Assembly (NCBI GenBank): GCA_934119955.1
Contig: CAKOSZ010000007.1
Span: 5,192 to 69,191 of the forward strand
Length of the DNA stretch: 64,000 nucleotides
Reading direction: 5' to 3'
From: an uncultured Bacilli bacterium
Lineage (GTDB): Bacteria; Bacillota_I; Bacilli_A; RF39; UBA660
In this document: positions 1-64,000 of the stretch, in pieces
Layout of the letters: each line of letters opens with the position of its first letter
Numbering within the stretch: position 1 is the first letter of the stretch
The notes under the pieces: generated by a model
The model's database searches: none
What the model saw: only the letters and a program-made list of their open reading frames with translations
What the model was told of the DNA's origin: nothing
Translations under genes and position numbers: made by a program

Positions 1-362
1 TTTAATTTAAAATAATCTTTGTCACTATTCATGAATTCTATTTTATTTTTAACTATTTTAGAACTACTATTAGTATTTATACAACCTTTATTATCTTGAA
101 TACTAGAATAAATTGTTTCATTATCCTTTACTATTTCAACACAAAAATCACTATTATATGATACTTTTTCAAGAGTTTCATATAGTTCATTACCACTTTG
201 TTTTTTTATTAAACTAATAGTATCATTTAATTCATTAGTTTTATAATACTCATAATACTTGTTTAACAAAATTATTTGAAATAACCAAATTAAAAATAAA
301 ATAATACAAGTAAATATACTTAAATAAATAAATATTTTTAATATTAAACTTTTACTTTTCAT
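1..362 (-). CDS. sensor histidine kinase, N-terminal fragment (runs off window start)
   Basis: Minus-strand ATG at 362-360 overlaps the response-regulator stop (ATGAAAAGTAA). My translation gives MKSKSLILKIFIYLSIFTCIILFLIWLFQ..., one TM helix followed by a hydrophilic sensor-like region, open to position 1. The call rests on operon context only; no kinase motifs are inside the window. Confidence 0.35.
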   Translation of the reverse strand, partial: MKSKSLILKIFIYLSIFTCIILFLIWLFQIILLNKYYEYYKTNELNDTISLIKKQSGNELYETLEKVSYNSDFCVEIVKDNETIYSSIQDNKGCINTNSSSKIVKNKIEFMNSDKDYFKL

Positions 363-1029
363 AAATAAACTTATATCCTATACCACGAATAGTAATAATT
401 AAATCTCGATAATTACCTAAGTTATTACGAAGTATTTTTATATGACTATCAATAGTTCTATCATCACCAAAATAATCATAACCCCATACTTTATTTAAAA
501 GTTCATCCCTAGTAATTGCTGTATTTGGATTTTTAACAAAGTAAGAAAGTAATTCAAATTCCTTAGGTGTTAAATAAACTTCTTTATCATCTATATATAA
601 TACTCTTCCTTTAAAATCTATTTTAAGTCCTTTATAAGTGAAAACATTATCATTTAAATTATTACATCTTTTTAAAATTGCTTTAATTCTAGCCATTAAT
701 TCTCGGGGTGAAAACGGTTTAGTTAAATAATCATCAATTCCGAGATCAAAACCTAATAACTTGTCATACTCATCACTTCTAGCACTAAGAATTATAGTTG
801 GAATATTTTCATGTTCCTTCATTTCTTTAAAAAAAGTATAACCATCCATTTTAGGCATCATAATATCTAATACTATTAAATTAATAGTATTATTTTCTAA
901 AACCTTTAAAGCATCAATTCCATTTTCAGCCTCATATACTTTATAATTTTCTTTTAAACAATATTCTCTAACAACATCTCTTAATAATTTTTCATCATCA
1001 ACAATTAAAATATTCATAAAAATCACCAA
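352..1029 (-). CDS. OmpR/PhoB-family two-component response regulator
   Basis: Receiver domain (MNILIVDDE...D...LSARSDE...K) plus a C-terminal winged-helix trans_reg_C domain (LTPKEFELLSYF...RIGYKF). The probable true start is the ATG at 1017 (MNILIV). Confidence 0.85.
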   Translation of the reverse strand: MVIFMNILIVDDEKLLRDVVREYCLKENYKVYEAENGIDALKVLENNTINLIVLDIMMPKMDGYTFFKEMKEHENIPTIILSARSDEYDKLLGFDLGIDDYLTKPFSPRELMARIKAILKRCNNLNDNVFTYKGLKIDFKGRVLYIDDKEVYLTPKEFELLSYFVKNPNTAITRDELLNKVWGYDYFGDDRTIDSHIKILRNNLGNYRDLIITIRGIGYKFIYEK

Positions 1030-1080
1030 GTATTATTATAACTTACTTTTATGAAATTTAAGTGAAAAACAAGAAAAAAA

Positions 1081-1437
1081 TTATTTTTCTTTCTTGTTTA
1101 TTCCAATCATACTACCAGTTGTAATAGTAACAATAACTATTAAATAATAAATAATGGTAATAAATTTAAATTTACTTATAAATAAATTACTAAGAAAAAA
1201 TATAAAAACAATAATTAAACTAAACTTTATTCCATTTAAATAACCCTTATTCTCACTATTATATCCTACATAAAAACCACTTATAATTGAACTTAATAAA
1301 ACAATAATAATTTTTAAATATTTCATAATATTGTTACTAAATATATCAAAATAATAAAAAGTATGAATAATTAATAAAAGAACAAAAAATGGGATAAAAA
1401 AGAAAAGTAATCCTTTTAATAAATATTTAATTTTCAT
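1081..1437 (-). CDS. small polytopic membrane protein (hypothetical)
   Basis: 118 aa, very hydrophobic, 3-4 predicted TM helices. Confidence 0.4.
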   Translation of the reverse strand: MKIKYLLKGLLFFFIPFFVLLLIIHTFYYFDIFSNNIMKYLKIIIVLLSSIISGFYVGYNSENKGYLNGIKFSLIIVFIFFLSNLFISKFKFITIIYYLIVIVTITTGSMIGINKKEK

Positions 1438-1546
1438 GTATCCTCCAATAAATTTTATTAATTAAATTCAAAAATATAATAAAATAATAAAAAAAACATA
1501 TATTTTAAAAGAAATATAATATATAATATTTGTAAATGGAGAATTT

Positions 1547-2140
1547 ATGAAAAATGAAATATTAAATGATATAAAAAATATTAAATCTAATTTTAAAACT
1601 AAAAATTATAAAAAAGAATTACCAAATATTTTAACAAGTATTAGGTTACTTGCACCTTTTATTTTAATACCCCTTTTTTACTATAATAAAATTACTCTTG
1701 CTATTATAATGATTGTTTTATTTTCTTTAACTGATACTTTTGATGGCTACTTTGCTCGTAAATATAATAATATTACTTTGTTTGGAGCATATTTAGATGC
1801 CTTAGTTGATAAAATATTTGCACTTACTATTATTATTTCTTTAATGATAAAAACAAGTATTAATTATAGTTTTTACTTACTTATAATAACTTGTTTTTTA
1901 GAACTATTAATTGGTACTATAAATATATATTCTTTTTTAAAAGATTTAAAACCTAGTTCAACTAAGATAGGTAAATTTAAAACTGTTATTTTATTTAGTT
2001 TTTTAAGTGTTTTATTTTTAAGTAAATTAGTTTTTATATCTTATAATGCTATTTTGATATTTAATATAGTGACAATTATTTTACAAATAATAACAATTAT
2101 ATCTTATTTTTTACAAATTAAAAAAAGAAAAAATATTTAA
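1547..2140 (+). CDS. CDP-alcohol phosphatidyltransferase (PgsA-like)
   Basis: DGYFARKYNNITLFGAYLDALVDK matches the CDP-OH-P-transferase signature D-G-x2-A-R-x8-G-x3-D-x3-D. Multi-TM. Confidence 0.7.
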   Translation: MKNEILNDIKNIKSNFKTKNYKKELPNILTSIRLLAPFILIPLFYYNKITLAIIMIVLFSLTDTFDGYFARKYNNITLFGAYLDALVDKIFALTIIISLMIKTSINYSFYLLIITCFLELLIGTINIYSFLKDLKPSSTKIGKFKTVILFSFLSVLFLSKLVFISYNAILIFNIVTIILQIITIISYFLQIKKRKNI

Positions 2141-2199
2141 AAAAGAAAAAAATGTGTTATTATATTTTTGTTTATGTATTTATGTATTAGGAGGAAAAT

Positions 2200-3495
2200 A
2201 TGAAATATTATTTAATTGGAATAAAAGGATCAGGAATGAGTGCTTTAGCATCTATTTTACATGATTTAGGAAATGTTGTAGTAGGATATGATGATAGTAG
2301 AGAAGAAAAATTTACAATGAAAGGTTTAAAAGAAAGAAATATTAAAATATATCATGATAATAGTTTTTTACCAACAAGTGATTTTTTAGTTTGTTATTCA
2401 AATGCTATAAATGAAAATCATAAAGAAATTCAAAGACTAAAAGGCTTAAATTTAGAAATGATTAAATATCAGGATTTAATAGGAAGTTTAACTAAAAAAT
2501 ATGAAACTATTTCTGTATCGGGTACCCATGGTAAAACAACAACAACATTAATGATAGCAAGTATTTTAGATGAATTCATGGGGGTTAATTACTTTGTTGG
2601 AGATGGAAGAGGACATGGAAATGTTAATAATAAAATATTAGTACTAGAATCATGTGAATATAATAAACATTTTTTAAGTTATTATCCAAAGAATTTAATT
2701 ATAACAAATATTGATTTAGAACATACTGAGTGTTACAAGGACATAGATGATATTATCTCTTGCTTTAATATATTAGCAAATAGAGCTAGTAATGTAATTT
2801 TATGTGGTGATGATTCAAATGTTTTAAAAATAAAAACTAATAATAACAGGTATTATTATGGATTTAATCCTAACAATGATTTAATTGCAACTAATTTAGA
2901 ATTAACTAGTACTTATTCAAGATTTGATGTTTATTACAAGGGTGAATACTTTGATACTTATACTTTAAAAGTATTTGGTCGTCATATGATTTTAGATAGT
3001 CTATCTTGTATAATGACTTGTATTTTATATAAAGTTGATAAAAATTTGATTAAAGAAAAACTAAATAATTTTAACGGTGCAACAAGAAGATTTAATGAAA
3101 CAATTATAAATGGTAAAATAATAATTGATGATTATGCTCATCATCCAACTGAAATAAAAACGGTTTTAGATGCTGCTAAGCAAAAATATCATGATAAAAA
3201 AATAATTGCTGTTTTTATGCCAAACACTTATTCAAGAACTAAGGACTTTTTAAATCAATTTATTGAGGTATTAAATGAATTTGATTATAGTTTTGTAACT
3301 GATATAAAATGTGATAGAGAAAATCCTGATGATTATAAAGGTATTACTAGTGATAGTATTATAGAAAAATTAAATAAAGGCGAAAAACTAACAAATCCAA
3401 AACAACTATTAAAATACCAAGATGATGTTATTTGTTTTATGAGTTGTGCTAATATAACTCCTATTATAAATGAATATAAGACTCTACTAAAATAA
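2200..3495 (+). CDS. murC: UDP-N-acetylmuramate--L-alanine ligase
   Basis: N-terminal GIKGSGMSALA Mur-ligase nucleotide fold, GTHGKTTTT P-loop and DDYAHHP motif. 431 aa. RBS AGGAGG upstream. Confidence 0.85.
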   Translation: MKYYLIGIKGSGMSALASILHDLGNVVVGYDDSREEKFTMKGLKERNIKIYHDNSFLPTSDFLVCYSNAINENHKEIQRLKGLNLEMIKYQDLIGSLTKKYETISVSGTHGKTTTTLMIASILDEFMGVNYFVGDGRGHGNVNNKILVLESCEYNKHFLSYYPKNLIITNIDLEHTECYKDIDDIISCFNILANRASNVILCGDDSNVLKIKTNNNRYYYGFNPNNDLIATNLELTSTYSRFDVYYKGEYFDTYTLKVFGRHMILDSLSCIMTCILYKVDKNLIKEKLNNFNGATRRFNETIINGKIIIDDYAHHPTEIKTVLDAAKQKYHDKKIIAVFMPNTYSRTKDFLNQFIEVLNEFDYSFVTDIKCDRENPDDYKGITSDSIIEKLNKGEKLTNPKQLLKYQDDVICFMSCANITPIINEYKTLLK

Positions 3496-3524
3496 ATATT
3501 TTCATATAATATCATGGTGGTTAA

Positions 3525-3983
3525 ATGAAAATAGAACTAACAAATGAGAAAATAGTAGTATATTTAAATAATTATTATTTTAATACTAGTGATAAAGATA
3601 AATTAATTCGTGAAATAAAAGATTTATTTATTAAATTAATTAAAATTTATAAATTGTCGTTTAGTGGAATATATAAAGTTAATTTATATGAAAATAAACT
3701 TTATGGAAGTATTTTAGAAATAATTAAACAAGAAGAATTATTATTTTCAAGTGATTTAATAGATATAAAAGTAAGTGTTAAAAAAAATAATGATATTTAT
3801 TTAAAAACTAGTGATTACTTTGTTTTTGAAGATTATCAAAATATATATTATAAAGATAATAATTATTATTTAAATATTTTAGATACTTCTAATTATTTAA
3901 AATTAATAGAATTTTGTAAAATAGTTTACAATATAGAAAAAAGTGATTTAAAACCACTTGCTAAAATGAAAAATATTTGCTAA
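3525..3983 (+). CDS. hypothetical protein
   Basis: 152-aa ORF with an RBS-like GGTGG upstream. No recognisable motif. Confidence 0.4.
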   Translation: MKIELTNEKIVVYLNNYYFNTSDKDKLIREIKDLFIKLIKIYKLSFSGIYKVNLYENKLYGSILEIIKQEELLFSSDLIDIKVSVKKNNDIYLKTSDYFVFEDYQNIYYKDNNYYLNILDTSNYLKLIEFCKIVYNIEKSDLKPLAKMKNIC

Positions 3984-4030
3984 AATTAAAGGGTAAAAAG
4001 GATAGAAAGAAAGGATAGGATGAAACTATT

Positions 4031-4792
4031 TCATATACTATCTTTTTTTAAATATTCATATATTATTCTTGTAACTAAGTATTTTTGTTCAAGATATGAG
4101 AAATGATAACAATTATTTAATTTAATTAAAGTAGAATTCTTAATTAATTTATTAATTAAAATACCATCATTTAAAGGAGTTATGTTATCTAATGTTCCCC
4201 AAAGTATTAAAGTTTCTTGTTTGATACTTTTATAATTATTTTTTAAATCAACTTTTATGATATTTTGAAAAGTTTTTTTTATATTTGGATTTAAATCTTT
4301 ATAGTCGTTTGAAGCGAATAAATTAAAGAGAAAATCCAGGTATTTCTTTTTTAGAGATTTTGGGAGTAAATATTTTAGTAATTTTAACGTTTTATATAGT
4401 CTGGTTTTTAAAATAATTTTTAAGTTTATTCTTTTAATACCAGCAACACTTATTAATAATAATTTTTTAACCTTTATTTCTTTAACGAGTAAACTTGTTA
4501 TTCTTCCTCCAAAGGAATGAGCAATTATAATTGGGTTTTTAATTTTTAATTTTTTTATAAATTTAATTATTAATTCTTTGTAGTCATATATAGTTAAATC
4601 TTTATCAGGAAACTTTGAATTACCAAAACCAGGATAATCCATTATATAGATAGTAAAATAATCTTTTAAATAATTAATTAGGTAGTAAAATGTTTTTCTA
4701 TTATCTCCCCAACCAGGTAGAATAATTATTTCTTGTTTTTTGTTTCCATGTTTTTCATAGTAAAGATTGATGTCATTTAGTTTTATATACAT
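4031..4792 (-). CDS. alpha/beta-fold hydrolase
   Basis: Nucleophile-elbow motif G-x-S-x-G (IIIAHSFGGRITS) and a GWGDN oxyanion region. 253 aa. Confidence 0.7.
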   Translation of the reverse strand: MYIKLNDINLYYEKHGNKKQEIIILPGWGDNRKTFYYLINYLKDYFTIYIMDYPGFGNSKFPDKDLTIYDYKELIIKFIKKLKIKNPIIIAHSFGGRITSLLVKEIKVKKLLLISVAGIKRINLKIILKTRLYKTLKLLKYLLPKSLKKKYLDFLFNLFASNDYKDLNPNIKKTFQNIIKVDLKNNYKSIKQETLILWGTLDNITPLNDGILINKLIKNSTLIKLNNCYHFSYLEQKYLVTRIIYEYLKKDSI

Positions 4793-4919
4793 ATTTTCAC
4801 CAATATAGTATATGCTTTTAAAAATTATTTGAAAATATATATTAATTATTGTTTAAGTGTAGTGTATGTGGTATATTATAATAAGTAATAATATACAATA
4901 AGGAGTATAGAGGTTGAGT

Positions 4920-5429
4920 ATGAAGGATACAAGAAAAGATAAATTTTATAAATTAGTTTTAATATTTTTAGTAGGATCATTAGCAGGGTTTTTATATGAA
5001 GAAATATTTTATTTAATAACTGATCATAAATTGTATTATCAAGGATTTTTATATGGACCATATTTACCTATTTATGGGTGGGGTTCTTTGTTATTACTTA
5101 GTTTAAAGAAATTTAAGAAAAATCCTGTTTTAGTATTTTTATTTGCTATTTTAATAACTGGTGTTTTAGAGTATTTTAGTGGTTATTTTATGTTTAAGAT
5201 ATTTAATAAAAGATGGTGGGATTATACAGGGTTATTTTTAAATATAGATGGATATGTGTGTTTAAGATCGGTTTTAACTTTTTCAGTAGGGGCGATTATT
5301 TTAATATATTGGTTAGAACCAATTATATCTAATTTTTGCATTAAAAATAAATTTAGTAAAAAGGTGGCAATTTCTTTTTTAGTAATTTATTTAATTGATA
5401 ATATATTAACTTTTACTTTACGTTATTGA
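4920..5429 (+). CDS. polytopic membrane protein (hypothetical)
   Basis: 4-5 TM helices. The ATG at 4920 is preceded by AGGAG...GAGG; the ORF track's start at 4914 is a TTG. Confidence 0.45.
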   Translation: MKDTRKDKFYKLVLIFLVGSLAGFLYEEIFYLITDHKLYYQGFLYGPYLPIYGWGSLLLLSLKKFKKNPVLVFLFAILITGVLEYFSGYFMFKIFNKRWWDYTGLFLNIDGYVCLRSVLTFSVGAIILIYWLEPIISNFCIKNKFSKKVAISFLVIYLIDNILTFTLRY

Positions 5430-5476
5430 CAACTTAATAAAAAAAATATAAGATAAATTAACCAGAGAGGTATTAT

Positions 5477-6280
5477 ATGGATAATGATGAAATAATTAAA
5501 AGTATAACTAAAAAGTATAAAAAAGAAATATGGTCAAGATTTAATAAAGCAATTAAAGAGTTTTCTTTAATAGATGAAAATGATAAGATAATGGTTTGTA
5601 TTAGTGGGGGAAAAGACTCAATGTTACTTGCTAAATGTTTAGAGGAGTTAAAACGTCATAGTTATTATAAGTTTAATTTAGAATATGTTGTAATGAATCC
5701 AGGATATAAAAAAGAAAATCTTGACTTATTAAAGAAAAATTTAAAAAAATTAAACATTAATGCTCATATATTTGATAGTGATATATTTTCAGTTTGTGAT
5801 AAAGTATCTAAGGATAATCCGTGTTATTTATGTGCTAGGATGAGAAGGGGATTTTTATATAGCAAGGCCAAAGAACTTGGTTGTAATAAAATAGCCTTAG
5901 GTCATCATTTTGATGATGTTATTGAAACAATTTTATTAAATGTTTTATATGCTGGGGAATATAAGGCAATGATGCCAAAACTTAAATCTACTAATTTTGA
6001 AGGATTAGAACTTATACGACCATTTTATTATGTTCACGAAAGTGATATTAAGTCTTGGGTAAATTATATAGGATTACATTTTTTAAATTGTGCTTGTTCA
6101 GTTACTGATGGAAGTGTTAGCAGTAAAAGAAAAGAAGTTAAGGAATTAATAAGTAATTTGAAGAAAAATAATAAAAATGTTGATATTAATATATTAAGAA
6201 GTAGTTATAATGTTAATTTAGATGCGGTTGTTGGCTTCAAAGAAAATGGTAAAACTGGTAGTTTTTTAGATAAATATTAG
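5477..6280 (+). CDS. PP-loop ATPase, tRNA 2-thiocytidine synthase (TtcA)-like
   Basis: SGGKDS PP-loop (VCISGGKDSM) and CxxC...C cysteine motifs (CYLCARMRRG, LNCACS). Confidence 0.65.
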   Translation: MDNDEIIKSITKKYKKEIWSRFNKAIKEFSLIDENDKIMVCISGGKDSMLLAKCLEELKRHSYYKFNLEYVVMNPGYKKENLDLLKKNLKKLNINAHIFDSDIFSVCDKVSKDNPCYLCARMRRGFLYSKAKELGCNKIALGHHFDDVIETILLNVLYAGEYKAMMPKLKSTNFEGLELIRPFYYVHESDIKSWVNYIGLHFLNCACSVTDGSVSSKRKEVKELISNLKKNNKNVDINILRSSYNVNLDAVVGFKENGKTGSFLDKY

Positions 6281-6374
6281 AAAAAATCTGTAAAAATTTA
6301 AAAAAATGATGTTTTTTTCTTGATTAGTTTTCTATTTTTTGGTAGAATAAATTTGATTTAGTTGTGAGGTAACT

Positions 6375-6722
6375 ATGAGTAAATATTATAAGAATGAGAT
6401 TGTTGAGGGTTGTGTAACAGGAATTGAAAAGTATGGAATTTTTGTAACTCTTGATGAATATTATAGTGGCCTTATTCATATATCTGAAATATCTGATAGT
6501 TTTGTTCGAGATATTAATAAATATGTTAATATTGGAGAAACTATTAAGGTTAGGGTTTTAGATACTGATGATGATTCTTTTCATGTTAAGTTAAGTATTA
6601 AGAATATTGATTATAGAATTATTAATAAACGTGATGCTATAAAAGAGACTGAAAAGGGTTTTACAACTTTAAATCGTGAACTACAAAAATGGATAGGTTT
6701 AAAAGAAAGTAAAAAAAACTAA
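6375..6722 (+). CDS. S1-domain RNA-binding protein
   Basis: EGCVTGIEKYGIFVTLD...GLIHISEIS...GETIKVRVLD is a typical S1 OB-fold. Confidence 0.7.
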   Translation: MSKYYKNEIVEGCVTGIEKYGIFVTLDEYYSGLIHISEISDSFVRDINKYVNIGETIKVRVLDTDDDSFHVKLSIKNIDYRIINKRDAIKETEKGFTTLNRELQKWIGLKESKKN

Positions 6723-6741
6723 AAAATTTGTAAATATTTAT

Positions 6742-6770
6742 TGACAATAAACTAATTAAATGTTATAGTT
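6742..6770 (+). promoter_or_regulatory. sigma-A promoter of the tRNA operon
   Basis: TTGACA, a 17-nt spacer, then TGT-TATAGT (extended -10), about 19 nt upstream of the first tRNA. Confidence 0.6.
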
Positions 6771-6788
6771 AATAACGTTGCCGGTAAT

Positions 6789-6865
6789 GGGCGATTAGCT
6801 CAGTTGGTTAGAGCACCTGCCTTACAAGCAGGGGGTCATAGGTTCGAGTCCTATATCGCCCACCA
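6789..6865 (+). tRNA. tRNA-Val(UAC)
   Basis: Hand-folded cloverleaf: acceptor GGGCGAT/ATCGCCC, anticodon loop CTTACAA, encoded CCA. Confidence 0.85.
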
Positions 6866-6873
6866 TTATTAAT

Positions 6874-6949
6874 GCCGAAATAGCTCAATTGGTAGAGCAA
6901 TTGATTTGTAATCAATAGGTTACGGGTTCGATTCCTGTTTTCGGCACCA
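6874..6949 (+). tRNA. tRNA-Thr(UGU)
   Basis: Acceptor GCCGAAA/TTTCGGC, anticodon stem ATTGA/TCAAT with loop TTTGTAA, CCA. Confidence 0.85.
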
Positions 6950-6953
6950 TGAT

Positions 6954-7037
6954 GGAGAGATAGCGAAGTGGCTAAACGCGACAGACTGTAAATCTGTTCC
7001 TTCGGGTTCGATGGTTCGAATCCATCTCTCTCCACCA
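6954..7037 (+). tRNA. tRNA-Tyr(GUA)
   Basis: Type II tRNA: acceptor GGAGAGA/TCTCTCC, anticodon loop CTGTAAA, long variable arm, CCA. Confidence 0.85.
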
Positions 7038-7043
7038 CGTTAT

Positions 7044-7118
7044 TGCCTCGTAGCCAAGTGGTAAGGCACGAGACTTTGACTCTCGCATGCGCTAGTTCGA
7101 ATCTAGCCGAGGCAACCA
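7044..7118 (+). tRNA. tRNA-Gln(UUG)
   Basis: U1:A72 acceptor TGCCTCG/CGAGGCA, anticodon loop CTTTGAC, CCA. Confidence 0.8.
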
Positions 7119-7130
7119 TTTTTGTATTAT

Positions 7131-7206
7131 GTCCCGTTAGCTCAGTAGGTAGAGCATTTGACTTTTAATCAAAGGGTCGTGAGTTCGAATCTCGCACGGG
7201 ACACCA
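7131..7206 (+). tRNA. tRNA-Lys(UUU)
   Basis: Acceptor GTCCCGT/ACGGGAC, anticodon loop CTTTTAA, CCA. Confidence 0.85.
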
Positions 7207-7215
7207 TTTATTTGT

Positions 7216-7662
7216 GCCTGAGTGGCGGAATAGGTAGACGCACAGGACTTAGAGCCAAAAAGGCTTTGAGCACTAGTGTTGGAAACACGCTAAGTGAATT
7301 TGCTCAAATTCGGGGAAACCTTCCAGATAACGCTGATGGCAATCCCGAGCCAAGATTTACGGAGGTAGTTGTTGGATTTTTCAAGTTGTATTAGCATTAT
7401 ACGTTTAAGTAAGTGTTTTATTGTTAAGATAGTCATTTGAAAAATTTGTTGCTATTATGTCCAAATTGTCATGCTATGACTGTTGGATATAAAAATCGTA
7501 AATAAGGTGTAGAGACTTAATGGGCAATACCTAAGGATTTATAATCTATGGTAAAGAGAAAGTCCGGACTACAAACACTTTTGTGGTAGTGAAAACTATG
7601 GTAGTAAGAAAATCCTGCGAGCATCAAAACTCGTGTCGGTTCAAGTCCGACCTTAGGCACCA
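7216..7662 (+). tRNA. tRNA-Leu(UAA), interrupted by a group I intron (exons 7216-7250 and 7609-7662)
   Basis: 5' exon GCCTGAGTGGCGGAATAGGTAGACGCACAGGACTT. 3' exon AAAATCCTG + variable arm CGAGCATCAAAACTCG + T-arm GTCGGTTCAAGTCCGAC + CTTAGGC-A-CCA. The joined anticodon loop is CTT|AAAA, giving anticodon UAA. Confidence 0.85.
7251..7608 (+). ncRNA. group I self-splicing intron (trnL-UAA type) at anticodon position U34|A35
   Basis: P1 pairing CTT|AGAGCC with GGCTTTGAG places a U.G wobble at the 5' splice site, and the terminal nucleotide is G. AATTCGGGGAAACC (P) and AATCCCGAGCC (Q) form P4. GGCAATCCCGAGCCAAG nearly matches the plastid/cyanobacterial trnL-intron motif GGCAATCCTGAGCCAA as I recall it. 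The 3' end TATGGTAGTAAG|AAAATCC resembles plastid TATAGTAAGAGG|AAAATCC. Confidence 0.8.
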
Positions 7663-7671
7663 TTTTTTATT

Positions 7672-7764
7672 GGAGGAATACCCAAGTCCGGTTGAAGGGA
7701 TCGGTCTTGAAAACCGAGAGGTCGTGCAAGCGGCGCAGGGGTTCGAATCCCTTTTCCTCCGCCA
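7672..7764 (+). tRNA. tRNA-Ser(UGA)
   Basis: Type II tRNA: acceptor GGAGGAA/TTCCTCC, anticodon loop CTTGAAA, long variable arm, CCA. Confidence 0.85.
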
Positions 7765-7781
7765 ATATATATTTTATTTAT

Positions 7782-7858
<77 letters not shown>

Positions 7859-7862
7859 ATTT

Positions 7863-7938
7863 GGTCTCGTAGTGCAGTGGTTACCACGTCTGCCTGTCAC
7901 GCAGAAGATCGCGGGTTCAATCCCCGTCGAGACCGCCA
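7863..7938 (+). tRNA. tRNA-Asp(GUC)
   Basis: Acceptor GGTCTCG/CGAGACC, anticodon loop CTGTCAC, CCA. Confidence 0.85.
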
Positions 7939-7946
7939 TTTTTTTT

Positions 7947-8022
7947 GGCTCTGTAGCTCAGTCGGTAGAGCAAGGGACTGAAAATCCCTGTGTCGGTGGT
8001 TCGATTCCACTCGGAGCCACCA
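7947..8022 (+). tRNA. tRNA-Phe(GAA)
   Basis: Acceptor GGCTCTG/CGGAGCC, anticodon loop CTGAAAA, CCA. Confidence 0.85.
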
Positions 8023-8038
8023 TTTATTTTTAGTTTTT

Positions 8039-8115
8039 GCGCTCATAGCTCAATTGGATAGAGCGTTTGGCTACGGACCAAAAGGTTATGGGTTCGACTC
8101 CTATTGGGCGCACCA
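8039..8115 (+). tRNA. tRNA-Arg(ACG)
   Basis: Acceptor GCGCTCA/TGGGCGC, anticodon stem TTTGG/CCAAA with loop CTACGGA, CCA. Confidence 0.8.
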
Positions 8116-8126
8116 TTTTATAAGTT

Positions 8127-8203
8127 CGGGAAGTGGCTCAATTTGGTAGAGCACTTGGTTTGGGACCAAGGGGTTGCAGGTTCAAATCCTGTCTTCCCGA
8201 CCA
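8127..8203 (+). tRNA. tRNA-Pro(UGG)
   Basis: Acceptor CGGGAAG/CTTCCCG, anticodon loop TTTGGGA, CCA. Confidence 0.85.
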
Positions 8204-8216
8204 TTTTATGTTAGAT

Positions 8217-8240
8217 ACAGTCAAATGACTGTTTTTTTAT
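8217..8240 (+). terminator. rho-independent terminator of the tRNA operon
   Basis: Hairpin ACAGTCA-AA-TGACTGT followed by TTTTTTT. Confidence 0.7.
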
Positions 8241-8290
8241 TTTCTTTTGTTAGAAATTTTTGTATAATATCTTTGTTAGGAAGTGATTAA

Positions 8291-9625
8291 ATGATAAATG
8301 AGGCTTTTGAATTATGCCCACTTGATGGTCGTTACAAAGATATTAAAGAATTAGTATCACCTTACTTTGCTGAATATACATATTTTCAAAAAAGGGTATT
8401 TGTTGAAATACAATGGTTATTATATTTAATTAAAACAGATGTTGTTAATTATAAAGGTGATGTTTTTAAAATTGAAGAAATATCATCTAAATATGATCTT
8501 AATTCTTATCTTGAAATAAAAAAATATGAAAATATTACTAAGCACGATGTAAAAGCAGTTGAATACTTTATTGATCAAAAATTAAAGGAAAGTAATTTGA
8601 CTGAACTTATTTCTTATGTTCATTTTACTTTAACAAGTGAAGATATTAATAATGTCTCTTATGCTTTAATGATAAAACAATTTTTAAATGAGGTATATTA
8701 TCCCAAAATAGAAAAACTTTTGAATTATTTAACTATTTTATCTAAGAAATATAAAAATACAGTTGTTCTTGCTCATACTCATGGTCAACCAGCAACTCCA
8801 ACTACTTTTGGAAAAGAATTCAAAGTATATATTTATAGAATAAAAAACGAACTTCAAAAACTAAAAAAAGTAAAAATAATGGCTAAATTTAATGGAGCAA
8901 CTGGAAATTATAGTGCAATAAAAGTAGCCTTACCAGAAATAGATGTCATATCTTTTTCTAAAAACTTTATTGAATCTTTAAATCTTGCTTTTAATCCTTT
9001 AACAACTCAAATAGAAAATCATGATTATATAGTAACAATTTTAGATATTGTAAGACATATAAATAATATTATTCTAGATATGGATATTGATATGTGGTTA
9101 TATATTAGTAAATCATATTTTAAACTAGAAGTAGTTAAAAATGAAGTAGGTAGTAGTACTATGCCACATAAGGTAAATCCTATTAATTTTGAAAATAGTG
9201 AATCAAATTTAGAAGTTTCAAATGGTTTATTAGTAACTTTGTCCAATAAATTACCGCGTTCAAGAATGCAAAGAGATTTGTCAGATTCTTCAACAATGCG
9301 TAATTTAGGAATATCATTTGGATATTCACTTCAAGGAATAAAAGAAACTTTAAAAGGTTTAAAGAAAGTGACTATCAATAAAGAACAAATTAAATTAGAA
9401 CTTGCTGATGAATGGGAACTATTAGCCGAACCAATTCAAACAATTCTAAGAAAATACAAAATTCAAGATGCCTATAATAAACTAAAAGAACTAACTCGTG
9501 GTAAAAAAGTAACTAAAAAAATAATAGAAGATTTTATTAATAGTTTAGAAATTGCTGATTGTGATAAAAAAATATTACTAGATTTAACTCCTAGTAATTA
9601 TATAGGTCTTGCCAATAAATTATAA
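8291..9625 (+). CDS. purB: adenylosuccinate lyase
   Basis: Fumarate-lyase signature GSSTMPHKVNPINFE. N-terminal CPLDGRYKD is typical of PurB. 444 aa. Confidence 0.8.
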   Translation: MINEAFELCPLDGRYKDIKELVSPYFAEYTYFQKRVFVEIQWLLYLIKTDVVNYKGDVFKIEEISSKYDLNSYLEIKKYENITKHDVKAVEYFIDQKLKESNLTELISYVHFTLTSEDINNVSYALMIKQFLNEVYYPKIEKLLNYLTILSKKYKNTVVLAHTHGQPATPTTFGKEFKVYIYRIKNELQKLKKVKIMAKFNGATGNYSAIKVALPEIDVISFSKNFIESLNLAFNPLTTQIENHDYIVTILDIVRHINNIILDMDIDMWLYISKSYFKLEVVKNEVGSSTMPHKVNPINFENSESNLEVSNGLLVTLSNKLPRSRMQRDLSDSSTMRNLGISFGYSLQGIKETLKGLKKVTINKEQIKLELADEWELLAEPIQTILRKYKIQDAYNKLKELTRGKKVTKKIIEDFINSLEIADCDKKILLDLTPSNYIGLANKL

Positions 9626-9641
9626 TTTTATTAAATAAAAA

Positions 9642-9673
9642 ACTAAGTAAGATAAGAAAAATTTTACTTAGTT
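9642..9673. terminator. bidirectional terminator hairpin between purB and the XRE gene
   Basis: ACTAAGTAA...TTACTTAGT gives a 9-bp stem, A/T-rich on both sides. Confidence 0.5.
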
Positions 9674-10134
9674 TAATTATATATATAATTTTTATTTTTA
9701 GTGCGTCCACATAACTTGTCAACAGATAAATTAAATTTTACTGCAAGTGAATAAATGAATACTGTTAGTACTAAGGTTTTACCATTTTCATAAGCACTTA
9801 CAGTTGATTGAGAAGTATTAAACATTTCAGCAAGTTCTTTTTGAGTTATCTTGTTTTTTCTTCTTATAATTTGAACATTTTTTCCAATTACTTTTTTATT
9901 CATTTCCTTAGAATAACGATAATTAAAATAAAAATTATTATCAGTTAAATTTAGAAGATAATCCATAGTAACCTTGAAATGCTTGCAATAATTATTTAAA
10001 TGGTTAAGCGGAATAATTTCTTCCATTGTTTCCCATCTAGCATAGGTTGATTTAGACACTCCTAAAATTTTAGCAACTTGTCTTTGAGAAAGCTCTCTTT
10101 TTTCTCTAATTATTGCTAATCTTGAAAAATCCAT
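9673..10134 (-). CDS. XRE-family transcriptional regulator with two HTH domains
   Basis: First HTH: LSQRQVAKILGVSKSTYARWE. Second HTH: ITQKELAEMFNTSQSTVSAYENGK. Confidence 0.7.
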   Translation of the reverse strand: MDFSRLAIIREKRELSQRQVAKILGVSKSTYARWETMEEIIPLNHLNNYCKHFKVTMDYLLNLTDNNFYFNYRYSKEMNKKVIGKNVQIIRRKNKITQKELAEMFNTSQSTVSAYENGKTLVLTVFIYSLAVKFNLSVDKLCGRTKNKNYIYN

Positions 10135-10233
10135 ATTTTACCACCAATATAATTTTCTCATTATATTGTAAAATTGTTCAGTTTTGCCCCTAAAATACGA
10201 TTTTTGTGATATAATTTTTTAGGTGTTATTGAT

Positions 10234-10482
10234 ATGGAAAATAAAAAATTAAACTATAATCTAGAAAATGATTTTTTAGAAATAAAAAGAAATACAGAAT
10301 ATTTCATTAATTACTTGATAAAAGAATTATATTATTATCAACAAGTTTATCATGCTATGATTAAAACTGCACCATGTAGTTTATTTAAGAAAAAATATAA
10401 AAAATGGGAAGATAATTTAAATGATTTAAAAATAAAAATAACAAAAACTGAAAAAATAATTAATAATATCATTGATTGTTAA
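10234..10482 (+). CDS. small hypothetical protein, divergent from the XRE regulator
   Basis: 82-aa ORF with an extended -10 TGTGATATAAT about 30 nt upstream. Confidence 0.3.
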   Translation: MENKKLNYNLENDFLEIKRNTEYFINYLIKELYYYQQVYHAMIKTAPCSLFKKKYKKWEDNLNDLKIKITKTEKIINNIIDC

Positions 10483-10521
10483 ATTTTATTTGTGATAAAA
10501 TTAAAGTATAGGAGGATTACT

Positions 10522-11325
10522 ATGGATAAAATATTAGATAAAATAGTAGAAGGTGGAATTGACTTATTAATTAGACTAGTTCTTGCTTGCTTAATTATTT
10601 TTATAGGTTTTAAATTAATAAAGATTTTAATTAATCGTTTAAGGAAAGGAAAATTATTTTTAAAGATTGAAAAAAGTTCCCAGACATTTCTTGCAAGTTG
10701 TTTGAATATTGGCTTAAAAATAATAGTTTTCATAATAGCAATAACTATTTTAGGAATACCTACAACAACAATTATTACTATATTAGGTTCTTTTGGTCTT
10801 GCACTTGGTCTTGCTTTACAAGGTGGACTTAGTAATATTGCAGGTGGTTTAATGATTATGATTTTTAAACCATTTAAAGTAGGAGATTTTATAGATACAC
10901 ATGCTGATATAGGTACTGTTAAAGAAATTAATATTTTTAATACAGTTCTAGTAACACCAGATAATAAAGTTATTGTTTTACCAAATGGAACTTTATCAAA
11001 TTCAACAATTGTTAATTACAGTTCTATGAAAGAAAGAAGATTAGATTTAAAAATAGCAACTTCTTATAATGATGATACTAAGAAAGTTAAAAAAACATTA
11101 GAAGAAGTTATTCTTAAAAATAATAAGGTTATAAAAGATAAAGGAATTTTGATTGCCTTAGATGAATGTGGAGATGATTCTTTAAATTATATTATTCAGT
11201 TATGGGTAAAAGCAAGTGATTATTTATCTACTAAATATGAACTGTTAGAAAATATTAAAAATAAATTTGATGAAGAGGGAATAAGCATTCCATATAAACA
11301 ATTAGATGTACATCTAATTAAATAA
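10522..11325 (+). CDS. mscS: small-conductance mechanosensitive channel (MscS family)
   Basis: Three N-terminal TM helices, then the MscS beta-domain (GDFIDTHADIGTVKEINIFNTVLVTPDNKVIVLPNGTLSNSTIVNYS). RBS TAGGAGGA before the ATG at 10522. Confidence 0.8.
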   Translation: MDKILDKIVEGGIDLLIRLVLACLIIFIGFKLIKILINRLRKGKLFLKIEKSSQTFLASCLNIGLKIIVFIIAITILGIPTTTIITILGSFGLALGLALQGGLSNIAGGLMIMIFKPFKVGDFIDTHADIGTVKEINIFNTVLVTPDNKVIVLPNGTLSNSTIVNYSSMKERRLDLKIATSYNDDTKKVKKTLEEVILKNNKVIKDKGILIALDECGDDSLNYIIQLWVKASDYLSTKYELLENIKNKFDEEGISIPYKQLDVHLIK

Positions 11326-11350
11326 TTAAAATTTGTTTAATATATGAAAA

Positions 11351-11376
11351 AAATAGACATTCGGTCTATTTTTTAT
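11351..11376 (+). terminator. rho-independent terminator after mscS
   Basis: AAATAGAC-ATTCG-GTCTATTT followed by a T-run. Confidence 0.65.
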
Positions 11377-11417
11377 AAAATAAAAACTATTAGCAAAATA
11401 GTTTTATAATACATATA

Positions 11418-11491
11418 TGGCAGGGAATGAGAGAATCGAACTCCCATCAAAGGTTTTGGAGACCCCTATTTTACCATTAAACTAATTCCCT
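11418..11491 (-). tRNA. tRNA-Trp(CCA)
   Basis: Reverse complement folds as AGGGAAT...anticodon loop CTCCAAA...ATTCCCT-G-CCA. A minus-strand promoter (TTGACA, 17 nt, TAAAAT; 11503-11531) sits just upstream, and a terminator hairpin (11381-11404) just downstream. Confidence 0.8.
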
Positions 11492-11524
11492 AAAACAAAT
11501 TTATTTTAACATTATTTATATTAC

Positions 11525-11553
11525 TTGTCAATTAATATTTTTTATTCTATAAT
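11525..11553 (+). promoter_or_regulatory. sigma-A promoter of the K/N-rich protein gene; its -35 overlaps the tRNA-Trp promoter
   Basis: TTGTCA (11525-11530), 17 nt, TATAAT (11548-11553). The palindromic CTTGTCAA also supplies TTGACA for the opposite strand. Confidence 0.5.
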
Positions 11554-11574
11554 ATATACGTGTTAGGAGGATGT

Positions 11575-12708
11575 ATGGCAAATAAAACTAAAAAGCAAAT
11601 TAATGTTCAAAAAGAATTAAATAAAGGTAAAAATAACAAGGATTCTAAGGTAAGTAATTCAAATATTAAAAAAAATAATATTAAAAAGACAACTATTAAA
11701 AATACTCCTAGTACAAAGAAAAAAAGTAATTATCAAAAAATTCAAAAAAGAGTTCAAACTGAAAATCAAAAAGAAATAACAAGAAAAGAAGAAAATAAAA
11801 CTTTGAAAATAGATAATAAAGAGAGTAAAAATACAATTACAGAAATAAATTCAAAAACAGATAAAATTAAAAATAAAAATAATGTAAAAACTGAAAAAAT
11901 AAAAATAAAATCAAAAAAAGATAAAAGTGAAGTAAGTAGTAATAAAAAAAATAAAATAAAAAGAGTTAAAATTATATTTAAAAATATATTTAAACGTATT
12001 TTTCTAGTATTTAAAAAAGTTTTTTTGGCACTTAAAAAAGTCTTCTTTGTAATAATGAATTTCTTCAAGAATTTATTAATTAAAATAGCAAGATTTCTTA
12101 AAAAAGAATTTACATCTTTTATTAACTTCTTAAAAAATAAAATTAGAAATATTAAAAACAGACGAGATGTTGATAATAAAGAAAATGTTAAATTAACCAA
12201 AATTGATAAAAAGAAAAATAAAGAATTATTAAAACTAGAAAGGAAAAATAAAAGATTACTTAAATTAGAAAATAAAAAGAATAATAAAAATAAAAAAGGA
12301 ATTAAAAAAGATATAGAAATTCAAAATGATATTAATAATAAAAATATAGATAATAAAATTAAAGATAGTAATTTAGATAGTTTAAGCAATACAGTTATAA
12401 TTAAGAGTATAACAGGTAGAATATTACCTTTATCTCTTACAAAGTGGGATAGAAAAAGAAGAAAAAATATTTATTTAAAAGAATCATTGTTGTTTTCTAT
12501 TATCTTTACTTTAATTGATACAATTTGTTTTTATAAGTTTTCGTTTGCAAATTTATTAACTATTTTTGATAATAGTATGTGGAATTTAATAGTAACTATT
12601 TCTTTAACTTTACTTGTTTTATTGATTGCAACATATATAGTTGACTATGTAATGACTGAAATAATGATTAAAAAATATAATAAGAAAATTCTAGATACAG
12701 CAAAATAA
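11575..12708 (+). CDS. highly basic Lys/Asn-rich protein with C-terminal TM helices (hypothetical)
   Basis: N-terminal ~290 aa are dominated by K/N/I and include amphipathic repeats (FKKVFLALKKVFFV). Two TM helices at the C-terminus. AGGAGG lies before the ATG at 11575. Confidence 0.4.
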   Translation: MANKTKKQINVQKELNKGKNNKDSKVSNSNIKKNNIKKTTIKNTPSTKKKSNYQKIQKRVQTENQKEITRKEENKTLKIDNKESKNTITEINSKTDKIKNKNNVKTEKIKIKSKKDKSEVSSNKKNKIKRVKIIFKNIFKRIFLVFKKVFLALKKVFFVIMNFFKNLLIKIARFLKKEFTSFINFLKNKIRNIKNRRDVDNKENVKLTKIDKKKNKELLKLERKNKRLLKLENKKNNKNKKGIKKDIEIQNDINNKNIDNKIKDSNLDSLSNTVIIKSITGRILPLSLTKWDRKRRKNIYLKESLLFSIIFTLIDTICFYKFSFANLLTIFDNSMWNLIVTISLTLLVLLIATYIVDYVMTEIMIKKYNKKILDTAK

Positions 12709-12767
12709 TAATTGATGAATAATAAATAAATAATTAATAATTACATTTAAATAATACAGTATAGGAG

Positions 12768-14084
12768 ATGATTAAAATAGAAATTCGAGGTTTAAATTTA
12801 GAAAAAATTAAAAAAATATCTTCCTTAAAACATGAAGAAGATTATTTTCTAAATTATAGGATTAAAAGTTATGAAATATTTAAAGAACTAAGTGAACCTG
12901 ATTTTGGAGTTAAGTGTCATATTGATTATGACAAAATAATTTACTATAAATCTATTCAAGATGATATAAAAAATGATTGGAAGGATGTTGCTTCTAATGT
13001 TCAAGATGAATTTAAAAATTTAGGAGTAATTGAAAGTGAAAGTAAATTAGATGGAATAGGGGTTCAGTATGAAAGTGAAGTAATATATCATAATATGTTA
13101 CACGAACTTGAAGAAAAAAAAGTTATATTTACCTCAATTGATGAAGCAATTAGGAAATACCCGGATTTGGTTAAAAAATATTTTGGTAAATTAGTTTCTA
13201 ATCGTGATAATAAATTTGCTGCTCTAAATTCTTGTGTTTTTTCGGGAGGTAGTTTTATTTATGTTCCTGATAATACTAAGTTAGATAGACCTTTACAAAG
13301 TTATTTTAGAATTAATAGTAAAGAAATGGGGCAATTTGAAAGAAGTTTAATAATTGTTGGAGATAATAGTGAACTACATTATATAGAAGGTTGTACAGCA
13401 CCTACTTATAGTGAATCTAGTTTACATGCAGCCGTTGTAGAAATTTTTGTTGGTAAAAATAGTAAATGTCGTTATTCAACTATTCAAAATTGGGCTCATA
13501 ATGTTAATAATTTAGTAACTAAACGTGCTTTGGTAGAAGAAAATGGTACAATGGAATGGATTGACGGAAATATAGGAAGTTTTAATACAATGAAATATCC
13601 TGCTTGTATATTAAAAGGTGATAATTCATCTGGAACTTGTATTACAATTAGTGTAGCATCTAAAAATCAATTTCAAGATACTGGTAGTAGAATGATTCAT
13701 ATAGGAAAAAATACTAAGAGTAAAATCATATCTAAAAGTATTGCTATGAATGGTGGTAATGCTACATATAGGGGTAAAATAGATATTAAAGAAAGTGCTA
13801 TTAATAGTGAAGCAAGTTTAAAATGTGATACTTTAATTTTAGATAATTTAAGTAAAAGTGATACTTATCCAGTTAATATTAATAGGAATAAAACTAGTAA
13901 TTTATTTCATGAAGCAACTGTTTCTAAGATAAGTGAAGAAAATTTATGTTATTTAATGAGCAGGGGAATAACAAGAGAAAGAGCAATGGAATTAATTATT
14001 TTAGGTTTTATTGATGAATTTAAGAAAGAATTACCTGTTGAATATGCAGTTGAGTTAAATCAATTAATTAAGAAAAATTTGTAA
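12768..14084 (+). CDS. sufB: Fe-S cluster assembly protein, SufB/SufD family
   Basis: SufB-type C-terminal beta-helix region (GDNSELHYIEGCTAPTY...GKNSKCRYSTIQNW...). No sufC or sufS is adjacent in this window. Confidence 0.7.
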   Translation: MIKIEIRGLNLEKIKKISSLKHEEDYFLNYRIKSYEIFKELSEPDFGVKCHIDYDKIIYYKSIQDDIKNDWKDVASNVQDEFKNLGVIESESKLDGIGVQYESEVIYHNMLHELEEKKVIFTSIDEAIRKYPDLVKKYFGKLVSNRDNKFAALNSCVFSGGSFIYVPDNTKLDRPLQSYFRINSKEMGQFERSLIIVGDNSELHYIEGCTAPTYSESSLHAAVVEIFVGKNSKCRYSTIQNWAHNVNNLVTKRALVEENGTMEWIDGNIGSFNTMKYPACILKGDNSSGTCITISVASKNQFQDTGSRMIHIGKNTKSKIISKSIAMNGGNATYRGKIDIKESAINSEASLKCDTLILDNLSKSDTYPVNINRNKTSNLFHEATVSKISEENLCYLMSRGITRERAMELIILGFIDEFKKELPVEYAVELNQLIKKNL

Positions 14085-14293
14085 AAATGTAATTTTTTAA
14101 TAAATTTGAAAAAAAATTAAAAAAGTGTGATTTTTGAAATTGGACTTTTTTTTCTGGCAAAATTTGATCGAATTTGGGGTAATTTTGAATTTTGACGGGG
14201 TTATTGGTGTCTTAGGGCTGGGCAAATTCAAAAATTACCTTTTTGACGTTATTTTTATTGTTTGATATAGTGCTTTTTGAAAGGAGGTTTTAT

Positions 14294-14641
14294 ATGGTTA
14301 ATACAGTTATGTTAATTGGAAGATTAACAAAAGATCCGGAGATTGTTGAAACCGAAAAGGGTACTAAGGTATCAAGAATAACGTTAGCAATTGGAAGAAA
14401 GTTTAAAAGTTCTGATGGAACGTATCGTACTGATTATATTGATTGTATACTTTGGAATAATTTTGCTAAAAATGTTAGTACTTATTGTGTAAAAGGTGAT
14501 TTAATAGGAATTCGTGGTAGACTTCAAGTTGAAACATATGAAAAAGATGGAGTTAAGAAAAAAGTAACTGATGTTATTGCTGAAAGTATTACGTTTTTAT
14601 CATCTAAAAGTAAAGAAGAAATTACTATAAGTGAAAATTAA
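14294..14641 (+). CDS. ssb: single-stranded DNA-binding protein (short form, no acidic tail)
   Basis: OB-fold MLIGRLTKDPE...RITLAIGR...YIDCILWNNFAKNV...GDLIGIRGRLQ. AAGGAGG RBS before the ATG at 14294. The protein ends ...TISEN without a DDDIPF-type tail. Confidence 0.7.
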   Translation: MVNTVMLIGRLTKDPEIVETEKGTKVSRITLAIGRKFKSSDGTYRTDYIDCILWNNFAKNVSTYCVKGDLIGIRGRLQVETYEKDGVKKKVTDVIAESITFLSSKSKEEITISEN

Positions 14642-14671
14642 AATTAATTAGATTACTATTTAGTAATCTAT

Positions 14672-14792
14672 ATTGGGAACTATTCAAACGATTCTAAAAC
14701 ATTTACTCCTTTAAAATTATATATTATTCTAGCACTTTTTCTTAAATGTTTAAAAATTTATCACGGATGTTGTAGTTTGAATAGTTCCCAAT
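14672..14792. repeat. perfect 18-bp inverted repeat pair separated by 85 bp
   Basis: ATTGGGAACTATTCAAAC at 14672-14689 and its exact reverse complement GTTTGAATAGTTCCCAAT at 14775-14792. An additional 8-bp palindrome GATTACTA/TAGTAATC lies at 14651-14668. Confidence 0.8.
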
Positions 14793-14881
14793 GTAAAGAA
14801 TAAAAAGATTAAATTAAAAGGTACTAAATTACTAAAAAAAATAAAAAAGTGTTAAATTGAAGAAAAAAATGTTAAATTAAA

Positions 14882-14910
14882 TTGACAACTAGTCTAAGTT
14901 TTGTTATTAT
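14882..14910 (+). promoter_or_regulatory. sigma-A promoter of tRNA-Ser(GCU)
   Basis: TTGACA, 17 nt, then TGT-TATTAT (extended -10), 14 nt before the tRNA 5' end. Confidence 0.6.
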
Positions 14911-14924
14911 ATATTTAGTCATTT

Positions 14925-15017
14925 GGAGTAGTACTCAAGAGGCTGAAGAGGCTCCCCTGCTAAGGGAGTAGATCGGGTTAAACTGGTGCGAGGGTTCAAA
15001 TCCCTCCTGCTCCGCCA
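14925..15017 (+). tRNA. tRNA-Ser(GCU)
   Basis: Type II tRNA: acceptor GGAGTAG/CTGCTCC, anticodon stem CTCCC/GGGAG with loop CTGCTAA, long variable arm, CCA. Confidence 0.85.
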
Positions 15018-15132
15018 TAAATGATAATAAACTCTTAGTAAATAAGGGTTTTATTTTTTACCTAAAATATATTTAAAATGATTGTTATTTAATTTATTTT
15101 ATTGTATAATAACAAAGGAAAAGGAGAAGTTT

Positions 15133-16314
15133 ATGAAAATATTATCAGTAAATGCAGGTAGTTCATCTTTAAAGTTTCAAATGTATGAAATGCCTGATGA
15201 AGTTGTATTAATTAGTGGCGTTTTTGAACGCATTGGTATGGAAGGTAGTTTCTATACTATTAAATTAAATGGAGAAAAAAAAGAAAAAAAAGTAGAACTT
15301 AAAGATCATAAAACAGCATTTGAGTTATTAGTTAAAGAATTAATTGATAATAAGATAGTTGATAGTTTAGATGATATAGCAGGAATTGGGCATAGAATAG
15401 TTCAAGGTGGTTCATATTTTGATAGAAGTGTTATAGCAAGTGAAGAAGTTATTCAAAAAATTGATGAATTATCACCTCTTGCACCTTTACATAATCCAGC
15501 AGCAATAGTAGGTATTCGTGCTGCTCAAACAGTAGTTCCAGGTGCTGTACAAACAGTTGTTTTCGATACAGCATATCATCAAACTATGCCGGAAGAAAAT
15601 TATTTATATGCACTTCCATATGATTTATGCAAAGATAATTTAATAAGAAGATATGGGGCTCATGGGACAAGTCATAGATATGTTGCTAATAAAATGAATG
15701 AAATATTAGGAAGAGAAGATACTAAATTAATTACTTGTCATATAGGTAATGGTGCAAGTATAAGTGCAATTTTAAATGGAAAATGTTTAAATACTTCAAT
15801 GGGATTAACTCCAAATGCTGGTTTAATTATGGGAACACGTTGTGGGGATATTGATGCTACAATTTTACCTTACTTAATGGAAAAGCAAAACATTTCATGC
15901 AAGGAAATGGATAGAATTATGAACAAAGAAAGTGGATTACTTGGTATAAGTGGTGTTAGTAGTGATTCAAGAGATATTGAAAATGGAATAAAAGAAGGAA
16001 ACAAACGTTGTGAATTGGCTCAAAAAATGTATGTAAGAAGAATTATTGATTACATTGCTAAGTATTATGTTGAACTAGGTGGCTGTGATGGTATAGTATT
16101 TACTGCTGGTGTTGGTGAAAATAGTGTTTCAGTTCGTAAAGCAATTATGGAAGGTTTAGAAGTTTTAGGTATTAAATTAGATGAAGAAAAAAATAATATA
16201 AGAGGTAGTTTACAAAAAATTAGTGCTAATGATTCAAGTGTTTTAGTTTATGTAATACCAACAGATGAAGAATTAATGATAGCACGTGATACTTTAAATT
16301 TAATAAATAGTTAG
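15133..16314 (+). CDS. ackA: acetate kinase
   Basis: MKILSVNAGSSSLKFQ N-terminus, GHRIVQGG, and DTAYHQTMP motifs. 394 aa. RBS AAAGGAG. Confidence 0.9.
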   Translation: MKILSVNAGSSSLKFQMYEMPDEVVLISGVFERIGMEGSFYTIKLNGEKKEKKVELKDHKTAFELLVKELIDNKIVDSLDDIAGIGHRIVQGGSYFDRSVIASEEVIQKIDELSPLAPLHNPAAIVGIRAAQTVVPGAVQTVVFDTAYHQTMPEENYLYALPYDLCKDNLIRRYGAHGTSHRYVANKMNEILGREDTKLITCHIGNGASISAILNGKCLNTSMGLTPNAGLIMGTRCGDIDATILPYLMEKQNISCKEMDRIMNKESGLLGISGVSSDSRDIENGIKEGNKRCELAQKMYVRRIIDYIAKYYVELGGCDGIVFTAGVGENSVSVRKAIMEGLEVLGIKLDEEKNNIRGSLQKISANDSSVLVYVIPTDEELMIARDTLNLINS

Positions 16315-16323
16315 GATGATTGT

Positions 16324-17301
16324 ATGTTTAGTAATATTTATGAATTAATAAAAGAGTTTGAAACAATTGTACTTGCCAGACATGTTGGGGTTGATCCTGA
16401 TGCAATGGCTAGTACAATGGCTTTAAAAGATAGTATTCTTTTAACTTTTACTAATAAAAAAGTTTATTGTGTAGGAGGAGGAAGTAATAGATTTTCTTAT
16501 TTTGGTAAATTAGATAAAATAGACAAACCAGAAAATGCACTTTTAATAGTACTTGATACTCCTGATATAAGAAGAATAGATGGAATCGATCTTCAAGATT
16601 ATAAAAAAGTAATAAAGATTGATCATCATCCGTTTGTTGAAAAGTATGCTGATATTGAATGTATTAATGACGCATCAAGTAGTGCCTCAGAACTTGTTTT
16701 GGATTTAATTAACGAAACTCCTTTATTGATGAATAAAATTATTGCTTCAAAAATATACCTTGGAATTGTTAGTGATACTAATCGTTTTATGTTTAATAAT
16801 TCAACAGGTTCTACTTTTAAAAAGGTATCTAAGTTAATTGATGATTATGATTTAGAAATTGATAAATTATATGTTCCATTATATTTAAGACCAATTAATG
16901 AAGTAAGATTAGAAGGATACATTGGCCTTAACTTAAATGTTACTGAAAATGGTGTAGGATATATAAAATTAACCAAAGATTTATTAGATAAATATGGAGT
17001 TGATGCTGCTGCACCTGGTAATATGGTTAATAATTTTAATTATATTAACGAAGTATTAGTTTGGGCATTTTTTACAGAAGATGTTAAAAATGAAAATATA
17101 AGAGTTTCAGTTAGATCACGTGGTCCTATTATTAATACTTCCCTTGCAAAATATAATGGTGGAGGCCATAAATATGCTAGTGGGGCTAGAATTAAAACAA
17201 TGGCTGATGTAGAACCAATTGTTGAAGATTTGGATTATTTATGTAAAAAATATAATGAAGAAGTAGGTGATACTAATGAAAGTAAACAAATGCTTGCTTG
17301 A
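16324..17301 (+). CDS. nrnA: DHH/DHHA1 phosphoesterase (NrnA-like oligoribonuclease / pAp phosphatase)
   Basis: Has the DHH motif (IKIDHHP), the DHHA1 GGGH motif (KYNGGGHKYASGA), and HVGVDPDAM. Confidence 0.7.
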   Translation: MFSNIYELIKEFETIVLARHVGVDPDAMASTMALKDSILLTFTNKKVYCVGGGSNRFSYFGKLDKIDKPENALLIVLDTPDIRRIDGIDLQDYKKVIKIDHHPFVEKYADIECINDASSSASELVLDLINETPLLMNKIIASKIYLGIVSDTNRFMFNNSTGSTFKKVSKLIDDYDLEIDKLYVPLYLRPINEVRLEGYIGLNLNVTENGVGYIKLTKDLLDKYGVDAAAPGNMVNNFNYINEVLVWAFFTEDVKNENIRVSVRSRGPIINTSLAKYNGGGHKYASGARIKTMADVEPIVEDLDYLCKKYNEEVGDTNESKQMLA

Positions 17302-17869
17302 TGTTGTTGCAGTTAGACGTAGTCAATATCCAACTGATGGGAAAGCAGAATTTTTATTAGTTGGTCGTAGTAATGTTGGTAAAAGTAGTTTTATTAATAC
17401 AATTATAAATCAAAAAAACTTGGCTAGAACCTCATCTCGTCCAGGAAAAACTCAAACTTTAAATTTTTATCTTGTAAATGATTTATTTTATTTAGTTGAC
17501 GTTCCAGGATATGGTTATGCCTCAGTAAACCAAGAGACTCAAAAGAAAATGGGATTAATGATAGAAGAGTATTTAGAAAAAAGAGAAGAAATGAAAAGAG
17601 TTTTTATGTTGGTTGATTTTCGTATTAAGCCAACTGAAAATGATGTTATGATGTATGAATTTTTAAAGTATTATAACATACCAGTAACATTAGTTTTAAC
17701 AAAAGCTGATAAAGTCTCACCATCTAAAAAAGAAAAGTGTTTAAAGACAATTAAAAATACAATTGATCTTAAAGTTGGCGATGATTTAGTTATTTTTTCT
17801 AGTGTTTCTAAAACTGGTAGGGATGAAATACTTAAAATTATAGAAAATTTAGTAATTGAAACAATTTAG
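17267..17869 (+). CDS. engB: ribosome-biogenesis GTPase YsxC/EngB
   Basis: G1 GRSNVGKSS, G3 DVPGYG, G4 TKADK. Overlaps the 3' end of the nrnA-like gene. Confidence 0.8.
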   Translation: MILMKVNKCLLDVVAVRRSQYPTDGKAEFLLVGRSNVGKSSFINTIINQKNLARTSSRPGKTQTLNFYLVNDLFYLVDVPGYGYASVNQETQKKMGLMIEEYLEKREEMKRVFMLVDFRIKPTENDVMMYEFLKYYNIPVTLVLTKADKVSPSKKEKCLKTIKNTIDLKVGDDLVIFSSVSKTGRDEILKIIENLVIETI

Positions 17870-17968
17870 AATACTTGATAAGTTTAAGTATTCTTTTAAA
17901 TTTCTTTAAAGAGATTGACAAAACCATTATTTTATCTTAAAATTATATTGACAATAGGAGGAATATAG

Positions 17969-18397
17969 ATGGGAATGGAAAAATTAAAAGGTTTTTTTGG
18001 GGGATCAAACGAAGAAGTTAAAGATAATCGTAATATAAATGAAGATGAATACTATGAAATTGATGCAAAGGCATTTGCAGATAGCAGTAGTTCAAGTAAA
18101 ATGATTTTATTTGAACCACGTGCATATTCAGAAAGTCAACAAATAGCGGACTATTTAAAAAAAAGAAGTGCTGTTGTAGTTAATTTAAAAAGAGTTACTC
18201 CTGATCAAGCAAAAAGAATAGTTGATTTTTTAAGTGGAACTTTATATGCAATTAATGGAGGCTTACAAAAACTTGGAACAGGGATATTTTTGTGTACTCC
18301 AAATAACGTTAATGTAGAGGGTTCTATAAGCGATGAAGCAAAAAATAGTACTGTAAAAAAAGAAGTTAAAAATGATGAAGAAGAGGTTGACTGGTAA
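17969..18397 (+). CDS. sepF: cell-division protein SepF
   Basis: DUF552-type C-terminal domain ([32 protein letters not shown]...[23 protein letters not shown]). Confidence 0.7.
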
Positions 18398-18407
18398 CCT
18401 CTTTTTT
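18383..18407 (+). terminator. rho-independent terminator of sepF
   Basis: GAGGTT-GACTGGT-AACCTC followed by TTTTTT, overlapping the stop codon. Confidence 0.65.
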
Positions 18408-18987
18408 ATGAAAATTTGAAAAGATAAAAAAAATAATTTTTTTTTAAAAAAAAGTGTTGACATTTGTCACATATTATGGTAAATTATAATTGCTTGGTAA
18501 GATAACAAACTTGATAATAATTGTTTGACTATATAATATTTATTCATTGGAGTATTTATTATATTTATGGACTCATATTTATTCTTATAGAATATTTATT
18601 GATAGTCTTATAAGTTAATTGAGTTTAACTTATTTGTAGGCTTTATGCCTTATAGAATAATTGACTTTATTCTTTAACCTTTTTAGGTTTTTTGTATTAT
18701 TGATTTAATACTAATTTTATGAAAACAATTATTTGGTTGAGTGTTATGTTGGTATGAAAAGGTATATGGAAATATACTCATTATCGCCACCAAGTAGGAC
18801 AATTGTTTTGAGAGGAGAAAACTCAAAGATAAGTTAGTTGTAATAAACACTGATAATGTTTATTAAATATTAATATTATCTAAACAATAATATTAATTGC
18901 TACAACTATTTTCAAAACTCGCATAAATAGTTTTATCAGAACTATTTATTTTTTTTGGTTTATTAACATATACTTTACTGGTGGTAT

Positions 18988-19680
18988 ATGTTTTTAAGTA
19001 TTATAAATTTTTTAAAAGAATTATTCTTTTTTACAGGTAGTTATTCTAATAATATTTTTCCAGATCCCCTAACTGATGAAGAAGAGGAAAAATGTATTAA
19101 AAAAATGCAAAATGGAGATAAGGAAGCAAGAAATAAGTTAATAGAACACAATTTAAGATTGGTTGCCCATATTGTAAAGAAGTTTGAACATGATATAAAT
19201 ATTCAAGATGATTTAATAAGTATAGGTACAATAGGACTTATTAAAGGAATAGATACATATTCAAGTAATAAAAATGTTAAATTAACTACATACTGTGCTA
19301 GGTGTATTCAAAATGAAATCTTGATGTATTATAGAAGTAATAATAAATATAATAAAAATATTTCTATAAATGATAGTATAGGTTATGATAAAGATGGAAA
19401 TGAAATAACTATAATTGATGTTTTAAAGTCTGATAAACCAGATTTTGCTCTTGATTTGTATGAAAAAGAAAATATTAGATTACTAAGTGAATATGTAAAA
19501 GTTTTAAATAAAAGAGAAAAAGAAATAATAACTTACCGTTATGGTTTAAATAATAATGATGAATTAACACAAAAAGAGATTGCTAAGAAATTACATATTT
19601 CAAGAAGTTATGTTTCAAGGATTGAGAAAAGAGCACTTACAAAGATGTTAAGAGAATTTATAAAAAATAAACAAGATTAA
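18988..19680 (+). CDS. sigK: sporulation sigma factor SigK (pro-sigma-K, uninterrupted)
   Basis: Near-identical blocks to B. subtilis SigK: pro-sequence ...NNIFPDPLT, then ARNKLIEHNLRLVAHIVKKFE, LISIGTIGLIKGIDTY and HISRSYVSRIEKRALTKM. A CATATACT -10-like element sits ~17 nt upstream, consistent with a SigE/SigK-type promoter. Confidence 0.85.
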   Translation: MFLSIINFLKELFFFTGSYSNNIFPDPLTDEEEEKCIKKMQNGDKEARNKLIEHNLRLVAHIVKKFEHDINIQDDLISIGTIGLIKGIDTYSSNKNVKLTTYCARCIQNEILMYYRSNNKYNKNISINDSIGYDKDGNEITIIDVLKSDKPDFALDLYEKENIRLLSEYVKVLNKREKEIITYRYGLNNNDELTQKEIAKKLHISRSYVSRIEKRALTKMLREFIKNKQD

Positions 19681-19715
19681 TATATAAATGATTAAAAAGA
19701 CGTATTAAAAAGAAT

Positions 19716-19746
19716 AAAACTATTGAAATAAAATAGTTTTTTTTGT
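19716..19746 (+). terminator. rho-independent terminator of sigK
   Basis: AAAACTATT-GAAATAA-AATAGTTTT followed by a T-run. Confidence 0.7.
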
Positions 19747-19763
19747 ATAATTTAGGTATAAGT

Positions 19764-19792
19764 TTGACAAAAAGTGTAAAATATGATAAAAT
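19764..19792 (+). promoter_or_regulatory. sigma-A promoter of the first gene of the T4SS-like block
   Basis: TTGACA, 17 nt, then TGA-TAAAAT (extended -10). AAAGGAG lies 9 nt before the ATG at 19821. Confidence 0.55.
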
Positions 19793-19820
19793 ATGGCCAA
19801 TTAAAAAGGAGTGGGATAGT

Positions 19821-21575
19821 ATGGAAGAACAATTAAAAATGTATGATGAAATATTTAGAGTAGTAGGGGAGAGTTTAGAAGAAAAACTTACTAAACTTAA
19901 TTATGAGAATTATGAAAAATTAGATTCAACAGACCTAGGCAAGGAAAAAAAGAAGAAATTTAATGAAAAAATAGAAGAATATTTTTCTATGTATAGGGAT
20001 ACAACTCGTCGTGATAGTACAGAACCAGGTTATGTTGCTTTTAAGGAAAAATTAAGCTATTTAAATAAAAAGCTAAAAGATGAAGGAAAAGATCAAATTG
20101 AAAATGCAGAGGACTTCTTCAATTTTAAAAAGAAATTAGAAGAAGAAAAAGAAAAAGAAAAACATGATACACCTAATGATGAAAGTAAGAGTGATGATGC
20201 ACCAAAACACGTGGATACTGAACCTAGTAAAAAAATGCCTGATAAAAAAGGAAAAGTAAATAGTTGGTGGGCTGAAAATATCAAGCCAACTGTAAAACGT
20301 TGGATGAAGTTTGTTGGCGGTGTTGCTGGAGTTGCACTTCTTGCTTCTAGTATTGCTGCTCCTGGGAATATACCATTATTGTTACTTTTGTCCGGTGTTG
20401 TAGAAGGAGTATTACTAGGTGTAAAAGAATTACCAACTGTTATTAAATTTGTTACGTTGCTTCCACGTAAAGGAATAGATTTTATTAAGTCGTTAAAAGA
20501 AAAGAGCAAGGAAAAACAAAAAGGAAAGAAAAAGAATAAAAAAAGAAAAAAACAAAAAAGTAATTCTAGTTCAAGAGAATCAGTTGAAGATTATGAGAAA
20601 ACATTATCTGAAGGTATGATACATGATGATGAAAAAAAAGAAAATGATATATCTGTTGACGAAAAAACAGAAGAAGATATGACCACTGCTTTAGATAATA
20701 TACCTACCGATGAAAAATCGGAAGAAGATAAAGCAGAAGAAGATATGACTACTGCTTTAGATAATATGCTTACTGATGAAAAATCAGAAGAAGATAAAGT
20801 AGATGATATATCTACTGATGATAAATCAAAAAGTGATGTAACTCCAGACTTGCCAGTTAGCAATGCAGATATCAAAGAACAAAGAGAACAAAAAATACAA
20901 AGATTAAAGAATACAAAACAACGATTAGTTGAAGCAAAGGAAAGACTAAGAAAACAAAAAGAAGAGCAAACAAAGCAAGAAAATGGTGTTCAAGATAAAA
21001 GCGATGTTGTGACTCATTCTAGTGGAACACATGAAAATATTATTGATCGACAATTAAATGCGCTTGCTGACAATCATGTAGGGTATACAGGTAATTATGA
21101 TGAAACTGATTTAGAAAAACGTATTATAGTAGAAGATGAACTGAAAAAGCTTAATGAACAAATTGCACAACTTTCAAATTCAAGAAATTATGATGGTAAT
21201 TATGACGAGACAGAAATTGAAAAACAAGCATTGATAGAGCGTAAAAATCAATTGGAAAAATTTATTATGTCTAAAAAGAGTCCTGCAATGCAAACAGCTG
21301 TAATAGATGATGTTCGTACGCAGTCACGAATTTCAAAATTACCTTCTCAAAGTGATGATGTTGAAAAGATAAATTCAAAAATAAATGAGCTTTCAAGTTT
21401 GTTAGGTAAGTCTAATTATGTTCCAGAAGCAGAAAAAAATAAAGATAAAGAATATATTGAATTGTCAAGAGAATTAGAAGAATTAAAAAAAACAAGAGAA
21501 AAAATAATACAACAAAAAAATATTGAAAGCATACAACAATCAGAAAATCAAGAAGAATTTAGTAGGAAAATGTGA
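19821..21575 (+). CDS. membrane-anchored coiled-coil protein with a lysine-rich linker and acidic tandem repeats (T4SS-associated, unknown function)
   Basis: Central TM helix (VGGVAGVALLASSIAAPGNIPLLLLLSGVV), a KKKNKKRKKQK stretch, two 22-aa EEDMTTALDN... repeats, and a long heptad-rich C-terminal region. The ORF track's start at 19743 lies upstream of the promoter, so the start is taken at 19821. Confidence 0.45.
   Translation: MEEQLKMYDEIFRVVGESLEEKLTKLNYENYEKLDSTDLGKEKKKKFNEKIEEYFSMYRDTTRRDSTEPGYVAFKEKLSYLNKKLKDEGKDQIENAEDFFNFKKKLEEEKEKEKHDTPNDESKSDDAPKHVDTEPSKKMPDKKGKVNSWWAENIKPTVKRWMKFVGGVAGVALLASSIAAPGNIPLLLLLSGVVEGVLLGVKELPTVIKFVTLLPRKGIDFIKSLKEKSKEKQKGKKKNKKRKKQKSNSSSRESVEDYEKTLSEGMIHDDEKKENDISVDEKTEEDMTTALDNIPTDEKSEEDKAEEDMTTALDNMLTDEKSEEDKVDDISTDDKSKSDVTPDLPVSNADIKEQREQKIQRLKNTKQRLVEAKERLRKQKEEQTKQENGVQDKSDVVTHSSGTHENIIDRQLNALADNHVGYTGNYDETDLEKRIIVEDELKKLNEQIAQLSNSRNYDGNYDETEIEKQALIERKNQLEKFIMSKKSPAMQTAVIDDVRTQSRISKLPSQSDDVEKINSKINELSSLLGKSNYVPEAEKNKDKEYIELSRELEELKKTREKIIQQKNIESIQQSENQEEFSRKM
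20669..20800 (+). repeat. 2 x 66-bp in-frame tandem repeat inside the coiled-coil protein gene
   Basis: GAAGAAGATATGAC(C/T)ACTGCTTTAGATAATAT...GATGAAAAATC(G/A)GAAGAAGATAAAG(C/T)A is repeated head-to-tail. Confidence 0.8.
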
Positions 21576-21912
21576 ATCTAGAACATAGTAGTTATTGATA
21601 CTTACTAATGTATTGAGGTAAAATACATAGAATAATAATTAGTACAAAAATAATTAATTTGAGGGAGGTCAAATAATATTTGACTTCCTTTAATATTGCA
21701 AAAATTATCGTTGCTATAAAAATGATTTATTTATGAAGATTAATGTGTAGTGAAAAGTAGTTTAGTTGAATTATAAAATTATGATTTTTACTTTACAAAT
21801 GAAGAAAAATTTAGTAATATATTTGTGTATTTATTTAAAAAAGTTTACATTTTTGAATTGAAATGTTATACTTAAATATATAGTAATTAAATCTTTTTGT
21901 TTGGAGGTATTT

Positions 21913-24093
21913 ATGCTAATATTATCAATTTTCGATGGATTAATAGAAGGTCTTAATGATGCTTTGCGTGCTTTTTTTATGACAATTGATCAAATAGTGT
22001 ATTGGTTTATAGAAATTATTTTTCAATTAATTATGGATTTAGCAAATACAGAAATATTTACACAAACTACTATTGATGTATTTGCTAAGCGTATATATGT
22101 AATACTGGGATTAGTAATGGTATTTAAAATGATGATATCGTTTGTTCAAATTCTAATTGATCCAGATACAATGACTGATAAAGAAAAAGGTGTAGGAGCA
22201 GTTTTAAAAAGAGTTGTAATCTCATTAATCTTGATAGTCTTAGTTCCATCAATATTTTCTCTTGCAAGGGAGGTCCAATCGTATATTTTACCTGTTATCC
22301 CGAGAGTTATAATGGGAGTTAATACTCCTGATCAAGAGGAAGTAATAGAATCAAGGGTTGGAAGAATTATGGCTTGGTATTCTTTTTTGCCGTTTTTTGG
22401 TTACGAAGGAACATGTAATGATGGTTCAATTATTTCATATTATTCTGATGATGGTTCTGATATGACTTCATCTGATGTTGTTATTTCTTCTGTAAATGAT
22501 GCATATATAAACATTAATCGTAAAGATAACGAATGTGGCGGAGGAGCTTTTCATTATGTGTATAGTTATAAGTGGATTATTTCAACTATTGTAGGAGCGT
22601 ATTTATTATATACATTGGTTACCGTTGCAGTTCTTACTGCAAAAAGAGCAATTAAACTTGGAATTTGTGAATTCATTGCGCCAATTCCAATAGCAAGTTA
22701 TATCGATCCTAAAACATCTAAATCAACTTTTGATAAATGGGTAAGTACTAGTATAAAAGTATATCTTGATTTGTTTATACAGTTAATAGTAGTATACTTT
22801 GTTGCTTTTGTTTTTACTGTTATTGCAAAGAAAGAAAATGTAGCGATTATTGTTGCTAATACTGGTAGCTTTTTTAGAGCTACACTTGTTATATTATTTA
22901 TTATTGTAGGATTAGTAAATTTTGTTAGAGAATTTCCTAAATTTTTATCTGATTTATTAGGACTTGGTACAAACGGAGATATTGCCAGTATATTTAAAGG
23001 TGCTGGTTGGAAACAGGTTGGTGGAACCTTGGCTGCGCCTGCAGCTGCTATAAGTGCTGGGCTTTCAGCATCTAACTATTCTAGAAGAAAAGGTGAACCT
23101 GCTCTTAAAGCAGTCGGTAGAGGATTAAGTGCAGGATTTAGAGGTGCGTCGGCATCATTTGGGGCAGCAAGTAGTGGCAAAGGGTTAAAAGAAGTTTATG
23201 GAACTCGTGAAAAGGTTCATGGTGCTTCAATGAGAAGAATTAATAGAGCATATGCAAAAAGTCAACAAAAAGATGATTATAAAAAACATATGAAAATTTA
23301 TCAAGAAGCACAACCAGAATTAGAAAATGCAAGAAGTAATCTTCTTGAAAGTAGACAAGCTGCAGCAGAGTCTTGGAGTAAATATATAGAAGCGAGAGAA
23401 AGAGGGGATAATAACGCAGCGAATATACATAAAATGGATTATGATAATTTTAAATCTGCGGAAGCTCGTTATCAAAAGGAAGTTGAAAAATTGGAGGCAA
23501 TAAAAAAACCTATTCGTCCTACTTCATATGGCATTGGAAAAGCATCTGCAATGGCTAAAAGTTTTGTAGGAACACCTGTTCCAGATTCTAAAACGTATAC
23601 AGAAGCCGCTAAAATTATGATGAGCGGAAAGAAAATATTTAACGATGCTAAAGTGAAAGTTACTGACGATCCTACTTTAATTCGAGATCGATTTGAAATT
23701 AAGGATAAAAATGGTAGAAGTTATGGGGTGCATTCGTTTGCTGAGGTTTATGCAGCACATAATCAGGCAGGAATTAGTGGAAGTGCTGAACTTGATGGGG
23801 AATCATATACTTCTGCTGAATTAGAAACGATTTATGGCGAGGCCTTAAAGAAAGCAGCAACGTTATATGTTAATGGTGTACAGGAAGGAACAGTTGATAA
23901 TGGTACTATGAAGCAGGATATTAATATTTTTGAAAAGTCACTTGCAAATGAAATGATAATTGATTCTACCGATAGAGGACTTATTACTTACGATGAAAAT
24001 AGACCTGGTGAATTCCTTAAGGGTGCCGATGAAGTTGCTAGAACTTTCGATTCGCGTGCTCAAGATTTAAGAGCAGTTGAAGAAAATAAATGA
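21913..24093 (+). CDS. VirB6/TrbL-like polytopic membrane protein (PrgH/TcpH/Tn916-Orf15 class)
   Basis: At least 6 TM helices in the N-terminal two-thirds, an extracytoplasmic Cys-containing loop, and a long hydrophilic C-terminal domain. It sits immediately upstream of the VirB3/VirB4 homologues. GGAGG lies before the ATG at 21913. Confidence 0.5.
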   Translation: MLILSIFDGLIEGLNDALRAFFMTIDQIVYWFIEIIFQLIMDLANTEIFTQTTIDVFAKRIYVILGLVMVFKMMISFVQILIDPDTMTDKEKGVGAVLKRVVISLILIVLVPSIFSLAREVQSYILPVIPRVIMGVNTPDQEEVIESRVGRIMAWYSFLPFFGYEGTCNDGSIISYYSDDGSDMTSSDVVISSVNDAYININRKDNECGGGAFHYVYSYKWIISTIVGAYLLYTLVTVAVLTAKRAIKLGICEFIAPIPIASYIDPKTSKSTFDKWVSTSIKVYLDLFIQLIVVYFVAFVFTVIAKKENVAIIVANTGSFFRATLVILFIIVGLVNFVREFPKFLSDLLGLGTNGDIASIFKGAGWKQVGGTLAAPAAAISAGLSASNYSRRKGEPALKAVGRGLSAGFRGASASFGAASSGKGLKEVYGTREKVHGASMRRINRAYAKSQQKDDYKKHMKIYQEAQPELENARSNLLESRQAAAESWSKYIEARERGDNNAANIHKMDYDNFKSAEARYQKEVEKLEAIKKPIRPTSYGIGKASAMAKSFVGTPVPDSKTYTEAAKIMMSGKKIFNDAKVKVTDDPTLIRDRFEIKDKNGRSYGVHSFAEVYAAHNQAGISGSAELDGESYTSAELETIYGEALKKAATLYVNGVQEGTVDNGTMKQDINIFEKSLANEMIIDSTDRGLITYDENRPGEFLKGADEVARTFDSRAQDLRAVEENK

Positions 24094-24126
24094 TTATATA
24101 TAATTTTAGGAGTGTGATATTAGAAT

Positions 24127-24450
24127 ATGAACAATCAATATTTAATACCTGCGAATACAAAAAGGGGTCAGTTGATATTTGGTATATTTATGCTAAATGA
24201 TCTTATAATTTTTGGAATAGGAATAGGAATTACTTTACTTGCCTTAGTTATAATGTCCTTAACCGATACAATGAGTAATATTACTTCTATTTTGGCAATT
24301 CTTCCTGGATTAGTTGCGGTATTTCTTGTTTTTCCGTTTCCAAATTATCATAATATTAGAACAGCAATTGGAGAATTAATAGCCTTTTATACTAATAGGC
24401 AAAAATATAAATGGAGAGGATGGTGTGCAAGTTATGAATTCAAAGACTAA
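24127..24450 (+). CDS. small two-TM protein, VirB3/PrgI/TcpE-like
   Basis: 107 aa with two hydrophobic helices. It is placed directly before VirB4, as in Gram-positive T4SS operons. Confidence 0.35.
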   Translation: MNNQYLIPANTKRGQLIFGIFMLNDLIIFGIGIGITLLALVIMSLTDTMSNITSILAILPGLVAVFLVFPFPNYHNIRTAIGELIAFYTNRQKYKWRGWCASYEFKD

Positions 24451-25033
24451 TTTAGTTAATAACAATCAAAATAGAAATCAAAGTACTAAAAAAACAACGT
24501 CGCCTTATACAGAAGATTGGGTAAATGTTAAAGGAATTAAAGATGGAGTAATATTATTACCAAATCGTGATATGGTTACGGGTGTTAAAATTTATCCTAG
24601 AAATATATTTATTTTAGACCCAATTCAGCAAGAAAGTGTTTTAAATGCAATGAGAAATTTTTACAATTTGATGAATTTTGAATTTTGGTTAATTGTTGCT
24701 GATAGACCTGTTGATATATCAGTTTATCAATCACAACTTCAAATAATGCTTCAAAATGCAACAAATCCTGCACAAATAAAAATAATCGCTCAGGATATAG
24801 AAAAAGCCAATATGTTTATTAATAATCAAGTTGTTGATACAGAGTACTATATTTTATTTAAAGAAAAAAAACAAGATGAAATTGAACGCAAAATTCGTTT
24901 AATTATAAATGGTCTTGCAGGATGTGGACTTAATTCTAGTCAGACATCAAATGATGATTTAAGAACAATTTTAGATAATTTCTTAAATGGTGGTGTGAGA
25001 ACTGATTTTGGAACGGTGGTGTTAGAAAAATGA
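24434..25033 (+). CDS. VirB4-family ATPase, N-terminal domain encoded as a separate ORF
   Basis: Resembles a VirB4/TrbE N-terminal domain (VKIYPRNIFILDPIQQESVLNAMRNFYNLMNFEFWLIV). Its stop overlaps the next ATG as ATGA (25030-25033). Confidence 0.5.
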   Translation: MNSKTNLVNNNQNRNQSTKKTTSPYTEDWVNVKGIKDGVILLPNRDMVTGVKIYPRNIFILDPIQQESVLNAMRNFYNLMNFEFWLIVADRPVDISVYQSQLQIMLQNATNPAQIKIIAQDIEKANMFINNQVVDTEYYILFKEKKQDEIERKIRLIINGLAGCGLNSSQTSNDDLRTILDNFLNGGVRTDFGTVVLEK

Positions 25034-26817
25034 GTATATTTAAAAGTGAAATTGCTCCTAAGGGGTTACAGTTTAATTCAGGTGATTTTAGAATTAGCGA
25101 TAAGTATGCAACTATATTAACTGCCATATCTTATCCAAAATTTATTACACCAGGCTATCTTGCTGATTTAACTAATATTTCAGGTGTTAAGGTTGTAATT
25201 AAGCATATACCTGTTCCTTTTTCATTGATGCAAAAAATGATAAATAAACAAATTGCTGATTATAGACAACGTTATCAAGATGAAAAAGACAAAACTATGC
25301 AAGAAAGATATCGTCAAGAATATGAATCACTTGAGTATTTTGTTTCTATGCTTGCTGCTAATCAATCAACAATATTTGATTTTCAAATGCATATTATGAT
25401 AACTGCTGATAGCAAAGAAGAATTAGAACTAAAAAAGACAAATGTTAAAAATTATTTAGATTCTATGGAATTAAGAGCAGTTTCTCTTAGATTTGAACAA
25501 GAAACTATATTTAAATCAATGTTGCCAATTTTTCCAAAACAAAAAGTTGAGCAAAGGATTGGTACAATCATTCCATCAGTCACCGTTGCTGGAATGTATC
25601 CGTTTGTTTTTGATTCAATTAAAGATCCAGGATTATCAAATTTGATAGGCGTTGACTTTTCTGGGGGAGTAATTTTATTCAATCAGTTTTTATACAAATA
25701 TAGAAAAGAAATGAACAGAAATAATGCTAATATGATTATTCTTGGTGGATCTGGTTCTGGTAAGTCAACAGCAGCTAAATTATTACTTCGTGGCCATATT
25801 AGAAATGGTTGTCAAATAGTTGCAATTGATCCAGAAAACGAACTTGAAGATATGACAAGACTTTATGGTGGCGATGTTGTTGATCTTGGAAAAGGCGGAG
25901 CATATGGTATGATAAATCCACTTGAAGTTGTATTAGATGCTGATGAAGAAGATATTAAGCAAGGCCTTGGACATACTGTTTTAACAAGAACTCTTCAATT
26001 CTTAAAGGCATTCATGCGCTATTATTATCCTGATATTGAAGATGATGTTCAAACATTATTTAGCGAAATTGTTCAAGATACATATAGACGTTTTGAAATT
26101 GATTTTACAAGCGACTTTACTAATAAAACAAGTGAGGATTTTCCTACTTTTTCAGATGTTTATGCAACGATAAGAGGACGTTTAACATCCATGACTGAAA
26201 AAACTCATGAACGTGATATTATGGAACGTCTTGAACTTAAAATAAGACCATTTGTTCGTGAACTTAGTTATTATTTTAATGGTCATACAACAATTAGAAA
26301 AGATAGTAATTACATAGTATTCAATATAAAAGAATTAATGAATCAAGATACAAATATTAAAAATGCTTTATTTTTTAACATTTTAAAATTTGCTTGGGGA
26401 TTATGCTTAGATAGAAGTCGTGATACTATTTTAATGGTAGATGAAGCGCATGTTCTTTTAGCAGGCAAAAATGTTTTAGGTGCTGATTTCTTGGCACAGG
26501 TTCAAAGAAGAAGTCGTAAGTATAATACAGGAACCATTATTATTACTCAACAACCTACTGACTTTTCAGATCCAGAAGTTATTACACAAGGAAAAGCAAT
26601 TTTTGATAATGCATCATATTACTTAATAATGCAACTTAGAAAACAAGCGGTTGAAGATTTATCACATTTAGTTGATTTAAATGAAAATGAAATAGAAAGT
26701 ATAAAGAGATACTCGCAGGGGCAAGCATTGTTTGTATGTGGTGCAAGACGTATGCAAATAGACGTTGTTGCAACACAAGATGAACTTGATTCGTTTGGTT
26801 CAGGTGGAGGATTATAG
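25030..26817 (+). CDS. VirB4-family conjugative ATPase (C-terminal ATPase part)
   Basis: Walker A MIILGGSGSGKST, Walker B/DExD ILMVDEAH, and a CagE/TrbE/VirB4-like YPKFITPGYLADL segment. Confidence 0.8.
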   Translation: MSIFKSEIAPKGLQFNSGDFRISDKYATILTAISYPKFITPGYLADLTNISGVKVVIKHIPVPFSLMQKMINKQIADYRQRYQDEKDKTMQERYRQEYESLEYFVSMLAANQSTIFDFQMHIMITADSKEELELKKTNVKNYLDSMELRAVSLRFEQETIFKSMLPIFPKQKVEQRIGTIIPSVTVAGMYPFVFDSIKDPGLSNLIGVDFSGGVILFNQFLYKYRKEMNRNNANMIILGGSGSGKSTAAKLLLRGHIRNGCQIVAIDPENELEDMTRLYGGDVVDLGKGGAYGMINPLEVVLDADEEDIKQGLGHTVLTRTLQFLKAFMRYYYPDIEDDVQTLFSEIVQDTYRRFEIDFTSDFTNKTSEDFPTFSDVYATIRGRLTSMTEKTHERDIMERLELKIRPFVRELSYYFNGHTTIRKDSNYIVFNIKELMNQDTNIKNALFFNILKFAWGLCLDRSRDTILMVDEAHVLLAGKNVLGADFLAQVQRRSRKYNTGTIIITQQPTDFSDPEVITQGKAIFDNASYYLIMQLRKQAVEDLSHLVDLNENEIESIKRYSQGQALFVCGARRMQIDVVATQDELDSFGSGGGL

Positions 26818-26826
26818 AAGTAAAGG

Positions 26827-29397
26827 ATGGTGAGTCGTATGACAGAAAATTTTGAAAGCAAGCAACAGAATAAACAAGATATGCAAGATGCTGGTGCTAA
26901 AACGGCTCACGTTGCTGGTAAGGTAGCTGCAAGTTATTTTGGTGGAACCTTGGGAAATGTTGCTTATGATAAAATTTTTCAGACTAAACTAGGACAAAAA
27001 ATAGAACAAGGAGCTGGAAAAGTTATTTCAAGAGTTCCTGGCGTAAATAAATTAAATAAAAAATTGAATGATACAGGTGCGGTTGATGCTGCTGATAAAG
27101 CAGTTGATTTAGTTGGAGGAAAAGGAGCGGCAAAGGCTGGTAAAAGTGTGAATTCACTTCCAAAATCTGGAATTGGTGCTGCCAGTAAAACGACTAAACC
27201 ACTTGGTAGAGGCGGAAGAAAAACAACCGGTGATGGTTCAACTCCAAAAGCATTAGAAAATCGCAAAAAAGGTGGTTATGCAAAAGATTTCTTATCAAGA
27301 AATAAGACAAATAGTACCAGTAGCACAACAAGTACTGAAGAAACTTCTTCTGATACAAATAACGAAGAAGAAGAAAATGAAACAAACGAATTAGGTGAAA
27401 GTAAAGATATATTTAGTTTTGGTTTTTCTAAATTTAAGTTAAAAATTTTGCTAATTTTTGGTTGTGGTGGTTTTATTATTTTATTGTTATTAGTGCTTAT
27501 GGTAACTACTAGTATGTTTGCAACTACTGATACATCACTTGCTCCAATTTCAAGTATAAATTCTGATGAAACTCAAAATCATTATTATGATAATGAAAAA
27601 TATCCTGAATTATATGAACAGGAAATTAAATTTAATAATTCGATTGGTAATAAAGAATCATCTAGTGGAATAATTGGTGAATACCAAGATAAGTATGGGG
27701 TAACACTGGATGTTTATATGTTAGAAGCAACTTTACTTTATAGAGATTATGCTTATTATTTAGTACGACTTGATAATATAAGCGAAGAAGAATATAAAAA
27801 ATTAACGGAATCTGATCCAGGTTATCATCAAAAAATATATAATTTTGAGGAAGCAGCAAAATATATTAACACAGTTGCTGAATTGATGATATCATCAACT
27901 GGAGAAGGTGAATATGTAAATTATTACACTGATATAACTAAAAATGGTGAATATTATAATAAATTATTGAATAGTTCTTTTTTTACTGAGTATTATTCAA
28001 AAGTATTAGCATATGAAAAATATAGTGATCAGACAAAATTAGTTGATGAAATATTTGATTATGCTGAATTTATGCGTTATGCAGTGGAAGGAGAAAAAGT
28101 ATCTTCATATATAATTAGTGACTCTATGAAAGTTCATTTGCAAACATGTGCAAAGTATAAATATAAAATAATTAATAATATAAGTATATATGATAATCCA
28201 GCGGCAACAAATAATGAAGCAGAAGCACCTTCAATAGTTTCTTTGGTTGATTACGGGGTAGGAGTTCTTTATGGAGAACTTAGTAGTTATACAAAGAGTT
28301 ATGCTAATGGACAAGGTGATAATATGAAAGAAGGGTTAAAAGCTCTTTTAGTTGCTTCTTATAGTTTTATGCTTGGTCAAAGATCATATGGACATACTGG
28401 TCTTGATTTAAAACAGCCTGATTTGTATTATCCGACTGGTAATTGTCGAATGGTATGCTGTAATCCTAATACAAATTCTCATTATGCCAAGTATAATGGT
28501 GATAAACATGGAACTTGTATGTCAACAACTAGTTCGTCTGCTAATCATCCGGCTTTAAGTCAGGATCAATTAACTAAGCTTCGGGAACTAGTATCAGAGG
28601 TTTTTGGTGAAGTTATGGTAGAAAAAGGAGTAACTACAAGTACATTTTCTGGTTATAAAGATATTAAATATGGAAATTATTATGATTCTATAAATAATTC
28701 TGATTGTGGTGCTAATTGTTTAGGTCAAGAAGAGGCAATACAAGATTCCAAAAATGGAATGACATATCGTGAAATACTTGCTAAATACTATGATTCTACT
28801 AAATATGACATCATTAATATAAAAGAAGGATTATATGTTGAAAATGCAAATTATAGTAATGCTTCATATGATGGAAATGTTATATTTTATGATCAAGGAG
28901 ATTATAGCAAGGTTAATTTCTGTGGTCAAAGTAATAAACATATATCATCATCTGGATGTGGTGTTACATCTATGGCAATCGTTGCTTCTTCGTTTACAGG
29001 AAATAAAACTTATGATCCAGTATATATGATGAATTTGGCTTATAGTATGGGAGATTGTGGCTCAGGAATACGAGGTACAAATGCTTCTTTCTTTAAAAAA
29101 GCAGCTCAAAAACTTGGCTTTGGTTATAAGTATATTGGTAAAAAAAATGCTAGTCAAGTTGTAGATGTACTTAAAACCGGAAAATCAATGGTTATTGCTC
29201 ATATGGATAAAGGACATTTTACAGATAATGGTCATTACATAGTTTTGACGGCTGTTAATGAAAATGGTAAAGTATATGTTCATGATCCTAATAATAGAGG
29301 AAATAGTAAAAACAAGAAAACTGGAAATGGTTGGTATGATTTAGATATGATAGCAGGGGAACTCAAAAGTGGTTTTTACGTTATAACGAAAGGGTGA
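26827..29397 (+). CDS. T4SS-associated cell-wall hydrolase with a C-terminal C39-like (papain-fold) peptidase domain
   Basis: Disordered G/A/K-rich N-terminus, one TM helix (LLIFGCGGFIILLLLVLMV), a large extracytoplasmic region, then catalytic-type Cys (SSSGCGVTSMAIVASSF) and His (GHYIVLTAVNENGKVYVHDPNN) motifs. Confidence 0.5.
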   Translation: MVSRMTENFESKQQNKQDMQDAGAKTAHVAGKVAASYFGGTLGNVAYDKIFQTKLGQKIEQGAGKVISRVPGVNKLNKKLNDTGAVDAADKAVDLVGGKGAAKAGKSVNSLPKSGIGAASKTTKPLGRGGRKTTGDGSTPKALENRKKGGYAKDFLSRNKTNSTSSTTSTEETSSDTNNEEEENETNELGESKDIFSFGFSKFKLKILLIFGCGGFIILLLLVLMVTTSMFATTDTSLAPISSINSDETQNHYYDNEKYPELYEQEIKFNNSIGNKESSSGIIGEYQDKYGVTLDVYMLEATLLYRDYAYYLVRLDNISEEEYKKLTESDPGYHQKIYNFEEAAKYINTVAELMISSTGEGEYVNYYTDITKNGEYYNKLLNSSFFTEYYSKVLAYEKYSDQTKLVDEIFDYAEFMRYAVEGEKVSSYIISDSMKVHLQTCAKYKYKIINNISIYDNPAATNNEAEAPSIVSLVDYGVGVLYGELSSYTKSYANGQGDNMKEGLKALLVASYSFMLGQRSYGHTGLDLKQPDLYYPTGNCRMVCCNPNTNSHYAKYNGDKHGTCMSTTSSSANHPALSQDQLTKLRELVSEVFGEVMVEKGVTTSTFSGYKDIKYGNYYDSINNSDCGANCLGQEEAIQDSKNGMTYREILAKYYDSTKYDIINIKEGLYVENANYSNASYDGNVIFYDQGDYSKVNFCGQSNKHISSSGCGVTSMAIVASSFTGNKTYDPVYMMNLAYSMGDCGSGIRGTNASFFKKAAQKLGFGYKYIGKKNASQVVDVLKTGKSMVIAHMDKGHFTDNGHYIVLTAVNENGKVYVHDPNNRGNSKNKKTGNGWYDLDMIAGELKSGFYVITKG

Positions 29398-30089
29398 ATA
29401 TGAAAAAAATATTATTTTTGCTTCCTTTGATTTTTTTAATAACAGGTTGTAGAGTTAATTATAAACTTGAAATTAATAAAGATTTAACTGTTACAGAGAA
29501 AATTAATATGAGCGAGTCAGCAGAATTTTTTTCTAATAGATATAAAGAATTACCAAAAACAGTAATTGACTCGTTATTTAATTCGGGAAATCGTAAACAA
29601 ACTTTAATTGATAACAATTACGAGTATGAAGATTCTAAAATGAATAATTATCCTGCTATTTTAGCAACTAAGCATTATTCTTCTTTAGAAGATTTTTCTA
29701 AAAATACTATTTTTAAGAAAGAATTTTTTAATTCAGTAACAACTAAAATTGATAATAATTTGGTTACTTTTGAAGCAACTGATTTGGTTGAATATGATAC
29801 AGAAGATGTTGATTTATATGAGGTATCAGGTTGTAATATTTCAATAAAAGTTCCATTCGTTGTTACAAGTAACAATGCAGATAGTTATGATGCTAAGACT
29901 AATACTTATACATGGAAAATATCAAGCGAAAAACCAAAAGAAATTAAAATAACATTTGATAAAAATAAGATATATGTGTATAATATTGTCATGTATATTT
30001 CTATGTTTATATTAGCATTAATTATTTTGATAATAATAATACTTACTTTAAAAATGCGAAATAAAAATAAGATAAATAATAATTTTTAG
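29394..30089 (+). CDS. lipoprotein with a C-terminal TM anchor (possible VirB8/PrgL-class component)
   Basis: Lipobox LITGC after the signal peptide and a C-terminal TM (LALIILIIIILTL). Translationally coupled to the hydrolase (ATGA overlap at 29394). Confidence 0.45.
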   Translation: MNMKKILFLLPLIFLITGCRVNYKLEINKDLTVTEKINMSESAEFFSNRYKELPKTVIDSLFNSGNRKQTLIDNNYEYEDSKMNNYPAILATKHYSSLEDFSKNTIFKKEFFNSVTTKIDNNLVTFEATDLVEYDTEDVDLYEVSGCNISIKVPFVVTSNNADSYDAKTNTYTWKISSEKPKEIKITFDKNKIYVYNIVMYISMFILALIILIIIILTLKMRNKNKINNNF

Positions 30090-30111
30090 ATAAATGTTTT
30101 AGGAGGCATGA

Positions 30112-32463
30112 ATGAAATTAAAAATGCGTTTTGATGCAGATGATATGAAAAAATTTTTACTTATATGTTTAGTACTTTTATATATTGTTTGTATTGCTAT
30201 TTCAAATTTGTCATCAGTAACCTCAACTGGTGAATTTACTGGTTTAAATCCTCTACCAGCGTTTAGTGCTGATATGATTACGGCAACTCTTGCTTTTTAT
30301 GTAATTGCTCTTGTTGCATTATTACTTAGTTGCAAAAGTTATTTCTTTGATTTTGAAAAAGGAATAGGTTTTACAACTGAAAAAAAAGCAAGTGATGGTT
30401 ATAGTAAATGGTGTGATGCCAAGGAAATGAAAAAAGAATTAAAATTAGTTTATCCAACAGATGTTAAAACTGATGCGGCTGGTGTTGCTTTAATAAATGA
30501 TGGTAAAAAAATTTATGTTGATAATAGTGAGTATCATAATTTAGTAATAGGAGCAACTGGTTCTGGTAAAACAACTGCTATAATTTTTCCTATGATAGAA
30601 CTTCTTGCTAAGCATGGAGAGTCAATGATTTTAACCGATCCCAAGGGTGAATTATATGAAAAAAAGAGCAATATGTTACGCTCTAAGGGTTATAATATTG
30701 TACTTTTAAACTTTCGTGATCCTGGTAAAGGAAATTCATGGAATCCTCTTAGTTTACCATATAAATTATGGAAAGAAGGAAATCAAGATAAGGCAACTGA
30801 GTTACTAGAAGACTTATCAGCTAATATCTTGTATGATGAAAATAATAAAAATGGCGATCCCTTCTGGGAAAAAACATCTGCCGATTATTTTTCTGGATTA
30901 GCACTTAGTTTATTTGAAGATGCTAATGAAGATGAAGTTAATTTAAATAGCATAAGTTTAATGACAACTATTGGGGAAGATAAAATAGGTGGTAGTACTT
31001 ATATAAAAGAGTATTTTAAAGATAAAGATCCTAATAGTGCTGCTTATATAAGCGCCTCTTCTACAATTCTTGCCCCTAATGAAACTAAAATGAGTATTAT
31101 AGCAGTTTTTAAACAAAAAATTAAATTATTTGCTTCCCGTGTTAACTTGTCTGAAATGCTATCACATAGTGATTTTGATATTGGTGACATAGGTAGAAAA
31201 AAAACAGCAGTATTTATAATTATTCAAGATGAAAAGAAAACATATCATTCATTAGTTACAATTTTTATTAAACAAGTTTATGAAACTTTAATAGATGTTG
31301 CTCAGAGTAATAATGGTAAACTTCCAATAAGAACTAATTTTTTAATGGATGAATTTGCAAATATGCCGCCTTTAAAAGATGTAACTACGATGATTACAGC
31401 TGCTCGTAGCCGTTTAATGCGTTTTACTATGATTATTCAAAACTTTGCCCAATTAAATGAAGTATATGGGGAATCCAATGCTGAAACTATAAAAAGTAAC
31501 TGTGGTAATTTAATATATTTGATATCAACAGAATTGAGAGCACTTGAAGAAATTAGTAAAATGTGTGGTGAAATTAAAGTTAAAACGGGAAAAGATGAAA
31601 AAGAAAAAGAAGAAACAAGACCACTTGTTACAATAAGTGATTTACAAAAATTAAAAATGAATGAAGTTATAATTAGAAGATTTCGTATGGCTCCATTCAA
31701 AACTAAACTTACTCCCGATTATAAAATGAATTGGGGACGTACTTATAAGGAAGTGTCAACTCAAAACATAAAAGAAAGACCTAGACGTGAAGTAAAAGTA
31801 TTTAATCTTAAAGGTTACGTTGAAGCTAAGAAAAAAGAAAATAATCCATTTGGTGGGGGATTTCCATCTGGATTTGGTGGATCACCATCATTTGGTGGAG
31901 GATTTGGCTCTGATTTTTCAGATATGTTTGGAGGCATGAAAAATGATTTTCCAGCTACATCTAGACCAAGTAATGAATCTAAAATTGATGTTGATAGAAT
32001 ACTAAAAAATATTGATGCTAAAATAGCAGAACTTGAAGAAGAAGAGAAAAGATTAGATCAAGAAGATAATAAAGAAAATGATAATTCTATTTTAACAGCA
32101 CTTGAAGATGAAGATAATCAAGTTCAAAGTGTTGATAATGATATTGAAAATACTAAAAGCCAAACAAATAATAATTCTGAAATACTTCCTGATAATGAAT
32201 TTAAAAATCTTATTTCAAGCTTTGATAACGACGAATTCATTAAAAAAGAGGATAACGATAAGTTAGAGACTACGGATACTCCTCAAAATATCGATGAATT
32301 GATTGATAAAATTAAAGAACAAAGTGGTGATGAATTACTTAACAAAGTTAAAGAAGAAAATCATAATGTTAAAGAAAATATTAAACCAAACATGAATTTA
32401 GTAGAAGAAAACAAGTATAAAGAAGTAAGTGATGATGAATTTTTTGATGACTTTTTTGATTAA
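30112..32463 (+). CDS. VirD4/TraG-family type IV coupling protein
   Basis: Two N-terminal TM helices, Walker A GATGSGKTT, the family motif DPKGELY, and a Walker B region (FLMDEFAN). A Gly-rich, acidic disordered C-terminal tail. Confidence 0.8.
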   Translation: MKLKMRFDADDMKKFLLICLVLLYIVCIAISNLSSVTSTGEFTGLNPLPAFSADMITATLAFYVIALVALLLSCKSYFFDFEKGIGFTTEKKASDGYSKWCDAKEMKKELKLVYPTDVKTDAAGVALINDGKKIYVDNSEYHNLVIGATGSGKTTAIIFPMIELLAKHGESMILTDPKGELYEKKSNMLRSKGYNIVLLNFRDPGKGNSWNPLSLPYKLWKEGNQDKATELLEDLSANILYDENNKNGDPFWEKTSADYFSGLALSLFEDANEDEVNLNSISLMTTIGEDKIGGSTYIKEYFKDKDPNSAAYISASSTILAPNETKMSIIAVFKQKIKLFASRVNLSEMLSHSDFDIGDIGRKKTAVFIIIQDEKKTYHSLVTIFIKQVYETLIDVAQSNNGKLPIRTNFLMDEFANMPPLKDVTTMITAARSRLMRFTMIIQNFAQLNEVYGESNAETIKSNCGNLIYLISTELRALEEISKMCGEIKVKTGKDEKEKEETRPLVTISDLQKLKMNEVIIRRFRMAPFKTKLTPDYKMNWGRTYKEVSTQNIKERPRREVKVFNLKGYVEAKKKENNPFGGGFPSGFGGSPSFGGGFGSDFSDMFGGMKNDFPATSRPSNESKIDVDRILKNIDAKIAELEEEEKRLDQEDNKENDNSILTALEDEDNQVQSVDNDIENTKSQTNNNSEILPDNEFKNLISSFDNDEFIKKEDNDKLETTDTPQNIDELIDKIKEQSGDELLNKVKEENHNVKENIKPNMNLVEENKYKEVSDDEFFDDFFD

Positions 32464-32498
32464 AACTAATAGATTTTGCAATTTATTAGTTTTTTTCT
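32464..32498 (+). terminator. rho-independent terminator after the coupling-protein gene
   Basis: AACTAATA-(12-nt loop)-TATTAGTT followed by TTTTTTT. Confidence 0.65.
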
Positions 32499-32566
32499 AT
32501 ATAACAGTCTTGATAATGAATAGATAATTTGCTATAATGAATATATATTATAGAGGTGTTTAAGAA

Positions 32567-33994
32567 ATGAATATGAAAAAGTTTAAAAAGCTTTTATTAC
32601 TACTATTAATAAGTGGTATATATGTTAATGTATGGGCAGAAAATGAAAATACAGGTGAAACTAAAAATGAAACTGAGGAAGTTATAACTAAAAAAAGTAA
32701 TGATACAACTTTAAAAGATGTATATTTTAATGATGAAAAAGTAGTTTGTTCTAATTATGTTTGTGAGAAAATAATAGAAAATAATGATATTAATAAAGTA
32801 ACAATTACTTATAAGACAAATGATGCAAAAGCAACAGTATCAGCTGAAAAACTAGAAAAAGAATTAAAGAATGGTTTAAATGAATTTAAGGTAACAGTAA
32901 CTGCTGAGGATGGTACAAGTAAAGATTATACTTTTAAAATAACTAAAAAAGTTTTATCAACTGATAGTTCTTTAAAAAAAATAACAGCAAATGGTAAAGA
33001 AGTAACTTTAAAAAAAGATGTTACTAAATATAATGTTAGTGTTAGTTTTGCTGCTAAAAAAATAGAAATTGAAGCAACGCCAAATTCTAGTACTGCTAAA
33101 ATTGATGGATTTAAAAGCAATAAAATATCATATGATTTCTTTGATACAGAAAAAGAAATTAAAATTAAAGTAATATCAGAAGCAGGAGATATGACAACTT
33201 ACGTTTTAAATGTTACTAAGCGTGAAGAACAAGTTGTAACTTTAAAAAATATTACTATTAAAAATGCTAAAATTAATTTTGAAAGTGGTGTCTATGATTA
33301 TGAATTATCAGTTCCTAAGAGTGTTGAAAAACTAGAAATAGATGCTACACCAACCAATCAAGATGCCAAAGTTACTATAACTGGTGCTGATAAATTACAA
33401 ATAGGTGAAAACACAATAACAATTGAGGTTGAAAATGATGGTAATACTAAAACTTATACAATCAAAGTTACAAGACTTGAAAGTGATGATAAAAGTTTAG
33501 CCAACCTAAAAAGTATTGAAATAGAAAAATATAAATTAGATTTTAAAGAAGATAAATATGAATATGATTTAAAAATAGGCGATGATAATTACTTGGTTAT
33601 TAAGGCACTTCCAAAAGTAGATACAAGTGATGTACAAATAACAGGTAATTTAGATTTAGAAAATGGTAGTATTATTAAAATTAAAGTTCAATATAACGAT
33701 GAAACAACAAGTATTTATAAAATTAATATAATTAAAGAAGCAGTAACTGAAAAGAAAAATAATACTTCTAAATTAATAATTATAATTGTTATAACTTTAA
33801 TTATAATTGCCATTGTTGTAATTTTAATTATGCAACTTAAAAATAAGAAAAACAAAAATGATGTAAATAAAAACGAAAAAAAAGAGAAAAAAGAAATAGA
33901 TAAAAAAGAAACAGAAATAGAAAGTGAAAATAAAAATAAAAAACAAAGTATTATTACTCTTAGCGATGATGAAGAAATAGAAGATATTATTTAA
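32567..33994 (+). CDS. surface protein with four cadherin-like beta-sandwich repeats and a C-terminal TM anchor
   Basis: Signal peptide, then 4 x ~85-aa repeats ((T/S)LK.I...Y...V....(K/E)IEI(E/D)ATP...AK(V/I)...). Hydrophobic anchor LIIIIVITLIIIAIVVILIM and a charged tail. Confidence 0.55.
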   Translation: MNMKKFKKLLLLLLISGIYVNVWAENENTGETKNETEEVITKKSNDTTLKDVYFNDEKVVCSNYVCEKIIENNDINKVTITYKTNDAKATVSAEKLEKELKNGLNEFKVTVTAEDGTSKDYTFKITKKVLSTDSSLKKITANGKEVTLKKDVTKYNVSVSFAAKKIEIEATPNSSTAKIDGFKSNKISYDFFDTEKEIKIKVISEAGDMTTYVLNVTKREEQVVTLKNITIKNAKINFESGVYDYELSVPKSVEKLEIDATPTNQDAKVTITGADKLQIGENTITIEVENDGNTKTYTIKVTRLESDDKSLANLKSIEIEKYKLDFKEDKYEYDLKIGDDNYLVIKALPKVDTSDVQITGNLDLENGSIIKIKVQYNDETTSIYKINIIKEAVTEKKNNTSKLIIIIVITLIIIAIVVILIMQLKNKKNKNDVNKNEKKEKKEIDKKETEIESENKNKKQSIITLSDDEEIEDII

Positions 33995-34009
33995 CAAGGG
34001 AATGATTTT

Positions 34010-35125
34010 ATGCTAAAAAAGATGGATAAATGTTTAGTTATATGTACTTTTATATTATTGGTAATTGGACTAGTTATGATTTTTTCAGCTAGCAATGTTA
34101 CTAGTTATATGAAATATTTAAAAAGTCCATATTACTATTTTCTAAAACAATCCATCTTTTTTGTTATTAGTTTAATTTTATCTTTTTTTATTTTAAAAAT
34201 TGATACTAAAAAATATCATTACATTAGTTTTCCTTTAATAATAATTATTATAACTCTTTTAGTAATAGTTTTATTTAATGGTAAAGTAAGTAACCAAGCA
34301 AGAAGTTGGTTTAGTATATTTGGAATATTTACTGTACAACCAAGTGAATTTGCTAAAATATTTACAATTATGTGGTTTGCATCTTATTACAGTATTAACA
34401 AAAATTGCTTGGATGTAAAAAAAGTAATATTTCCTCTAATTATTTCTGTTGGAATTGCTTTTTTAATTGCTTTACAACCAGACTTAGGAACAACTTTACT
34501 TTATTGTGGCTTAGTATTTTTTATGTTTTTAAGTTTACCGATAAGTAAAAAAATTAAAAGAAATAGTATTATAGTACTAATTGCTATTATCTGTATAGGC
34601 TTATTATTATTGTTAAATAATGGAGTTAAACTAGTATTTGAAAGACAAATTCAAAGATTTAACTTTTTAAATCCTTGTGAGAGAATATATAGTGATGGAA
34701 ATCAAGTTTGTAATGGGTATATTGCAATTAATAATGGTGGTTTATTTGGCAAAGGTCTTGGTAATAGTACTCAAAAGTATTTATATTTACCAGAAGCATA
34801 TACAGATTTTATATTTGCAATAGTAGTTGAAGAATTAGGATTAATTATCTCGGTTGTTATTTTGCTTCTAATGTTTTTAGTATTATGGCGAATATTTATA
34901 ATTGCTAAAAAGAGTACAACAACAAGAGGAATGCTTTTATGTTACGGTGTGTTTTTCTATATATTGTTGCATATAATTATAAATTTAGGTGGCCTTTTAG
35001 GATTAATTCCTTTAACTGGGGTACCACTTCCATTTTTAAGCTATGGAGGAAGTTATTTAATGTGCTTAGTTTCTAGTATTGCAATCGTTCTTAGAGTTGA
35101 TCTTGAAAATAAAAAAATTAAATGA
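34010..35125 (+). CDS. SEDS-family peptidoglycan polymerase (FtsW/RodA/SpoVE)
   Basis: 10-TM topology and the conserved C-terminal motif GLIPLTGVPLPFLSYGGSYL. Confidence 0.8.
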   Translation: MLKKMDKCLVICTFILLVIGLVMIFSASNVTSYMKYLKSPYYYFLKQSIFFVISLILSFFILKIDTKKYHYISFPLIIIIITLLVIVLFNGKVSNQARSWFSIFGIFTVQPSEFAKIFTIMWFASYYSINKNCLDVKKVIFPLIISVGIAFLIALQPDLGTTLLYCGLVFFMFLSLPISKKIKRNSIIVLIAIICIGLLLLLNNGVKLVFERQIQRFNFLNPCERIYSDGNQVCNGYIAINNGGLFGKGLGNSTQKYLYLPEAYTDFIFAIVVEELGLIISVVILLLMFLVLWRIFIIAKKSTTTRGMLLCYGVFFYILLHIIINLGGLLGLIPLTGVPLPFLSYGGSYLMCLVSSIAIVLRVDLENKKIK

Positions 35126-35184
35126 GAATACTTGTCTAAAATAAATTTAAATGCTATAATTAAAATGAAAATAGGAGAGGATTT

Positions 35185-37794
35185 ATGAAAAATAAAAATA
35201 ATAGAAAAATATATATGACTGCAATTATTTTAACGTTTGTTACAACTTTTGTTTTAATGAATGTATTTCATGATAAGTCATATTCTTATAATCCAGATCA
35301 AGATGCTTCTCAAACTGTTATACCTGATGGAACATCTTATACTTTAAGTGGGAAAAATATGTATTCTCATTTTACAATTAAAAACACAGGATTTAGGCTT
35401 AATTATAATGCTTATGGAACTAAAAAATTAAGTAGTTCTAGTGGAGATGCTGTTGTTTATTGTGCTGAGGTTGGTAAAGGACTAGGTAGTGCAGGAAGAA
35501 AGCTTACAAGATATTCATTAAGTAGAAGTGGATTAAATGCAACTGCTCAACAACAATTATATAATATGATGCAATATGCGTATCCCTATATAACATTAAG
35601 TACTTTAAGAGAAGAAATGAAATACTATAATAATGAATATAATGTTGAATTTGAAAAAATTACAGCCCAAGAAGCAATTACAGCAACCCAAGCAGTTATT
35701 TGGGATATTATAAAGGGTAGAAATGGAGATTATTATATAACAACAGGAATTATTCCTTACCAATCAACAGCAGGTTTAAATAAGTTCCAAGGATGTAGTG
35801 GCTATAAAAATAGAATTTTAACTACGGAAGAAGAAAAATGGTTAAATGATTCTGGTTGTGATACTAATGGTTTATTCTACCAAAATGTAGTTAAAACTCC
35901 ATCAAGAGGATCAAGTGAAGAAAAAGTATCAATTAATAGAATAAATAGTTTATATAAAAAATTAAGAGAAATTTCTAAAAAAACTCCTACAAGTAGTGAG
36001 TATGAATCTTATAGTATAGGTTCTAAAAATTTTAATTGTGATGAAACTAATACTTGTAAATTAACAGTTACTATAAATACAAATGTTACTACTTATACAG
36101 CAACTTTTAAAAAAACAGATGGAACTATTTTAAAAACATTTGAAAATACAACTGATAAAACCTTTGTTTTAGAAAATATTCCAGCAACTGAAAAGAATAT
36201 AAATGTAACTTTATCTTCAAATCGTGGTAAATTAAATGTTTTCTATTATAATTCAGGAAATAGTAAACAAGATTTTATTGGTGCTGAGAAGAATACAACT
36301 TATACTACTTTGCAAATTACAAAAGATCCAGGAAAAATAATAATTTATAAAGTATCAGGTTTAAAAGATCAAACAGGAAAAAGTACAAATGTTAATATAA
36401 GTTATGATTATAACGAGGCAACAGATGCTTTATGTACTTTAAATGGTGCAAGTGGTTGTTTAAATGATGCTAAATTTGCTATATATTATAGTGAAGTAAA
36501 TAATAGTAATTTCATTCAAAATTTAACTCCTGTATATTATGAGTCCTTAGTTGAAGAAAATAGAAATATTAATTTAACTCAAACTTCATCAAAATATAAC
36601 TTTACAACAGCAACTTTATCAAATTTATCCCCAGGTATTTACTATATTAAAGAAGTTCGTTCGCCAATAGGATATGATACATATGATTATGGAGTTAGTC
36701 CAGTAGATGCAAATGGATTTATAAAAGTTGAAGTTAAGGAAGGAAAAACAACATCAATTATTGTTAATAATGAACCATCTAAAATTTGTTTTAGAAAAGT
36801 TGAAAAGGGAAATCAATCTAAATTACTAGAAGGAGCAACTTTAAACATTTATGATACTTTTGATGAAGCAATGTACGTAAGTTTTAATACCGAAGAAAAA
36901 GAATATTGTATTGATACTCTTCAATTTGGAACCTATTATTTACTAGAAGAAAAATCTCCTGCAAATTATATAAAACCTAATATTTTGTATAGATTTAATT
37001 ATGCAAGTAAAGATGATTTAATAAATTCAAATAATAGTCAAGCAGAAGAAAATACAATTGCCCCAGGTTATAAAATTGTTGATTTACAAGTAAAAGATAA
37101 TATTGTTTACATAGAAAATGTACCGGGAGCCTATATTACTAAATCAGATCTTGCAACGGGAGAGTGTGTTGAAGGTGCTAAATTAACAATTAAGGATGAA
37201 AAAGGTGAAGTTAAAGACTCTTGGACTTCTAATTGTGATAATGCTTATCAAATAAAAGTAAATTTAACAGGTGATACATCAAGTGATGGTTTAACTCCTG
37301 GAAAATATACTTTAACTGAGGAAATAGCTCCAAGTGGCTATGCAACTGCTGAGACAATTGAATTTACCATAGATGAAAATGGTAAAGTAGATAAATCTCT
37401 TGATATGAAAGATGCTCCAATTGAAGCATGTATTAAAAAAGTAGATAAAAATGGAGAATATGTAACGGGTGCTGAATTTGAAATATATGATGAATTTGAT
37501 AATCTTGTAGATAAATTCACTTCAACTGATGCTCCATATTGTAAAAAATATATGGCTGTTGGAACTTATAAAATTAAAGAAACAAAAGCTCCAAGTGGTT
37601 ATAAAGCCTTAGAAGATGTTGTTACTATAAATGTAATTGATACAAATAACACTCAAACATTTGAAATTGAAAATGAAGTAGATGTTCCAAAAACATCATT
37701 AGATGCTTCCAAAGTTATTACAATGATAGCTTCTGTATTCATTATATTTGGTATAGGATCGGTTGGTTACTATGTTTACCAAAAAAAACATTAA
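35185..37794 (+). CDS. sortase-anchored adhesin with Cna-B/prealbumin-like repeats
   Basis: Signal peptide. Four or more repeats of the G-A-x-F/L-x-I-Y/K...G.Y.L.E...P.GY type (GAKFAIYYSE, GATLNIYDTFDE, GAKLTIKDEKGE, GAEFEIYDEFDN, each with a downstream P-S/A-GY). C-terminal sorting signal VPKTS, a hydrophobic helix and a YQKKH tail. Confidence 0.6.
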   Translation: MKNKNNRKIYMTAIILTFVTTFVLMNVFHDKSYSYNPDQDASQTVIPDGTSYTLSGKNMYSHFTIKNTGFRLNYNAYGTKKLSSSSGDAVVYCAEVGKGLGSAGRKLTRYSLSRSGLNATAQQQLYNMMQYAYPYITLSTLREEMKYYNNEYNVEFEKITAQEAITATQAVIWDIIKGRNGDYYITTGIIPYQSTAGLNKFQGCSGYKNRILTTEEEKWLNDSGCDTNGLFYQNVVKTPSRGSSEEKVSINRINSLYKKLREISKKTPTSSEYESYSIGSKNFNCDETNTCKLTVTINTNVTTYTATFKKTDGTILKTFENTTDKTFVLENIPATEKNINVTLSSNRGKLNVFYYNSGNSKQDFIGAEKNTTYTTLQITKDPGKIIIYKVSGLKDQTGKSTNVNISYDYNEATDALCTLNGASGCLNDAKFAIYYSEVNNSNFIQNLTPVYYESLVEENRNINLTQTSSKYNFTTATLSNLSPGIYYIKEVRSPIGYDTYDYGVSPVDANGFIKVEVKEGKTTSIIVNNEPSKICFRKVEKGNQSKLLEGATLNIYDTFDEAMYVSFNTEEKEYCIDTLQFGTYYLLEEKSPANYIKPNILYRFNYASKDDLINSNNSQAEENTIAPGYKIVDLQVKDNIVYIENVPGAYITKSDLATGECVEGAKLTIKDEKGEVKDSWTSNCDNAYQIKVNLTGDTSSDGLTPGKYTLTEEIAPSGYATAETIEFTIDENGKVDKSLDMKDAPIEACIKKVDKNGEYVTGAEFEIYDEFDNLVDKFTSTDAPYCKKYMAVGTYKIKETKAPSGYKALEDVVTINVIDTNNTQTFEIENEVDVPKTSLDASKVITMIASVFIIFGIGSVGYYVYQKKH

Positions 37795-38428
37795 AAAAGA
37801 AGAGGCCATGCTTATAGTAGGGTCTCTCTTATTAATAATAGCTCTTATACTTTTAAATTACGATAAAATATTAGAAGTTAATAATGAAATCTACAATGAA
37901 ATTCAAGCAAATATATATAAAGAACAAATGAAAAATGATAATATATCAGTTAATATAGATGTAGACTATGTTGAAAAAGATAATTTAGAAGTACCAAAAC
38001 CTGAAAATAACAATTCTGTAAAATACCTTGCTTTTATTGAAATACCAAAAATTAATCTAAATCAAGGAATACTTCCCAAAACATCATATTATAATAATGT
38101 TAACTATCATGTAGAAGTATTAGATATTGCTGATTATCCTGATAAAATAAATGGTAATTTTATTCTAGCAGCCCACTCTGGTACTAGTAACATTGCTTAT
38201 TTTAAATATCTTTATAAATTAAATAAAGGTGATATTGCAAATATTATTTATAATAATAAAAAATATATTTATCAAATAACAAATATTTATACCCAAGAGA
38301 AAAAAGGAAGTTTGACATTATATAGAAATACATCTAAAACAACATTAACATTAATTACTTGTACCAAAAATGATAAAACAAGTCAAACTGTATATATTTT
38401 AGAACTTATTGGAGTAGAAACTTATTAA
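37763..38428 (+). CDS. sortase (class B-like)
   Basis: Catalytic TLITC cysteine motif, a His in LAAHSG and a downstream Arg. N-terminal signal anchor. An alternative start at ATG 37808 avoids the overlap with the adhesin gene. Confidence 0.7.
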   Translation: MVTMFTKKNIKKEEAMLIVGSLLLIIALILLNYDKILEVNNEIYNEIQANIYKEQMKNDNISVNIDVDYVEKDNLEVPKPENNNSVKYLAFIEIPKINLNQGILPKTSYYNNVNYHVEVLDIADYPDKINGNFILAAHSGTSNIAYFKYLYKLNKGDIANIIYNNKKYIYQITNIYTQEKKGSLTLYRNTSKTTLTLITCTKNDKTSQTVYILELIGVETY

Positions 38429-38437
38429 GGAGGTTGT

Positions 38438-38929
38438 ATGAAAGATCCTTTTATAATTAGTAGCATTATATTAGCACTTACATTTATGTTTTTACTAATA
38501 TATAATGATACTTTAAAAAATAAAATAATTAAAATAATATTTTTAATTTTAAGTTTTATTTACTTAACTTTAATTGTTATTTTTGATAATAAATATATCT
38601 ATGATTTTCTAAAATTTTTAATTACCTACATTTGGTATCCTCCATATTTATTATTTGTAACAACTATTTTATTTAGTATAATTAACTTTATTTATACTAT
38701 GTTTAAAAAATTAAGTAGTAAAAGAAAAATAATAAATTACCTCCTTTTTTGTTTAAACTTCTCATGTTATATAACATTTTTAAGATTAAATATAGATTTA
38801 AATTCTTATACAAGTTACTATGCTAGTAATAGTTTAACTGTATTAAGAATAACATCTATATCATTATTAGTATGGTTAATTTTAACAATTATCTTTATAT
38901 TAATAGATAGGAGTAAAAATGAAAAGTAG
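38438..38929 (+). CDS. polytopic membrane protein (hypothetical)
   Basis: 163 aa with 4 TM helices. RBS GGAGG. Confidence 0.35.
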   Translation: MKDPFIISSIILALTFMFLLIYNDTLKNKIIKIIFLILSFIYLTLIVIFDNKYIYDFLKFLITYIWYPPYLLFVTTILFSIINFIYTMFKKLSSKRKIINYLLFCLNFSCYITFLRLNIDLNSYTSYYASNSLTVLRITSISLLVWLILTIIFILIDRSKNEK

Positions 38930-39323
38930 ATATTTATATATGAAATTTTTAGCTTTATTATTAGTAATTGTTGGTTTTAGTTATTCACTTACCAGTTTTA
39001 ATAATTTTTTTGAATATATTTTTGGTTATAAAATATATTATCAAGATGTAAATATTTATTTAATGATTATAGGTTTAATTATACCAGTTTATACTTTTAT
39101 ATATGGAATTTATTTCTATTTTTATACAGATTTTAATATAACTAAACCTAGTAAATTATTAATTACAAATAATATTTTTATGTTGTTAGTTAGTTTATTA
39201 ATCATTTATTTTAAAGAAAAAAATTATTTATGTATATTTGAATTTATTCATATTTCATTCAGTTATTGTTTATTTATTTTAGCAATTATGGGAATATATG
39301 GATGTTTTAAATATAAATATTAA
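38919..39323 (+). CDS. polytopic membrane protein (hypothetical)
   Basis: 134 aa with 4 TM helices. Overlaps the previous ORF. Confidence 0.35.
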   Translation: MKSRYLYMKFLALLLVIVGFSYSLTSFNNFFEYIFGYKIYYQDVNIYLMIIGLIIPVYTFIYGIYFYFYTDFNITKPSKLLITNNIFMLLVSLLIIYFKEKNYLCIFEFIHISFSYCLFILAIMGIYGCFKYKY

Positions 39324-39428
39324 TGTTTACAATTTTAGACAAATTATGTTTGACTTAACAATTTTCTTTTGATATTATTGATAATGTGCGTAAAAATTGG
39401 TACACATATAAGAGGTGTAAATTTAATA

Positions 39429-40394
39429 ATGAAAACAGAAAATAAGTTAAGTTATCCCCTGTTTAGTAACTTAATTATTAGTTTTTTATCTTTAAATTTT
39501 CTTATTTTTAATAATTCAAGACAGTTAGTTTCAGTTAATTTAGATAGTAATAATTTAAAACCTATTTATGAAATGGTAACAAATAAAGAGAGTTTAGTGG
39601 AAAATATGACTATTACAGTTTCTCAAAAAGAAGTAATGAGTCAAAATACTTATAAGAATTATTATGTAAAACCAAGTTATAATAGTGTAACTGGTATGAA
39701 CTTAGTTAATTATGCTAAAAATTACATAGGACTTCCTTATGTTCCAGCAGGTTCTTCTTTGTCAACTGGAACAGATTGTAGTGGTTTTACTAGACTTATT
39801 TATATGGAATTTGGAATTCAACTTGGTAGAACAGTTAATAGTCAACTTTATAGTGGTTCTTATGTTTCCAAAGAAGATTTACAACCAGGTGATTTAGTCT
39901 TTTATGGATATTATCAAGGATATTCGAGTCATGTTGCCATTTATATAGGAGATGGTTTGATTATTCATGAATCTAATCCAAGTGATGGTGTTAAAATTAG
40001 TTCAGTTAATATAATGGTCTATCAAACTGCTAGAAGATTAATAACTTCAAATGTTAATGTATCAAAATCACTTGAAGAAACTAAAACAGAAGATAAAAAT
40101 GAAGAAGATATTAAAGATATTCAAGAAGTTAGTAGTGATATTAATAGTGATAATAATACAGAATTAGAAAATAAAGAAGAAACAATTACAGAAGTTGATG
40201 AGAAAATAAAAAATGATAAAAAACAAACAGAAAATAAACAGGATCATGATAATTTAATAGAAACACCTAATGAATCAGAAGAAGTAAAAGATAATAATCA
40301 AGATTTAAGTGATACAGAAGAAAGTAAAAATATTCAAGAAGAAAACACTCTACTTGAAAAAAATACACAATTAGAAGAAAATCTTGAAAACTAA
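39429..40394 (+). CDS. NlpC/P60-family cell-wall peptidase with an acidic C-terminal tail
   Basis: Catalytic triad context GTDCSGFTRLIY...HVAIYIGDGLIIHES. N-terminal signal/TM. The C-terminal ~110 aa are E/D/N/K-rich. Confidence 0.75.
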   Translation: MKTENKLSYPLFSNLIISFLSLNFLIFNNSRQLVSVNLDSNNLKPIYEMVTNKESLVENMTITVSQKEVMSQNTYKNYYVKPSYNSVTGMNLVNYAKNYIGLPYVPAGSSLSTGTDCSGFTRLIYMEFGIQLGRTVNSQLYSGSYVSKEDLQPGDLVFYGYYQGYSSHVAIYIGDGLIIHESNPSDGVKISSVNIMVYQTARRLITSNVNVSKSLEETKTEDKNEEDIKDIQEVSSDINSDNNTELENKEETITEVDEKIKNDKKQTENKQDHDNLIETPNESEEVKDNNQDLSDTEESKNIQEENTLLEKNTQLEENLEN

Positions 40395-40463
40395 AATTAT
40401 AAAAAAATTAAGCAAAAGGTATTGTCAAAACAAAAATGTTGTTGTATAATATCCTTGTTATTT

Positions 40464-40540
<77 letters not shown>

Positions 40541-40680
40541 TAATGTAATTTAACCCTTTTTTATAAGGGTTTTATTATGAAAAAAATATGTAATTAAAAA
40601 AATTAAATTATTTAAATAAAAATAAATGTAATTCAATTTTCTAGTACTTTTTACTAGTTTTTTTTTTTATTTCATGATAA

Positions 40681-42855
<2,175 letters not shown>

Positions 42856-42859
<4 letters not shown>

Positions 42860-43590
42860 AAATAATAAAATATATAAAAGTTTCTAAATCTAAATATAAA
42901 ATAGTTTTAGAAAATAACGAAACTATTACTTTATATGAAGATGTAATTTTAAAATATGAATTATTATTAAAAAAAGAAATACTTGATTTAAATAGTATCT
43001 TAGAATTTAATAAAAAATATGAATTATATGATAAAGTACTTGGTTATATAAATAAAAAAATTAGATGTGAAAGAGAAATAATAACTTATTTAAAAAAATA
43101 TACAAATGATAATAATTTAATAAATGAAATTATTTTAAAATTAAAAAGTAATAATATTTTAAATAAAGAAACCTATATTGTAAGTTTTATTCACGATAAA
43201 ATATATCTTAGTTTAGATGGACCAGTTAAAATAAAAAATGATTTACTTAATTTAGATTTTGATGAAGACATGATAATTGATAATTTAAAAATATTTGATT
43301 TAGATTTAATAGATGAAAGAATAAATAAATATTTAAATAAACAAATAAAAACTAATAAAAAAAGTAATTATATTTTTAAAAATAAAATGCTTCTTAATTT
43401 ACTTAATTTAGGTTATTCAAAAGAAGATATTACTAGATGTTTAGATAATATTAGTTTAGATGATACTTCAACTTATGAGAAAGAAAAAGAAAAGTTATAT
43501 AAAAAGTATGAGAAGAAGTATTCAGGTTATGAACTTGATATGATAGTAAAAAGAAAATTATATGAAAAAGGGTATTTTAAAGAAATATAG
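42856..43590 (+). CDS. recX: RecX-like regulatory protein
   Basis: K-rich helical repeats with a RecX-like pattern (KYELYDKVLGYINKKIRCEREIITYLKK; IINEIILKLKSNNILNKETYIVSFIHDKI). Weak, composition-biased evidence. Confidence 0.4.
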
Positions 43591-43763
43591 ATTTATAAAT
43601 AAAATTATGAATTTATATTTTTTTTTAAATGTGAACAAGTTTCACATTTTATCCCTTGCAAAGCCTTATAAAATAAGGGTAAAAAAAGTAAAAAAATTTT
43701 TTCAATAAATATGATATTTTCTTATATTATATTTAGGACGAGAAAAGATCCTAGAAAGGAGGT

Positions 43764-44693
43764 TTGGGTATGTTAGAGTTAAAAACTTTAAAAGATCATA
43801 AAAATAATCCAGATGCTTTTATCTATATGGCTTATGATGATATTTTTAAACTTTTAGGAACTAAGAAACATATAAAATTAACAACTTATTTAATCAGTGC
43901 TCTATGTTCTTTAAATTACAAAGATTTAGTTAATAAAGTAATAGTTGCTGATGTTAAAAATAATTCGAGAATGATTGATACTAAACTTGAAAAAGATTTA
44001 TTGTATTTAGTTAATACTCCTAATAAATTTAAAATATCAATTGAAATGAATAGAATATCTAGTTTAAATAAAAATATCATAGATAGAAACTTAGCTTATC
44101 TTGCAGATGCTTATACAACTGGTATTCAAACTAAGGATAATTATAAAGATTTAATACCAACTATTCAATTTAATTTAAATATGTGTGATGTTAAAAAGCA
44201 AAAGCATGTTAAAAATTGTTATTTAGTTCAAGATGATAGTTTAAAATCATTAACAGATAAGTTAAAAATATATCATGTAAATATTTTAAAACTTTATAAA
44301 ATGTGGTATGATGAAAGTATCAAGAAAGAAGATTTATATTTTAAAAAGTTATGTTTTATGGGAGCCTTATTACTTGAAAATGAGTGGACAAAATTCTATG
44401 AATTATTAGATAATGCTCCAAGTGACTTTGATGATGAATTAAAAAATGAAGTAAAGGAGATGTTAGAGTATATGAACGATGATAGTTTATTAGTTGCAAG
44501 ATTTTATGATCCAGATAAAAGAAGAGAATTCTACATGGAAGGTTTTCGTGAAGAAGGACGGGAAGAAGGACGTAAGGAAGAAAGTTTTAAAATTGTTTTT
44601 AATATGTTAAAAAATAAATTTAAAATCAATGATATTATAAAAGTAACTGGATTATCCAAAGAAGAAATTATTAAACTTAAAGAGGAAAATTAA
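43764..44693 (+). CDS. Rpn/YhgA-like (PD-(D/E)XK family) recombination-promoting nuclease / putative transposase
   Basis: C-terminal EG-repeats FREEGREEGRKEESFKIVFNMLKNKFKINDIIKVTGLSKEEIIKLKEE are characteristic of the Rpn C-terminus. The N-terminal nuclease motifs are not clearly visible. Confidence 0.4.
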   Translation: MGMLELKTLKDHKNNPDAFIYMAYDDIFKLLGTKKHIKLTTYLISALCSLNYKDLVNKVIVADVKNNSRMIDTKLEKDLLYLVNTPNKFKISIEMNRISSLNKNIIDRNLAYLADAYTTGIQTKDNYKDLIPTIQFNLNMCDVKKQKHVKNCYLVQDDSLKSLTDKLKIYHVNILKLYKMWYDESIKKEDLYFKKLCFMGALLLENEWTKFYELLDNAPSDFDDELKNEVKEMLEYMNDDSLLVARFYDPDKRREFYMEGFREEGREEGRKEESFKIVFNMLKNKFKINDIIKVTGLSKEEIIKLKEEN

Positions 44694-44777
44694 AAACTAT
44701 TTTCTTCTTTTCTTTTTTCTATAATCTTTTTATTTCTTTTTTTTCTTTTTTTTGATAAAATATATTCAGGTGGTTTT

Positions 44778-46226
44778 ATGGATGACTTAACTATTATAAA
44801 AAGAAAATATGGTGAAGGTATGATGCATCTTTGCCGAGAGTTATTTCCAACTATTTTAGATAAAAAAGGTGTCTTGTCTAAAATATTATTAGATAGTTTT
44901 TATCCAAGTAGAGAAATAATAAAAGATTTATTATCAAATGATTTAATATATGATTTTAGAAACTTTATTTTAAGTAAATATAATAAGTTATATAATGTAC
45001 TTCCTTCTTCCTACAAAACAAATAAAACACCTCAGGAACTTTTAGATGAGGCCGGATATATATTATATGAATGTAAAACTAATTCAGAGATTTTAAAGTT
45101 TAAAAAATATTATCAAAAGAAAGAAGAAATATGTACTTTTAAAGAAAATAGATTATTTACACATCATGTTTTCTTTGCTGTAAAAAAAAATGTTAAAGAA
45201 ATTAAAAGAGAAGATTTTTCAAATCCTAAAAGACAAGATTTATATGGAACAAGTGTTATAAGTATTCAATTCACAAAAGATGATAATCATACTTTATCAA
45301 TTAAAAATAGATACAATCATGTAGTTAATAACCCAGATGCAACATTTTCAAATAATTTAGATAATATTATTCCAGGTCTTACTTATAGTTTTTCTAAACA
45401 CTATGGTTTAAATCAATTAAATCCAACCTATAATTTTTCTATTCCAAATTATATTTTAATAAAAGATAAATATTATAAATACAATTTATCAGTTGAGGAA
45501 ACTTATTATTGTCCAGATAACATAGTGATAATTAATGGGGAAGTTAAACAACTAGAAAAAGAAAGATATTTATTTCTTGATAATTCAATTATTAATCTTG
45601 CTAAACATGAATTTATTCATTTTCAAGATGATTATTTAAAAGAACTACTTGGCAAGATAAAAAAAATAGAAATTAGACTTCTAAATGAAAAAAAGCAAGT
45701 TTATATTGTAAATGAAAAACAAGAAGAAACATTTATAACCTTAAATTCTAATAATGAAATAATTGCTTTAAAAAATAATTATGTTAAAGAACTACCTAAT
45801 GATTTTTTATATTATAATAAAAATTTAGAAGTATTAGAACTATTAAATGTTGAAAGAATTGGTAATAATTTCTTGTACCATAACAATGCTTTAAAACATT
45901 TAAGTATACCAAAGGTAAAAAGTATAGGTAATAACTTTTTATATAATAATACTTGTTTGGAAAGTATAGATTTAGAATTTGTTAATAAAATAGGTCACAA
46001 TTTTATTTGGTTAAATAAAATATTAAATGATGTTAGTTTACCTAATTTAGTTCAAGTAGGAGATAATTTTTTATATAGTAATACAAGTCTTAGAACTTTA
46101 AATTTACCTAATTTATTAAAATTTGGTTCTTGTTTTATGATTTCAAATACCGATTTAGAAAATGTTAATATTCCAAAACTTGGGTTTAATTTTCTTAGTA
46201 AAAGTAAAGTATTTAAAAAGTGGTGA
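44778..46226 (+). CDS. BspA-type leucine-rich-repeat protein
   Basis: The C-terminal half has 7 or more ~23-aa repeats of the form ...IGNNFLY.N..L..L.LP.L... (NNFLYHNNALKHLSIPKV / IGNNFLYNNTCLESIDLEFV / GDNFLYSNTSLRTLNLPNL). Confidence 0.6.
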   Translation: MDDLTIIKRKYGEGMMHLCRELFPTILDKKGVLSKILLDSFYPSREIIKDLLSNDLIYDFRNFILSKYNKLYNVLPSSYKTNKTPQELLDEAGYILYECKTNSEILKFKKYYQKKEEICTFKENRLFTHHVFFAVKKNVKEIKREDFSNPKRQDLYGTSVISIQFTKDDNHTLSIKNRYNHVVNNPDATFSNNLDNIIPGLTYSFSKHYGLNQLNPTYNFSIPNYILIKDKYYKYNLSVEETYYCPDNIVIINGEVKQLEKERYLFLDNSIINLAKHEFIHFQDDYLKELLGKIKKIEIRLLNEKKQVYIVNEKQEETFITLNSNNEIIALKNNYVKELPNDFLYYNKNLEVLELLNVERIGNNFLYHNNALKHLSIPKVKSIGNNFLYNNTCLESIDLEFVNKIGHNFIWLNKILNDVSLPNLVQVGDNFLYSNTSLRTLNLPNLLKFGSCFMISNTDLENVNIPKLGFNFLSKSKVFKKW

Positions 46227-46231
46227 TAAAA

Positions 46232-47989
46232 GTGAGTAAAATAAAAATAATGGATACAAATCTTGCTAATAAAATAGCTGCTGGGGAAGTTGTTGAAAAA
46301 ACAATGAATGTTGTAAAAGAATTAGTAGAAAACTCAATTGATGCAGGTAGTAAAACCATTAAAATAGAATTAATTGATAGTGGTGTTAAAGAAATAAAAG
46401 TAACAGATGATGGTTGTGGTATGGATAAAAATGATGCCACTCTGGCATTTTCAAGACATGCAACTAGTAAACTTAAAACCTTAGATGATTTATTTAATAT
46501 TAATTCCTTAGGTTTTAGAGGAGAAGCCTTACCATCAATTGCTAGTGTTTCTAATGTTGTTTTAAAAACAAGTGATACTAAAACTGGAACAATTGTAGTA
46601 ATTAACGGGGGTAACATTGAAAGTGTTAAATCATGTGATTTAAAAAAAGGTACAACTATTACGGTTAAAGATTTATTTTACAATACCCCAGTAAGACTTA
46701 AATATTTAAAAAGTTTATACACAGAACTTGCTAATATTAGTGATTATGTTAATAAAATGGCTTTAAGTTATCCTAATATTAAATTTATATTAATAAATAA
46801 TGAAAAAGAATTATTAAATACAAATGGATCTGGTGATTTATTAAAAACTATTTTTGATATTTATGGAGTAGTAGTTGCTAATAAAATGATGTATATAGAA
46901 AATATGAACAACGATTATAAAATAAGTGGTTATATTTCTTATCCTGAACTTACTAAGAGTAACCGAGGAAGTATTACCTTACTTGTAAATAATCGGGTTG
47001 TTAAAAATTATGAAATAGTTTCATCAATACTAGAAGCCTATCATACATTTATTCCCAAAGATAGATTTCCATATATTGTTTTAAATATAGAAGTTGATCC
47101 TTTCTTAGTAGATGTTAATGTTCATCCAACTAAAATGGAAGTAAAATTTTCCAAAGAGGATAGTTTAACCTCTTTAATAATAGAAACAATTGATAATAAA
47201 CTAAATAAAAAGACTTTAATTCCAAAGGCTAATCCTTTAAATATTGAAGATAAATACTATGAAGATGATTTAAAAGTAAATGAAGATTTGTTTTCTTATA
47301 AAGAAGAGAAAAATGAAGAAACAATAGAAAAACCTAAATTAGAAGAATTAACTTTTGATTTTTCAGTTAAGGAAGATATAGATGAATATGAAAGTGAAGT
47401 AAATCCAAGAATTAAAGAATTAACCCCTATTGGAATAGTTCATGGAACCTATATTATCTGTGAAAACGAGGATGGGATGTTTATAATTGATCAACATGCC
47501 GCTGCGGAAAGAATTAACTATGAAAAATATTATCATGCTCTAAGTACTCATTCTAAAAATACCACAGATGTTTTAATTCCTTATAAAATAGAACTTCCTT
47601 CAAATGAGTATATTATCCTAGAAAAAAACTTTAATATACTAGATAATTTAGGCTTTAAATATGAAGAATTTGGTAATAATACTATAATTATAAGAACTCA
47701 TCCAACTTGGTTACCTAAATATGCCCCAGTTGAAGCAATTAGAAAAATAATTGATATAATAGTAAAAGAAGAAGACTTTAATGAAGACAAATTTAATGAA
47801 AAAGTATCAATTACCTTAGCTTGCAAAATGAGTATAAAAGCAGGCGATGTTATAACTATGCCAGATATTACTTATTTAATAAATGAACTAAGGCATACTA
47901 AAAATCCATTTACTTGTCCGCATGGTAGACCAACAATTATAACTTACACCAAATATGATTTAGAAAAATTATTTAAAAGAGCAATGTAG
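46232..47989 (+). CDS. mutL: DNA mismatch repair protein MutL
   Basis: GHKL ATPase motifs: NKIAAGEVVE, ELVENSIDAG, and DDGCGM. Confidence 0.85.
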   Translation: MSKIKIMDTNLANKIAAGEVVEKTMNVVKELVENSIDAGSKTIKIELIDSGVKEIKVTDDGCGMDKNDATLAFSRHATSKLKTLDDLFNINSLGFRGEALPSIASVSNVVLKTSDTKTGTIVVINGGNIESVKSCDLKKGTTITVKDLFYNTPVRLKYLKSLYTELANISDYVNKMALSYPNIKFILINNEKELLNTNGSGDLLKTIFDIYGVVVANKMMYIENMNNDYKISGYISYPELTKSNRGSITLLVNNRVVKNYEIVSSILEAYHTFIPKDRFPYIVLNIEVDPFLVDVNVHPTKMEVKFSKEDSLTSLIIETIDNKLNKKTLIPKANPLNIEDKYYEDDLKVNEDLFSYKEEKNEETIEKPKLEELTFDFSVKEDIDEYESEVNPRIKELTPIGIVHGTYIICENEDGMFIIDQHAAAERINYEKYYHALSTHSKNTTDVLIPYKIELPSNEYIILEKNFNILDNLGFKYEEFGNNTIIIRTHPTWLPKYAPVEAIRKIIDIIVKEEDFNEDKFNEKVSITLACKMSIKAGDVITMPDITYLINELRHTKNPFTCPHGRPTIITYTKYDLEKLFKRAM

Positions 47990-47998
47990 GAGGTAATA

Positions 47999-48502
47999 AT
48001 GATATTTGTACCTAAAATGTACCAAAAAAATATTTTTACAATTAACTATAATATTTTAAAAGAAAAAGGAATCGAATTATTAATTTTTGATTTAGATAAT
48101 ACAATTGGTCATATTCATGAAGATAAAATAAATGAAGAAACTTTTAATTTTCTAACTAATTTAAAAAAATCATTTAAAATAGTAATAGCAAGTAATAGTC
48201 CTAAAAAAAGAGTTAGTAATTTTTTTCTTGATTCTAACCTAGACTATTTCTCATTTTGCTTTAAACCTAGTTTAATAAGTTTTAAAAAAATAAAAAGAAA
48301 ATATAAAATATCTTATAAAAAAACAGCAATTATAGGTGATCAGATATTAACTGATATCTTTGGTGGAAATAGATTAGGTTTATATACTATTTTAGTAGAT
48401 CCGATTAGTATTGATTTTAAAGTAACTAAATTTAATAGAAAAATAGAAACGATAATTAAAAAAAGAAATAATATAATTAAAGGAGCTTATTATGAGAAGT
48501 AA
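47999..48502 (+). CDS. yqeG: HAD-superfamily phosphatase YqeG
   Basis: HAD motif I (FDLDNTI), 167 aa, in the conserved position immediately before yqeH. Confidence 0.7.
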   Translation: MIFVPKMYQKNIFTINYNILKEKGIELLIFDLDNTIGHIHEDKINEETFNFLTNLKKSFKIVIASNSPKKRVSNFFLDSNLDYFSFCFKPSLISFKKIKRKYKISYKKTAIIGDQILTDIFGGNRLGLYTILVDPISIDFKVTKFNRKIETIIKKRNNIIKGAYYEK

Positions 48503-49490
48503 AAAATGTATTGGTTGTGGAGTTAAATTACAAAGTGATAATGTCTTAACTCCTGGTTATACTCCAAATATTTTAAATGATTATTGTATGCGTTGTTTTA
48601 AACTTAAAAATTATGGAGAATCCATGGTTGTAAATAACAAGACAGATGATTATCTTAAAATATTAAAAAGTGTAGCAAGAACCAAAGATTTAGTTTTATA
48701 CATTGTAGATATTTTAAATATTCCAGCCAATTTAGAAACTATAACAAATTATTTAAACCAAGATATTATCTTAGTTTTAAATAAAAGAGATATTTTACCA
48801 AAAAGTGTTAAAGATGAGAAAATAATTAATTATTTAAAAGAAAGATATAAATTTAAAGATTATGTAATTGTTAGTACTTTAAGTAATTATAACTTTGATG
48901 AACTTTATAAAAAAATACTTAAATATAAAAAGACAAATGATGTTTACTTAGTTGGAGAAACAAATGCAGGGAAAAGTAGTATTATAAATAAAATAATAGA
49001 AAATTATTCCAATAAAGAAGCAATTTTAACAACTTCTAATATGCCTGAAACTACTCTTGCTAAAATAAATTTAGAAATAAATTCTAAATTAACTTTAATA
49101 GATACCCCAGGTATTGTTGAATATCAAAATATTATTCATACTTTGGGAAGTAAATATTATAAAGTTTTAAATATTAAAAAAGAGATTAAACCAAAAACTT
49201 ATCAAATAAATAAAAATACAAGTTTATTAATAGGTGACTTTTTAAGAATTGATTATCTTGAAGGTGATAAAAATAGTTTAACTTTATATATACCAAATTC
49301 TGTAAATGTTAAAAGAATAAATCCTAAAAGAAATAATTTACAAGATTTATCTTATCAAGAAATTGAATTTAAATTTAATGAAGACTTATGTATATATGGT
49401 CTTGGTTTTATTAAAATTGTTTTACCTTGTAAACTTGGAATTAATTTAAATAAAAATGTTTTAACTTTTAAAAGAGATAATTTAATTTAA
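48492..49490 (+). CDS. yqeH: ribosome-biogenesis GTPase YqeH (circularly permuted)
   Basis: N-terminal zinc ribbon CIGCGV...CMRCF. Permuted G4-G1-G3 order (LNKRDIL...GETNAGKSS...DTPG). Confidence 0.75.
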   Translation: MRSKKCIGCGVKLQSDNVLTPGYTPNILNDYCMRCFKLKNYGESMVVNNKTDDYLKILKSVARTKDLVLYIVDILNIPANLETITNYLNQDIILVLNKRDILPKSVKDEKIINYLKERYKFKDYVIVSTLSNYNFDELYKKILKYKKTNDVYLVGETNAGKSSIINKIIENYSNKEAILTTSNMPETTLAKINLEINSKLTLIDTPGIVEYQNIIHTLGSKYYKVLNIKKEIKPKTYQINKNTSLLIGDFLRIDYLEGDKNSLTLYIPNSVNVKRINPKRNNLQDLSYQEIEFKFNEDLCIYGLGFIKIVLPCKLGINLNKNVLTFKRDNLI

Positions 49491-49655
49491 ATATTTAATA
49501 ATAATTTATTAATAGAAAATTCAATTGTAACTAAATTCAATTGGATTTTTTTTAGGTTTAAAAAATAAAAATAAATTATATATTAAAAAGAAAAAATATT
49601 GATAATATTTGTTTTGTATGATAACATTATAGTGTAATAATAAGGGTTGTAAGGA

Positions 49656-52256
49656 GTGTTTATGTTAAAAAAAATATTAAGTTTATTAGTAGTGTTTTTT
49701 AGTTTTTTAGTAATTAATGTTAAGGCTGAAATTTATGATTTAAATAGTATTCCAAATAGATCTTATGTTATAGGAAAACATTTATATACAAGAGATTCCT
49801 TAGATGGAAATGCTTTTAATGGAGAATATCAGGGAGTACTTGAAACTAGGTGGTTAATATTTGGTTCTTCTTCTATTGAAAGTACTAATCTTTTAGATAT
49901 GATAGTTTATTATAAAAATCCAGAAGGAGTTTTTCTAGATGCAGCCAATGATTTAGTAATAGATGAAAATAAGTTACCAAAATATTTTGAAATAGAATAT
50001 TTAAATGGTAATAAAATAGAAAATAGTTTTAAAACAAGTATTGTACCTAATAAATTAACAGAAAACAATTATTTATCTCTTGCAACAAAAAGTGTTAATA
50101 TAGAAAAATATGCTGGTTATGATGTTTTTAAAAATTATATTGAAGATGATAATACTATTAATCGTGGTAATAGTAAATTAACTTTTAAAGTTGCAAAAGA
50201 CTTTATTGGTGATAAAGATAATTACTATGATATTACAATTAAATATTTTGATGCAGGACTTGGGACAATTCTTTTACAAGTATCAAATGACTATGATAAT
50301 ACAATTAATTATAGTAAAACTGGCTATGGTGGTTATGTAGAGGAGCCTTGGTGGACTTGGGGAAATGGATATTATTTTAAAAATATGAGTATATGTTTAA
50401 CTAATACTAATACTTGGAAAACTTATACTTTTAGAGTAACTGATACTTTTTTTGAAAAGAATATTGATAATTATCTTCATTTCTATTTTGGAACTAATAA
50501 TAAAAATACAAGTGGAGAAGTTATAAATATTAGAGAAGTAATAGTTACTAAAAAAGTTACTAAAATTTTATCTATTGATAAAAATACTAATAATAATGAA
50601 GCGGTTGTTGGTAATATATATACAGATAGTGATTTTGGTTTAGGATTTAAAGTTTTAAATATTTATGATGAGAATAAAACTTTTAATATTTCTTATAAAA
50701 TACTAGATGATGATGAAAAAACAGTAAGTGAAAAAAATCTTGGTCTTGTAACTATTCCTGCTAATAATCAGGAAATGTTTTACTTAGATAATTCTTTAAA
50801 ATATGGTGTATATAAATTAATTGTATCTGTTAATTATAATGGTATTGTTGAAAATGAGAAAATAGAATTTAGTAAAATGATAAAAGATTTAAGTAATCAA
50901 AAAAATGATTTTTTAGGTGTTTCTAGTCTTTTTGGTTATAGCACGTATTTTCCTGATTCAATTATTCGTGATACAAAAAATGTTTATCAAAAATTAGGAG
51001 TAAGCATAATTAGAAATGGAATAAATGGAAATTTTGTTGCTTCAAATAATAATACCTTAGCAAGTTACATTCCTTTATATGATATTTTAACAAATGAAGA
51101 GGAAGATATGCTTATGAATGTTTGGAATATTGACTCAAATGTTGAAGTTACAAGTGATGGTATTATTACAGATAGTAGTTTTGAAAAATTAAAAACAAGA
51201 ACAATTGAACTTTATAAAATGCTTGCTAATAAATATAAGGGTAAAATAAAATATTATGAAACTTTATGCGAATGGAATAGATTTAGTCCTAAAAATGCTA
51301 TTACTCCTGAACAATATGCTATACTTGTAATAGAAATTAGTAAAGCAGTTAAATCAATTGATAAAAATGCTAAGATAGTTGCTATGAATACAAATAAATT
51401 TCCTATTTATGATGATGCTTATTATGAAGATTATAATCTAGAACATGTAAATGATTATACAAATTATTTAGAAAATTCATGGTTAGTAAGAGCCTTAAAG
51501 ACTAGCATTGATATAGATTTTGACGGGGATGGAACAGTAGAAACTGTAAATGTCTGTGATGTAATAGATGCAATATCAATTCATCCTTATACTATGTCAG
51601 CCACTACTTCCCCAGAAACTAAAATCTCATTAATGAGTTTAACAAAAGAATTAAGAAAATTAATTCAGGATCATACTGATAAAAATATTCCTATCTGGTT
51701 TACTGAATTAGGTCATCCAACTCATGCTTTTGGAGCATCTTTAAAACTACAAGCCGCATTTCTTACAAGAACACTTGTTCTAAGTCAAGCAATGAACGAG
51801 ACAACAAACGTAGAAAAAGCAATTATTTATGAATTACAAAATCAAGGAGCATCTAATTTAAATAGTGAAGCAAATTATGGATTAGTAAATAATTTTAAAG
51901 ATAATAGTTCAAAACCATTTACAAGAGATATTAGTATGTCGGCTAAAAATAGTTATATTGCCATAAATATGTATAGTTATATTTTAAATAATGCTAAATA
52001 TCTTGCTAGTAACGAAAATACCTATGAAACTGATAATTATTTATGGTATAAATTTAAAACAAATGACAATAAAGAAGTAATTGTTACTTGGATAGATGAA
52101 AAAGAAAATATAAGTAAAAATATTAATTTAAATGTTAATATGGGAAAAATAACAATTTATGATATTTATGGAAATACCTTAAATTCATTTGTTAATAATA
52201 AAAATACTATTAATGTTGATGTTAGTTATGAACCAATTTATATTGTTACTACATAA
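49656..52256 (+). CDS. large secreted protein with a C-terminal clan GH-A-like (TIM-barrel glycoside hydrolase) domain
   Basis: Signal peptide. The N-terminal ~450 aa look like beta-rich accessory domains. The C-terminal region has a nucleophile-like motif (WFTELGHPTH) and a possible acid/base motif (CEWNRF). Weak. Confidence 0.4.
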   Translation: MFMLKKILSLLVVFFSFLVINVKAEIYDLNSIPNRSYVIGKHLYTRDSLDGNAFNGEYQGVLETRWLIFGSSSIESTNLLDMIVYYKNPEGVFLDAANDLVIDENKLPKYFEIEYLNGNKIENSFKTSIVPNKLTENNYLSLATKSVNIEKYAGYDVFKNYIEDDNTINRGNSKLTFKVAKDFIGDKDNYYDITIKYFDAGLGTILLQVSNDYDNTINYSKTGYGGYVEEPWWTWGNGYYFKNMSICLTNTNTWKTYTFRVTDTFFEKNIDNYLHFYFGTNNKNTSGEVINIREVIVTKKVTKILSIDKNTNNNEAVVGNIYTDSDFGLGFKVLNIYDENKTFNISYKILDDDEKTVSEKNLGLVTIPANNQEMFYLDNSLKYGVYKLIVSVNYNGIVENEKIEFSKMIKDLSNQKNDFLGVSSLFGYSTYFPDSIIRDTKNVYQKLGVSIIRNGINGNFVASNNNTLASYIPLYDILTNEEEDMLMNVWNIDSNVEVTSDGIITDSSFEKLKTRTIELYKMLANKYKGKIKYYETLCEWNRFSPKNAITPEQYAILVIEISKAVKSIDKNAKIVAMNTNKFPIYDDAYYEDYNLEHVNDYTNYLENSWLVRALKTSIDIDFDGDGTVETVNVCDVIDAISIHPYTMSATTSPETKISLMSLTKELRKLIQDHTDKNIPIWFTELGHPTHAFGASLKLQAAFLTRTLVLSQAMNETTNVEKAIIYELQNQGASNLNSEANYGLVNNFKDNSSKPFTRDISMSAKNSYIAINMYSYILNNAKYLASNENTYETDNYLWYKFKTNDNKEVIVTWIDEKENISKNINLNVNMGKITIYDIYGNTLNSFVNNKNTINVDVSYEPIYIVTT

Positions 52257-52318
52257 TTTATTATAATTAATTGTTTATTTCAAATATTTATGCTAAAATA
52301 AATTTAGAAAGGAATTTT

Positions 52319-52864
52319 ATGGAAACAGAGATTATAAATGAATTTGAAGAAAGTTTAAAAAAAGTTTTAGTTAGTTTAGAAGAAAGATTCAAACATATTA
52401 ATGCAGGAAGAGCTAATCCTTCTATGTTAGATGGGGTTATGGTTAATTACTATGGATCTATGACTCCTCTTAAAAGTTTAGTAACAATATCAGTACCAGA
52501 GGCTCGTCAACTTTTAATTAAACCATTTGATAGATCTTGTCTAAGTGCTATTGAAAAAGGAATATTTGAAGCAGATTTAGGTTTTACTCCTAATAATGAC
52601 GGAGAAACAATTAGAATAATTATTCCAATTTTAACTGAGGATAGAAGAAAAGAATTAGTAAGACAAGCCAAGACATTATCAGATGAAAACAAGGTTAGTA
52701 TTAGAAATCAAAGACGTGATACCTTAGAACTTTTAAAAGAAGAAAAATTACCTGAGGATACTTTAAAGGCCTTAGAAGAAAAAGTACAAACCTTAGTAGA
52801 AAAATACAATAAACTTGTTGATAATATGTTAGAGGCTAAAACAAAAGACTTAATGAGTGTTTAA
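52319..52864 (+). CDS. frr: ribosome recycling factor
   Basis: 182 aa from the ATG at 52319 (METEIINEFE...). Typical RRF blocks: INAGRANPSMLD, RRKELVRQAK. Confidence 0.85.
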   Translation: METEIINEFEESLKKVLVSLEERFKHINAGRANPSMLDGVMVNYYGSMTPLKSLVTISVPEARQLLIKPFDRSCLSAIEKGIFEADLGFTPNNDGETIRIIIPILTEDRRKELVRQAKTLSDENKVSIRNQRRDTLELLKEEKLPEDTLKALEEKVQTLVEKYNKLVDNMLEAKTKDLMSV

Positions 52865-52882
52865 AACTCACTAAGTCTTTTA

Positions 52883-53284
52883 TTATTTTAAATATCCTTG
52901 TTCTTGTAGTTCATTTTTTAAAGCATCACTTGAAATATAAGTATTATCTATTCTTGTTAAAATACTATTTTCTATACCATTTTTAATAAATACTATGATG
53001 TTACTGTCAGTAAAAGTAATTTTACTTTGTAATTCTTCTTTTTCACTACTACTAAGCTTATCAGTACTTAAATAAAAACATTTAAGATTATTTTCTTTAC
53101 TAACTTTTTTTAAAGTGTTTTTTAAAGTATTACCATTATCTGTATTATCAGTTAATAATAATACAAAAGTTTCTTTCTTATCGAGTTTATTATTTAAACT
53201 TTTATAACTTAATCTACTAAGTCCATTACTACTACAAGCAGTTAGCATAAACAATGCTATTAAAACAACAAATATTTTCTTCAT
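52883..53284 (-). CDS. small lipoprotein (hypothetical)
   Basis: Signal peptide ending in lipobox LTACS. 133 aa. Convergent with frr; a shared hairpin lies at 52845-52882. Confidence 0.5.
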   Translation of the reverse strand: MKKIFVVLIALFMLTACSSNGLSRLSYKSLNNKLDKKETFVLLLTDNTDNGNTLKNTLKKVSKENNLKCFYLSTDKLSSSEKEELQSKITFTDSNIIVFIKNGIENSILTRIDNTYISSDALKNELQEQGYLK

Positions 53285-53375
53285 GTCTTCACCTCAAAAT
53301 AATCATAACATATTTAAAATTACTTGTAAATGAAAAAAGTATTTGTTATAATTATTACGTATAATAAGGAGCGTT

Positions 53376-54035
53376 ATGAAAAGATTAAAGATAATATTAA
53401 TGATAGTTCTATTTTTTATAACTACAAATGTTTTTGCAATAGACAATTGTACAAATGATGAAATGAAAAGATTAAGAGAACTTGCTAATAATGTAAAAAT
53501 TAATTATGAATATACTGTTGATGATGAAATTATAGAAGAAGAAACAGTATATGTTCATTATAATATTAAAGTAATAAATTTAAGTGATGATTTAAAAATA
53601 TATTATAATGGAGAAGATAATAATTTAAGATTATATTCAAAAGAAGAAATAGAAAATATGGAGTTTTCATCAGGAACAACTCATAAATTTTATTTGTATT
53701 CTTATACTAATAATTTATGTACTGATGAATTAATAAAAACAATTTCAGTTAAATTCCCAGTTGTAAATTCTTATTATTACTTTAATAAAGAAAAGTGTTT
53801 GAACAATCAAGATTTTAAATATTGTAAAGAATTTTCTAATGAAGAAAATTATAGTTTTGAAGAAATTGATAAAATGTTTGATGATTATTTAAATAAGGGT
53901 AATTCAAATAATGGTAATCAAATTAATAAATATTTAACTAAATATATTTATTATATTATAGGAATAATAATTTTGATTTTAGTTATAGTGATTGTAATAA
54001 TTAAAGTCAAAAAAAATAAAAAAGAAGATATTTAG
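53376..54035 (+). CDS. Cys-rich secreted protein with a C-terminal TM anchor (module copy 1, small subunit)
   Basis: Signal peptide MKRLKIILMIVLFFITTNVFA, conserved Cys (CTN...LCT...KC...YC), C-terminal helix IIGIIILILVIVIVII and a KNKKEDI tail. Paralogue at 56544. Confidence 0.5.
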   Translation: MKRLKIILMIVLFFITTNVFAIDNCTNDEMKRLRELANNVKINYEYTVDDEIIEEETVYVHYNIKVINLSDDLKIYYNGEDNNLRLYSKEEIENMEFSSGTTHKFYLYSYTNNLCTDELIKTISVKFPVVNSYYYFNKEKCLNNQDFKYCKEFSNEENYSFEEIDKMFDDYLNKGNSNNGNQINKYLTKYIYYIIGIIILILVIVIVIIKVKKNKKEDI

Positions 54036-54043
54036 AGGTTTAT

Positions 54044-56470
54044 ATGAAAAAAGTATATAAAGTATTATTATTAACTTTGCTATTTTTTATATTTTCTCTT
54101 AATGGAAATGCTGATGAAGTAACTAATAAAAAAGGTGATTTAAGGTGTAATCCAGAAAATAAAACTTCTTGTGAGGAGATAAAAAATAGTAATGGAGAAG
54201 TTATTCAAGTAAATGTAGCAACTGATGTTATTAAAAATGATGGTGATATTCAAGTTATTAAACATGTAAAAAAAACTAATATACTAGGTGAATTAGAAAT
54301 ATGGTTTACTATAAAAGGAAAAAATATTGAAATTATTCAATCAGGTAAAGATGCATATGTCATTGTAGTTTTTGATACATCTTCAACTATGAAAAGTGGT
54401 TCTCAACTAGAAAGTGCTAAATCTGCTATTAAAACATTTAGCAAAGTGTTATATTCGAATAAACCAGAAGGAGTTAATTATTATTTAGCTGCTATTCAAT
54501 TCGCTGAATATTCAAAAATTATTAGAAATTTTGCAAATAAAGATTTTAGTGATATGAGTTTTTCTAGTAGAAGTAGTTTAGGTTCAAAATCTGAATTAGG
54601 TTATGCCTACCATGATGTATATAACTTATTAGCAAAAGTTCCTGTTGAAGATAAAAAATATGTAGTTTTATTTGGCGATGGAAGATATTATAATGGATAT
54701 AATTGTTCAGTTTATTCCCATAAAGGTAAAAATAATAAATATGATACTCACTGTGATGTTTTAGATGCAAATTATGCTAAAATTCGAGATAGTTATAAAG
54801 AATATATTAGTATTTATGGTATTCTTTATAGTGGTGGTAGTTTACATAATGTATTAGATAATAAAATAAATAAGAAAAAGACTGTTTGTTATGATAAATA
54901 TCGTGGCGATTGTGATAAAATGTTTATGCAAAAGTATACAGATACTTATCTTGATGCAAGAGAATGTAATAGTAAATATAGTAGTTGTAAAAAAGATCCG
55001 AATTACGAAGATTACTTTAAAGAAATTGCTAAAATAATTAATTCTGATAAAACTTATCCTGTAAATATATCGGCTAGTTTAGAAGATAGAATAGGTTCTT
55101 CATTTGATATTATAGGTTCTAGTGATAAAAGTAAAAAAATTACAATTAAAAATATAACTGAAAATGGAGTAGAAACAGAACACTTTAAAATAAAAATAAA
55201 TGATAATGCTCTTGATGGTTGGAATGATACTAACAATGGTTTTAATTTAACTTATGATAAAAAAGTAATAAGTAATAATAATAATCCTCAAATGTATTGG
55301 AAAGAAATGATTTGCACAGATAGTATAACTGATGAAAAAGAAAAAGTAATTAAATCATGTAGTGGTACAGAAAGTATAGATTTAGAAATAAAATCAAATT
55401 GTCAAAGTGAAAAGAAAATATATTATGATATATCATGTGATGAAAAAATAACTGCTGGTATTAAAATAAATAATTTAAAAGATGGGGTTAAGAAATTTAG
55501 TATAGATAAAGGTTTAGGTTTTCCTGCTAATTTAAACTTAAAAACTGATTTAGAATGTAATTACGTATTTTATAAAGGTTTATATGATAATGATTATAAT
55601 AAGTTAACTCTTGAAATTTCTAAGGAAACTGATGAGAAAATAATTCATAGTAAAACTAAAAAACTTAATGAAATGAAATCATATTTAGAAACTTATAATA
55701 GTTATTTAAATAATTTAAATGATTATAAAACTAATGTATTCTCAAATCAAGCAGCAACTTTAAAAGTTAAAGTTTTAGATAATTCCTATGATTATCAAGA
55801 TTTCATTAATTCAAAATTTAAAATAAATGAAGATAATTGTAAGGATACAGAAAACTATCAAGATGGATTTAAAGTTACAACGAAAACTTGTTCTTTAAAG
55901 ATGGAAAAAGATATGATTTTGACTGAAAAATGCTTGAATATGAAAGATGGAAGTGTTGAAAACTGTACTAATTCGAATAAACAAATAAAAGGAGGAAATA
56001 AATATTATACAAGCATAAATAAAAATTCAGGAAGTGTCTTTGTAGAAATTAATTCACTTGGATATGCCTCAGTTGTAAATAATAAATCTAATATAAGTAT
56101 TAAATTAGAAGACTGTGAATATGAAACAGGTAAATTATATAAAGATAAAATATCATTTAGACAAATAGAATTATCTGATCCTTTCTTAAAATCTTATACT
56201 AATTCAAAAAGAGAAATAGGTAAGAATTATCTAAATACCAAATATGACTTTGTAAGTATTATAAAACCAGATATTTGGTCTTTATCTACTAGTGACTATA
56301 AATTTTCATTAAGTAAAATAAATGTAAGTAATATAAGGCATGATACAAATAATTTAGGCATTTCATCTTATCTTGGAAGTGATTGTTATATTAGTAATAC
56401 TAATAAATATGTTTGTAAATTCTTTGAGGATAGTGAAAAAAACAATTTCTTTACAAATACATCAAAATAA
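54044..56470 (+). CDS. large secreted Cys-rich VWA-domain protein (module copy 1)
   Basis: Signal peptide, N-terminal conserved block KKGDLRCNPENKTSCEEIKNSNGEVIQ...IQVIKHVKKT, a VWA MIDAS-like motif (YVIVVFDTSSTMK), more than 20 Cys and no C-terminal anchor. Paralogue at 57200. Confidence 0.55.
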   Translation: MKKVYKVLLLTLLFFIFSLNGNADEVTNKKGDLRCNPENKTSCEEIKNSNGEVIQVNVATDVIKNDGDIQVIKHVKKTNILGELEIWFTIKGKNIEIIQSGKDAYVIVVFDTSSTMKSGSQLESAKSAIKTFSKVLYSNKPEGVNYYLAAIQFAEYSKIIRNFANKDFSDMSFSSRSSLGSKSELGYAYHDVYNLLAKVPVEDKKYVVLFGDGRYYNGYNCSVYSHKGKNNKYDTHCDVLDANYAKIRDSYKEYISIYGILYSGGSLHNVLDNKINKKKTVCYDKYRGDCDKMFMQKYTDTYLDARECNSKYSSCKKDPNYEDYFKEIAKIINSDKTYPVNISASLEDRIGSSFDIIGSSDKSKKITIKNITENGVETEHFKIKINDNALDGWNDTNNGFNLTYDKKVISNNNNPQMYWKEMICTDSITDEKEKVIKSCSGTESIDLEIKSNCQSEKKIYYDISCDEKITAGIKINNLKDGVKKFSIDKGLGFPANLNLKTDLECNYVFYKGLYDNDYNKLTLEISKETDEKIIHSKTKKLNEMKSYLETYNSYLNNLNDYKTNVFSNQAATLKVKVLDNSYDYQDFINSKFKINEDNCKDTENYQDGFKVTTKTCSLKMEKDMILTEKCLNMKDGSVENCTNSNKQIKGGNKYYTSINKNSGSVFVEINSLGYASVVNNKSNISIKLEDCEYETGKLYKDKISFRQIELSDPFLKSYTNSKREIGKNYLNTKYDFVSIIKPDIWSLSTSDYKFSLSKINVSNIRHDTNNLGISSYLGSDCYISNTNKYVCKFFEDSEKNNFFTNTSK

Positions 56471-56543
56471 AAAAAATAAAGGAGTTTAATTGCTCTTTTA
56501 TTTTTTCTATGCTATAATTTTTCTAGATATAATAAGGAGCAAT

Positions 56544-57191
56544 ATGAAGTATAAAAGTATTTTATTGATTGGTTTATTTTTTATAACCACAAATGTTTTT
56601 GCAATTAATGATTGTACAAATTCTGAGATGAAAAGATTAAATGAACTTGCTAATAATGTTAAAATAACTTATGATTATGTTATTGATGAAGAAATAGAAA
56701 AAAGAACAATAGCAGGATTTTTTTATGTACAAATTAATAATTTAAGTGATGATTTACAAATATATCTTAAAGATATGTCAGGTAATTTAAAATTATATTC
56801 AAAGGATGAAATAGAAGAAAATGATTTTAATTTTAATACAACAGAAAAATTTTATATTTATTCATATACTGATAATTTATGTACTAATAAATTAATAAAA
56901 ACAATTACAATTAAATTTCCAAGTGTAAATCCTTATTACTATTACAATAAAGAAAAATGTATAGAACATACTGATTTTAAATATTGTCAAGAATTTTTAA
57001 ATCATGATTTAGATCTTGATGAAATAGATGAGATGTATAATGAATACATAAATAAAAATAATATTAATGATCAAAAAACAAAAACATTTAATAAAAATTA
57101 TATATATATAATAACTGCAAGTTTTTTAATAATATGTATAATTATATTTATTGTAATTAAAATAAGAAAAAATAAAAAAGAAGATATTTAG
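56544..57191 (+). CDS. Cys-rich secreted protein with a C-terminal TM anchor (module copy 2, small subunit)
   Basis: Paralogue of 53376-54035 with the same Cys spacing, the same C-terminal anchor and the same KNKKEDI tail. RBS AAGGAG before the ATG at 56544. Confidence 0.5.
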   Translation: MKYKSILLIGLFFITTNVFAINDCTNSEMKRLNELANNVKITYDYVIDEEIEKRTIAGFFYVQINNLSDDLQIYLKDMSGNLKLYSKDEIEENDFNFNTTEKFYIYSYTDNLCTNKLIKTITIKFPSVNPYYYYNKEKCIEHTDFKYCQEFLNHDLDLDEIDEMYNEYINKNNINDQKTKTFNKNYIYIITASFLIICIIIFIVIKIRKNKKEDI

Positions 57192-57199
57192 AGGTTAGT

Positions 57200-59620
57200 A
57201 TGAAAAAGATATTTACATTAGTAATATTGTTATTAATTATAGTTCCTTATTCAGTTGGTGCTAGTAAAAAAGGTGATTTAAGATGTAATCCTGATAATAA
57301 AACTTCATGTAAAGAAATAAAAAACTCTAATGGAGAAGTAATTCAAACAGATGTAACAAGTGGAAGTTTAGATAAAGAAGGCGATATTCAAATTATCAAA
57401 CATGTTAAAAAAACTGAAACAATTGGAGAATTTAAGGTGTGGTTTACAATTAAAGGAAAAGGAATAAAGTCTCAAAACAAGTATAAAAAAACTAAGATTG
57501 TTTTAATATTAGATATGTCACATACAGTAGAAGATTCTATTAGGGAAATAACATCAGCAACTAAAAAATTTTATAATTCCTTTAAAGATATTGATGAAAT
57601 ACAAATTTCTATTATCCAGTTTGCTACTAATGCCAAAAAAATTAATATAAATAATGGAAATTTTGAATTATGTGGATATAATGATACAAAAAGTGGATGT
57701 AAATTAAAAACAAAGTCTCATGTTGAAAAAGCCTTGAAAATTGCTAATAATGAATTAAGTGGTGAAGATCAAAAATATATTGTTCTTTTAGGAGATGGGC
57801 AATATTGGTCAGAAAATGACACAGAAACAGATGATGCGGTTAATTGGTTTAAAAATTTAAACAACAATGGAGTTAAATTTTTTATGATTCAATATGAGGG
57901 GGGAGAAAGTGAATATTCTGAAATGAGAAAATGCGCCAAAGGTTCAAAGGCAAGTAAAAGGCGTTTTGATTTAGGTTGTAAAAGTGGTTATTCTAATAAA
58001 AATCCAGTTCAATATAATGGTGCCTACATATCTACATATATAAAGCCTGTAAAATGGTGGTGTAAATATGATATAGGAAGCGGTTCTTTTCGTGATAGAT
58101 ATTGGTGCACTAATAATAGTGTAATAAATAGTTATGAAGAAGTTTTCAATAGTGTAGTTAATGAAATTAAAGAAAATGTTAAAAATGATAATGCTGTTGA
58201 TGCAACATTAAGCGATAGATTAGGTGAAGAATTTACTATTTTGGATACTACTTTAAAAGAAAAAAATATGAAGATAGATAAAATAACTGAAAGTGGTATA
58301 GATACACCTGCGTTTAATGTTGTAATTGATTCTATGGCTGAATCTGATAAATGGCATGACACTAACAATGGTTTTACTTTATCATTGCCAAATGACAATA
58401 ACATTGGTTGTAACGATAATCCCGAAGTATATTGGATTCAAACTAAATTAAGTTGTGAAAATGCAATTAATGAACCAGTTGTTAATGAAATTAAGGGTTG
58501 TAGTGGCCAATCTCCATCAATCAATAATACAATAACTACTAATTGTGGGGCTAATGATTTACATTATACAATTACGTGTTTAGAAGGATATCAAGATAAT
58601 GGAAAAGACATACCAGGTTATACTGCTAATATAAATATAAATAATATAACAAAAAATGAAAATAAATTTAATATAAAATCTGGTCTTGGCTTTCCAATAA
58701 ATATTTCTTTAAATACAAATATTTATTGTAAATATGAATTTAATGAAACTAATTTTAACAAAGATTATCAATATGTTTTAAATAGTATAAATATTACGAA
58801 GGATTCTAAAAAAAGATATAGTTTAGAACAACTTAAAATTAATTTAGAAAATGAATTAATTTCTTATCAAGAAAAATTAAAAAATTTAGAAGATTATCAG
58901 AATAGATTTAATGAACAAACAGCAACTTTAAAAGTTAATTATAATGAAAAAATAACTGATATTCAACAATTTAAAAATAAAAGCGTGAGTGATAGTGAAA
59001 TTAAATGTGTAACTACTAAAAAAAGTACTGTAAATTCCCAAGAAATTGAATCAAAAGAGTGTTATTTATCAATGAATAAGAAAATGGAATTAGAAAGTGT
59101 TTGCCTAGATATAAAAACAGGAAAAGTTGAAAAATGTACTTCATCTAATACACAGTTGTCAGGAGGAAATAAGTATTATACTAGTTTAACTGAAAAAGAG
59201 GGCTCAGTTTTTGTAAATATTTCTGATGCAGGATATGATAATAATTTAACAATTAATTTAACGGGGTGTACTACATCAAGTGACAAAACAGGTTTTAATG
59301 TAGTACTTAGACAAATAGAATTATCTGATCCTTTCTTAAAATCTTATACTAATTCAAAAAGAGAAATAGGTAAGAATTATCTAAATACCAAATATGACTT
59401 TGTAAGTATTATAAAACCAGATATTTGGTCTTTATCTACTGGTGACTATAAATTTTCATTAAGTAAAATAAATGTAAGTAATATAAGGCATGATACAGAT
59501 AATTTAGGTGTTTCATCTTATCTTGGAAGTGATTGTTATATTAATAATTTGAATAAATATGTTTGCAATTTCTTTGAGGATAGTGAAAAAAACAATTTCT
59601 TTACAAATATAGAAAAATAA
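57200..59620 (+). CDS. large secreted Cys-rich VWA-domain protein (module copy 2)
   Basis: Paralogue of 54044-56470. N-terminal KKGDLRCNPDNKTSCKEIKNSNGEVIQ, MIDAS-like IVLILDMSHTVED, and a C-terminal ~105 aa almost identical to copy 1. Confidence 0.55.
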   Translation: MKKIFTLVILLLIIVPYSVGASKKGDLRCNPDNKTSCKEIKNSNGEVIQTDVTSGSLDKEGDIQIIKHVKKTETIGEFKVWFTIKGKGIKSQNKYKKTKIVLILDMSHTVEDSIREITSATKKFYNSFKDIDEIQISIIQFATNAKKININNGNFELCGYNDTKSGCKLKTKSHVEKALKIANNELSGEDQKYIVLLGDGQYWSENDTETDDAVNWFKNLNNNGVKFFMIQYEGGESEYSEMRKCAKGSKASKRRFDLGCKSGYSNKNPVQYNGAYISTYIKPVKWWCKYDIGSGSFRDRYWCTNNSVINSYEEVFNSVVNEIKENVKNDNAVDATLSDRLGEEFTILDTTLKEKNMKIDKITESGIDTPAFNVVIDSMAESDKWHDTNNGFTLSLPNDNNIGCNDNPEVYWIQTKLSCENAINEPVVNEIKGCSGQSPSINNTITTNCGANDLHYTITCLEGYQDNGKDIPGYTANININNITKNENKFNIKSGLGFPINISLNTNIYCKYEFNETNFNKDYQYVLNSINITKDSKKRYSLEQLKINLENELISYQEKLKNLEDYQNRFNEQTATLKVNYNEKITDIQQFKNKSVSDSEIKCVTTKKSTVNSQEIESKECYLSMNKKMELESVCLDIKTGKVEKCTSSNTQLSGGNKYYTSLTEKEGSVFVNISDAGYDNNLTINLTGCTTSSDKTGFNVVLRQIELSDPFLKSYTNSKREIGKNYLNTKYDFVSIIKPDIWSLSTGDYKFSLSKINVSNIRHDTDNLGVSSYLGSDCYINNLNKYVCNFFEDSEKNNFFTNIEK

Positions 59621-59632
59621 AAATATATTTTC

Positions 59633-59661
59633 TTGATTAATATATTAAGTCGTTGTATAAT
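59633..59661 (+). promoter_or_regulatory. sigma-A promoter of the Tad-like operon
   Basis: TTGATT, 17 nt, then TG-TATAAT (extended -10), followed by TAGGAGG. Confidence 0.5.
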
Positions 59662-59681
59662 AAAAATATAAATAATAGGAG

Positions 59682-60239
59682 GTGGCTTTGAAATCAGCGA
59701 TGTGGATGGTGTTTATTTTTGTTCTTGGAGTTATTGGAATAGTTTTAATTAATGTTTTTGGTAATATTACAACAACTAATCAACAAGATTATACTTTAAT
59801 TAAAAATACAGTTGAAGCAGCAATGTATGATTCAATTGATGTAGCATCATATCGATCAGGTTTTTATCTTTGTACTAATGCCTCAGCAAGTGATAAAATA
59901 ACTTTTACTTCTAAAAATGATTATGCAATTCTTTTAAATAATGATATTACTCAAAGTAATTTAGACAATTATAAAAAATGTGATTTTTTAGTAGGAGAAG
60001 TTAAGTTAAAAGCCGATGTATTTGCTGAAAGTTTTTTAAGAAGATTTTCAAGTGATGTGAACAATAACAAAAGTTATCAAATAACTATTCAAGAAGTAAT
60101 AGAATATCCACCTAAGGTAAGTGTTAGAATTGACACATATAATTCATATAATAATAAAATTGAAACTTCACAAGAGTTTCAAACAGGGGATTTTAAAATT
60201 CGTAATCAAATAGATGCAATATTTGAAGAAAAAAATTAG
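59682..60239 (+). CDS. N-terminally membrane-anchored protein (possible TadE/TadG-class pilus accessory protein)
   Basis: Single N-terminal TM (WMVFIFVLGVIGIVLINVFG) with the rest extracytoplasmic. It is the first gene of the Tad-like operon. No G/xxxxE prepilin motif. The start is ambiguous among GTG 59682, TTG 59688 and ATG 59700. Confidence 0.3.
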   Translation: MALKSAMWMVFIFVLGVIGIVLINVFGNITTTNQQDYTLIKNTVEAAMYDSIDVASYRSGFYLCTNASASDKITFTSKNDYAILLNNDITQSNLDNYKKCDFLVGEVKLKADVFAESFLRRFSSDVNNNKSYQITIQEVIEYPPKVSVRIDTYNSYNNKIETSQEFQTGDFKIRNQIDAIFEEKN

Positions 60240-60257
60240 AAATAAAAAGGAGAGTTT

Positions 60258-61052
60258 ATGAAAAAATTAAAACAAATTTTATCAAACAAAAATACAGTTA
60301 CATTTATAGCAGCCATATTAATTGTGCTAGTTCTATATATATTCTATAATTGGAGAGTTAGTCAAGCAACTAGTCCAATTCGTATACCTTATGCTAATCA
60401 AACCATTAATCCAAGAACAAAGATTACAAATGAAATGATATCATACTTAGAAATGCCATCAACTGCTGTTAAAGGTAATGTTGTAACAAATGCTAATAAT
60501 ATTGTTGGAATGTACACTAATGTAAACGGAGTAATTCCAGCAGGAAGTTTATTTTATAGTAGTCAAATAGTAAGACAAGAAGAACTACCAGACTCATTTC
60601 TTTTAAATATTCAAGATGGATATATTCCTTATAACTTTGATGTTAATATGAAATCAACTTATGGTAATTCAATTTATCCAGGTAATTATGTTGATGTTTA
60701 TTTTAAAGGAGTTCAAAATGGTAAATTAATGATTGGTAAACTTCTTGAAAATGTTAAAGTATTATCAGTTAAAGATGCAAGTGGTCGTCCTGTATTTGAA
60801 ACAAGTGACAATGATAGAGTACCTAGTCAAATTATATTTGCTGTAACACCTGAAATACATTTATTACTTAGAAAAGCAGAGTATTTAAGTGCTGTTAAAA
60901 TAATTATTGTACCTAATAATACATCTTTAAAACTTGAAGATGGTGAAGAAGATGTAGCAGTTACTGTTAAAAGCGAAACAATTAAAAACTTTATTGAAGA
61001 ACAATCAGTATACGTTGATGAAACTGAATCAATTGATGATACTAATAATTAG
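60258..61052 (+). CDS. cpaB: Flp-pilus assembly protein CpaB/RcpC-like (SAF-domain)
   Basis: N-terminal TM (VTFIAAILIVLVLYIF), then a SAF-like segment (IPYANQTINPRTKITNEMISYLEMP). Size and position match CpaB immediately upstream of the CpaF ATPase. Confidence 0.5.
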   Translation: MKKLKQILSNKNTVTFIAAILIVLVLYIFYNWRVSQATSPIRIPYANQTINPRTKITNEMISYLEMPSTAVKGNVVTNANNIVGMYTNVNGVIPAGSLFYSSQIVRQEELPDSFLLNIQDGYIPYNFDVNMKSTYGNSIYPGNYVDVYFKGVQNGKLMIGKLLENVKVLSVKDASGRPVFETSDNDRVPSQIIFAVTPEIHLLLRKAEYLSAVKIIIVPNNTSLKLEDGEEDVAVTVKSETIKNFIEEQSVYVDETESIDDTNN

Positions 61053-61060
61053 AGGTTACA

Positions 61061-62512
61061 ATGAATCAAGGTATAAATGCATATGATTTAACTTCAAATA
61101 ATCAAGAAAAAACTAATACCGAGATAAATGCTGATTTATTTTCTAGTATTGACTTTGGTCCTTTAAAACCATTTTTAGATGATGATAATATAACTGATAT
61201 TTCATATAGTAATAATGGTCAAGTATGGTTAAAATCACTTGATAGAGGAGTTTACCGAGTAGAAAATACTGGAATTAATAACGAATTAATAGAAAAAATT
61301 GCTTTTCAGTGTGCTAATATCATGGGTAAAACGTTTAACATGGCAAGTCCTCTTTTAGATAGTGAATCAACTGAACTTCGTATGAATTTTATCCACGATT
61401 CAATTGCTAGAAATGGAATTGCTGCTGTGTTTAGAAAAACACCAGCCAAGATTAGATTGAAGAAAGAAAAAATAATAAGTGATAAATACATAACCTTAGG
61501 AATACATGACTTTTTAATCGAATGTGTTCATGGTCATTGTAATATAATTGTATCCGGTGAAACTGGATCTGGTAAAACTGAGCTTGTTAAATACTTAGCA
61601 AGCCATACTAAGGAAAATGAAAAAATTATAACTATTGAAGATACTTTGGAACTACACTTAGATGTAATATTTCCACATCGAGATATTGTTGCTATGAAAA
61701 CTAATAATATTGCTTCATATAGTGACGTTTTAATAGGATGTATGAGGCAAAACCCTAAATGGATATTATTATCAGAAGTAAGATCCGCAGAAGCAGTTAC
61801 AGCAGTTCGTAACTCTATCTCATCAGGACACAATATTTTGTCAACAATTCATGCTGATAAAGCATCAAGTATTCCGTATCGTTTGTATAGTTTGCTTGAA
61901 AGCAACATTGATGTTGAACAATTTATGACAACTATTTATAGATATATTCAATTAGGTGTTCATGTAAGAGCAAGATATGATAAAGTAACAGGTAAATTTA
62001 TGAGAGAAGTTTGTGAAGTATGCGAATTTCATGTAAATAAAGATAATAAACCAGAGAGTAATATAATATATAGAAAAAATATTGATGGAACGGAAATACT
62101 TAATTCTCCAAGTCCATATCTAATAGATTATTTAGAAGGACAAGGAATTGATTTAGCAAATAAAAACTTTGATAATTTAAAAATAGATTTACCATTTAAT
62201 AATCAAGTTGATACTACTAGTCAAGGTTCAAATAATACAAGTGTTAATACTAATATTAATACTACTAATGTTAATCAAAATATGAATAATACTTTAACTA
62301 ATAATGTAACTAATACGGTTAGTAATGATGTAGTTAATAATACAAATAATACAGTTAATAATCATAATATTAATAATAATGTTAATAATTCGACTGATAC
62401 ATTACTAGTTGATGAACCAACTTTAAGTACTCAAAGTAATGTAGCAACTAATGTGGTAAATCAAAATAATATAAATAATAATCCAATAATTGATAATGAT
62501 GAAATTTTATAG
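61061..62512 (+). CDS. tadA: CpaF/TadA-family type IV pilus (Tad) secretion ATPase with an Asn/Thr-rich C-terminal extension
   Basis: Walker A VSGETGSGKTEL, Walker B/Asp box ILLSEVRSAEA, and His box GHNILSTIHA. The last ~110 aa are low-complexity N/T/V. Confidence 0.8.
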   Translation: MNQGINAYDLTSNNQEKTNTEINADLFSSIDFGPLKPFLDDDNITDISYSNNGQVWLKSLDRGVYRVENTGINNELIEKIAFQCANIMGKTFNMASPLLDSESTELRMNFIHDSIARNGIAAVFRKTPAKIRLKKEKIISDKYITLGIHDFLIECVHGHCNIIVSGETGSGKTELVKYLASHTKENEKIITIEDTLELHLDVIFPHRDIVAMKTNNIASYSDVLIGCMRQNPKWILLSEVRSAEAVTAVRNSISSGHNILSTIHADKASSIPYRLYSLLESNIDVEQFMTTIYRYIQLGVHVRARYDKVTGKFMREVCEVCEFHVNKDNKPESNIIYRKNIDGTEILNSPSPYLIDYLEGQGIDLANKNFDNLKIDLPFNNQVDTTSQGSNNTSVNTNINTTNVNQNMNNTLTNNVTNTVSNDVVNNTNNTVNNHNINNNVNNSTDTLLVDEPTLSTQSNVATNVVNQNNINNNPIIDNDEIL

Positions 62513-62523
62513 GGAGGTGTGAG

Positions 62524-63420
62524 ATGGAATTTATAATAATACTTTTTATTGTATTCTTTGTTGTTTTATATCGAAAAAGCAATGGTGAATCTTTGTATAA
62601 ATTTGTAACAACTAGTATAGGTAATGTCTATGATAAATATGCTCCCTATTCATTTAAAAATATAAGAGAAAGATGTAAAGAAATGGGACTTGAATATACT
62701 AAAAAACAGTATACTGTTCAAGTAATAGTATTTACTTTAATTGCCTTTATTATATCTTATTTATATTTTTATAATGTAGTAGTTGCTTTCTTTTATGTTG
62801 TGTTAGTAGATGCTTTTATACCATATCTTGCATATTTAAGGTGTAAAAGATTATATAGTGAATTTATTTTTGAACAAGTTCAAGTATATGTAACAAATAC
62901 AATAATGGAATTTCAAACAACTCAAAGTTTTGTTAAAGCCTTAGAAGGTGTATATGAGTCAGGTGTATTAGAAGAACCACTAAAAACAGATGTAAAAGTT
63001 ATGATTGATCTTGCTTATCATAATGGTGATGTAGGTGAATCAATTGATTATATGAATAGTAAGTATGACTTTTATATGACAAGAAATATGCATCAATTAT
63101 TCTTGCAAGTTACAAGAGAAGGTGCACATGATACAGTTGAAGTATTAGATAATATGCTTTTAGATGTTGACCAATTAGTAGAAGGTGTTTATCAAGATAG
63201 AATGAATAGAAGTGCCTTTCATCAAGCATTTATTAGATATGGATTACTATTATATTTAATGGTAATGCTTGTACAATGGTTGATTGGGAAAGAAACCTAT
63301 ATCGAAATGGTAAACTCGAACATAATTCTTCAAATAGGACTTCATATTGTAATACTATTTAATAGTTATTTCCTATTATCAGGAGAAAAATATTATAATG
63401 AGAATGTGGGGGCTGAATAA
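62524..63420 (+). CDS. tadB: TadB-like inner-membrane platform protein (T2SS-F domain)
   Basis: Polytopic, with a GspF-like cytoplasmic domain between TM helices. Translationally coupled (TAATG) to the next gene. Confidence 0.5.
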   Translation: MEFIIILFIVFFVVLYRKSNGESLYKFVTTSIGNVYDKYAPYSFKNIRERCKEMGLEYTKKQYTVQVIVFTLIAFIISYLYFYNVVVAFFYVVLVDAFIPYLAYLRCKRLYSEFIFEQVQVYVTNTIMEFQTTQSFVKALEGVYESGVLEEPLKTDVKVMIDLAYHNGDVGESIDYMNSKYDFYMTRNMHQLFLQVTREGAHDTVEVLDNMLLDVDQLVEGVYQDRMNRSAFHQAFIRYGLLLYLMVMLVQWLIGKETYIEMVNSNIILQIGLHIVILFNSYFLLSGEKYYNENVGAE

Positions 63421-64000
63421 TGGAATTTGCAATTGTTGTTTTAATTATGATTTTTGCTTTAACCTATGGAGGAGCAATTAATACTAAAAAATTATATGAA
63501 GATAATGAAAAGTTCTTTGCTATGCTAAAAGAAAAGGACTATGATTTTTTGGTAAAATCAAAGTATAGGGGAGAGGTTGATCCAAATGTTCTTTTTGAAA
63601 AAAGAATTAAACAATTAACAATAGCAGTTGTTGCTATTCTTGCAATCTTGTTATTTAATTTTAGCTGGATTAATTTAATAATTGGTATTATAATAGTAAT
63701 CGTTATTTACAAAAACCAATATAGTAGTTTAAAAAGTTATTACAAAAAACATTTAACTGAGATAGATCAAACTTTACCATACTATTTAAAAAGTATTGAA
63801 ATCCTTGCTCAACATTATACAATACCAGTTGCAATTTCTAGATCAATTGAAACTGCTCCAACCATGTTTAAAGAAGGATTAAGAGAAATGGTTAGAAAAA
63901 TAGACGCTGGGGATTCTTCAATTGAACCATATATTGCTTTTGCCGAAGAGTATCCTGTTCGTGATTCTTTAAGAATGATGCGTTTATTGTATCGTTTAAG
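63420..64000 (+). CDS. tadC: TadC-like inner-membrane platform protein (partial, runs off window end)
   Basis: N-terminal TM (FAIVVLIMIFALTY), a second TM, then a T2SS-F-like cytoplasmic domain. The ORF is open to 64000. Confidence 0.45.
   Translation, partial: MEFAIVVLIMIFALTYGGAINTKKLYEDNEKFFAMLKEKDYDFLVKSKYRGEVDPNVLFEKRIKQLTIAVVAILAILLFNFSWINLIIGIIIVIVIYKNQYSSLKSYYKKHLTEIDQTLPYYLKSIEILAQHYTIPVAISRSIETAPTMFKEGLREMVRKIDAGDSSIEPYIAFAEEYPVRDSLRMMRLLYRL

Follow-up and report, generated by a model that had tools for sequence, protein, structure and literature searches.

The window, the whole 64-kb stretch of DNA analysed here, carries a cluster of 12 tRNA genes on its plus strand (6789-8203) in the order Val-Thr-Tyr-Gln-Lys-Leu-Ser-Met-Asp-Phe-Arg-Pro. 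When introns were allowed, ARAGORN identified the leucine gene, at 7216-7662 (+), as a tRNA-Leu(taa) whose anticodon loop is interrupted after position 35 by a 358-nt intron. The insertion point in the tRNA lies between nucleotides 34 and 35 (U34/A35), and joining 7216-7250 to 7609-7662 yields an 89-nt type II tRNA-Leu(UAA) with the loop CTT/AAAA (slash, exon junction) and an encoded CCA. The original prediction had described a perfect type II tRNA interrupted at this site by an insert at 7251-7608, and its coordinates proved exact. A group I intron splits the tRNA-Leu(UAA) gene of the window at the classical anticodon site. Because a candidate promoter and a candidate terminator bracket the cluster, the 12 tRNAs are probably co-transcribed. 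The features of the locus, all on the plus strand, are as follows.

6741-6769 (+): site resembling a promoter (TTGACA, 17 nt, TG-TATAGT), located 20 nt before the cluster's first tRNA; 11 of 12 consensus matches, called by consensus match only.
7216-7250 (+): 5′ exon of tRNA-Leu(UAA), comprising the 5′ strand of the acceptor, the D arm, the 5′ strand of the anticodon stem and loop nucleotides C32, U33 and U34; from ARAGORN with introns and tRNA stems with compensatory changes.
7251-7608 (+): group I intron of 358 nt, probably IC3-type, of the tRNA-Leu(UAA) 34/35 family; from RF00028 and covariation, with all helices formed.
7248-7270 (+): P1 hairpin, CUU/AGAGCC (slash, 5′ splice site) with loop AAAAA and GGCUUUGAG; CUUAGAGCC (7248-7256) pairs with GGCUUUGAG (7262-7270), as read from the sequence, with the 3′ strand serving as internal guide sequence.
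7271-7296 (+): P2 hairpin with a GGAA (GNRA-type) loop; 8 of 10 pairs changed on both sides, 94.8% of cells paired.
7300-7305 (+): P3 5′ strand, pairing with 7522-7527; six pairs, 100% paired, five with compensatory changes.
7310-7348 (+): P4, J4/5 AAA, P5 and J5/4 CAA, the conserved P/Q core; P4 is UCGGGG (7310-7315) with UCCCGA (7343-7348), P5 is 7319-7339; 100% paired.
7349-7508 (+): P6 (7349-7351 with 7506-7508) and P6a (7355-7361 with 7497-7503), which enclose a 135-nt insert (7362-7496).
7428-7505 (+): remnant of an HNH homing-endonuclease gene, its last 25 codons (DSHLKNLLLLCPNCHAMTVGYKNRK) and a TAA stop codon, which lies inside the 3′ strand of P6a.
7512-7518 (+): P7 5′ strand with bulged A7513, pairing with 7560-7565; six pairs, 100% paired.
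7522-7527 (+): P3 3′ strand, forming a pseudoknot with P7; from covariation and the fold of the window.
7528-7553 (+): P8 hairpin; from RNAalifold, covariation and the fold of the window.
7560-7565 (+): P7 3′ strand, AAGUCC; from covariation and the fold of the window.
7568-7605 (+): P9.0 (7568-7571 with 7602-7605), P9 (7576-7578 with 7583-7585) and P9a (7587-7590 with 7595-7598, GAAA loop).
7608 (+): terminal guanosine, omega-G, followed by the 3′ splice site; the invariant G393 of the alignment.
7609-7662 (+): 3′ exon of tRNA-Leu(UAA), comprising A35, A36, the remaining anticodon arm, a long variable arm, the T arm, the 3′ strand of the acceptor and CCA; from ARAGORN with introns and tRNA stems with compensatory changes.
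8217-8242 (+): terminator-like hairpin and T run directly 3′ of the last tRNA of the cluster (Pro), called by consensus match only.

Several standard searches pass over this gene. ARAGORN at its default settings leaves 7207-7671 empty, and both Rfam scans of the whole window (with gathering scores and with E-value filters) missed the intron owing to their speed filters. When a 481-nt region was scanned alone, the Rfam Intron_gpI model (RF00028) matched 7241-7586 with 67.3 bits (gathering score, 50; E = 4.9e-17), in an alignment that spans the full model (positions 1-253) and contains a single 136-nt insertion in the P6 loop. Two open reading frames (ORFs) had been discounted in the original prediction. 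One, 7158-7394 (78 amino acids), overlaps tRNA-Lys, exon 1 and the intron; the other, 7583-7804 (73 amino acids), overlaps the intron, exon 2 and tRNA-Ser. As both run across tRNA and intron sequence, they are not genes.

We used the window's own P4-P6 motif to scan species-representative genomes and obtained at least 120 matches, a procedure that makes the sampling of non-cyanobacterial introns for comparison biased and arbitrary. At least 61 of the matches listed are tRNA-Leu(UAA) genes interrupted at the position seen in the window, with hosts in the Acidobacteriota, Alphaproteobacteria, Bacteroidota, Planctomycetota, Chloroflexota, and Bacilli. Cultured Alphaproteobacteria are represented among the matches listed by Bradyrhizobium, Rhizobium, Sphingobium, and Reyranella. 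The remaining motif matches among those listed are mostly in other tRNAs, largely from Patescibacteria. The three closest relatives of the window intron among the matches listed (L152, L155, and L195) belong to genomes whose deposited name is "uncultured Bacilli bacterium."

Published surveys also record a broad distribution. A compilation of 5292 tRNA group I introns describes them as widely distributed, and its seed alignment contains non-cyanobacterial introns of the Leu.3Ug class (Williams, 2020; bioRxiv 10.1101/2020.01.27.920355). A more recent survey reported group I introns of tRNA genes from 18 of 63 phyla, including Leu(TAA) 34/35 introns of subgroup IC3 in Acidobacteriota, Bacteroidota, and Cyanobacteriota; its table, which covers 4934 complete genomes, has Bacillota rows for Arg(TCT), Asn(GTT), and Ile2(CAT) and none for Leu(TAA) (Nakagawa et al., 2026; PMC13011429). 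With at least 61 homologues elsewhere and these surveys, the premise that the intron is restricted to cyanobacteria and plastids, and hence rare, does not hold. Many bacterial phyla were already known to contain this intron family; what the window contributes is a further host lineage, not a new type of element. The Bacilli host lineage and the placement of an endonuclease gene in P6 may not have been reported before, although Williams (2020) may already count Firmicute cases.

We aligned the window sequence with 47 homologous tRNA-Leu(UAA) pre-tRNAs, 41 from the genome scan and six cyanobacterial sequences from the supplement of PMC13011429. Unguided folding of this alignment with RNAalifold recovered the acceptor, D, anticodon, variable, and T stems of the tRNA (the two halves of the anticodon stem pair across the intron), together with P1, P2, P3, P4, P5, P6/P6a, P8, P9.0, P9, and P9a. 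Compensatory changes were present in 56 of the 79 pairs (tRNA and intron). With P7 added as a pseudoknot and intron pairs alone counted (61 pairs, 2915 cells), 96.1% of the cells form standard pairs, compared to 31-46% when the 3′ partners were slid by 1-3 columns. The covariation score was 0.475, versus 0.099 or less in the slid controls, and none of 500 shuffles reached the observed values. In this 48-sequence set, 39 of the 61 intron pairs show compensatory change. P3 and P7, the P3/P7 pseudoknot included, are each 100% paired across the homologues, and the window intron itself forms every core helix. Two outcomes that would have counted against the original prediction, an unfoldable P3/P7 core and a non-significant Rfam score, did not occur.

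The group I hallmarks proposed for the insert (a U·G wobble in P1, a terminal G, and P/Q pairing in P4) are all present. U7250, the last exon nucleotide before the 5′ splice site, pairs with G7268, and this U·G pair occurs in 48 of 48 homologues. One pair of P2 is U-C in the window under the MAFFT register and pairs in an alternative register, and P5 of the window contains a U·U mismatch. The fold of P6 and P6a closes the 135-nt insert, which folds on itself (z = -3.2). For the P9 region, the arrangement of P9.0, P9, and P9a supported by comparison was preferred to a hand-drawn helix (CUACAAA/UUUGUGG). In P1, A-U and G-C pairs compensate for one another among the Bacilli relatives, and in the P9 region UAGU/ACUA is answered by UAAC/GUUA in L155. 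Since these relatives, at ~85-88% core identity, show compensatory changes in P1, P2, and P9a, the structure appears to be under selection. We take G7514-C7564 of P7 to be at the position of the guanosine-binding pair. The compact bacterial IC3 intron of Azoarcus tRNA-Ile(CAU) (see PMC13168695), likened here by description, presumably has the same core layout and the same GAAA-capped peripheral hairpins; it interrupts another tRNA, at a 36/37 site, and lacks an endonuclease remnant. Helix for helix, the window intron aligns with the Leu(TAA) 34/35 introns labelled IC3 by Nakagawa et al. (2026), and by this homology it is probably of subgroup IC3.

The 25 codons within the P6 insert are 68% identical to the C terminus of an ORF in L152 (tblastn, E = 2e-11), and the nucleotide alignment agrees. 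The remnant is truncated, as in-frame stop codons lie just upstream of 7428; the ELHH.NG part of the motif is absent, and within the window intron we found only these 25 codons and the stop rather than an intact HNH ORF with its catalytic motif. The introns of the three Bacilli relatives differ in length, measuring 687 nt in L152, 677 nt in L195, and 274 nt in L155. In L152 and L195, a 149-codon ORF in the P6 loop matches the Pfam HNH family (PF01844; 25.4 and 24.0 bits, cut-off 21.4), and in L155 the endonuclease gene is essentially gone. Aligned in this way, the Bacilli introns read as a decay series of a homing-endonuclease gene, from intact to a 25-codon stub to near-complete loss. Such decay is expected once an intron is fixed, and the periphery of P6 is a position where group I introns tolerate insertions. 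Separately, the intron-less tRNA-Leu(UAA) sequence ...GGACTTAAAATCC... is a candidate target of the HNH protein of L152 and L195. The insert left in the window is AT-rich, and its 135 nt could slow folding of the intron.

Membership in this intron family points to standard two-step, guanosine-initiated splicing. The split gene would be transcribed as part of a 12-tRNA precursor, in which the intron RNA would fold into its P1-P9 core. Exogenous guanosine bound at P7 would attack after U7250, within the U·G pair of P1, and G7608 would then occupy the guanosine site at P7. Attack by the free 3′ OH of U34 after G7608 would join the exons into the 89-nt tRNA-Leu(UAA). The tRNA-Leu(UAA) intron of Nostoc PCC 7120 self-splices in vitro (PMC13011429), and the window intron probably does so as well.

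Alternatively, the split gene could be a dead copy whose intron no longer splices, with another tRNA-Leu(UAA) gene serving the cell. The endonuclease has indeed decayed, the P6 insert looks like AT-rich junk, and our view covers 64 kb of the genome. However, the core helices and both exons are all intact, with the U·G pair and terminal G in place, the structure has been kept through compensatory changes in four species-level relatives, and the gene sits within a compact tRNA operon. ARAGORN found no other tRNA-Leu gene, of any anticodon, within the 64-kb window, in whose 32 long ORFs UUA accounts for 64.7% and UUG for 8.3% of the leucine codons (73% for the two). We therefore regard a dead copy as improbable. 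Barring another copy outside the window, the cell would depend heavily on the split tRNA-Leu(UAA), which would make this tRNA essential. With default ARAGORN and genome-scale Rfam searches both missing the gene, the genome would seem to be without a tRNA for ~73% of its leucine codons, making the split gene a concrete case of a known annotation blind spot.

The original prediction had assigned the insert to the cyanobacterial and plastid trnL type on the basis of several similar sequence blocks. Compared with the documented sequence of Nostoc PCC 7120, the likeness is real: CTCAAACTCAGGGAAACC in Nostoc corresponds to CTCAAATTCGGGGAAACC in the window, and GGCAATCCTGAGCCAAG to GGCAATCCCGAGCCAAG. 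The Nostoc (Anabaena) PCC 7120 trnL intron (249 nt, IC3) has the same U34/A35 site, U·G pair, and terminal G, the same P1-P9 arrangement with a P3/P7 pseudoknot, and the same conserved P4, P6, and P7 blocks; 88 invariant alignment columns are common to the two. Homology along the whole core thus stands, but a specific affinity does not. Unlike the cyanobacterial and plastid introns, the window intron has G-C (G7312-C7346) instead of A-U in P4, a compensatory change, and U-A instead of C-G at 7518/7560 in P7, where most phyla have A-U. Its P1 is extended to 9 bp, its P6 holds the HNH remnant, and its host is most probably a low-GC member of the Bacilli.

Over 197 conserved intron columns, and among the matches listed, core identity to the window is 86-88% for the Bacilli copies, 72% for a Caldilineaceae copy, and ~63-69% for Bacteroidota; for nine cyanobacterial copies it is 60-65.5%. 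When the 22 columns of the search motif were left out and identities recomputed over 175 columns, the values among the matches listed were 85-86% for Bacilli, 68% for Chloroflexota (Caldilineaceae), and 58-65% for Bacteroidota, with 56-63% for cyanobacteria. Among the introns compared, those of cyanobacteria belong by either count (56-65%) to the ones least similar to the window intron. In a neighbour-joining tree of these sampled introns, copies from one host phylum mostly fall together. The window and the three Bacilli copies form a clade with 100% bootstrap support, and the cyanobacterial copies form a separate clade, also at 100%, far from it; the window intron is neither within nor sister to the cyanobacterial introns in this tree, and the closest non-Bacilli group was cyanobacterial in four of 100 bootstrap replicates.

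These comparisons bear on whether the intron entered a Firmicute by recent lateral transfer from a cyanobacterium or plastid, one of two possibilities raised in the original prediction. An insertion site and core blocks like those of Nostoc PCC 7120 would be expected under such a transfer, and the endonuclease remnant suggests that the lineage was once mobile. Nevertheless, the distance to the cyanobacterial copies relative to those of Bacilli and Chloroflexota, the separate clades, and the non-cyanobacterial pairs in P4 and P7 make a recent transfer highly improbable. The other possibility, a wider distribution than recognised, is borne out by at least 61 genes and six other phyla and had in fact already been published. 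By sequence comparison, the intron shares a family with the trnL intron of cyanobacteria and plastids without appearing to derive recently from it, and seems to belong to a lineage resident in uncultured low-GC Bacilli.

A related possibility is that the host itself is not a Firmicute but, for example, a non-photosynthetic gut relative of cyanobacteria that inherited the intron vertically. Very low GC content and an origin in a gut metagenome would fit several lineages. However, the three closest introns and exons among the matches listed come from genomes labelled "uncultured Bacilli bacterium," from two projects, and the tRNA-Leu exons of the window are near-identical to theirs; in the acceptor and anticodon stems they depart from the cyanobacterial consensus along the whole length. 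The intron is likewise far from the cyanobacterial copies. At 19-38 kb, the window carries a conjugation module of Gram-positive type with an adhesin containing thioester and SpaA domains. From the labels of the three related genomes, the exons, and these surface and conjugation proteins, the host most probably belongs to the Bacillota, as had been proposed, and a non-Firmicute host is about as improbable as a recent transfer. The further description of the host as a spore-former finds nothing in the window that points to it, as no sporulation genes were present among the proteins scanned within the 64 kb.

The source is a metagenome-assembled genome, and phage contigs carry related intron-bearing tRNA-Leu genes, but chimeric joining of a cyanobacterial, plastid, or phage fragment to a low-GC contig during assembly or binning has a negligible probability, since the insert sits exactly inside a tRNA with perfectly fitting halves, the exons are Bacilli-like rather than cyanobacterial, the orthologous arrangement recurs in three other Bacilli genomes, and an independent ENA metagenome assembly (L121) contains an identical pre-tRNA (447 of 447 nt) in the same 12-tRNA cluster with the same flanking genes.

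We compared the window intron with other tRNA introns. In Acidobacteriota, Bacteroidota, and Alphaproteobacteria, the Leu(UAA) 34/35 introns of subgroup IC3 ("Leu.3Ug" in the seed alignment of Williams, 2020; Table S5 of Nakagawa et al., 2026) share its site, its probable subgroup, and the UUCGGGGAAACC...GCAAUCCCGAGCC variant of the core. Their lengths are similar to that of the window intron minus its insert; they differ in host phylum and are 58-72% identical in the core. The tRNA-Arg(UCU) 34/35 introns of Bacillota (Table S5 of Nakagawa et al., 2026; three of four rows IC3 and one IB3) share the phylum and the anticodon-loop position. However, they interrupt another tRNA and have the core GGUAAUACCGAGG rather than GGCAAUCCCGAGCC, and they are not part of the Leu lineage.

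Endonuclease genes also occur in other members of the window's intron family. An HNH gene has been described in a Bacteroidota tRNA-Leu(UAA) intron (PMC13011429), and the HNH-bearing Leu(UAA) introns compared here come from Bacteroidota (GCF_021484805.1, 731 nt; L181; L236) and from three phage contigs (L024, L040, and L083). Their HNH proteins are 40-52% identical to those of the Bacilli ORFs over the aligned stretch, with E values down to 1e-43 and partial matches for L181 and L236, and share with them the motif ...LELHH.NG...N..LLCPNCH.... The Bacteroidota and phage introns carry the endonuclease gene in the P1-P2 region, 5′ of P3/P4, whereas in the Bacilli lineage it occupies the P6 loop. 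In phage contigs and Bacteroidota, members of the same HNH family can also be free-standing, next to tRNA genes that carry introns. A broad P4-P6 pattern gave at least 120 matches in viral contigs, and a blastn search of deposited phage genomes gave a sole match, at 72% over part of the core, to one uncultured phage.

A more far-reaching reading of these observations is that the window lineage is the first documented occurrence in Bacillota of the classical tRNA-Leu(UAA) intron, seen at three stages of a homing cycle, with an HNH gene in P6 that in phage and Bacteroidota lies in P1-P2 or stands free, and with phages shuttling intron and endonuclease between phyla. We offer this reading tentatively and consider it, as a whole, rather doubtful.

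Our preferred interpretation, which we hold to be very likely, is narrower: the insert is a group I intron of the IC3 family, resident and competent to splice, that has a decayed HNH gene, belongs to a Bacilli lineage, and is not a recent import from cyanobacteria or plastids. The anatomy of the gene, its homology, the covarying structure, the endonuclease remnant, and the phylogenetic grouping are direct observations. The 135-nt insert in P6a would be what is left of an HNH gene that formerly gave the intron mobility at the DNA level, and the window intron would represent the decay phase of a homing cycle.

The window intron leaves existing knowledge of how such introns work unchanged. It adds what is most probably a lineage of low-GC Bacilli to the hosts of the trnL(UAA) intron, with a phylogeny in which this copy appears not to be derived from cyanobacteria, and so bears on whether antiquity or mobility is the source of the distribution of this intron. 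The series of intact, stub, and lost endonuclease genes, together with an HNH family that occurs in different loops and beside phage tRNA genes, provides a testable system for the endonuclease-driven spread of tRNA introns. If phage tRNA-Leu genes do shuttle the intron and its endonuclease, the trnL intron regarded as "ancient, vertically inherited" would be partly mobile, with a reservoir in phages.

The split tRNA-Leu(UAA) gene lies in a run of 12 tRNA genes (window 6741-8242, in the order Val, Thr, Tyr, Gln, Lys, Leu, Ser, Met, Asp, Phe, Arg, Pro) with spacers of 4-17 nt. From its sequence, the cluster looks like one tRNA operon, and both flanks carry candidate signals, each a consensus match only:

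6741-6769, + strand, near-consensus promoter-like site (TTGACA, 17 nt, TG-TATAGT), 5′ flank
8217-8242, + strand, terminator-like hairpin and T-run, 3′ flank

In L155, which has the shortest intron among the Bacilli relatives, about 2.2 kb separate tRNA-Leu from tRNA-Ser/tRNA-Met (L155:187-2387); the same spacer is 9 nt in the window.

Phage tRNA clusters also contain a tRNA-Leu(UAA) that a related group I intron interrupts at the same position as in the window, in nine of the 120 matches listed. Examples on viral contigs are:

L024:501-1359, L040:5298-6108 and L083:2128-3120, intron-split tRNA-Leu(UAA)
L092:842-1122, L018:7600-7882 and L104:4114-4437, intron-split tRNA-Leu(UAA)

Three of the phage introns are 727-906 nt long and carry an HNH gene of the Bacilli-intron family (40-44% identity). 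The GC content of viral contig L024, 24.9%, is similar to that of the window. On two viral contigs (L104:3526-5058 and L042:12957-13868), a single phage tRNA cluster holds up to three intron-containing tRNA genes in 1.6 kb, labelled Arg(tct), Leu(taa) and "SeC(tca)" by ARAGORN.

The HNH family of the Bacilli introns is also found free-standing, with the gene 23-70 nt 3′ of an intron-bearing tRNA gene:

L019:2784-3562, L078:751-1529, L091:746-1528, L041:186-980 and L080:4575-5355, viral
L139:180-961, opposite strand, Saprospiraceae

Because of these free-standing copies, we conclude that the position of the family varies by lineage: the P6 loop, the P1-P2 region or beside the tRNA gene. Some of the adjoining tRNAs were labelled Tyr(ata) or Ser(aga) by ARAGORN, probably reflecting mis-placed splice sites.

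Compared with every other phylum, the Bacilli lineage has a longer P1 (columns 34-73 of A1, an alignment of the window with 47 homologous pre-tRNAs). The window P1 (7248-7270) has 9 bp and an AAAAA loop, and in the three closest relatives (L152, L155 and L195) the loop contains 10-25 extra nucleotides.

Elsewhere, the window contains a conjugative-element-like block (18772-37794), with a GC content of 28-33% compared to 20-25% in the rest of the window:

Start of block, directly 5′ of the sigma-70-family gene, PGK RNA motif (RF03040, 58.2 bits)
18988-19680, sigma-70-family gene
25030-26817, VirB4-like ATPase
26827-29397, C39-like peptidase-domain protein
30112-32463, VirD4/TraG coupling protein
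35185-37794, thioester-plus-SpaA-domain adhesin

A tRNA-Arg(tct) gene (40464-40540) could lie at an integration boundary. For several large ORFs (610, 730, 866, 808 and 806 aa) within 19743-24093 and 49656-59620, neither Pfam nor NCBIfam gave a match at E <= 1e-4.

The intron and tRNA at 7216-7662 escaped both Rfam scans of the whole window (one in gathering mode, one in E-value mode) as well as ARAGORN with default settings; only a local scan or ARAGORN's intron mode recovered them. Genome-scale annotation would list this genome as one without tRNA-Leu(UAA).

Follow-up and report, generated by a model that had tools for sequence, protein, structure and literature searches.

A probable two-gene VirB4 ATPase, already known in kind, in a chromosomal type IV secretion cluster of uncultured gut Bacilli

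The resemblance of TrsD to the N-terminus of VirB4 is already in the literature, in an account of Patescibacteria that reports thousands of TrsD copies, assigns the protein no function, and finds the TrsD homologs of Gracilibacteria away from virB4 (PMC12102498). Type IV secretion systems (T4SSs) of Patescibacteria are made of VirB4, TrsD, PrgI/VirB3 and VirB6, are chromosomal, usually lack a relaxase, and are found in hosts with reduced genomes; a TrsD-like gene adjoins virB4 in 1,664 of 2,272 cases (PMC12102498). In the relaxase-encoding Staphylococcus aureus plasmid pSK41, TrsD (227 aa) is followed after a 14-nt gap by TraE (672 aa), which covers only positions 265-893 of a VirB4 profile. 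More generally, plasmids of the pSK41/pGO1 type (MPF_FATA, pGO1 subclass) encode a soluble protein of ~200-230 aa just upstream of a short VirB4 of 600-670 aa, and this pair is located downstream of a small protein with two transmembrane (TM) segments. Plasmid pBMB67 of Bacillus thuringiensis, which carries a MobP3 relaxase, has the order PrgI-family protein, 227-aa protein, 630-aa protein, the last two in one frame, with the start codon 3 nt past the preceding stop; RefSeq names them "hypothetical protein" and "DUF87 domain-containing protein".

Other relatives are single chains, namely PrgJ of pCF10 (Enterococcus faecalis, CD1110 family, 796 aa), and, at 839-894 aa, the VirB4 of Mycoplasma integrative elements (ICEs; Mbov_0397 family) and two fused database proteins, P0218 and P0251. 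In VirB4 of R388 (TrwK), the N-terminal domain comprises residues 15-400, is one structural unit, and binds VirB3 or the tails of VirB8 (PMC9259494). A Gram-positive T4SS ATPase encoded in two parts is also known from pIP501, where TraI and TraJ make up the coupling protein and the membrane-anchoring N-terminal part is encoded just upstream (PMC4981023); this concerns VirD4, not VirB4, and serves as an analogy only. Our literature search retrieved the Patescibacteria paper alone for TrsD (PMC12102498), no relevant account of a VirB4 split over two open reading frames (ORFs), and nothing relevant on type IV secretion in RF39; the passages of a 2025 T4SS review reached by keyword contain no mention of TrsD/TraD as the N-terminal part of VirB4. 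The notion is under-used, though not new.

The locus described here lies in a 64,000-nucleotide stretch of DNA from an uncultured Bacilli bacterium, which as a whole is called the window below. Instead of a single VirB4 chain of ~800 aa, it has two ORFs in different frames, as have all 80 relatives compared. The features are as follows.

21901-24093, + strand: 730-aa polytopic membrane protein (p730) in the VirB6/PrgH position, with at least five hydrophobic segments
24127-24450, + strand: 107-aa PrgI/VirB3-like small membrane protein (p107), with two hydrophobic segments
24434-25033, + strand: ORF1, 199-aa TrsD/TraD-like stand-alone protein matching the first half of VirB4's N-terminal domain
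25010-25021, + strand: Shine-Dalgarno-like stretch GGAACGGTGGTG for ORF2, within the end of ORF1, where it encodes G-T-V-V
25030-25033, + strand: ATGA stop/start overlap of ORF1 and ORF2, read from the sequence
25030-26817, + strand: ORF2, 595 aa, with the remaining half of that N-terminal domain and the complete ATPase C-terminal domain
25744-25767, + strand: Walker A motif GGSGSGKS (ORF2 aa 239-246), from motif search
26428-26448, + strand: Walker B motif ILMVDEA (ORF2 aa 467-473), from motif search
26827-29397, + strand: 856-aa cell-wall hydrolase-like protein in the PrgK/VirB1 position, with Pfam domain Peptidase_C39_2
29394-30089, + strand: 231-aa protein (p231) in the PrgL (VirB8-like) position, with N- and C-terminal hydrophobic segments
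30112-32463, + strand: 783-aa type IV coupling protein (T4CP; VirD4/TraG family), T4SS-DNA_transf E 2.5e-54

ORF1 starts at the ATG at 24434; an alternative GTG at 24425 would give 202 aa, the called length of database proteins P0001 and P0002, which are 99% identical to it. It has no TM segment. The positions that the initial annotation gave for both ORFs were confirmed, and the 794 aa counted for the two together agree with its estimate of ~795 aa, a VirB4-sized total. It had also assigned Walker A (near residue 240), Walker B and the C-terminal domain to the second ORF, and all three are there: the motifs at the residues listed, and the domain by the alignment of the solved VirB4 C-terminal domain (PDB structure: 4AG5, from T. 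pseudethanolicus) with ORF2 aa 201-593 (E 1.2e-55).

The top-scoring profile for each ORF is NCBIfam NF045975 (VirB4_plasma), which ORF1 matches at positions 92-276 of 894 (E 7.8e-14) and ORF2 at positions 296-891 (E 4.7e-107); on these values, the relationship is well beyond chance. The ~20 unmatched profile positions between the two ORFs correspond to ~18 unaligned residues at the C-end of ORF1 and the N-end of ORF2, so no VirB4 segment is missing. Thus the profile alignment proposed in the initial annotation finds the two ORFs collinear, and the VirB4-specific N-terminal domain of ~400 aa is present and complete over ORF1 and ORF2, with no internal gap. The equivalog cut-off of this profile, 590 bits for VirB4 of Mbov_0397 family ICEs, is reached neither by ORF1 (50.3 bits) nor by ORF2 (358.8 bits); judged by these scores, the window VirB4 is related to that family, not a member of it.

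Further searches agree. ORF2 covers positions 187-730 of 752 in the profile of the CD1110-family VirB4 and contains the Pfam domains AAA_10 and P-loop_TraG, while phmmer matches ORF1 to the N-termini of the full-length fused P0218 and P0251 (839 and 868 aa), which are also the closest sequences to ORF2 outside its own family (32% identity). An AlphaFold2 (AF2) model of ORF1 (pLDDT 79.8), compared with PDB by Foldseek, has R388 TrwK/VirB4 as all of its top 14 matches and nothing else significant, with probabilities of 0.96-1.0 and with low TM-scores (0.32-0.37) and rmsd above 7 A. Searching PDB with the ORF1 sequence gave noise alone (E >0.4), and a local Pfam scan of it, relaxed to E<=10, assigned no family. 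Precomputed matches to Pfam PF26593 ("TraC-like"), labeled "weak" where marked, exist for nearly all close relatives; at E<=10 it was found for none of ORF1, P0109 and P0010 in a Pfam copy that probably lacks this model.

Because 4AG5 aligns only from ORF2 aa 201 onward, and the N-terminal domain in R388 spans residues 15-400, the cut falls inside the N-terminal domain, in a variable linker mid-way through its ~400 aa. ORF2 aa ~1-200 are the second half of this domain, and aa ~201-595 the ATPase C-terminal domain. The initial annotation had equated the first ORF with the N-terminal domain and the split with the boundary of that domain; the match itself stands, but ORF1 covers the first half only, and the boundary between the N- and C-terminal domains lies ~200 aa inside ORF2.

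Set beside the described systems, the two-gene VirB4 appears genuine but already known in kind, its counterpart being the TrsD/TrsE pair of staphylococcal plasmids. The split had initially been called unusual, yet the same layout recurs in pSK41, in pBMB67 and in a Mycoplasmatota plasmid, and the split points of all compared systems fall in one variable linker. VirB4 has apparently been cut by nature, more than once, at this defined linker inside its N-terminal domain. ORF2 and the short VirB4 of pSK41/pGO1 alike lack the first ~200-260 profile positions, although ORF1 and ORF2 share only ~17% and ~24% identity with the pSK41 proteins, and pSK41 differs from the window in its intergenic gap (ATGA overlap here), its plasmid location (chromosomal here) and its relaxase (none found here). 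The TrsD/TraD profile NF041427 (cut-off 200 bits) gave nothing for ORF1 at E<=0.01; pSK41 TrsD scores 227.6 bits against it and the pBMB67 homolog 40.2 bits. In profile-profile comparison (hhalign), the ORF1 family aligns with pSK41 TrsD over 155 columns (probability 94.5%, E 8.3e-8). The pBMB67 proteins are 27-28% identical to ORF1 and ORF2 (E 3e-8 and 4e-68), and the 227-aa one is also hit by two VirB4 profiles, in their N-terminal parts, and by that of TrsD (E 3e-10). By the profile-profile comparison, the bridging pBMB67 protein, the gene order and the split point, ORF1 qualifies as a remote homolog of TrsD.

The gene order of pCF10, prgH-prgI-prgJ(796 aa)-prgK-prgL...pcfC, runs parallel to that of the window: a polytopic membrane protein comes first, the small PrgI gene overlaps the start of the VirB4 gene, as p107 overlaps ORF1, and a hydrolase of ~860 aa (PrgK, 871 aa), a protein of ~210-230 aa and a T4CP occupy matching positions. 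PrgJ, a single chain of 796 aa, equals in length the two ORFs together (794 aa). ORF2 aligns to PrgJ 225-773, and the ORF1 family is collinear with the PrgJ N-terminus, without significance (hhalign E 0.1).

The 80 relatives are species-representative genomes, 58-84% identical in ORF1. The split is present in every one of them and a fused form in none, and the best 120 database clusters for ORF1 are without exception stand-alone proteins of 172-222 aa. The ORF1-ORF2 gene pair was also found again in independent metagenome assemblies. Both ORFs are under purifying selection, with dN/dS of 0.11-0.21 for ORF1 and 0.08-0.10 for ORF2. Splits of the error type are seen at two loci of the data set: at L005, only one assembly breaks the upstream gene (742 aa) into pieces of 324 and 412 aa, and at L034 ORF2 is interrupted.

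The junction reads GAAAAATGAG, with the ATG of ORF2 at 25030-25032 and the TGA of ORF1 at 25031-25033; the 4-nt overlap and the -1 frame of ORF2 relative to ORF1 are as first annotated, and a run of five A adjoins them. The search for the same split in relatives, also proposed there, shows that the junctions vary: 64 of the 80 have ATGA, another four offer it as an alternative start, seven have TAATG, and the remainder are spaced by +1, -8 or -14 nt. Most relatives read GCCTGTATGA, GCAGAATGA or similar, and the A-run is not conserved, four or more A preceding ATGA in ~3 of 80. Upstream of the ORF2 start, nearly all 80 have GG[AG]ACGGTG[GA]TG (a few with 1-2 substitutions), in which GGTGAT and GGTGGTG could base-pair with the 3' end of 16S rRNA, making this a candidate ribosome-binding site. 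Genetic code 4, in which TGA encodes Trp and the ORFs might be fused, was considered and rejected: ORF1 would meet a TAA ~24 codons further on, the long ORFs have no in-frame TGA, and the sole tRNA-Trp found has the anticodon CCA.

A virB4 of ~795 aa could have been cut in two by an indel introduced in sequencing or assembly, or by a frameshift that inactivated the gene recently; the five-A run at the junction and the occurrence of error-type splits in these data (the upstream gene of L005, ORF2 of L034) speak for this. Such an accident would, however, have to recur in all 80 species-level genomes and all 120 best protein clusters, in relatives that were sampled independently and differ in junction sequence, mostly without the A-run; it would also have to leave both halves under purifying selection with no segment missing, and to give ORF2, in every relative, a start codon preceded by a Shine-Dalgarno-like motif. 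The probability of this reading is close to nil, and it is effectively refuted; the initial preference for a natural split over a frameshift error or pseudogene is borne out by the cluster and genome counts, the selection and the complementary profile coverage. Programmed -1 ribosomal frameshifting on A-AAA-TGA would produce a fused 794-aa VirB4, alone or beside the separate products: with the stop codon in the A site, tRNA-Lys could slip from AAA at 25028-30 to AAA at 25027-29, and the next codon would be the ATG of ORF2, giving, to judge from the sequence, an exact ORF1-ORF2 fusion. Against it are the scarcity of A-runs of at least four leading into ATGA (~3 of 80 relatives), the junctions with TAATG or with spacings of +1, -8 or -14 nt, which put the ORFs in another frame relation, the in-frame stop of pBMB67 with the start codon 3 nt on, and the 14-nt gap of pSK41. 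Since the junction geometries differ, independent initiation fits all of them and a single recoding mechanism does not, which leaves frameshifting highly improbable.

A further possibility is that ORF1 is an independent accessory protein (adaptor or regulator) derived from the N-terminal module of VirB4, and that ORF2 is a naturally short, working VirB4. TraE of pIP501 is, we assume, a short VirB4 of this sort with a TraD gene upstream. Reviewed as the VirB4-like ATPase of its plasmid, this protein is reported to hydrolyze ATP and to bind ssDNA in vitro, in assays for which it is not stated whether TraD was present (PMC4981023). Since TrsD has no assigned function and lies away from virB4 in Gracilibacteria, and some TrsD genes of Patescibacteria are likewise apart from it (PMC12102498), a TrsD-like protein may act on its own. 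Yet ORF2 lacks exactly that region of the profile which ORF1 provides, a variable linker connects the two parts at the same place in fused relatives, and the domain they would form is a single structural unit, binding VirB3 or the tails of VirB8, in R388 (PMC9259494). Tight overlap, an ORF1 that adjoins ORF2 in all 80 genomes, and a place between the VirB3-like and ATPase genes are, moreover, the pattern of complex subunits. An accessory ORF1 is thus unlikely, and the locus very probably encodes a genuine two-gene VirB4, with a TrsD/TraD-like ORF1 supplying the first ~200 residues and ORF2 being a short VirB4 similar to TrsE/TraE.

The genes for p107, ORF1 and ORF2 form a head-to-tail series in which p107 overlaps ORF1 by 17 nt and ORF1 overlaps ORF2 by ATGA. 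Given these overlaps, and a Shine-Dalgarno-like sequence for ORF2 that lies inside ORF1 close to its stop codon, translation of the three genes is probably coupled, with similar yields of each protein. ORF1 and ORF2 would join non-covalently and rebuild a VirB4 protomer, since both pieces belong to a single chain in R388 VirB4 and in the fused relatives. From what is known of VirB4 (PMC9259494), the rebuilt N-terminal domain would dock the ATPase on the membrane proteins that resemble VirB3 and VirB6; as a hexamer, the ATPase would then join the coupling protein in powering a Gram-positive (MPF_FATA-type) T4SS.

The neighboring genes are of this type: VirB4, a T4CP, a PrgI/VirB3-like protein, a polytopic membrane protein and a cell-wall hydrolase are encoded in one cluster. 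The p730 gene is directly upstream of p107-ORF1-ORF2 in 78 of 80 related genomes; with no match to p730 in Pfam or NCBIfam, its position and topology suggest a VirB6-like role. p107 is present in all 80 relatives. An HMM of its family weakly matches a pBMB67 protein that RefSeq annotates as "PrgI family" (E 3e-6 in a database of four sequences, hhalign probability 43%) and the equivalent protein of the Mycoplasmatota plasmid (E 1e-11, hhalign probability 88%). The N-terminal Y-[LI]-I-P motif is shared; comparison of the p107 family with pCF10 PrgI gave nothing significant. In the 856-aa protein, Peptidase_C39_2 spans aa 696-822 (E 2e-12), and there is one hydrophobic segment. A VirB8-like role of p231 is likewise suggested by position and topology; a sub-threshold match to LppM is its only domain hit. 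The coupling protein also matches Pfam TrwB_AAD_bind and TraG-D_C, and its gene is seen downstream in 66 of the 80 relatives within the sequence available per locus.

The larger potential value of the locus is in its context, a T4SS found in many uncultured gut Bacilli with no relaxase visible in the window. Pfam domains of relaxases or integrases were found in none of 38 window ORFs, a set that includes all but one of the ORFs of at least 220 aa and a minority of the smaller ones; within this scope, the window does not show the relaxase together with integrase or replication functions expected of a conjugative element. Several of its large ORFs have no Pfam match, and housekeeping genes flank the T4SS cluster. 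It is conceivable, though on balance doubtful, that the two-piece VirB4 belongs to a chromosomal T4SS that lacks a relaxase, is inherited vertically and is clade-wide in AT-rich gut Bacilli with apparently reduced genomes. If so, it would parallel the co-opted T4SS of Patescibacteria, which belong to another phylum, whereas the window cluster retains an adjoining T4CP; the machine would serve not the self-transfer of a mobile element but, for example, DNA uptake or exchange or cell interaction, and a detachable TrsD-like module would be a conserved trait of domesticated T4SSs.

For annotation, a "hypothetical protein" of ~200 aa that precedes a "DUF87/ATP-binding protein" in this lineage is best read as the N-terminal module of VirB4, and the ORF1/ORF2 pair should not be marked as a frameshifted pseudogene. 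The natural cut would also let the membrane-docking half of the N-terminal domain be expressed and studied apart from the motor. Uncultured gut Bacilli species with a T4SS of the window type number at least several hundred, and the overlapping two-gene arrangement is likewise conserved across hundreds of species. The metagenome-assembled genomes (MAGs) that carry the split VirB4 are presumably RF39-like; those of the relatives are labeled Mycoplasma sp. CAG:877, Clostridium sp. CAG:451/CAG:710, Ca. Onthousia and "Tenericutes".

The VirB4 homologue of the window is encoded by two overlapping open reading frames, ORF1 and ORF2, which very probably represent a genuine two-gene VirB4 rather than a damaged single gene. 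Their positions are exactly those of the initial annotation, and the second frame carries both ATPase motifs assigned to it:

24434-25033, + strand: ORF1, 199 aa
25030-26817, + strand: ORF2, 595 aa
ORF2 residues 239-246: Walker A motif, GGSGSGKS
ORF2 residues 467-473: Walker B motif, ILMVDEA

If ORF1 starts instead with the GTG at 24425, it is 202 aa long, as called in near-identical database proteins. The junction reads GAAAAATGAG; ATG occupies 25030-32 and TGA 25031-33, so that ORF2 is in the -1 frame, as had been noted.

The two products are collinear on the NCBIfam model NF045975 (VirB4_plasma, 894 positions), where ORF1 matches positions 92-276 (E 7.8e-14) and ORF2 positions 296-891 (E 4.7e-107). 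About 20 profile positions left unmatched between the halves correspond to about 18 unaligned residues at the ORF1 and ORF2 ends; both ORFs are VirB4 pieces, and no internal segment is missing. On the CD1110-family VirB4 model of NCBIfam (752 positions), the ORF2 match begins at 187. Full-library phmmer search with ORF1 retrieved the N-termini of two full-length VirB4 proteins, P0218 and P0251 (839 and 868 aa). ORF1 was modelled with AlphaFold2 (mean pLDDT 79.8, exceeding 90 in the core) and the model compared with PDB using Foldseek; the top 14 matches were R388 TrwK/VirB4 chains (probability 0.96-1.0, E 3e-4 to 1e-2), and no other match came near significance. TM-scores to R388 VirB4 are low, about 0.35, and the structural match is therefore supporting evidence, not proof by itself.

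The cut does not coincide with the boundary of the N-terminal domain, where the initial annotation had put it. The solved VirB4 C-terminal domain (PDB structure: 4AG5) aligns to ORF2 residues 201-593, and in R388 VirB4 the N-terminal domain spans residues 15-400 and the C-terminal domain 400-823 (PMC9259494); the N-terminal domain is therefore divided between the two ORFs, with roughly its first half in ORF1 and its second half in ORF2 residues 1-200, while ORF2 residues 201-595 are the ATPase domain. When concatenated pairs from four split lineages (the window clade, pBMB67 of Bacillus thuringiensis, a Mycoplasmatota plasmid, and pSK41 of Staphylococcus aureus) were aligned with fused relatives, all split points fell in the same variable linker between two conserved blocks, occupied in fused proteins by 20-60 poorly conserved residues. 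The cut is thus at a sub-domain linker within the N-terminal domain, not at the boundary of the N- and C-terminal domains.

The same split is widespread in relatives. In a search of 5.8 billion proteins, each of the best 120 ORF1 clusters is a stand-alone protein, 172-222 aa long (76-99% identity), and the pair recurs in independent metagenome assemblies with differing junctions (L001, GTAGAATGAG; L004, CAATAATGAG). A one-genome-per-species collection contains 575 stretches encoding an ORF1 relative; in the best 80 of them (58-84% identity in ORF1, 69-94% in ORF2) the genes are split in every case and fused in none. Junctions in these 80 are ATGA in 64, TAATG in seven, ATGA with a second ATG 9 nt downstream in four, and +1, -8, -8 and -14 nt in single cases. 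One further locus of the 80, L034, has the ATGA junction and an ORF2 interrupted downstream; around 4621-5051, the best frame resumes 423 nt past the ORF1 stop and encodes only 407 aa, probably because of a local frameshift or assembly problem in this MAG.

This uniformity across the best 80 of 575 loci, the varied junctions, the stand-alone ORF1 clusters, and low dN/dS ratios (ORF1, 0.11-0.21; ORF2, 0.08-0.10; dS about 0.7-0.9) make an assembly error or a pseudogene almost inconceivable and bear out the natural split proposed initially; the ratios show that selection maintains both ORFs. Genuine error-type breaks in the same data look different. In one assembly, L005 (1057-3328), the gene of 742 aa that precedes the cluster is broken into 324 and 412 aa, and other samples have it unbroken in near-identical contigs (L004 and L006, 1100-3328); this is an error or pseudogene-type split, unlike that of ORF1 and ORF2. 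A programmed frameshift yielding a fused product is very improbable: about three of these 80 relatives share the run of five A seen in the window, and the frame relation varies, so a -1 frameshift is not a conserved feature. Just upstream of the ORF2 start, relatives retain GG[AG]ACGGTG[GA]TG, which encodes the G-T-V-[VM] end of ORF1 and is, by our reading, complementary to the 16S rRNA 3' end, and hence is a putative Shine-Dalgarno site for ORF2. That ORF1 is an independent accessory protein which does not complete ORF2 is also unlikely. The two are conserved genes under selection, complementary in VirB4 coverage.

In the favored two-gene arrangement, p107 (a two-TM, PrgI/VirB3-like protein), ORF1 and ORF2, whose genes overlap head to tail, would be made by coupled translation. 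ORF1 and ORF2 would bind non-covalently and rebuild a VirB4 protomer, since fused relatives carry the same pieces in a single chain and R388 has the N-terminal domain as one structural unit; the rebuilt domain may anchor the ATPase to membrane proteins of VirB3-like and VirB6-like type. The genes around them are collinear with prgH-prgI-prgJ(796 aa)-prgK-prgL...pcfC of pCF10.

The split had been called unusual, which does not hold. With tblastn, both halves are found adjacent in 36 B. thuringiensis/cereus plasmids; in pBMB67, a PrgI-family gene is followed by a 227-aa "hypothetical protein" and a 630-aa "DUF87 protein". The 227-aa protein matches the NCBIfam TrsD/TraD model (E 3e-10), and also VirB4_plasma positions 97-259 and VirB4_CagE positions 3-136. 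Likewise, pSK41 carries a TrsD/TraD-family gene (227 aa) immediately before that of its VirB4 homologue, TraE (672 aa), which covers VirB4 profile positions 265-893 only. The ORF1 family aligns to TrsD (hhalign probability 94.5%, E 8e-8), and Pfam has a candidate family for such proteins, PF26593, "TraC-like". The likeness of TrsD to the N-terminus of VirB4 is on record, and TrsD has been described as limited to the pGO1 subclass of MPF_FATA, with no function assigned; Patescibacteria have 2,272 homologues, of which 1,664 adjoin virB4 (PMC12102498). Keyword search of a 2025 T4SS nomenclature review found pIP501 traC placed adjacent to traE, and nothing on TrsD/TraD as the VirB4 N-terminal part among the passages retrieved. 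The split reading is under-appreciated, yet already known.

A Y-[LI]-I-P-x-[NR] motif (YLIPAN, YLIPKN, YIIPKR; IIPRN in pSK41) is common to the N-termini of the small two-TM proteins upstream of split VirB4 (window 24127-24450, pBMB67, pSK41, CP074574); beyond it, these proteins show hardly any detectable similarity overall.

Similarity does not sort fused from split forms. With 32% identity, ORF2 matches the fused P0218/P0251 slightly better than the split homologues of pBMB67 and pSK41 (24-28%), and ORF1 shares 38% identity with P0137, a fused fragment; as far as these identities indicate, the linker has therefore probably seen fission or re-fusion more than once.

The most interesting lead is the context of this type IV secretion system (T4SS), apparently chromosomal and without a visible relaxase. 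The window (G+C 25%) looks chromosomal, with the cluster flanked by housekeeping genes, + strand throughout, and a sigma factor upstream:

18988-34000, + strand: T4SS cluster
1-18400, + strand, upstream flank: tRNA cluster, PurB, SufB, AckA, EngB, SepF
34010-63420, + strand, downstream flank: FtsW, SpaA/thioester adhesin with sortase, TGT, Sua5, MutL
61061-62512: T2SSE-family ATPase

Pfam scanning of 38 window ORFs detected no relaxase or integrase domain. The core p730-p107-ORF1-ORF2 (p730 being a 730-aa membrane protein) is present in 78-80 of the best 80 of 575 related species, followed by the coupling protein T4CP in 66. The system looks clade-wide and chromosomal in uncultured gut Bacilli, and resembles the relaxase-less chromosomal T4SS of Patescibacteria (PMC12102498). 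L084 (OZ006970.1), a closed circular MAG chromosome of 1,517,539 bp with the cluster at 103-120 kb, would permit a complete relaxase/integrase search and measurement of the cluster-to-origin distance.

Between the sigma factor and p730, a 610-aa ORF (19743-21575) matches no family and has a recognisable homologue in one of the best 80 of 575 related loci; relatives carry a 719-742-aa gene at this position. This component is hypervariable and may be exposed at the surface. Just downstream of FtsW, an 869-aa SpaA/thioester-domain (TED) adhesin is followed by a sortase (35185-38428), which could serve the transfer system as its adhesin module or belong to a pilus locus unrelated to it. At 54044-62512, large proteins without family match, one with a weak VWA domain, precede the T2SSE-family ATPase and form with it a second secretion locus of the window, pilus- or competence-like in type.

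Follow-up and report, generated by a model that had tools for sequence, protein, structure and literature searches.

PilY1 of P. aeruginosa carries a VWA domain at its N-terminus. Proteins of the PilC/PilY1 group are retained on the tips of type IV pili by their last ~10 residues via β-strand addition (PMC13533445), and the VWA-bearing TadG/CpaL and S. sanguinis PilB, which occur with Tad or type IV pili, are also thought to be located at the tip (PMC13533445, PMC12075869, PMC6916266). Moreover, the Tad pilus of Myxococcus accepts four interchangeable tips (PMC12075869). Monoderm Tad pili have been studied almost only in Actinobacteria, and target binding of any Tad pilus is poorly understood (PMC6916266).

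The locus described here belongs to an uncultured Bacilli bacterium and lies in a window of 64,000 nucleotides (the whole stretch of DNA that was analysed; contig CAKOSZ010000007.1), where two consecutive units of a small and a large gene precede a Tad-type operon. With chances that we judge about even, each unit is a two-part surface adhesin cassette working with the adjacent Tad (type IVc/Flp) pilus. The features of the locus are as follows.

52883-53284, minus strand: divergently transcribed lipoprotein, 133 aa, lipobox LTAC, thioredoxin-like pattern without CxxC
53376-54035, plus strand: small protein A gene, 219 aa, ORF intact
54044-56470, plus strand: large protein A gene, 808 aa, ORF intact
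Large A by residue: signal peptide aa 1-24; Cys loop and Ig-like strands aa 31-100; VWA/MIDAS aa 101-335; Ig return aa 336-420; Cys-rich C-module with helical hairpin aa 421-700; conserved tail aa 701-808
54125-55303, plus strand: N-module of large A (aa 28-420), putative ligand-binding head, PDB profile match to SpaC
55304-56143, plus strand: C-module of large A (aa 421-700), β-rich, three-helix insertion at aa 511-566, 8 conserved Cys
56144-56467, plus strand: conserved tail of large A (aa 701-808, ~105 aa), RQIxLSDPF...IGxNY...W...C..C, N/S/G-rich linker, FFTNTSK
56544-57191, plus strand: small protein B gene, 215 aa, ORF intact, paralogue of small A (56% identity)
57200-59620, plus strand: large protein B gene, 806 aa, same architecture as large A
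59307-59623, plus strand: gene-converted 3' segment of large B, 95.9% nt identity to 56157-56473 of large A (blastn, unit against unit)
59682-60239, plus strand: DUF5411 protein (Pfam DUF5411 E 1e-34), N-terminal TM helix and ~150-aa ectodomain
60258-61052, plus strand: RcpC/CpaB-like Flp pilus assembly protein (Pfam RcpC E 1.9e-8; NCBIfam pilus_cpaB E 8e-12, below cutoff)
61061-62512, plus strand: TadA/CpaF-type secretion ATPase (Pfam T2SSE E 6e-27)
62524-63420, plus strand: polytopic, platform-like membrane protein in the TadB position, no Pfam match

The original prediction held that two consecutive pairs of a small and a large gene occupy 53376-56470 and 56544-59620, and all four ORFs are found intact at these coordinates. 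The junction that it described within each unit was likewise recovered, as both small genes terminate in ...KNKKEDI-TAG, the GAGGTT of the ribosome-binding site overlaps this stop in both cassettes, and the ATG of the large gene stands 8 nt past it. The mechanical ORF of small B reaches a TTG at 56490, but the ATG at 56544 has an AAGGAG 5 nt ahead of it. A separate promoter-like sequence precedes each of the cassettes as well as the tad operon, with no terminator-like site between them, according to a scan that is uninformative in AT-rich DNA (61 promoter-like sites vs 71.6 expected, 0 terminators). As for phase-variation features, the locus shows no invertible repeats and homopolymer tracts not above background, and an Rfam search of the region returned nothing.

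Paralogy of the two units, as claimed earlier, is far above chance, both for large A and large B (BLASTP E 5e-166) and for small A and small B (E 2e-73, 56% identity). The ~45-50% identity assigned to the large paralogues has to be lowered to 41% overall, spread very unevenly along their length: 23% in the VWA, 64% in the N-terminal loop/Ig region, 27-41% in the C-module, and 88% in the last 108 aa. Over their final 317 nt, the two large genes reach 95.9% identity, whereas the other nucleotide matches that could be detected lie at 66-76%. The 3' segment of large B (59307-59623) also shows 87% identity to the cassette X tail of other strains. The tails of the paralogues have been homogenised by gene conversion. 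The paralogy behind the proposed old duplication stands, but a single old event is too simple a description of what is a cassette array with strain-variable content, exchanged heads, and homogenised tails.

Cassette copy number is 1 or 2 across loci, and strains of the same species differ in their arrays (X-A, X-A', and A-B). Head exchange takes place where the domains join, and the breakpoints fall at aa ~370-410; compared with P0002/P0003, large A is only 24-26% identical in the VWA and 90-100% identical in the remainder, a mosaic pattern. Between genomes, TadA is 80-89%, TadB 73-95%, and frr 70-87% identical, whereas the small proteins share 35-48% and the large proteins 27-39%. In this contrast of rates, the cassettes behave as surface-exposed, diversifying genes. 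Cassettes were found, as the original prediction had proposed to look for, in other gut Bacilli MAGs, and a second word-index search using the alignment added almost nothing. The cassette-bearing uncultured gut Bacilli are widespread, occurring in human (Hadza), roe deer, and rabbit guts.

The N-terminal ~415 residues of the large proteins are homologous to ordinary sortase-anchored VWA adhesins. The N-module of large A matches SpaC in a PDB profile search (E 4e-17, profile positions 71-349) and Pfam VWA_2 below threshold; the VWA of large B lies under Pfam detection with its MIDAS residues intact, and large B matches the N-module HMM at E 1e-102. The motifs VFDTSSTMK and ILDMSHTVE, previously described as MIDAS-like, belong to a genuine MIDAS, whose five positions (D111, S113, S/T115, S/T183, and D212) are conserved in 46/46 family sequences. 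The N-terminal Cys loop is invariant in the large proteins, which contain 20 and 21 Cys, and at 12 positions of large A the Cys is kept by at least 40 of the 46 family members. Both N-termini are classical signal peptides with a small-residue cleavage site (..NGNA↓DEV and ..SVGA↓SKK), of a type common to sortase substrates. The earlier likening to TadG is not sustained in the sense of class membership, given the Sec signal peptide, the lack of a pilin-like N-terminus, and no Pfam match to TadE/Tad. The large proteins are probably VWA/MIDAS adhesins.

Relatives in which the similarity is confined to profile positions 1-~415 have MucBP or Cna_B domains, and their C-termini consist of PPQTG, PPKTG, or LPETG followed by a TM segment and a basic tail, and the gene of one such head-only relative lies directly 3' of a sortase gene, without a small partner. 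The small gene of the cassettes occupies the place held by the sortase gene beside head-only relatives. The source organism has a sortase of its own together with a TED/SpaA adhesin bearing a sorting signal (35185-38428); this sortase (37763-38428, Pfam Sortase E 1.3e-16) is 15 kb from the cassettes, beside that different adhesin. The C-termini of the two large proteins (...NNFFTNTSK and ...NNFFTNIEK) show no sorting motif and no TM segment, and neither protein has a Pfam match to Cna_B or SpaA.

For the C-terminal half of the large proteins, searches of Pfam, NCBIfam, PHROGs, PADLOC, and the sequences of the PDB gave no match. The C-module, for which AF2 pLDDT in large A is mostly 80-94, seems on these searches to belong to no known family, and it is also fused to a different, non-VWA head in ~700-aa relatives. 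No other segment is as well conserved across the family as the tail (43-52% identity vs 19-33% for the VWA), which has no match in Pfam, NCBIfam, or PDB and shows a pLDDT of ~37-54 over most of its length when modelled in isolation. Most of the tail-bearing sequences listed end, after a flexible linker, in the motif [FWY]F[TS]x[VI]x[IV]N[DE], and the terminal FFTNTSK of large A is amphipathic and β-strand-like; the tail is a candidate docking element. Its assignment as a WxL wall-binding domain was rejected, as W is invariant but the single WxL-like tripeptide is not conserved, and the cassette proteins gave no Pfam match to DUF916/DUF3324 or WxL domains at E up to 0.1. Residues 350-808 showed no Pfam or PDB sequence match at all, and hence none to the PilC/PilY1 C-terminal β-propeller domain. 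The large proteins are mosaics of a sortase-type adhesin head and a C-module and tail that these searches place in no described family. The small protein and the rear half of the large one still fit the earlier view of a novel system outside any recognised family, but the head, which is of the sortase-anchored VWA adhesin type, does not; a check for placement in a known tip-adhesin family had the same divided outcome, with the head matching SpaC by profile and the C-terminal half matching nothing.

The small proteins are, according to structural models, predicted type-I membrane proteins with an FN3/Ig-like ectodomain. Small A begins with a signal peptide and a conserved N-terminal helix (CTxxEMxRLxELANNV), continues with an FN3/Ig-like β-sandwich and then a Cys loop (NKEKC..DFKYCxEF), and is anchored by a TM segment that follows a stalk helix and leaves KKNKKEDI as the cytoplasmic tail. 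The four Cys reported as conserved are invariant in 25 homologues. Searches of Pfam, NCBIfam, PHROGs, PADLOC, and PDB sequences placed the small proteins in no family and returned TM-driven noise only. A degenerate sortase or known chaperone was discarded as an identity, given the FN3-like model with a C-terminal anchor and no Sortase Pfam match. A GGDEF-small fusion (P0053) was also set aside as a clue to signalling; it is most likely a chimeric assembly, because a truncated GGDEF is joined mid-domain on a contig of only 2.6 kb.

The divergently transcribed lipoprotein adjoins the cassettes in every locus with upstream DNA available (29-56% identity), and its lipobox Cys is invariant in the alignment. 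Its homologues in loci L001 and L012 have a weak PedC-like Pfam match, which the window copy lacks. A role as disulfide oxidoreductase for the Cys-rich proteins was rejected, since CxxC is absent from 11/11 homologues.

Across 20 loci, every tail-bearing large gene is clustered with a small gene, usually with a gap of at most 11 nt or an overlap. The small partner tracks the C-module and not the VWA head, as large proteins with the non-VWA head have a matching small-protein clade. Mirror-tree support for co-variation of the small protein and the C-module is weak and clade-dependent (Mantel r 0.40, p 0.004; with one clade removed, r 0.20, p 0.17), and distances of small proteins and tails show no correlation (r 0.01). 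In a divergent clade, two large genes share a single small gene placed downstream and, therefore, 1:1 pairing is not universal. The small and large proteins more likely than not form a complex.

The genes downstream of the cassettes are of the Tad type, as had been recognised (RcpC/CpaB, T2SSE/TadA, and a platform-like membrane protein). The DUF5411 gene, whose product has no PDB relative, is the first of this operon and lies directly 3' of the last cassette. In complete operons, the gene in the TadB position is followed by those for a second platform-like protein, an Flp-like prepilin, and a TadE-like protein. The two platform-position proteins are polytopic (298 and 261 aa) and have no Pfam matches; the prepilin (56-61 aa) has a weak Flp1_like match (E 5.5e-4, below cutoff) and shares an M[KR]EAxG leader with the TadE-like protein (138-140 aa). 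No prepilin peptidase was seen in the operon. Among the gut Bacilli MAG loci compared, 14 non-redundant ones have informative downstream DNA, and in 13/14 the last cassette stands directly before DUF5411-RcpC-TadA-TadB, so that the linkage to the Tad operon posited at the outset is largely kept. This synteny persists in the rearranged divergent clade. At one locus (L002/L006), the genes that come after the only cassette are unrelated ones (DUF6020/GtrA), with no tad genes adjacent and, therefore, tad adjacency is not obligatory.

In the mechanism that we propose, Sec would export the large protein, about six disulfides would give it stability, and its VWA head would bind an external ligand through the MIDAS metal-ion site. 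This head would descend from tip or surface adhesins that Gram-positive bacteria normally attach by sortase, the stalk and sorting signal having been replaced by a new Cys-rich C-module and a ~105-residue tail composed of a linker and an amphipathic β-strand. Translational coupling would keep the proportion of small to large protein fixed, and the small protein, Ig-like and anchored in the membrane, could be the partner by which the large protein is held or escorted there. The tail, kept identical among paralogues of one genome, would most likely dock on a single shared component of the pilus system and, therefore, alternative heads could be mounted on one machine. Recombination at the conserved 5' and 3' ends of the cassettes and at the head/C-module junction would generate strain-specific adhesin repertoires. 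Docking at the tip by C-terminal β-strand addition is a tentative suggestion, which we regard as doubtful. A similarly speculative proposal, more likely wrong than right, is that the cassettes represent a class of tip adhesins of Gram-positive Tad pili not described before, which are interchangeable, secreted by Sec, and not pilins. In this class, a sortase-pilus head would have been grafted on a new docking module, the small protein would be a membrane escort that hands the adhesin to the machine, and the tail would lock by C-terminal β-strand addition onto a pilin-like component, either DUF5411 or the TadE-like protein, forming a Tad counterpart of PilY1-PilK whose host or ligand specificity is set by cassette shuffling.

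Non-covalent C-terminal wall-binding domains that are conserved are common in Gram-positive bacteria, and the large proteins could also be adhesins independent of the Tad pilus, held non-covalently on the cell body by the small partner or by a wall-binding tail, with the proximity to tad reflecting a shared colonisation neighbourhood between frr and tad. This explanation is possible, if somewhat unlikely: it agrees with the Sec signal, the lack of pilin features, the promoter-like sequences of the cassettes themselves, and the locus without adjacent tad genes, and a membrane-anchored Ig-like partner would be enough in principle to tether a secreted protein. Nevertheless, the adjacency to DUF5411-RcpC-TadA is maintained in 13/14 loci, even in the rearranged divergent clade, despite large-protein identities of 27-39%. 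Moreover, the tail matches no known wall-binding family and its WxL-like tripeptide is not conserved, and the homogenisation of tails within a genome fits a single protein partner at least as well as wall binding. The functional dependence of the cassettes on the Tad pilus is, in our estimation, evenly poised.

The unchanging place of the cassettes at the start of the tad operon could alternatively indicate a structural or assembly part of the monoderm Tad machine, such as a wall-spanning conduit or a factor replacing the RcpA/RcpB/TadD/TadG of diderm systems, with the VWA serving assembly instead of adhesion. Elsewhere among bacteria, the assembly of Tad pili requires VWA proteins such as TadG/CpaL (PMC13533445, PMC6916266). 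Core parts do not, however, vary in copy number or strain content, have their heads swapped for a non-VWA domain, or show such low identity next to TadA/TadB, and the head is homologous to bona fide adhesins, all of which makes this role improbable. Even less credible is a contact-dependent effector or toxin whose delivery the Tad pilus would assist in the manner of the Myxococcus Kil system, the small protein being its cognate immunity or receptor-blocking protein. The Tad pilus is used in killing by Myxococcus (PMC12075869), and a variable large secreted protein tightly paired with a small co-varying partner, polymorphic at strain level, is typical of effector-immunity loci; however, Pfam, NCBIfam, PADLOC, and PDB revealed no toxin or enzyme domain in the cassette proteins, the variable N-terminal head and conserved C-terminus are the reverse of polymorphic toxins, and the upstream, translationally coupled small gene suggests co-assembly over protection.

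A cassette working with the Tad pilus is the reading that we prefer, and the locus is a compact, naturally variable system in which a sortase-pilus head has apparently been re-used on another display route, next to the genes of a Tad machine. Should the pilus connection be true, non-pilin adhesins could be mounted on Tad pili, the principle of β-strand addition would extend to a new setting, and cassette exchange would explain strain-specific colonisation. The family of the C-module and tail and the small partner family would obtain their first functional context, and DUF5411 would likewise acquire one.

Compared with the tip adhesins SpaC (L. rhamnosus GG), RrgA, GBS104, and PitA, the window proteins likewise have a Sec signal, a MIDAS VWA inserted between Ig-like strands, a variable adhesive head at the N-terminus, and, putatively, the attachment function at the C-terminus. 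Unlike the SpaC/RrgA/GBS104 class, they lack a Cna_B/isopeptide stalk, an LPXTG-type signal, a linked pilus sortase, and a backbone pilin, and have instead a Cys-rich C-module, a tail, a small membrane partner, and linkage to Tad. With the type IVa proteins PilC/PilY1 they share being large Sec-secreted non-pilins encoded beside pilus genes, with a putative C-terminal attachment in the present case; the window proteins end in a conserved linker and an amphipathic strand motif, which by analogy may act through strand addition. They differ from PilC/PilY1 in the Tad class of the pilus, in their dedicated, C-terminally anchored partner, and in that no PilK-type minor pilin was identified. TadG/CpaL resemble them in the VWA domain and in a gene within or beside the tad locus, but TadG/CpaL and PilB have a pilin-like N-terminal hydrophobic segment with pilin-type processing or insertion, whereas the window proteins start with an ordinary signal peptide of the cleavable kind. 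A pilin-like character is common to the Tad tip components that are known (TadE/F/G, CpaL, and the Kil tips), but the large proteins of the window lack it. A parallel in organisation is the Kil system of Myxococcus, which combines, as the window locus may do, alternative, partly redundant specificity modules with one Tad machine and has a variable domain thought to recognise the target (PMC12075869). However, the Kil tips are minor-pilin trimers from separate clusters, whereas the modules of the window are non-pilin pairs that stand in tandem at a single site and are shuffled from strain to strain.

Two consecutive cassettes, each with a gene for a small membrane-anchored protein followed by one for a large secreted VWA protein, lie in the window, which is strongly AT-rich (GC ~19–37% in 2-kb windows and 22–25% over the region), and all four ORFs proved intact, in agreement with the original prediction:

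Small A, 53376–54035, + strand, 219 aa, intact ORF
Large A, 54044–56470, + strand, 808 aa, intact ORF
Small B, 56544–57191, + strand, 215 aa, intact ORF
Large B, 57200–59620, + strand, 806 aa, intact ORF

Both small genes end in KNKKEDI-TAG, the stop codon of each is overlapped by GAGGTT, and the ATG of the large gene lies 8 nt past the stop; in related loci, the small and large genes overlap by 1–11 nt. This arrangement fits the translational coupling that had been proposed within each unit.

Large A and large B share 41% identity (E 5e-166), and small A and small B share 56% (E 2e-73). Along the large proteins, identity is strongly unequal:

Identity between large A and large B, by region
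N-terminal loop/Ig part: 64%
VWA domain: 23%
C-terminal module: 27–41%
Last 108 residues: 88%

The final 317 nt of the two large genes are 95.9% identical, whereas other detectable DNA matches reach only 66–76%, and the near-identical 3′ ends bear the signature of gene conversion, not of simple old divergence. Moreover, paralogues group within each genome for the small protein, the N-module (the head, aa 28–420 of large A) and the tail (aa 701–808), which speaks for concerted evolution or duplication within lineages and against a single ancient event. Thus, the paralogy of the two units stands, but the suggested old duplication with ~45–50% identity is too simple an account, given the lower and uneven identity and the homogenised tail.

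Curated profile libraries gave only a VWA_2 match below threshold for large A and no match for large B. Among 5.8 billion proteins, a word-index search returned only 16 clusters; among 1.84 billion representatives, exhaustive profile searching returned ~50 that are full-length and revealed a modular family. The N-module (profile positions 1 to ~415) also occurs in proteins of 600–1700 aa with MucBP or Cna_B domains, which end in PPQTG, PPKTG or LPETG, a hydrophobic segment and a basic tail and are ordinary sortase substrates; the gene for one of them directly follows a sortase gene and lacks a small partner. PDB sequence matches of the family profile are confined to the head, the best being SpaC, the tip adhesin of the sortase pilus of L. 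rhamnosus GG (E 4e-17), over the VWA domain and the strands on either side. A further comparison gave figures of 19.9 for Mfa5, 18.4 for SpaC, 17.2 for PitA, 16.5 for S. sanguinis PilB, 15.9 for RrgA and 15.6 for GBS104. The MIDAS residues D111, S113, S/T115, S/T183 and D212 are kept in 46 of 46 sequences, which bears out the VWA/MIDAS-like motif recognised earlier, and 12 Cys positions recur in 40 or more of the 46. Two of these, C35 and C43, form a loop immediately after the signal peptide. The conserved start of the mature N-terminus, KGD[LVI], is common to the large proteins and their sortase-anchored relatives (KGD at 54134–54142 in large A and 57263–57271 in large B), whereas the invariant Cys-x7-9-Cys loop that follows it is found only in the large-protein family.

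The C-module (aa 421–700) and tail, at profile positions ~410–793, also occur in proteins of ~700 aa with another, non-VWA head (F-x-G-x-YNYEV...GWAI-NAGV), in which no Pfam domain was found. The C-module has 8 of the 12 conserved Cys and is modelled as β-rich, residues 511–566 forming an inserted group of three helices, and the tail has C781 and C791. The last ~105 residues are the best-conserved part of the family, with 43–52% identity where the VWA domain has 19–33%, despite a pLDDT of only ~37–54 over most of the tail. The second tail Cys is followed by an N/S/G-rich linker that varies in length and then, in most tail-bearing sequences listed, a terminal motif with alternating hydrophobics (FFTNIEK, WFTKVEINE, LFSKVEIND or YFTNIYNL). 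The large proteins have no sorting signal, TM segment or lipobox. The view that they fit no recognised family thus holds for the C-module and tail, which, like the small partner, are undescribed families, but not for the head, which is homologous to those of SpaC-class tip adhesins.

Homologues of the small protein form 44 clusters, 0 of them annotated. Its AF2 model (mean pLDDT 83.7) begins with a signal peptide and a conserved helix (CTxxEMxRLxELANNV), continues with an FN3/Ig-like sandwich of seven strands and a Cys loop (NKEKC...DFKYCxEF), and closes with a long helix that leads into a TM segment and a short cytoplasmic stretch ([KR]n-x-[ED]D[LI]-COOH); the signal peptide and C-terminal anchor originally assigned to it are both present. 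It is neither a sortase nor a known chaperone, given the FN3-like fold and the lack of a Sortase match. An apparent fusion on a 2.6-kb metagenome contig (P0053), in which a truncated GGDEF domain is joined mid-domain to a small homologue, is most likely a chimeric assembly. The small partner seems to follow the C-module rather than the head, since large proteins with the other head have small partners in a clade of their own. The Mantel correlation between small protein and C-module is r 0.40 (p 0.004), or r 0.20 (p 0.17) without the other-head clade; co-variation between small protein and tail is absent (r 0.01).

On the 3′ side, the cassettes are followed by genes for a DUF5411 membrane protein, RcpC/CpaB, a TadA-type ATPase and a platform-like membrane protein. 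Complete tad operons, from relatives and the same species, also hold a second platform-like protein, a Flp-like prepilin of 56–61 aa and a TadE-like protein of 138–140 aa that share an M[KR]EAxG leader, a protein of 329–335 aa and several small membrane proteins. In the same-species locus L021, the Flp-like protein has 61 aa (17070–17255) and the TadE-like one 140 aa (17273–17695). DUF5411, a Pfam family with a name but no assigned function, gave only one incidental mention in a full-text search. After the tad genes, L001 (20754–22435) and L021 (18787–19968) carry 3–4 paralogous small two-TM proteins with Cys-rich C-termini and weak matches to Gram-positive T4SS_pilin (E 0.003–0.01), an odd companion of a Tad operon. 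On the 5′ side lie frr and a divergent gene for a 133-aa lipoprotein:

Lipoprotein, 52883–53284, − strand, thioredoxin-like pattern with no Cys at the CxxC position, adjoining the cassettes in all loci

A near-perfect 22-nt hairpin between the convergent frr and lipoprotein genes (52840–52884) is probably a bidirectional terminator. Just upstream of frr, an 866-aa secreted protein (49656–52256) has no Pfam or NCBIfam match; an 864-aa counterpart occupies the same place in same-species strains (L021, L022).

All loci found come from MAGs and metagenomes of uncultured 'Bacilli' or 'Clostridia', those with a stated source being human (Hadza), roe deer and rabbit guts. When 20 loci were mapped with HMMs, all tail-bearing large genes fell into clusters that also contain a small gene and that for the lipoprotein, with 1 or 2 cassettes per locus. 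The last cassette is directly followed by DUF5411(-RcpC-TadA-TadB) in 13 of the 14 non-redundant loci with downstream DNA (the exception being L002/L006), so the predicted position upstream of a Tad operon is a conserved one. A divergent clade (L010, L016, L017, L019) has the order large-large-small-lipoprotein(−)-DUF5411, a DUF5411 protein grown to 412–500 aa through an insertion, a duplicated RcpC and a TadA extended to 612–623 aa.

Identity of relatives to the window copy
TadA: 80–89%
TadB: 73–95%
frr: 70–87%
Small: 35–48%
Large: 27–39%

Judged by these identities, the cassette proteins evolve much faster than the Tad machine and than a housekeeping gene. In addition, the site is occupied by different arrays on contigs that come from the same or a sister species and whose flanks are 94–96% identical to the window (X, A′ and A″ being cassettes of other strains):

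L021: X (216+755 aa) - A - tad
L022/L023: X - A′ - tad
L024: ... A″ - tad
Window: A - B - tad

In C-module and tail, A′ and A″ (P0002 and P0003) match A at 90–100% amino-acid identity, but in the VWA domain at only 24–26%. The DNA breakpoints, at ~55150–55275 in the window, correspond to residues ~370–410, the junction of N- and C-modules.

The organism is a Gram-positive that has a cell wall and a sortase route in working order: the window encodes a Mur ligase and FtsW/RodA, as well as a sortase whose gene overlaps the end of an adhesin gene:

TED/SpaA adhesin and sortase gene, 35185–38428, 869-aa adhesin with thioester (TED) and three SpaA-type domains, ending VPKTS + TM + KKH

Lack of a sortase is thus not the reason why the large proteins have no sorting signal. 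Other surface or mobile genes encode a protein with a cadherin-like β-sandwich domain (32567–33994), a PD-(D/E)XK transposase-like protein (43764–44693) and a BspA-type LRR protein (44778–46226). A PGK RNA motif lies at 18772–18863, and a cluster of 12 tRNA genes (6789–8200) accounts for the GC-rich stretch at 6–8 kb. A conjugation-type T4SS cluster (19743–32463), probably an integrated conjugative element, includes:

19743–21575 and 21901–24093, large ORFs without Pfam match
25030–26817, VirB4/TraG-P-loop ATPase
26827–29397, 856-aa protein with C39-like peptidase domain
30112–32463, VirD4/TraG coupling protein

The large protein is exported by Sec, is rich in disulfides, bears an intact MIDAS head like that of tip adhesins and has lost the sortase route; it has a membrane-anchored Ig-like protein as its obligatory neighbour and a conserved position before the Tad operon, and its head evolves in a fast and mosaic manner while its tail is conserved and homogenised. 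It probably functions as an adhesin, which the small protein would tether or escort and whose tail would dock on one common partner within the Tad system. A tail that does not co-vary with the small protein, yet is near-identical between the paralogues of one genome, would fit such a shared docking site. A cell-surface adhesin independent of Tad, held in place by the small partner or by a tail that binds the wall, is a less probable but serious possibility, in line with the one locus that lacks tad genes and with the non-pilin nature of the cassette proteins. It is improbable that these proteins are a structural part of a monoderm Tad machine, which would account for their place beside the operon but not for a varying copy number, swapped heads and fast evolution. 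An effector–immunity pair is more improbable still, since Pfam, NCBIfam, PADLOC and PDB searches detected no toxin domain and it is the wrong end of the large protein that varies.

For an adhesin docked on the Tad system, several known systems offer comparisons. SpaC-class tip adhesins share the homologous head, but have a sorting signal, a Cna_B stalk and pilus sortase linkage, all absent from the large proteins. Neither are these TadG/CpaL, since they lack the pilin-like N-terminus, nor PilC/PilY1, since the C-terminal domain of the latter is missing. The flexible linker and terminal amphipathic strand of the tail nevertheless recall the geometry of PilC/PilY1, in which the final ~10 residues supply an extra β-strand to the minor pilin PilK and keep the adhesin on the tip (PMC13533445). 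In function, the large proteins would most resemble the PilY1-type non-pilin tip adhesins, and a Tad machine served by several interchangeable modules would have a likeness in the Myxococcus Kil pilus, with its four tips (PMC12075869).

Follow-up and report, generated by a model that had tools for sequence, protein, structure and literature searches.

The window, meaning the whole 64,000-nucleotide stretch of DNA that was analysed, comes from an uncultured gut bacterium whose DNA is AT-rich (about 23% GC). The locus under study consists of two tandem two-gene cassettes with fixed flanks, located directly upstream of a Tad-like pilus operon. Each cassette encodes a small membrane-anchored protein and a secreted protein of about 800 amino acids. 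The features of the locus, in coordinates of the window, are as follows.

53376–54035, + strand: small gene of cassette A, slot 1, 219 aa (open reading frame and translation)
53403–53520, + strand: 5′ recombination junction of cassette A (60-nt window identities, blastn segments)
54044–56470, + strand: big gene A, 808 aa (open reading frame, translation, Pfam, AF2, Foldseek)
55241–55300, + strand: head/stalk boundary of gene A (comparison of alleles A, A′ and A″)
56157–56470, + strand: 3′ homology block, copy 1, the tail of A (alignment, repeat search)
56353–56394, + strand: breakpoint interval within the tail of A (maximum chi-square)
56471–56543, + strand: slot-1/slot-2 spacer, slot-specific; includes the ribosome-binding site of the next small gene (cassette B)
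56544–57191, + strand: small gene of cassette B, 215 aa, ATG at 56544 (open reading frame and translation)
57200–59620, + strand: big gene B, 806 aa, architecture as in gene A (open reading frame, translation, alignment)
59307–59620, + strand: 3′ homology block, copy 2, the tail of B, with a breakpoint at about 59488–59509 (alignment)
59682–60239, + strand: DUF5411 protein, start of the Tad-like operon, which covers 59682–63420 (profile search)
60258–61052, + strand: CpaB/RcpC (RcpC 34.7 bits against a cut-off of 28.8)
61061–62512, + strand: TadA/VirB11-type ATPase (T2SSE 94.6 bits)
62524–63420, + strand: TadB-like membrane protein (profile search)

The small protein of cassette A carries a Sec-type signal peptide, a Cys-containing ectodomain and a C-terminal membrane anchor. 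It matches no Pfam family above cut-off, and a homologue of the small gene adjoins the big gene in every related locus compared. For the small gene of cassette B, the mechanical open reading frame begins at a TTG at 56490; the L005, L014 and L015 records call a protein of 215 aa. The big protein of cassette A is composed, in order, of a signal peptide, a conserved N-terminal patch, a VWA-type head (aa ~104–335), a beta-rich stalk with a helical hairpin (aa ~416–700) and a conserved C-terminal tail (aa ~705–808). In the big proteins, a conserved KGDLRCP patch follows the Sec-type signal peptide.

The pilus operon contains both a TadA/CpaF-type ATPase and CpaB/RcpC. Against NCBIfam, the ATPase scores about 100 bits with each of TadA, VirB11 and TrbB, always below the model’s own cut-off, so that the subtype is not separated. 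The continuation of the operon in locus L001 encodes a 61-aa Flp-like pilin candidate (MKEASG/ELSMTLIVIIAAG...), which has no Pfam match, together with small two-TM proteins. Membrane proteins of 298 and 261 aa give nothing above the Pfam cut-offs, and no prepilin peptidase is seen in the 18-kb loci. In every species where the compared DNA extends far enough, the DUF5411/CpaB/TadA genes come directly after the cassette module. The cassette proteins have no pilin-type signal peptide, and their place on the pilus is putative.

The label “VWA”, attached to the two big genes by the sequence-only reading, is weaker than stated there and draws its support from the predicted fold and from homologues that match PF00092. 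Gene A reaches 23.1 bits with VWA_2, below the 27-bit cut-off, and gene B has no Pfam match, while cassette C and several homologues match PF00092 above cut-off. The AF2 model of full-length A, built on a 14-sequence alignment, displays alternating strands and helices at aa 104–335, with a body pLDDT of 80–90. A MIDAS-type motif is present in both proteins (D111-x-S113-x-T in A, D105-x-S-x-T in B), and D111, S113 and D212 are invariant in the family. The best Foldseek matches of A are the VWA pilus tip adhesins SpaC, PitA, RrgA, GBS104 and Mfa5, with E-values down to 1e-14. Head-only relatives carry MucBP domains. These models and matches suggest that the variable VWA-type head is an adhesin.

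The tail, of about 105 aa, is the most conserved part of the family; among its invariant residues are R706, D712-P713-F714, W745, C781, C791 and F803. At the very C-terminus of the family lies a strand of alternating hydrophobic residues, N-[FWY]-F-[TS]-x-h-x-h; A terminates in ...NNFFTNTSK and B in ...NNFFTNIEK. Structure prediction gives no confident fold, as residues 700–808 have pLDDT below 50 in the full AF2 model and the tail modelled alone, from 17 sequences, has a mean pLDDT of 41. The tail profile finds nothing better than E 0.38 among PDB sequences, the tail has no match in Pfam or NCBIfam, a word-indexed search with its profile returns three short fragments only, and a third homologue search yields no further full-length members. 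By analogy, we infer that the invariant tail, with its Cys pair and alternating hydrophobic last strand, may dock the cassette products on a single-copy pilus partner. Such docking would resemble that of PilC/PilY1, and shuffling of cassettes would then alter binding specificity while leaving assembly intact.

At the nucleotide level, the tails of A and B are nearly identical. Positions 56156–56470 and 59306–59620 align without gaps at an offset of 3150 nt with 14 mismatches in 315 nt (95.6%), in agreement with the identity of about 95% first noticed by the sequence-only reading; the C-terminal peptide quoted there is likewise correct on re-translation. The longest perfect run measures 134 nt (56157–56290 = 59307–59440), and the longest repeat pair in the window, by repeat search, is 56146–56445/59296–59595 at 95%. 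All 14 mismatches lie 3′ of the perfect run, and the synonymous ones all lie 3′ of the mapped breakpoint. Because shuffled versions of genes A and B share at most 12–15 nt exactly, the tail match is far beyond chance.

Just upstream of the block, ungapped identity at the same offset falls to 34%, and the bodies of the two genes are 53% identical in nucleotides and 34% in amino acids in a codon alignment. The earlier description of upstream identity as background therefore holds for the bodies but not throughout, as the N-terminal patch of the big genes (aa ~30–60) retains 80% amino acid identity, yet with a pS of 0.39, and parts of the upstream small genes are 81–87% identical in nucleotides. 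The sharp boundary was also taken as a signature of recent conversion. Recombination is supported, but the sharp edge at 56157/59307 belongs to a homology block that is species-wide, present in all five sampled cassette types at nucleotide identities of at least 86%. Since all five have the block with the same edge, the boundary is not the footprint of a single event.

The comparison of alleles across strains, named by the sequence-only reading as a check, reveals that the tails are mosaic. Over tail nucleotides 0–200, window gene A (W_A) differs from window gene B (W_B) at 3 positions and from the slot-2 allele of A in L001 (L001_2) at 13, though the bodies of W_A and L001_2 are 96% identical in nucleotides; the W_A tail is thus nearer W_B than its own allele. 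Codons 722–746 of A match those of B at 100% and those of L001_2 at 88%. The two A alleles are more diverged at synonymous sites in the tail (pS 0.25) than in the body (pS 0.13). The A tail matches B of the same genome 5′ of the interval 56353–56394 (3 mismatches in 200 nt) and the slot-1 gene of other strains 3′ of it (2 mismatches in 115 nt), a breakpoint located by maximum chi-square with a permutation p ≤ 0.0002. The B tail has its own breakpoint at about 59488–59509 (maximum chi-square, p ≤ 0.0006), and its last ~115 nt are of the slot-2 type, as in L004 and in slot 2 of L001. All four gametes occur at 296 of 1225 informative site pairs, and both window tails share derived variants absent from all other sampled alleles. 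These patterns indicate that the tail identity reflects repeated short-tract exchange together with cassette shuffling, not one conversion.

Shuffling is visible in the cassettes themselves. Loci L001–L005 have the same flanks and different cassettes, with the slot-specific spacers kept; the first 40 nt of the window’s spacer (56471–56510, the part compared) are 98% identical to the corresponding L001 spacer. Same-flank strains contain C+A, C+A′ or A+B, and cassette A occupies slot 1 here and slot 2 in L001. Upstream of 53403–53520 the sequence is of the slot-1 type (95–98% identical to L001 slot 1), and downstream it is of the cassette-A type (95–100% to L001 slot 2). Both the conserved tail and the 5′ end of the small gene contain breakpoints. 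Downstream of 55241–55300, alleles A, A′ and A″ are 91–100% identical in nucleotides, against 35–70% upstream, and this jump in identity indicates that heads are swapped there. The boundary, at profile positions ~406–412, also divides head-only from stalk+tail-only relatives. The sample comprises five cassette types and about six independent assemblies, all metagenomic. No record of the exact B protein was found, and all known examples of cassette B come from this lineage. The JGI metagenome collection has no match to the exact 33-nt tail pattern, and a protein-pattern scan there returns distant species only.

The best explanation, and in our judgement a likely one on the sequence comparisons, is homologous recombination in the tail block between the slots of the two-gene cassettes beside the Tad-like operon. 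Every cassette type of the host species ends in the same ~315-nt block, which encodes the family’s most conserved domain, and recombination acts on the block by two routes. By the first, short-tract non-reciprocal exchange (gene conversion) would homogenise the block across both slots of a genome; in the lineage of the window, it would have made the first 134–200 nt of the block identical in A and B, with a conversion tract running from the 5′ homology edge at 56157/59307 to about 56350–56390. Transfer was probably into A, from B or from an unsampled allele, because the W_A tail departs from other A-family alleles exactly where it equals B. By the second route, crossovers in the tail block and in the conserved 5′ block of the small gene would move or replace whole cassettes; crossovers in both blocks would account for the differing cassette contents of same-flank strains and for the change of slot by cassette A. 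Homogenisation may be a neutral by-product. Tail identity is not needed for function, because the two tails of other species have drifted to 54–60% amino acid identity.

A less likely account attributes the tail identity to crossover instead of conversion, as the junction of unequal crossing-over in a longer array (e.g., C-A-B) or of the import of a foreign cassette. It agrees with the change of slot by cassette A between strains, with breakpoints in both conserved blocks, and with a slot-1 small gene that is a slot-1/A hybrid, as expected of a deletion junction. However, one such event gives a hybrid tail, not derived variants common to both window tails only, and at least one copying event is still needed, either from slot to slot or into both from one unsampled donor. 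In kind of process this account does not differ from the best explanation, with which it overlaps. Sequence snapshots do not distinguish conversion from reciprocal or unequal crossover, or from recombination with imported DNA.

Exchange of DNA is favoured over selection by synonymous sites, which are homogenised as well. In the tail, 2.5 of 52 synonymous sites differ over 92 codons (pS 0.05), against a pS of 0.50 in the body, which is saturated (tail vs. body, Fisher p = 6.5e-12). If purifying selection acted alone, binding to a common partner would constrain the C-terminal domain so tightly that it could not change, and the copies would have exchanged no DNA. The tail is indeed the most conserved segment of the family, with 17 of ~111 columns invariant across 12 sequences from several species, but constraint by itself is not enough to account for the identity. 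For selection-only controls, the analysis used tandem members of this family from three other species (L007, L010 and L011; GC 24–26%). Their tail pN is about half of body pN, as selection would predict, and their tail pS (0.43–0.50) is as high as body pS, with tails 68–72% identical in nucleotides and 54–60% in amino acids. Because these tails keep saturated synonymous sites, selection alone leads to only ~70% nucleotide identity. The N-terminal patch of A and B, conserved in protein and diverged at synonymous sites, displays the same selection-only pattern within the window. Among between-species pairs with a body amino acid identity of 0.32–0.43, tail identity is 0.39–0.65; within the host species it ranges from 0.81 to 0.96. 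Selection without exchange is therefore very improbable, and the gene conversion proposed from the sequence is the better of those two readings.

Other candidates were tried and rejected. Recent duplication followed by fast divergence of the bodies under positive selection is ruled out by the saturated body pS, which makes the bodies old. Codon or AT bias as the source of synonymous identity is ruled out by the comparator species of the same GC content, whose tail pS is saturated.

It is scarcely credible that a functional DNA or RNA element (a promoter, a regulatory RNA or a site-specific recombination site) lies inside the 3′ coding region and preserves it. Nucleotide conservation does extend to synonymous positions, and a transcription unit follows each block, but Rfam has no match in the locus, the block has no nucleotide-level conservation between paralogues of other species, and the mosaic haplotypes point to exchange instead of constraint. 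Promoter-like sites are not above shuffles (56 observed, 68 expected) and the scan for terminator-like sites is empty, although both scans are uninformative in AT-rich DNA.

The sequence-only reading also raised the possibility of assembly collapse, which independent assemblies do not bear out. Loci L014 and L015, from two samples and two studies, are 99.8–100% identical to the window over the flank, the A tail and the spacer and into B; L005 reproduces the end of the A tail, B and the operon at 99.9%, and the exact A protein is present on 15 contigs. All related data are metagenomic and several contigs stop at the repeat edges (L014 ends at window position 59282, L005 starts at 56331), from which it follows that assemblers struggle here, but with two copies that have different flanks and 14 differences, in an arrangement reproduced across these three loci, the chance of a collapsed or chimeric repeat from a mixed-strain assembly is negligible.

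In pathogens, adhesins and antigens classically vary by recombination between paralogous surface-protein genes at their conserved ends. The mechanism itself is not surprising; the same route now appears in an uncultured, very AT-rich lineage of the human and animal gut, in an unnamed family that lacks a solved structure and, for its conserved half, a Pfam model. The outcome is a domain map of three parts, namely a head that can be swapped, a stalk, and a tail that does not vary; the tail is a candidate for the part that attaches to the Tad-like machine. Because the locus breaks short-read assemblies at the repeat edges, strain-level cassette content will be under-reported in metagenome-assembled genomes. 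A bolder reading, possible but doubtful, is that of a dedicated adhesin-variation system of the Tad-like pilus, with two recombination handles, a new docking tail and head swapping at aa ~416. If this were true, cassettes would be exchanged between slots and strains via the two conserved handles, head swaps would retarget binding, for instance to mucus, given the MucBP domains of head-only relatives, and the tail of ~105 aa would fold only on its single-copy pilus partner. The last point would account for AlphaFold’s success with the body and its failure on the most conserved segment.

Several known systems resemble parts of this arrangement. According to bioRxiv 10.64898/2026.09.18.752573 and PMC9210963, the 12-residue C-terminal plug of PilC/PilY1 binds the minor pilin PilK by beta-strand augmentation at the pilus tip. 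Like PilC/PilY1, the cassette proteins are large non-pilins secreted through Sec; a VWA domain lies at the N-terminus of Pseudomonas PilY1, and two paralogues, pilC1 and pilC2, are found in Neisseria. The PilC/PilY1 C-terminus fixes the protein to the tip, and the family here also has a conserved hydrophobic-strand C-terminus. However, the C-terminal half of A and B has no Pfam match to the PilC/PilY1 C-terminal domain, the model of A contains beta-sandwich and helical-hairpin elements and not the PilC/PilY1 beta-propeller, and the pilus system is Tad-like, unlike the type IVa system of PilC/PilY1.

In the Myxococcus Kil system, alternative minor-pilin “Tip” gene sets, with variable domains on a conserved base, were proposed to cap the Tad pilus (PMC12075869); recombination between tips is not the subject of that paper. 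The cassettes resemble these sets (TadE/F/G) in being alternative gene sets encoded with a Tad-like machine. Tad tips, however, are minor pilins with prepilin-type N-termini, whereas the cassette proteins have ordinary Sec signal peptides and no TadE-like Pfam match. For the head of A, the closest structures are those of the sortase pilus tip adhesins SpaC, RrgA, GBS104 and PitA (Foldseek E 1e-14 to 3e-9), with low TM-scores of ~0.2 because only the head region superposes. Unlike in sortase pili, the context is a Tad-like operon and not a sortase operon, and neither A nor B has an LPXTG-type signal (no [LIV]Px[TSA][GNDA] motif) or a C-terminal anchor.

A further parallel is offered by babA, babB and babC of H. 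pylori. As described in PMC4552749 and PMC3444412, the three are adhesin paralogues whose 5′ and 3′ regions are conserved and whose middle varies, and in which intragenomic recombination or gene conversion generates chimeras and moves alleles between fixed loci, so that the assignment of alleles to loci varies by strain. The bab genes encode outer-membrane proteins at dispersed loci of a Gram-negative pathogen and undergo CT-repeat phase variation; no sequence relationship to them was found and no simple-repeat switch is seen here, where tandem two-gene cassettes adjoin the pilus operon of an uncultured gut bacterium of the Bacilli type. The two systems nevertheless have in common conserved ends, a variable middle and alleles that move between fixed positions. 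The locus shows a known kind of process in a new, unstudied protein family.

Two large paralogous genes, A and B, each preceded by a gene for a small membrane protein, form tandem cassettes upstream of a Tad-like pilus operon, with A in the first position (slot 1) and B in the second (slot 2):

53376-54035, + strand, small gene of cassette A, 219 aa, first pair
54044-56470, + strand, big gene A, 808 aa, first pair
56544-57191, + strand, small gene of cassette B, 215 aa (mechanical ORF start 56490)
57200-59620, + strand, big gene B, 806 aa, second pair

Positions 56156-56470 align with 59306-59620, a constant 3150 nt further on, with 14 mismatches in 315 nt (95.6% identity), including a perfect run of 134 nt (56157-56290 = 59307-59440); just 5' of this block, identity at the same offset is 34%. 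The recount reproduces the coordinates, mismatch count and peptide of the sequence-only reading. A repeat search returned the block pair as the longest repeat of the 64-kb window, and shuffled versions of the two genes shared at most 12-15 nt exactly. Here, the block and the roughly 105 aa it encodes are called the tail, and the rest of each gene the body. The first ~200 nt of the block contain only two differences, at 56291 and 56348 (59441 and 59498 in copy B); both are nonsynonymous (S/G and N/D), and no sampled tail other than that of cassette B carries these variants.

A collapsed repeat, the artefact raised in the sequence-only reading, is ruled out because the two copies differ at 14 sites and lie between different flanks, and the check on other assemblies refuted it as well. 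Contigs L014 and L015, from different samples and studies, carry the lipoprotein gene, small A, big A, spacer, small B and big B at 99.8-100%, differing from the window only in scaffold Ns; L005 matches the window at 99.9% from the end of A through cassette B into the operon, and the exact A protein was found on 15 contigs. Several contigs stop at or near repeat edges: L014 ends at window position 59282, L005 starts at 56331, and L004 begins 34 nt before its big gene. This is the expected effect of a genuine repeat on short-read assemblers. As independent contigs break at the block edges, the cassette content of this locus is expected to be truncated often in short-read MAGs.

Purifying selection on the tail was the alternative to gene conversion, and synonymous sites distinguish between them.

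Synonymous (pS) and nonsynonymous (pN) differences between tandem paralogues; Nei-Gojobori counts on codon alignments, tail of 92 codons
A against B, window: body pS 0.50, pN 0.46; tail pS 0.05 (2.5/52 sites), pN 0.03
Paralogues of L007, L010 and L011: body pS 0.44-0.52, pN 0.42-0.51; tail pS 0.43-0.50, pN 0.25-0.28

Between A and B, whose bodies share 34% amino acid identity, synonymous sites of the tail are homogenised too (tail against body pS, Fisher p = 6.5e-12), and gene conversion stands as the preferred interpretation. An internal control is provided by an N-terminal patch (aa ~31-60), which is 80% identical in protein yet has a pS of 0.39, the picture expected from selection alone. 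External controls were MAG contigs of three other species with the same doubled layout of small and big gene, whose GC content (24-26%) is like that of the window locus. Their paralogue tails display protein-level constraint at a nucleotide identity of just 68-72%. In a calibration across the family, between-species pairs had tail identities of 0.39-0.65 at body identities of 0.32-0.43, against 0.81-0.96 for within-species cassette pairs of equal body identity. Selection on the tail is real, since no other part of the family is as conserved, and to that extent the alternative stands. As judged from these comparisons, however, it explains roughly 55-60% amino acid or 70% nucleotide identity, not 96%; selection alone is contradicted by the tail pS values of both table rows, and the remainder is attributable to DNA exchange. 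The synonymous homogenisation is confined to the window species. Because two tails of one locus in other species tolerate about 55-60% identity, homogenisation is probably a side effect of homology and not itself required.

DNA exchange is further indicated by the mosaic structure of the tails. Over nt 0-200, the tail of A has 3 differences from B of the same genome and 13 from its own allele in L001, the bodies of these A alleles being 96% identical in nucleotides. Over nt 200-315, it has 2 mismatches to slot 1 of L002 and 11 to B, and the spacer 3' of its stop codon likewise matches slot 1 of other strains. The tail of B is of slot-2 type over nt 200-315, with 0-1 mismatch over nt 200-260. 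In maximum chi-square triplet tests, the breakpoint of A fell at 56353-56394 (p ≤ 0.0002) and that of B at positions equivalent to 59488-59509 (p ≤ 0.0006); of 1225 informative site pairs, 296 have all four gametes. In codons 722-746, the identity of A is 100% to B and 88% to the three other A-family alleles, to which the flanking windows are 96-97% identical. Moreover, the two A alleles differ more at synonymous sites in the tail (pS 0.25) than in the body (0.13). Such patterns demonstrate, at the level of sequence comparison, that homologous exchange has occurred inside the 3' block. The tract in A would be no shorter than 134 nt and no longer than about 200-240 nt, and its donor may be B or an unsampled allele; as cassette B is recorded only from this lineage, the direction of transfer is one that we infer.

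Exchange extends to whole cassettes. Contigs of the window species share identical upstream flanks (RsgA-like GTPase, 864-866-aa secreted protein, ribosome recycling factor, lipoprotein) and downstream flanks (DUF5411, CpaB and TadA-like genes), between which the cassettes differ.

Slot occupancy in contigs of the window species
L001: slot 1, C (755 aa); slot 2, A (94% aa identical to window A)
L002, L003: slot 1, C; slot 2, A' (770 aa)
L004: slot 1 not covered; slot 2, A'' (815 aa)
L005, L014, L015: both slots as in the window (99.8-100% nt)

One shared 3' block terminates all these big genes, with 0-46 differences per 318 nt between tails, and alignments of B to any other cassette begin at 59296-59307. 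The sharp identity drop, taken earlier as a conversion signature, therefore marks where a homology block common to the whole species begins. In slot 1, the upstream spacer and the initial ~100 nt of the small gene are of slot-1 type (95-98% to slot 1 of L001), followed from about 53463 by cassette-A type (95-100% to slot 2 of L001). This indicates that cassette A has changed slot, with junctions within both of the conserved blocks. There is a third boundary around aa 416 (window ~55241-55300): A, A' and A'' have a common stalk (91-100% identical) and unrelated N-terminal heads of 35-70% nucleotide identity (also L002 8959-10316 and L004 1118-2485). It is best read as a recombination boundary for head swapping, and in an exhaustive protein search it also divides head-only from stalk-and-tail-only relatives. 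The strains vary in cassette content and slot occupancy, with breakpoints in conserved blocks.

Homologues are rare and unnamed: a word-indexed search gave 16 matches and an exhaustive one about 60 full-length representatives of 50% clusters, all from gut or rumen-type metagenomes and MAGs. Gene A encodes a Sec-type signal peptide, a conserved KGDLRCP patch and an alpha/beta domain (aa ~104-335) in which D111-x-S113-x-T is present and D212 is invariant. Beta-rich domains come next, then a long hairpin of helices (aa 511-566), further beta structure and finally the tail. The best PDB matches of its model are the VWA pilus tip adhesins SpaC, PitA, Mfa5, RrgA and GBS104 (E 1e-14 to 3e-9), at low TM-scores (about 0.2) because superposition is limited to the head. 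Pfam evidence for VWA is sub-threshold in A, absent in B and above threshold in cassette C and several homologues; some head-only relatives carry MucBP domains, and a motif check found no LPXTG-type signal in the A product. In the small proteins, a signal peptide and conserved cysteines are combined with a membrane anchor at the C terminus.

Residues 700-808 of A (window 56146-56470) are the family's most conserved segment and the only large part that AlphaFold leaves unfolded. AF2 models the body at pLDDT 80-90 and this segment below 50 (41 for the tail alone), both from the same shallow alignment; this fits, without proving, a partner-dependent fold. Pfam and PDB searches found no relative of the segment. 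Its invariant residues are R706, I708, D712, P713, F714, R723, G726, N728, F736, I740, W745, Y752, K758, I764, G778, C781 and C791; F803, which lies in the alternating last strand, is nearly invariant.

Downstream of B lie genes for a DUF5411 protein, CpaB/RcpC, a TadA/VirB11-type ATPase and polytopic membrane proteins. The ATPase (61061-62512) has an Asn/Thr-rich low-complexity C-terminal extension, and its length varies by strain (477, 483 or 484 aa). Past the window's 3' end, L001 encodes at 15070-15255 a 61-aa candidate Flp-type pilin, MKEASGELSMTLIVIIAAGVILAIF..., with a short leader ending in G and no Pfam match, and three small two-TM proteins downstream with weak T4SS_pilin matches. 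In other species, the module directly precedes the DUF5411 gene at every locus for which the fetched DNA extends that far, and at some loci only the stalk-and-tail half is recognisably similar. Given this position and this limited similarity, stalk and tail appear to be the part linked to the pilus-like system, and the head the replaceable part.

Elsewhere in the window, an 866-aa protein (49656-52256) has a signal peptide, the same position in related strains and no Pfam family, and a 482-aa protein (44778-46226) contains leucine-rich-repeat-like 'NNFLY.N..L' units. At 6789-8200, 12 clustered tRNA genes explain the local GC peak; further tRNAs lie at 11421-11491 (-), 14925-15014 and 40464-40537, a PGK RNA motif at 18772-18863, and two tandem 66-nt copies (82% identity) at 20644-20775.

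The tail may serve as a common docking module. Such docking would resemble that of PilC/PilY1, whose C-terminal plug is reported to bind a minor pilin by beta-strand augmentation (bioRxiv 10.64898/2026.09.18.752573), and the arrangement would have a counterpart in the interchangeable tips that have been proposed for Tad pili (PMC12075869). PilC/PilY1 and Tad 'Tip' complexes are the closest functional analogies; the big proteins had neither the PilY1 C-terminal domain that defines the former nor the prepilin-type N-terminus that defines the latter, and on these features they are not members of either family; an LPXTG signal is likewise absent. The cassette system and its unexplained tail domain are somewhat more noteworthy than the conversion itself, which is a new example of a well-known recombination process, here in a protein family that is uncharacterised. 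Among known processes, the closest occurs in the bab paralogues of H. pylori, where intragenomic recombination acts on genes with conserved ends and a variable middle and alleles move between loci (PMC4552749; PMC3444412).
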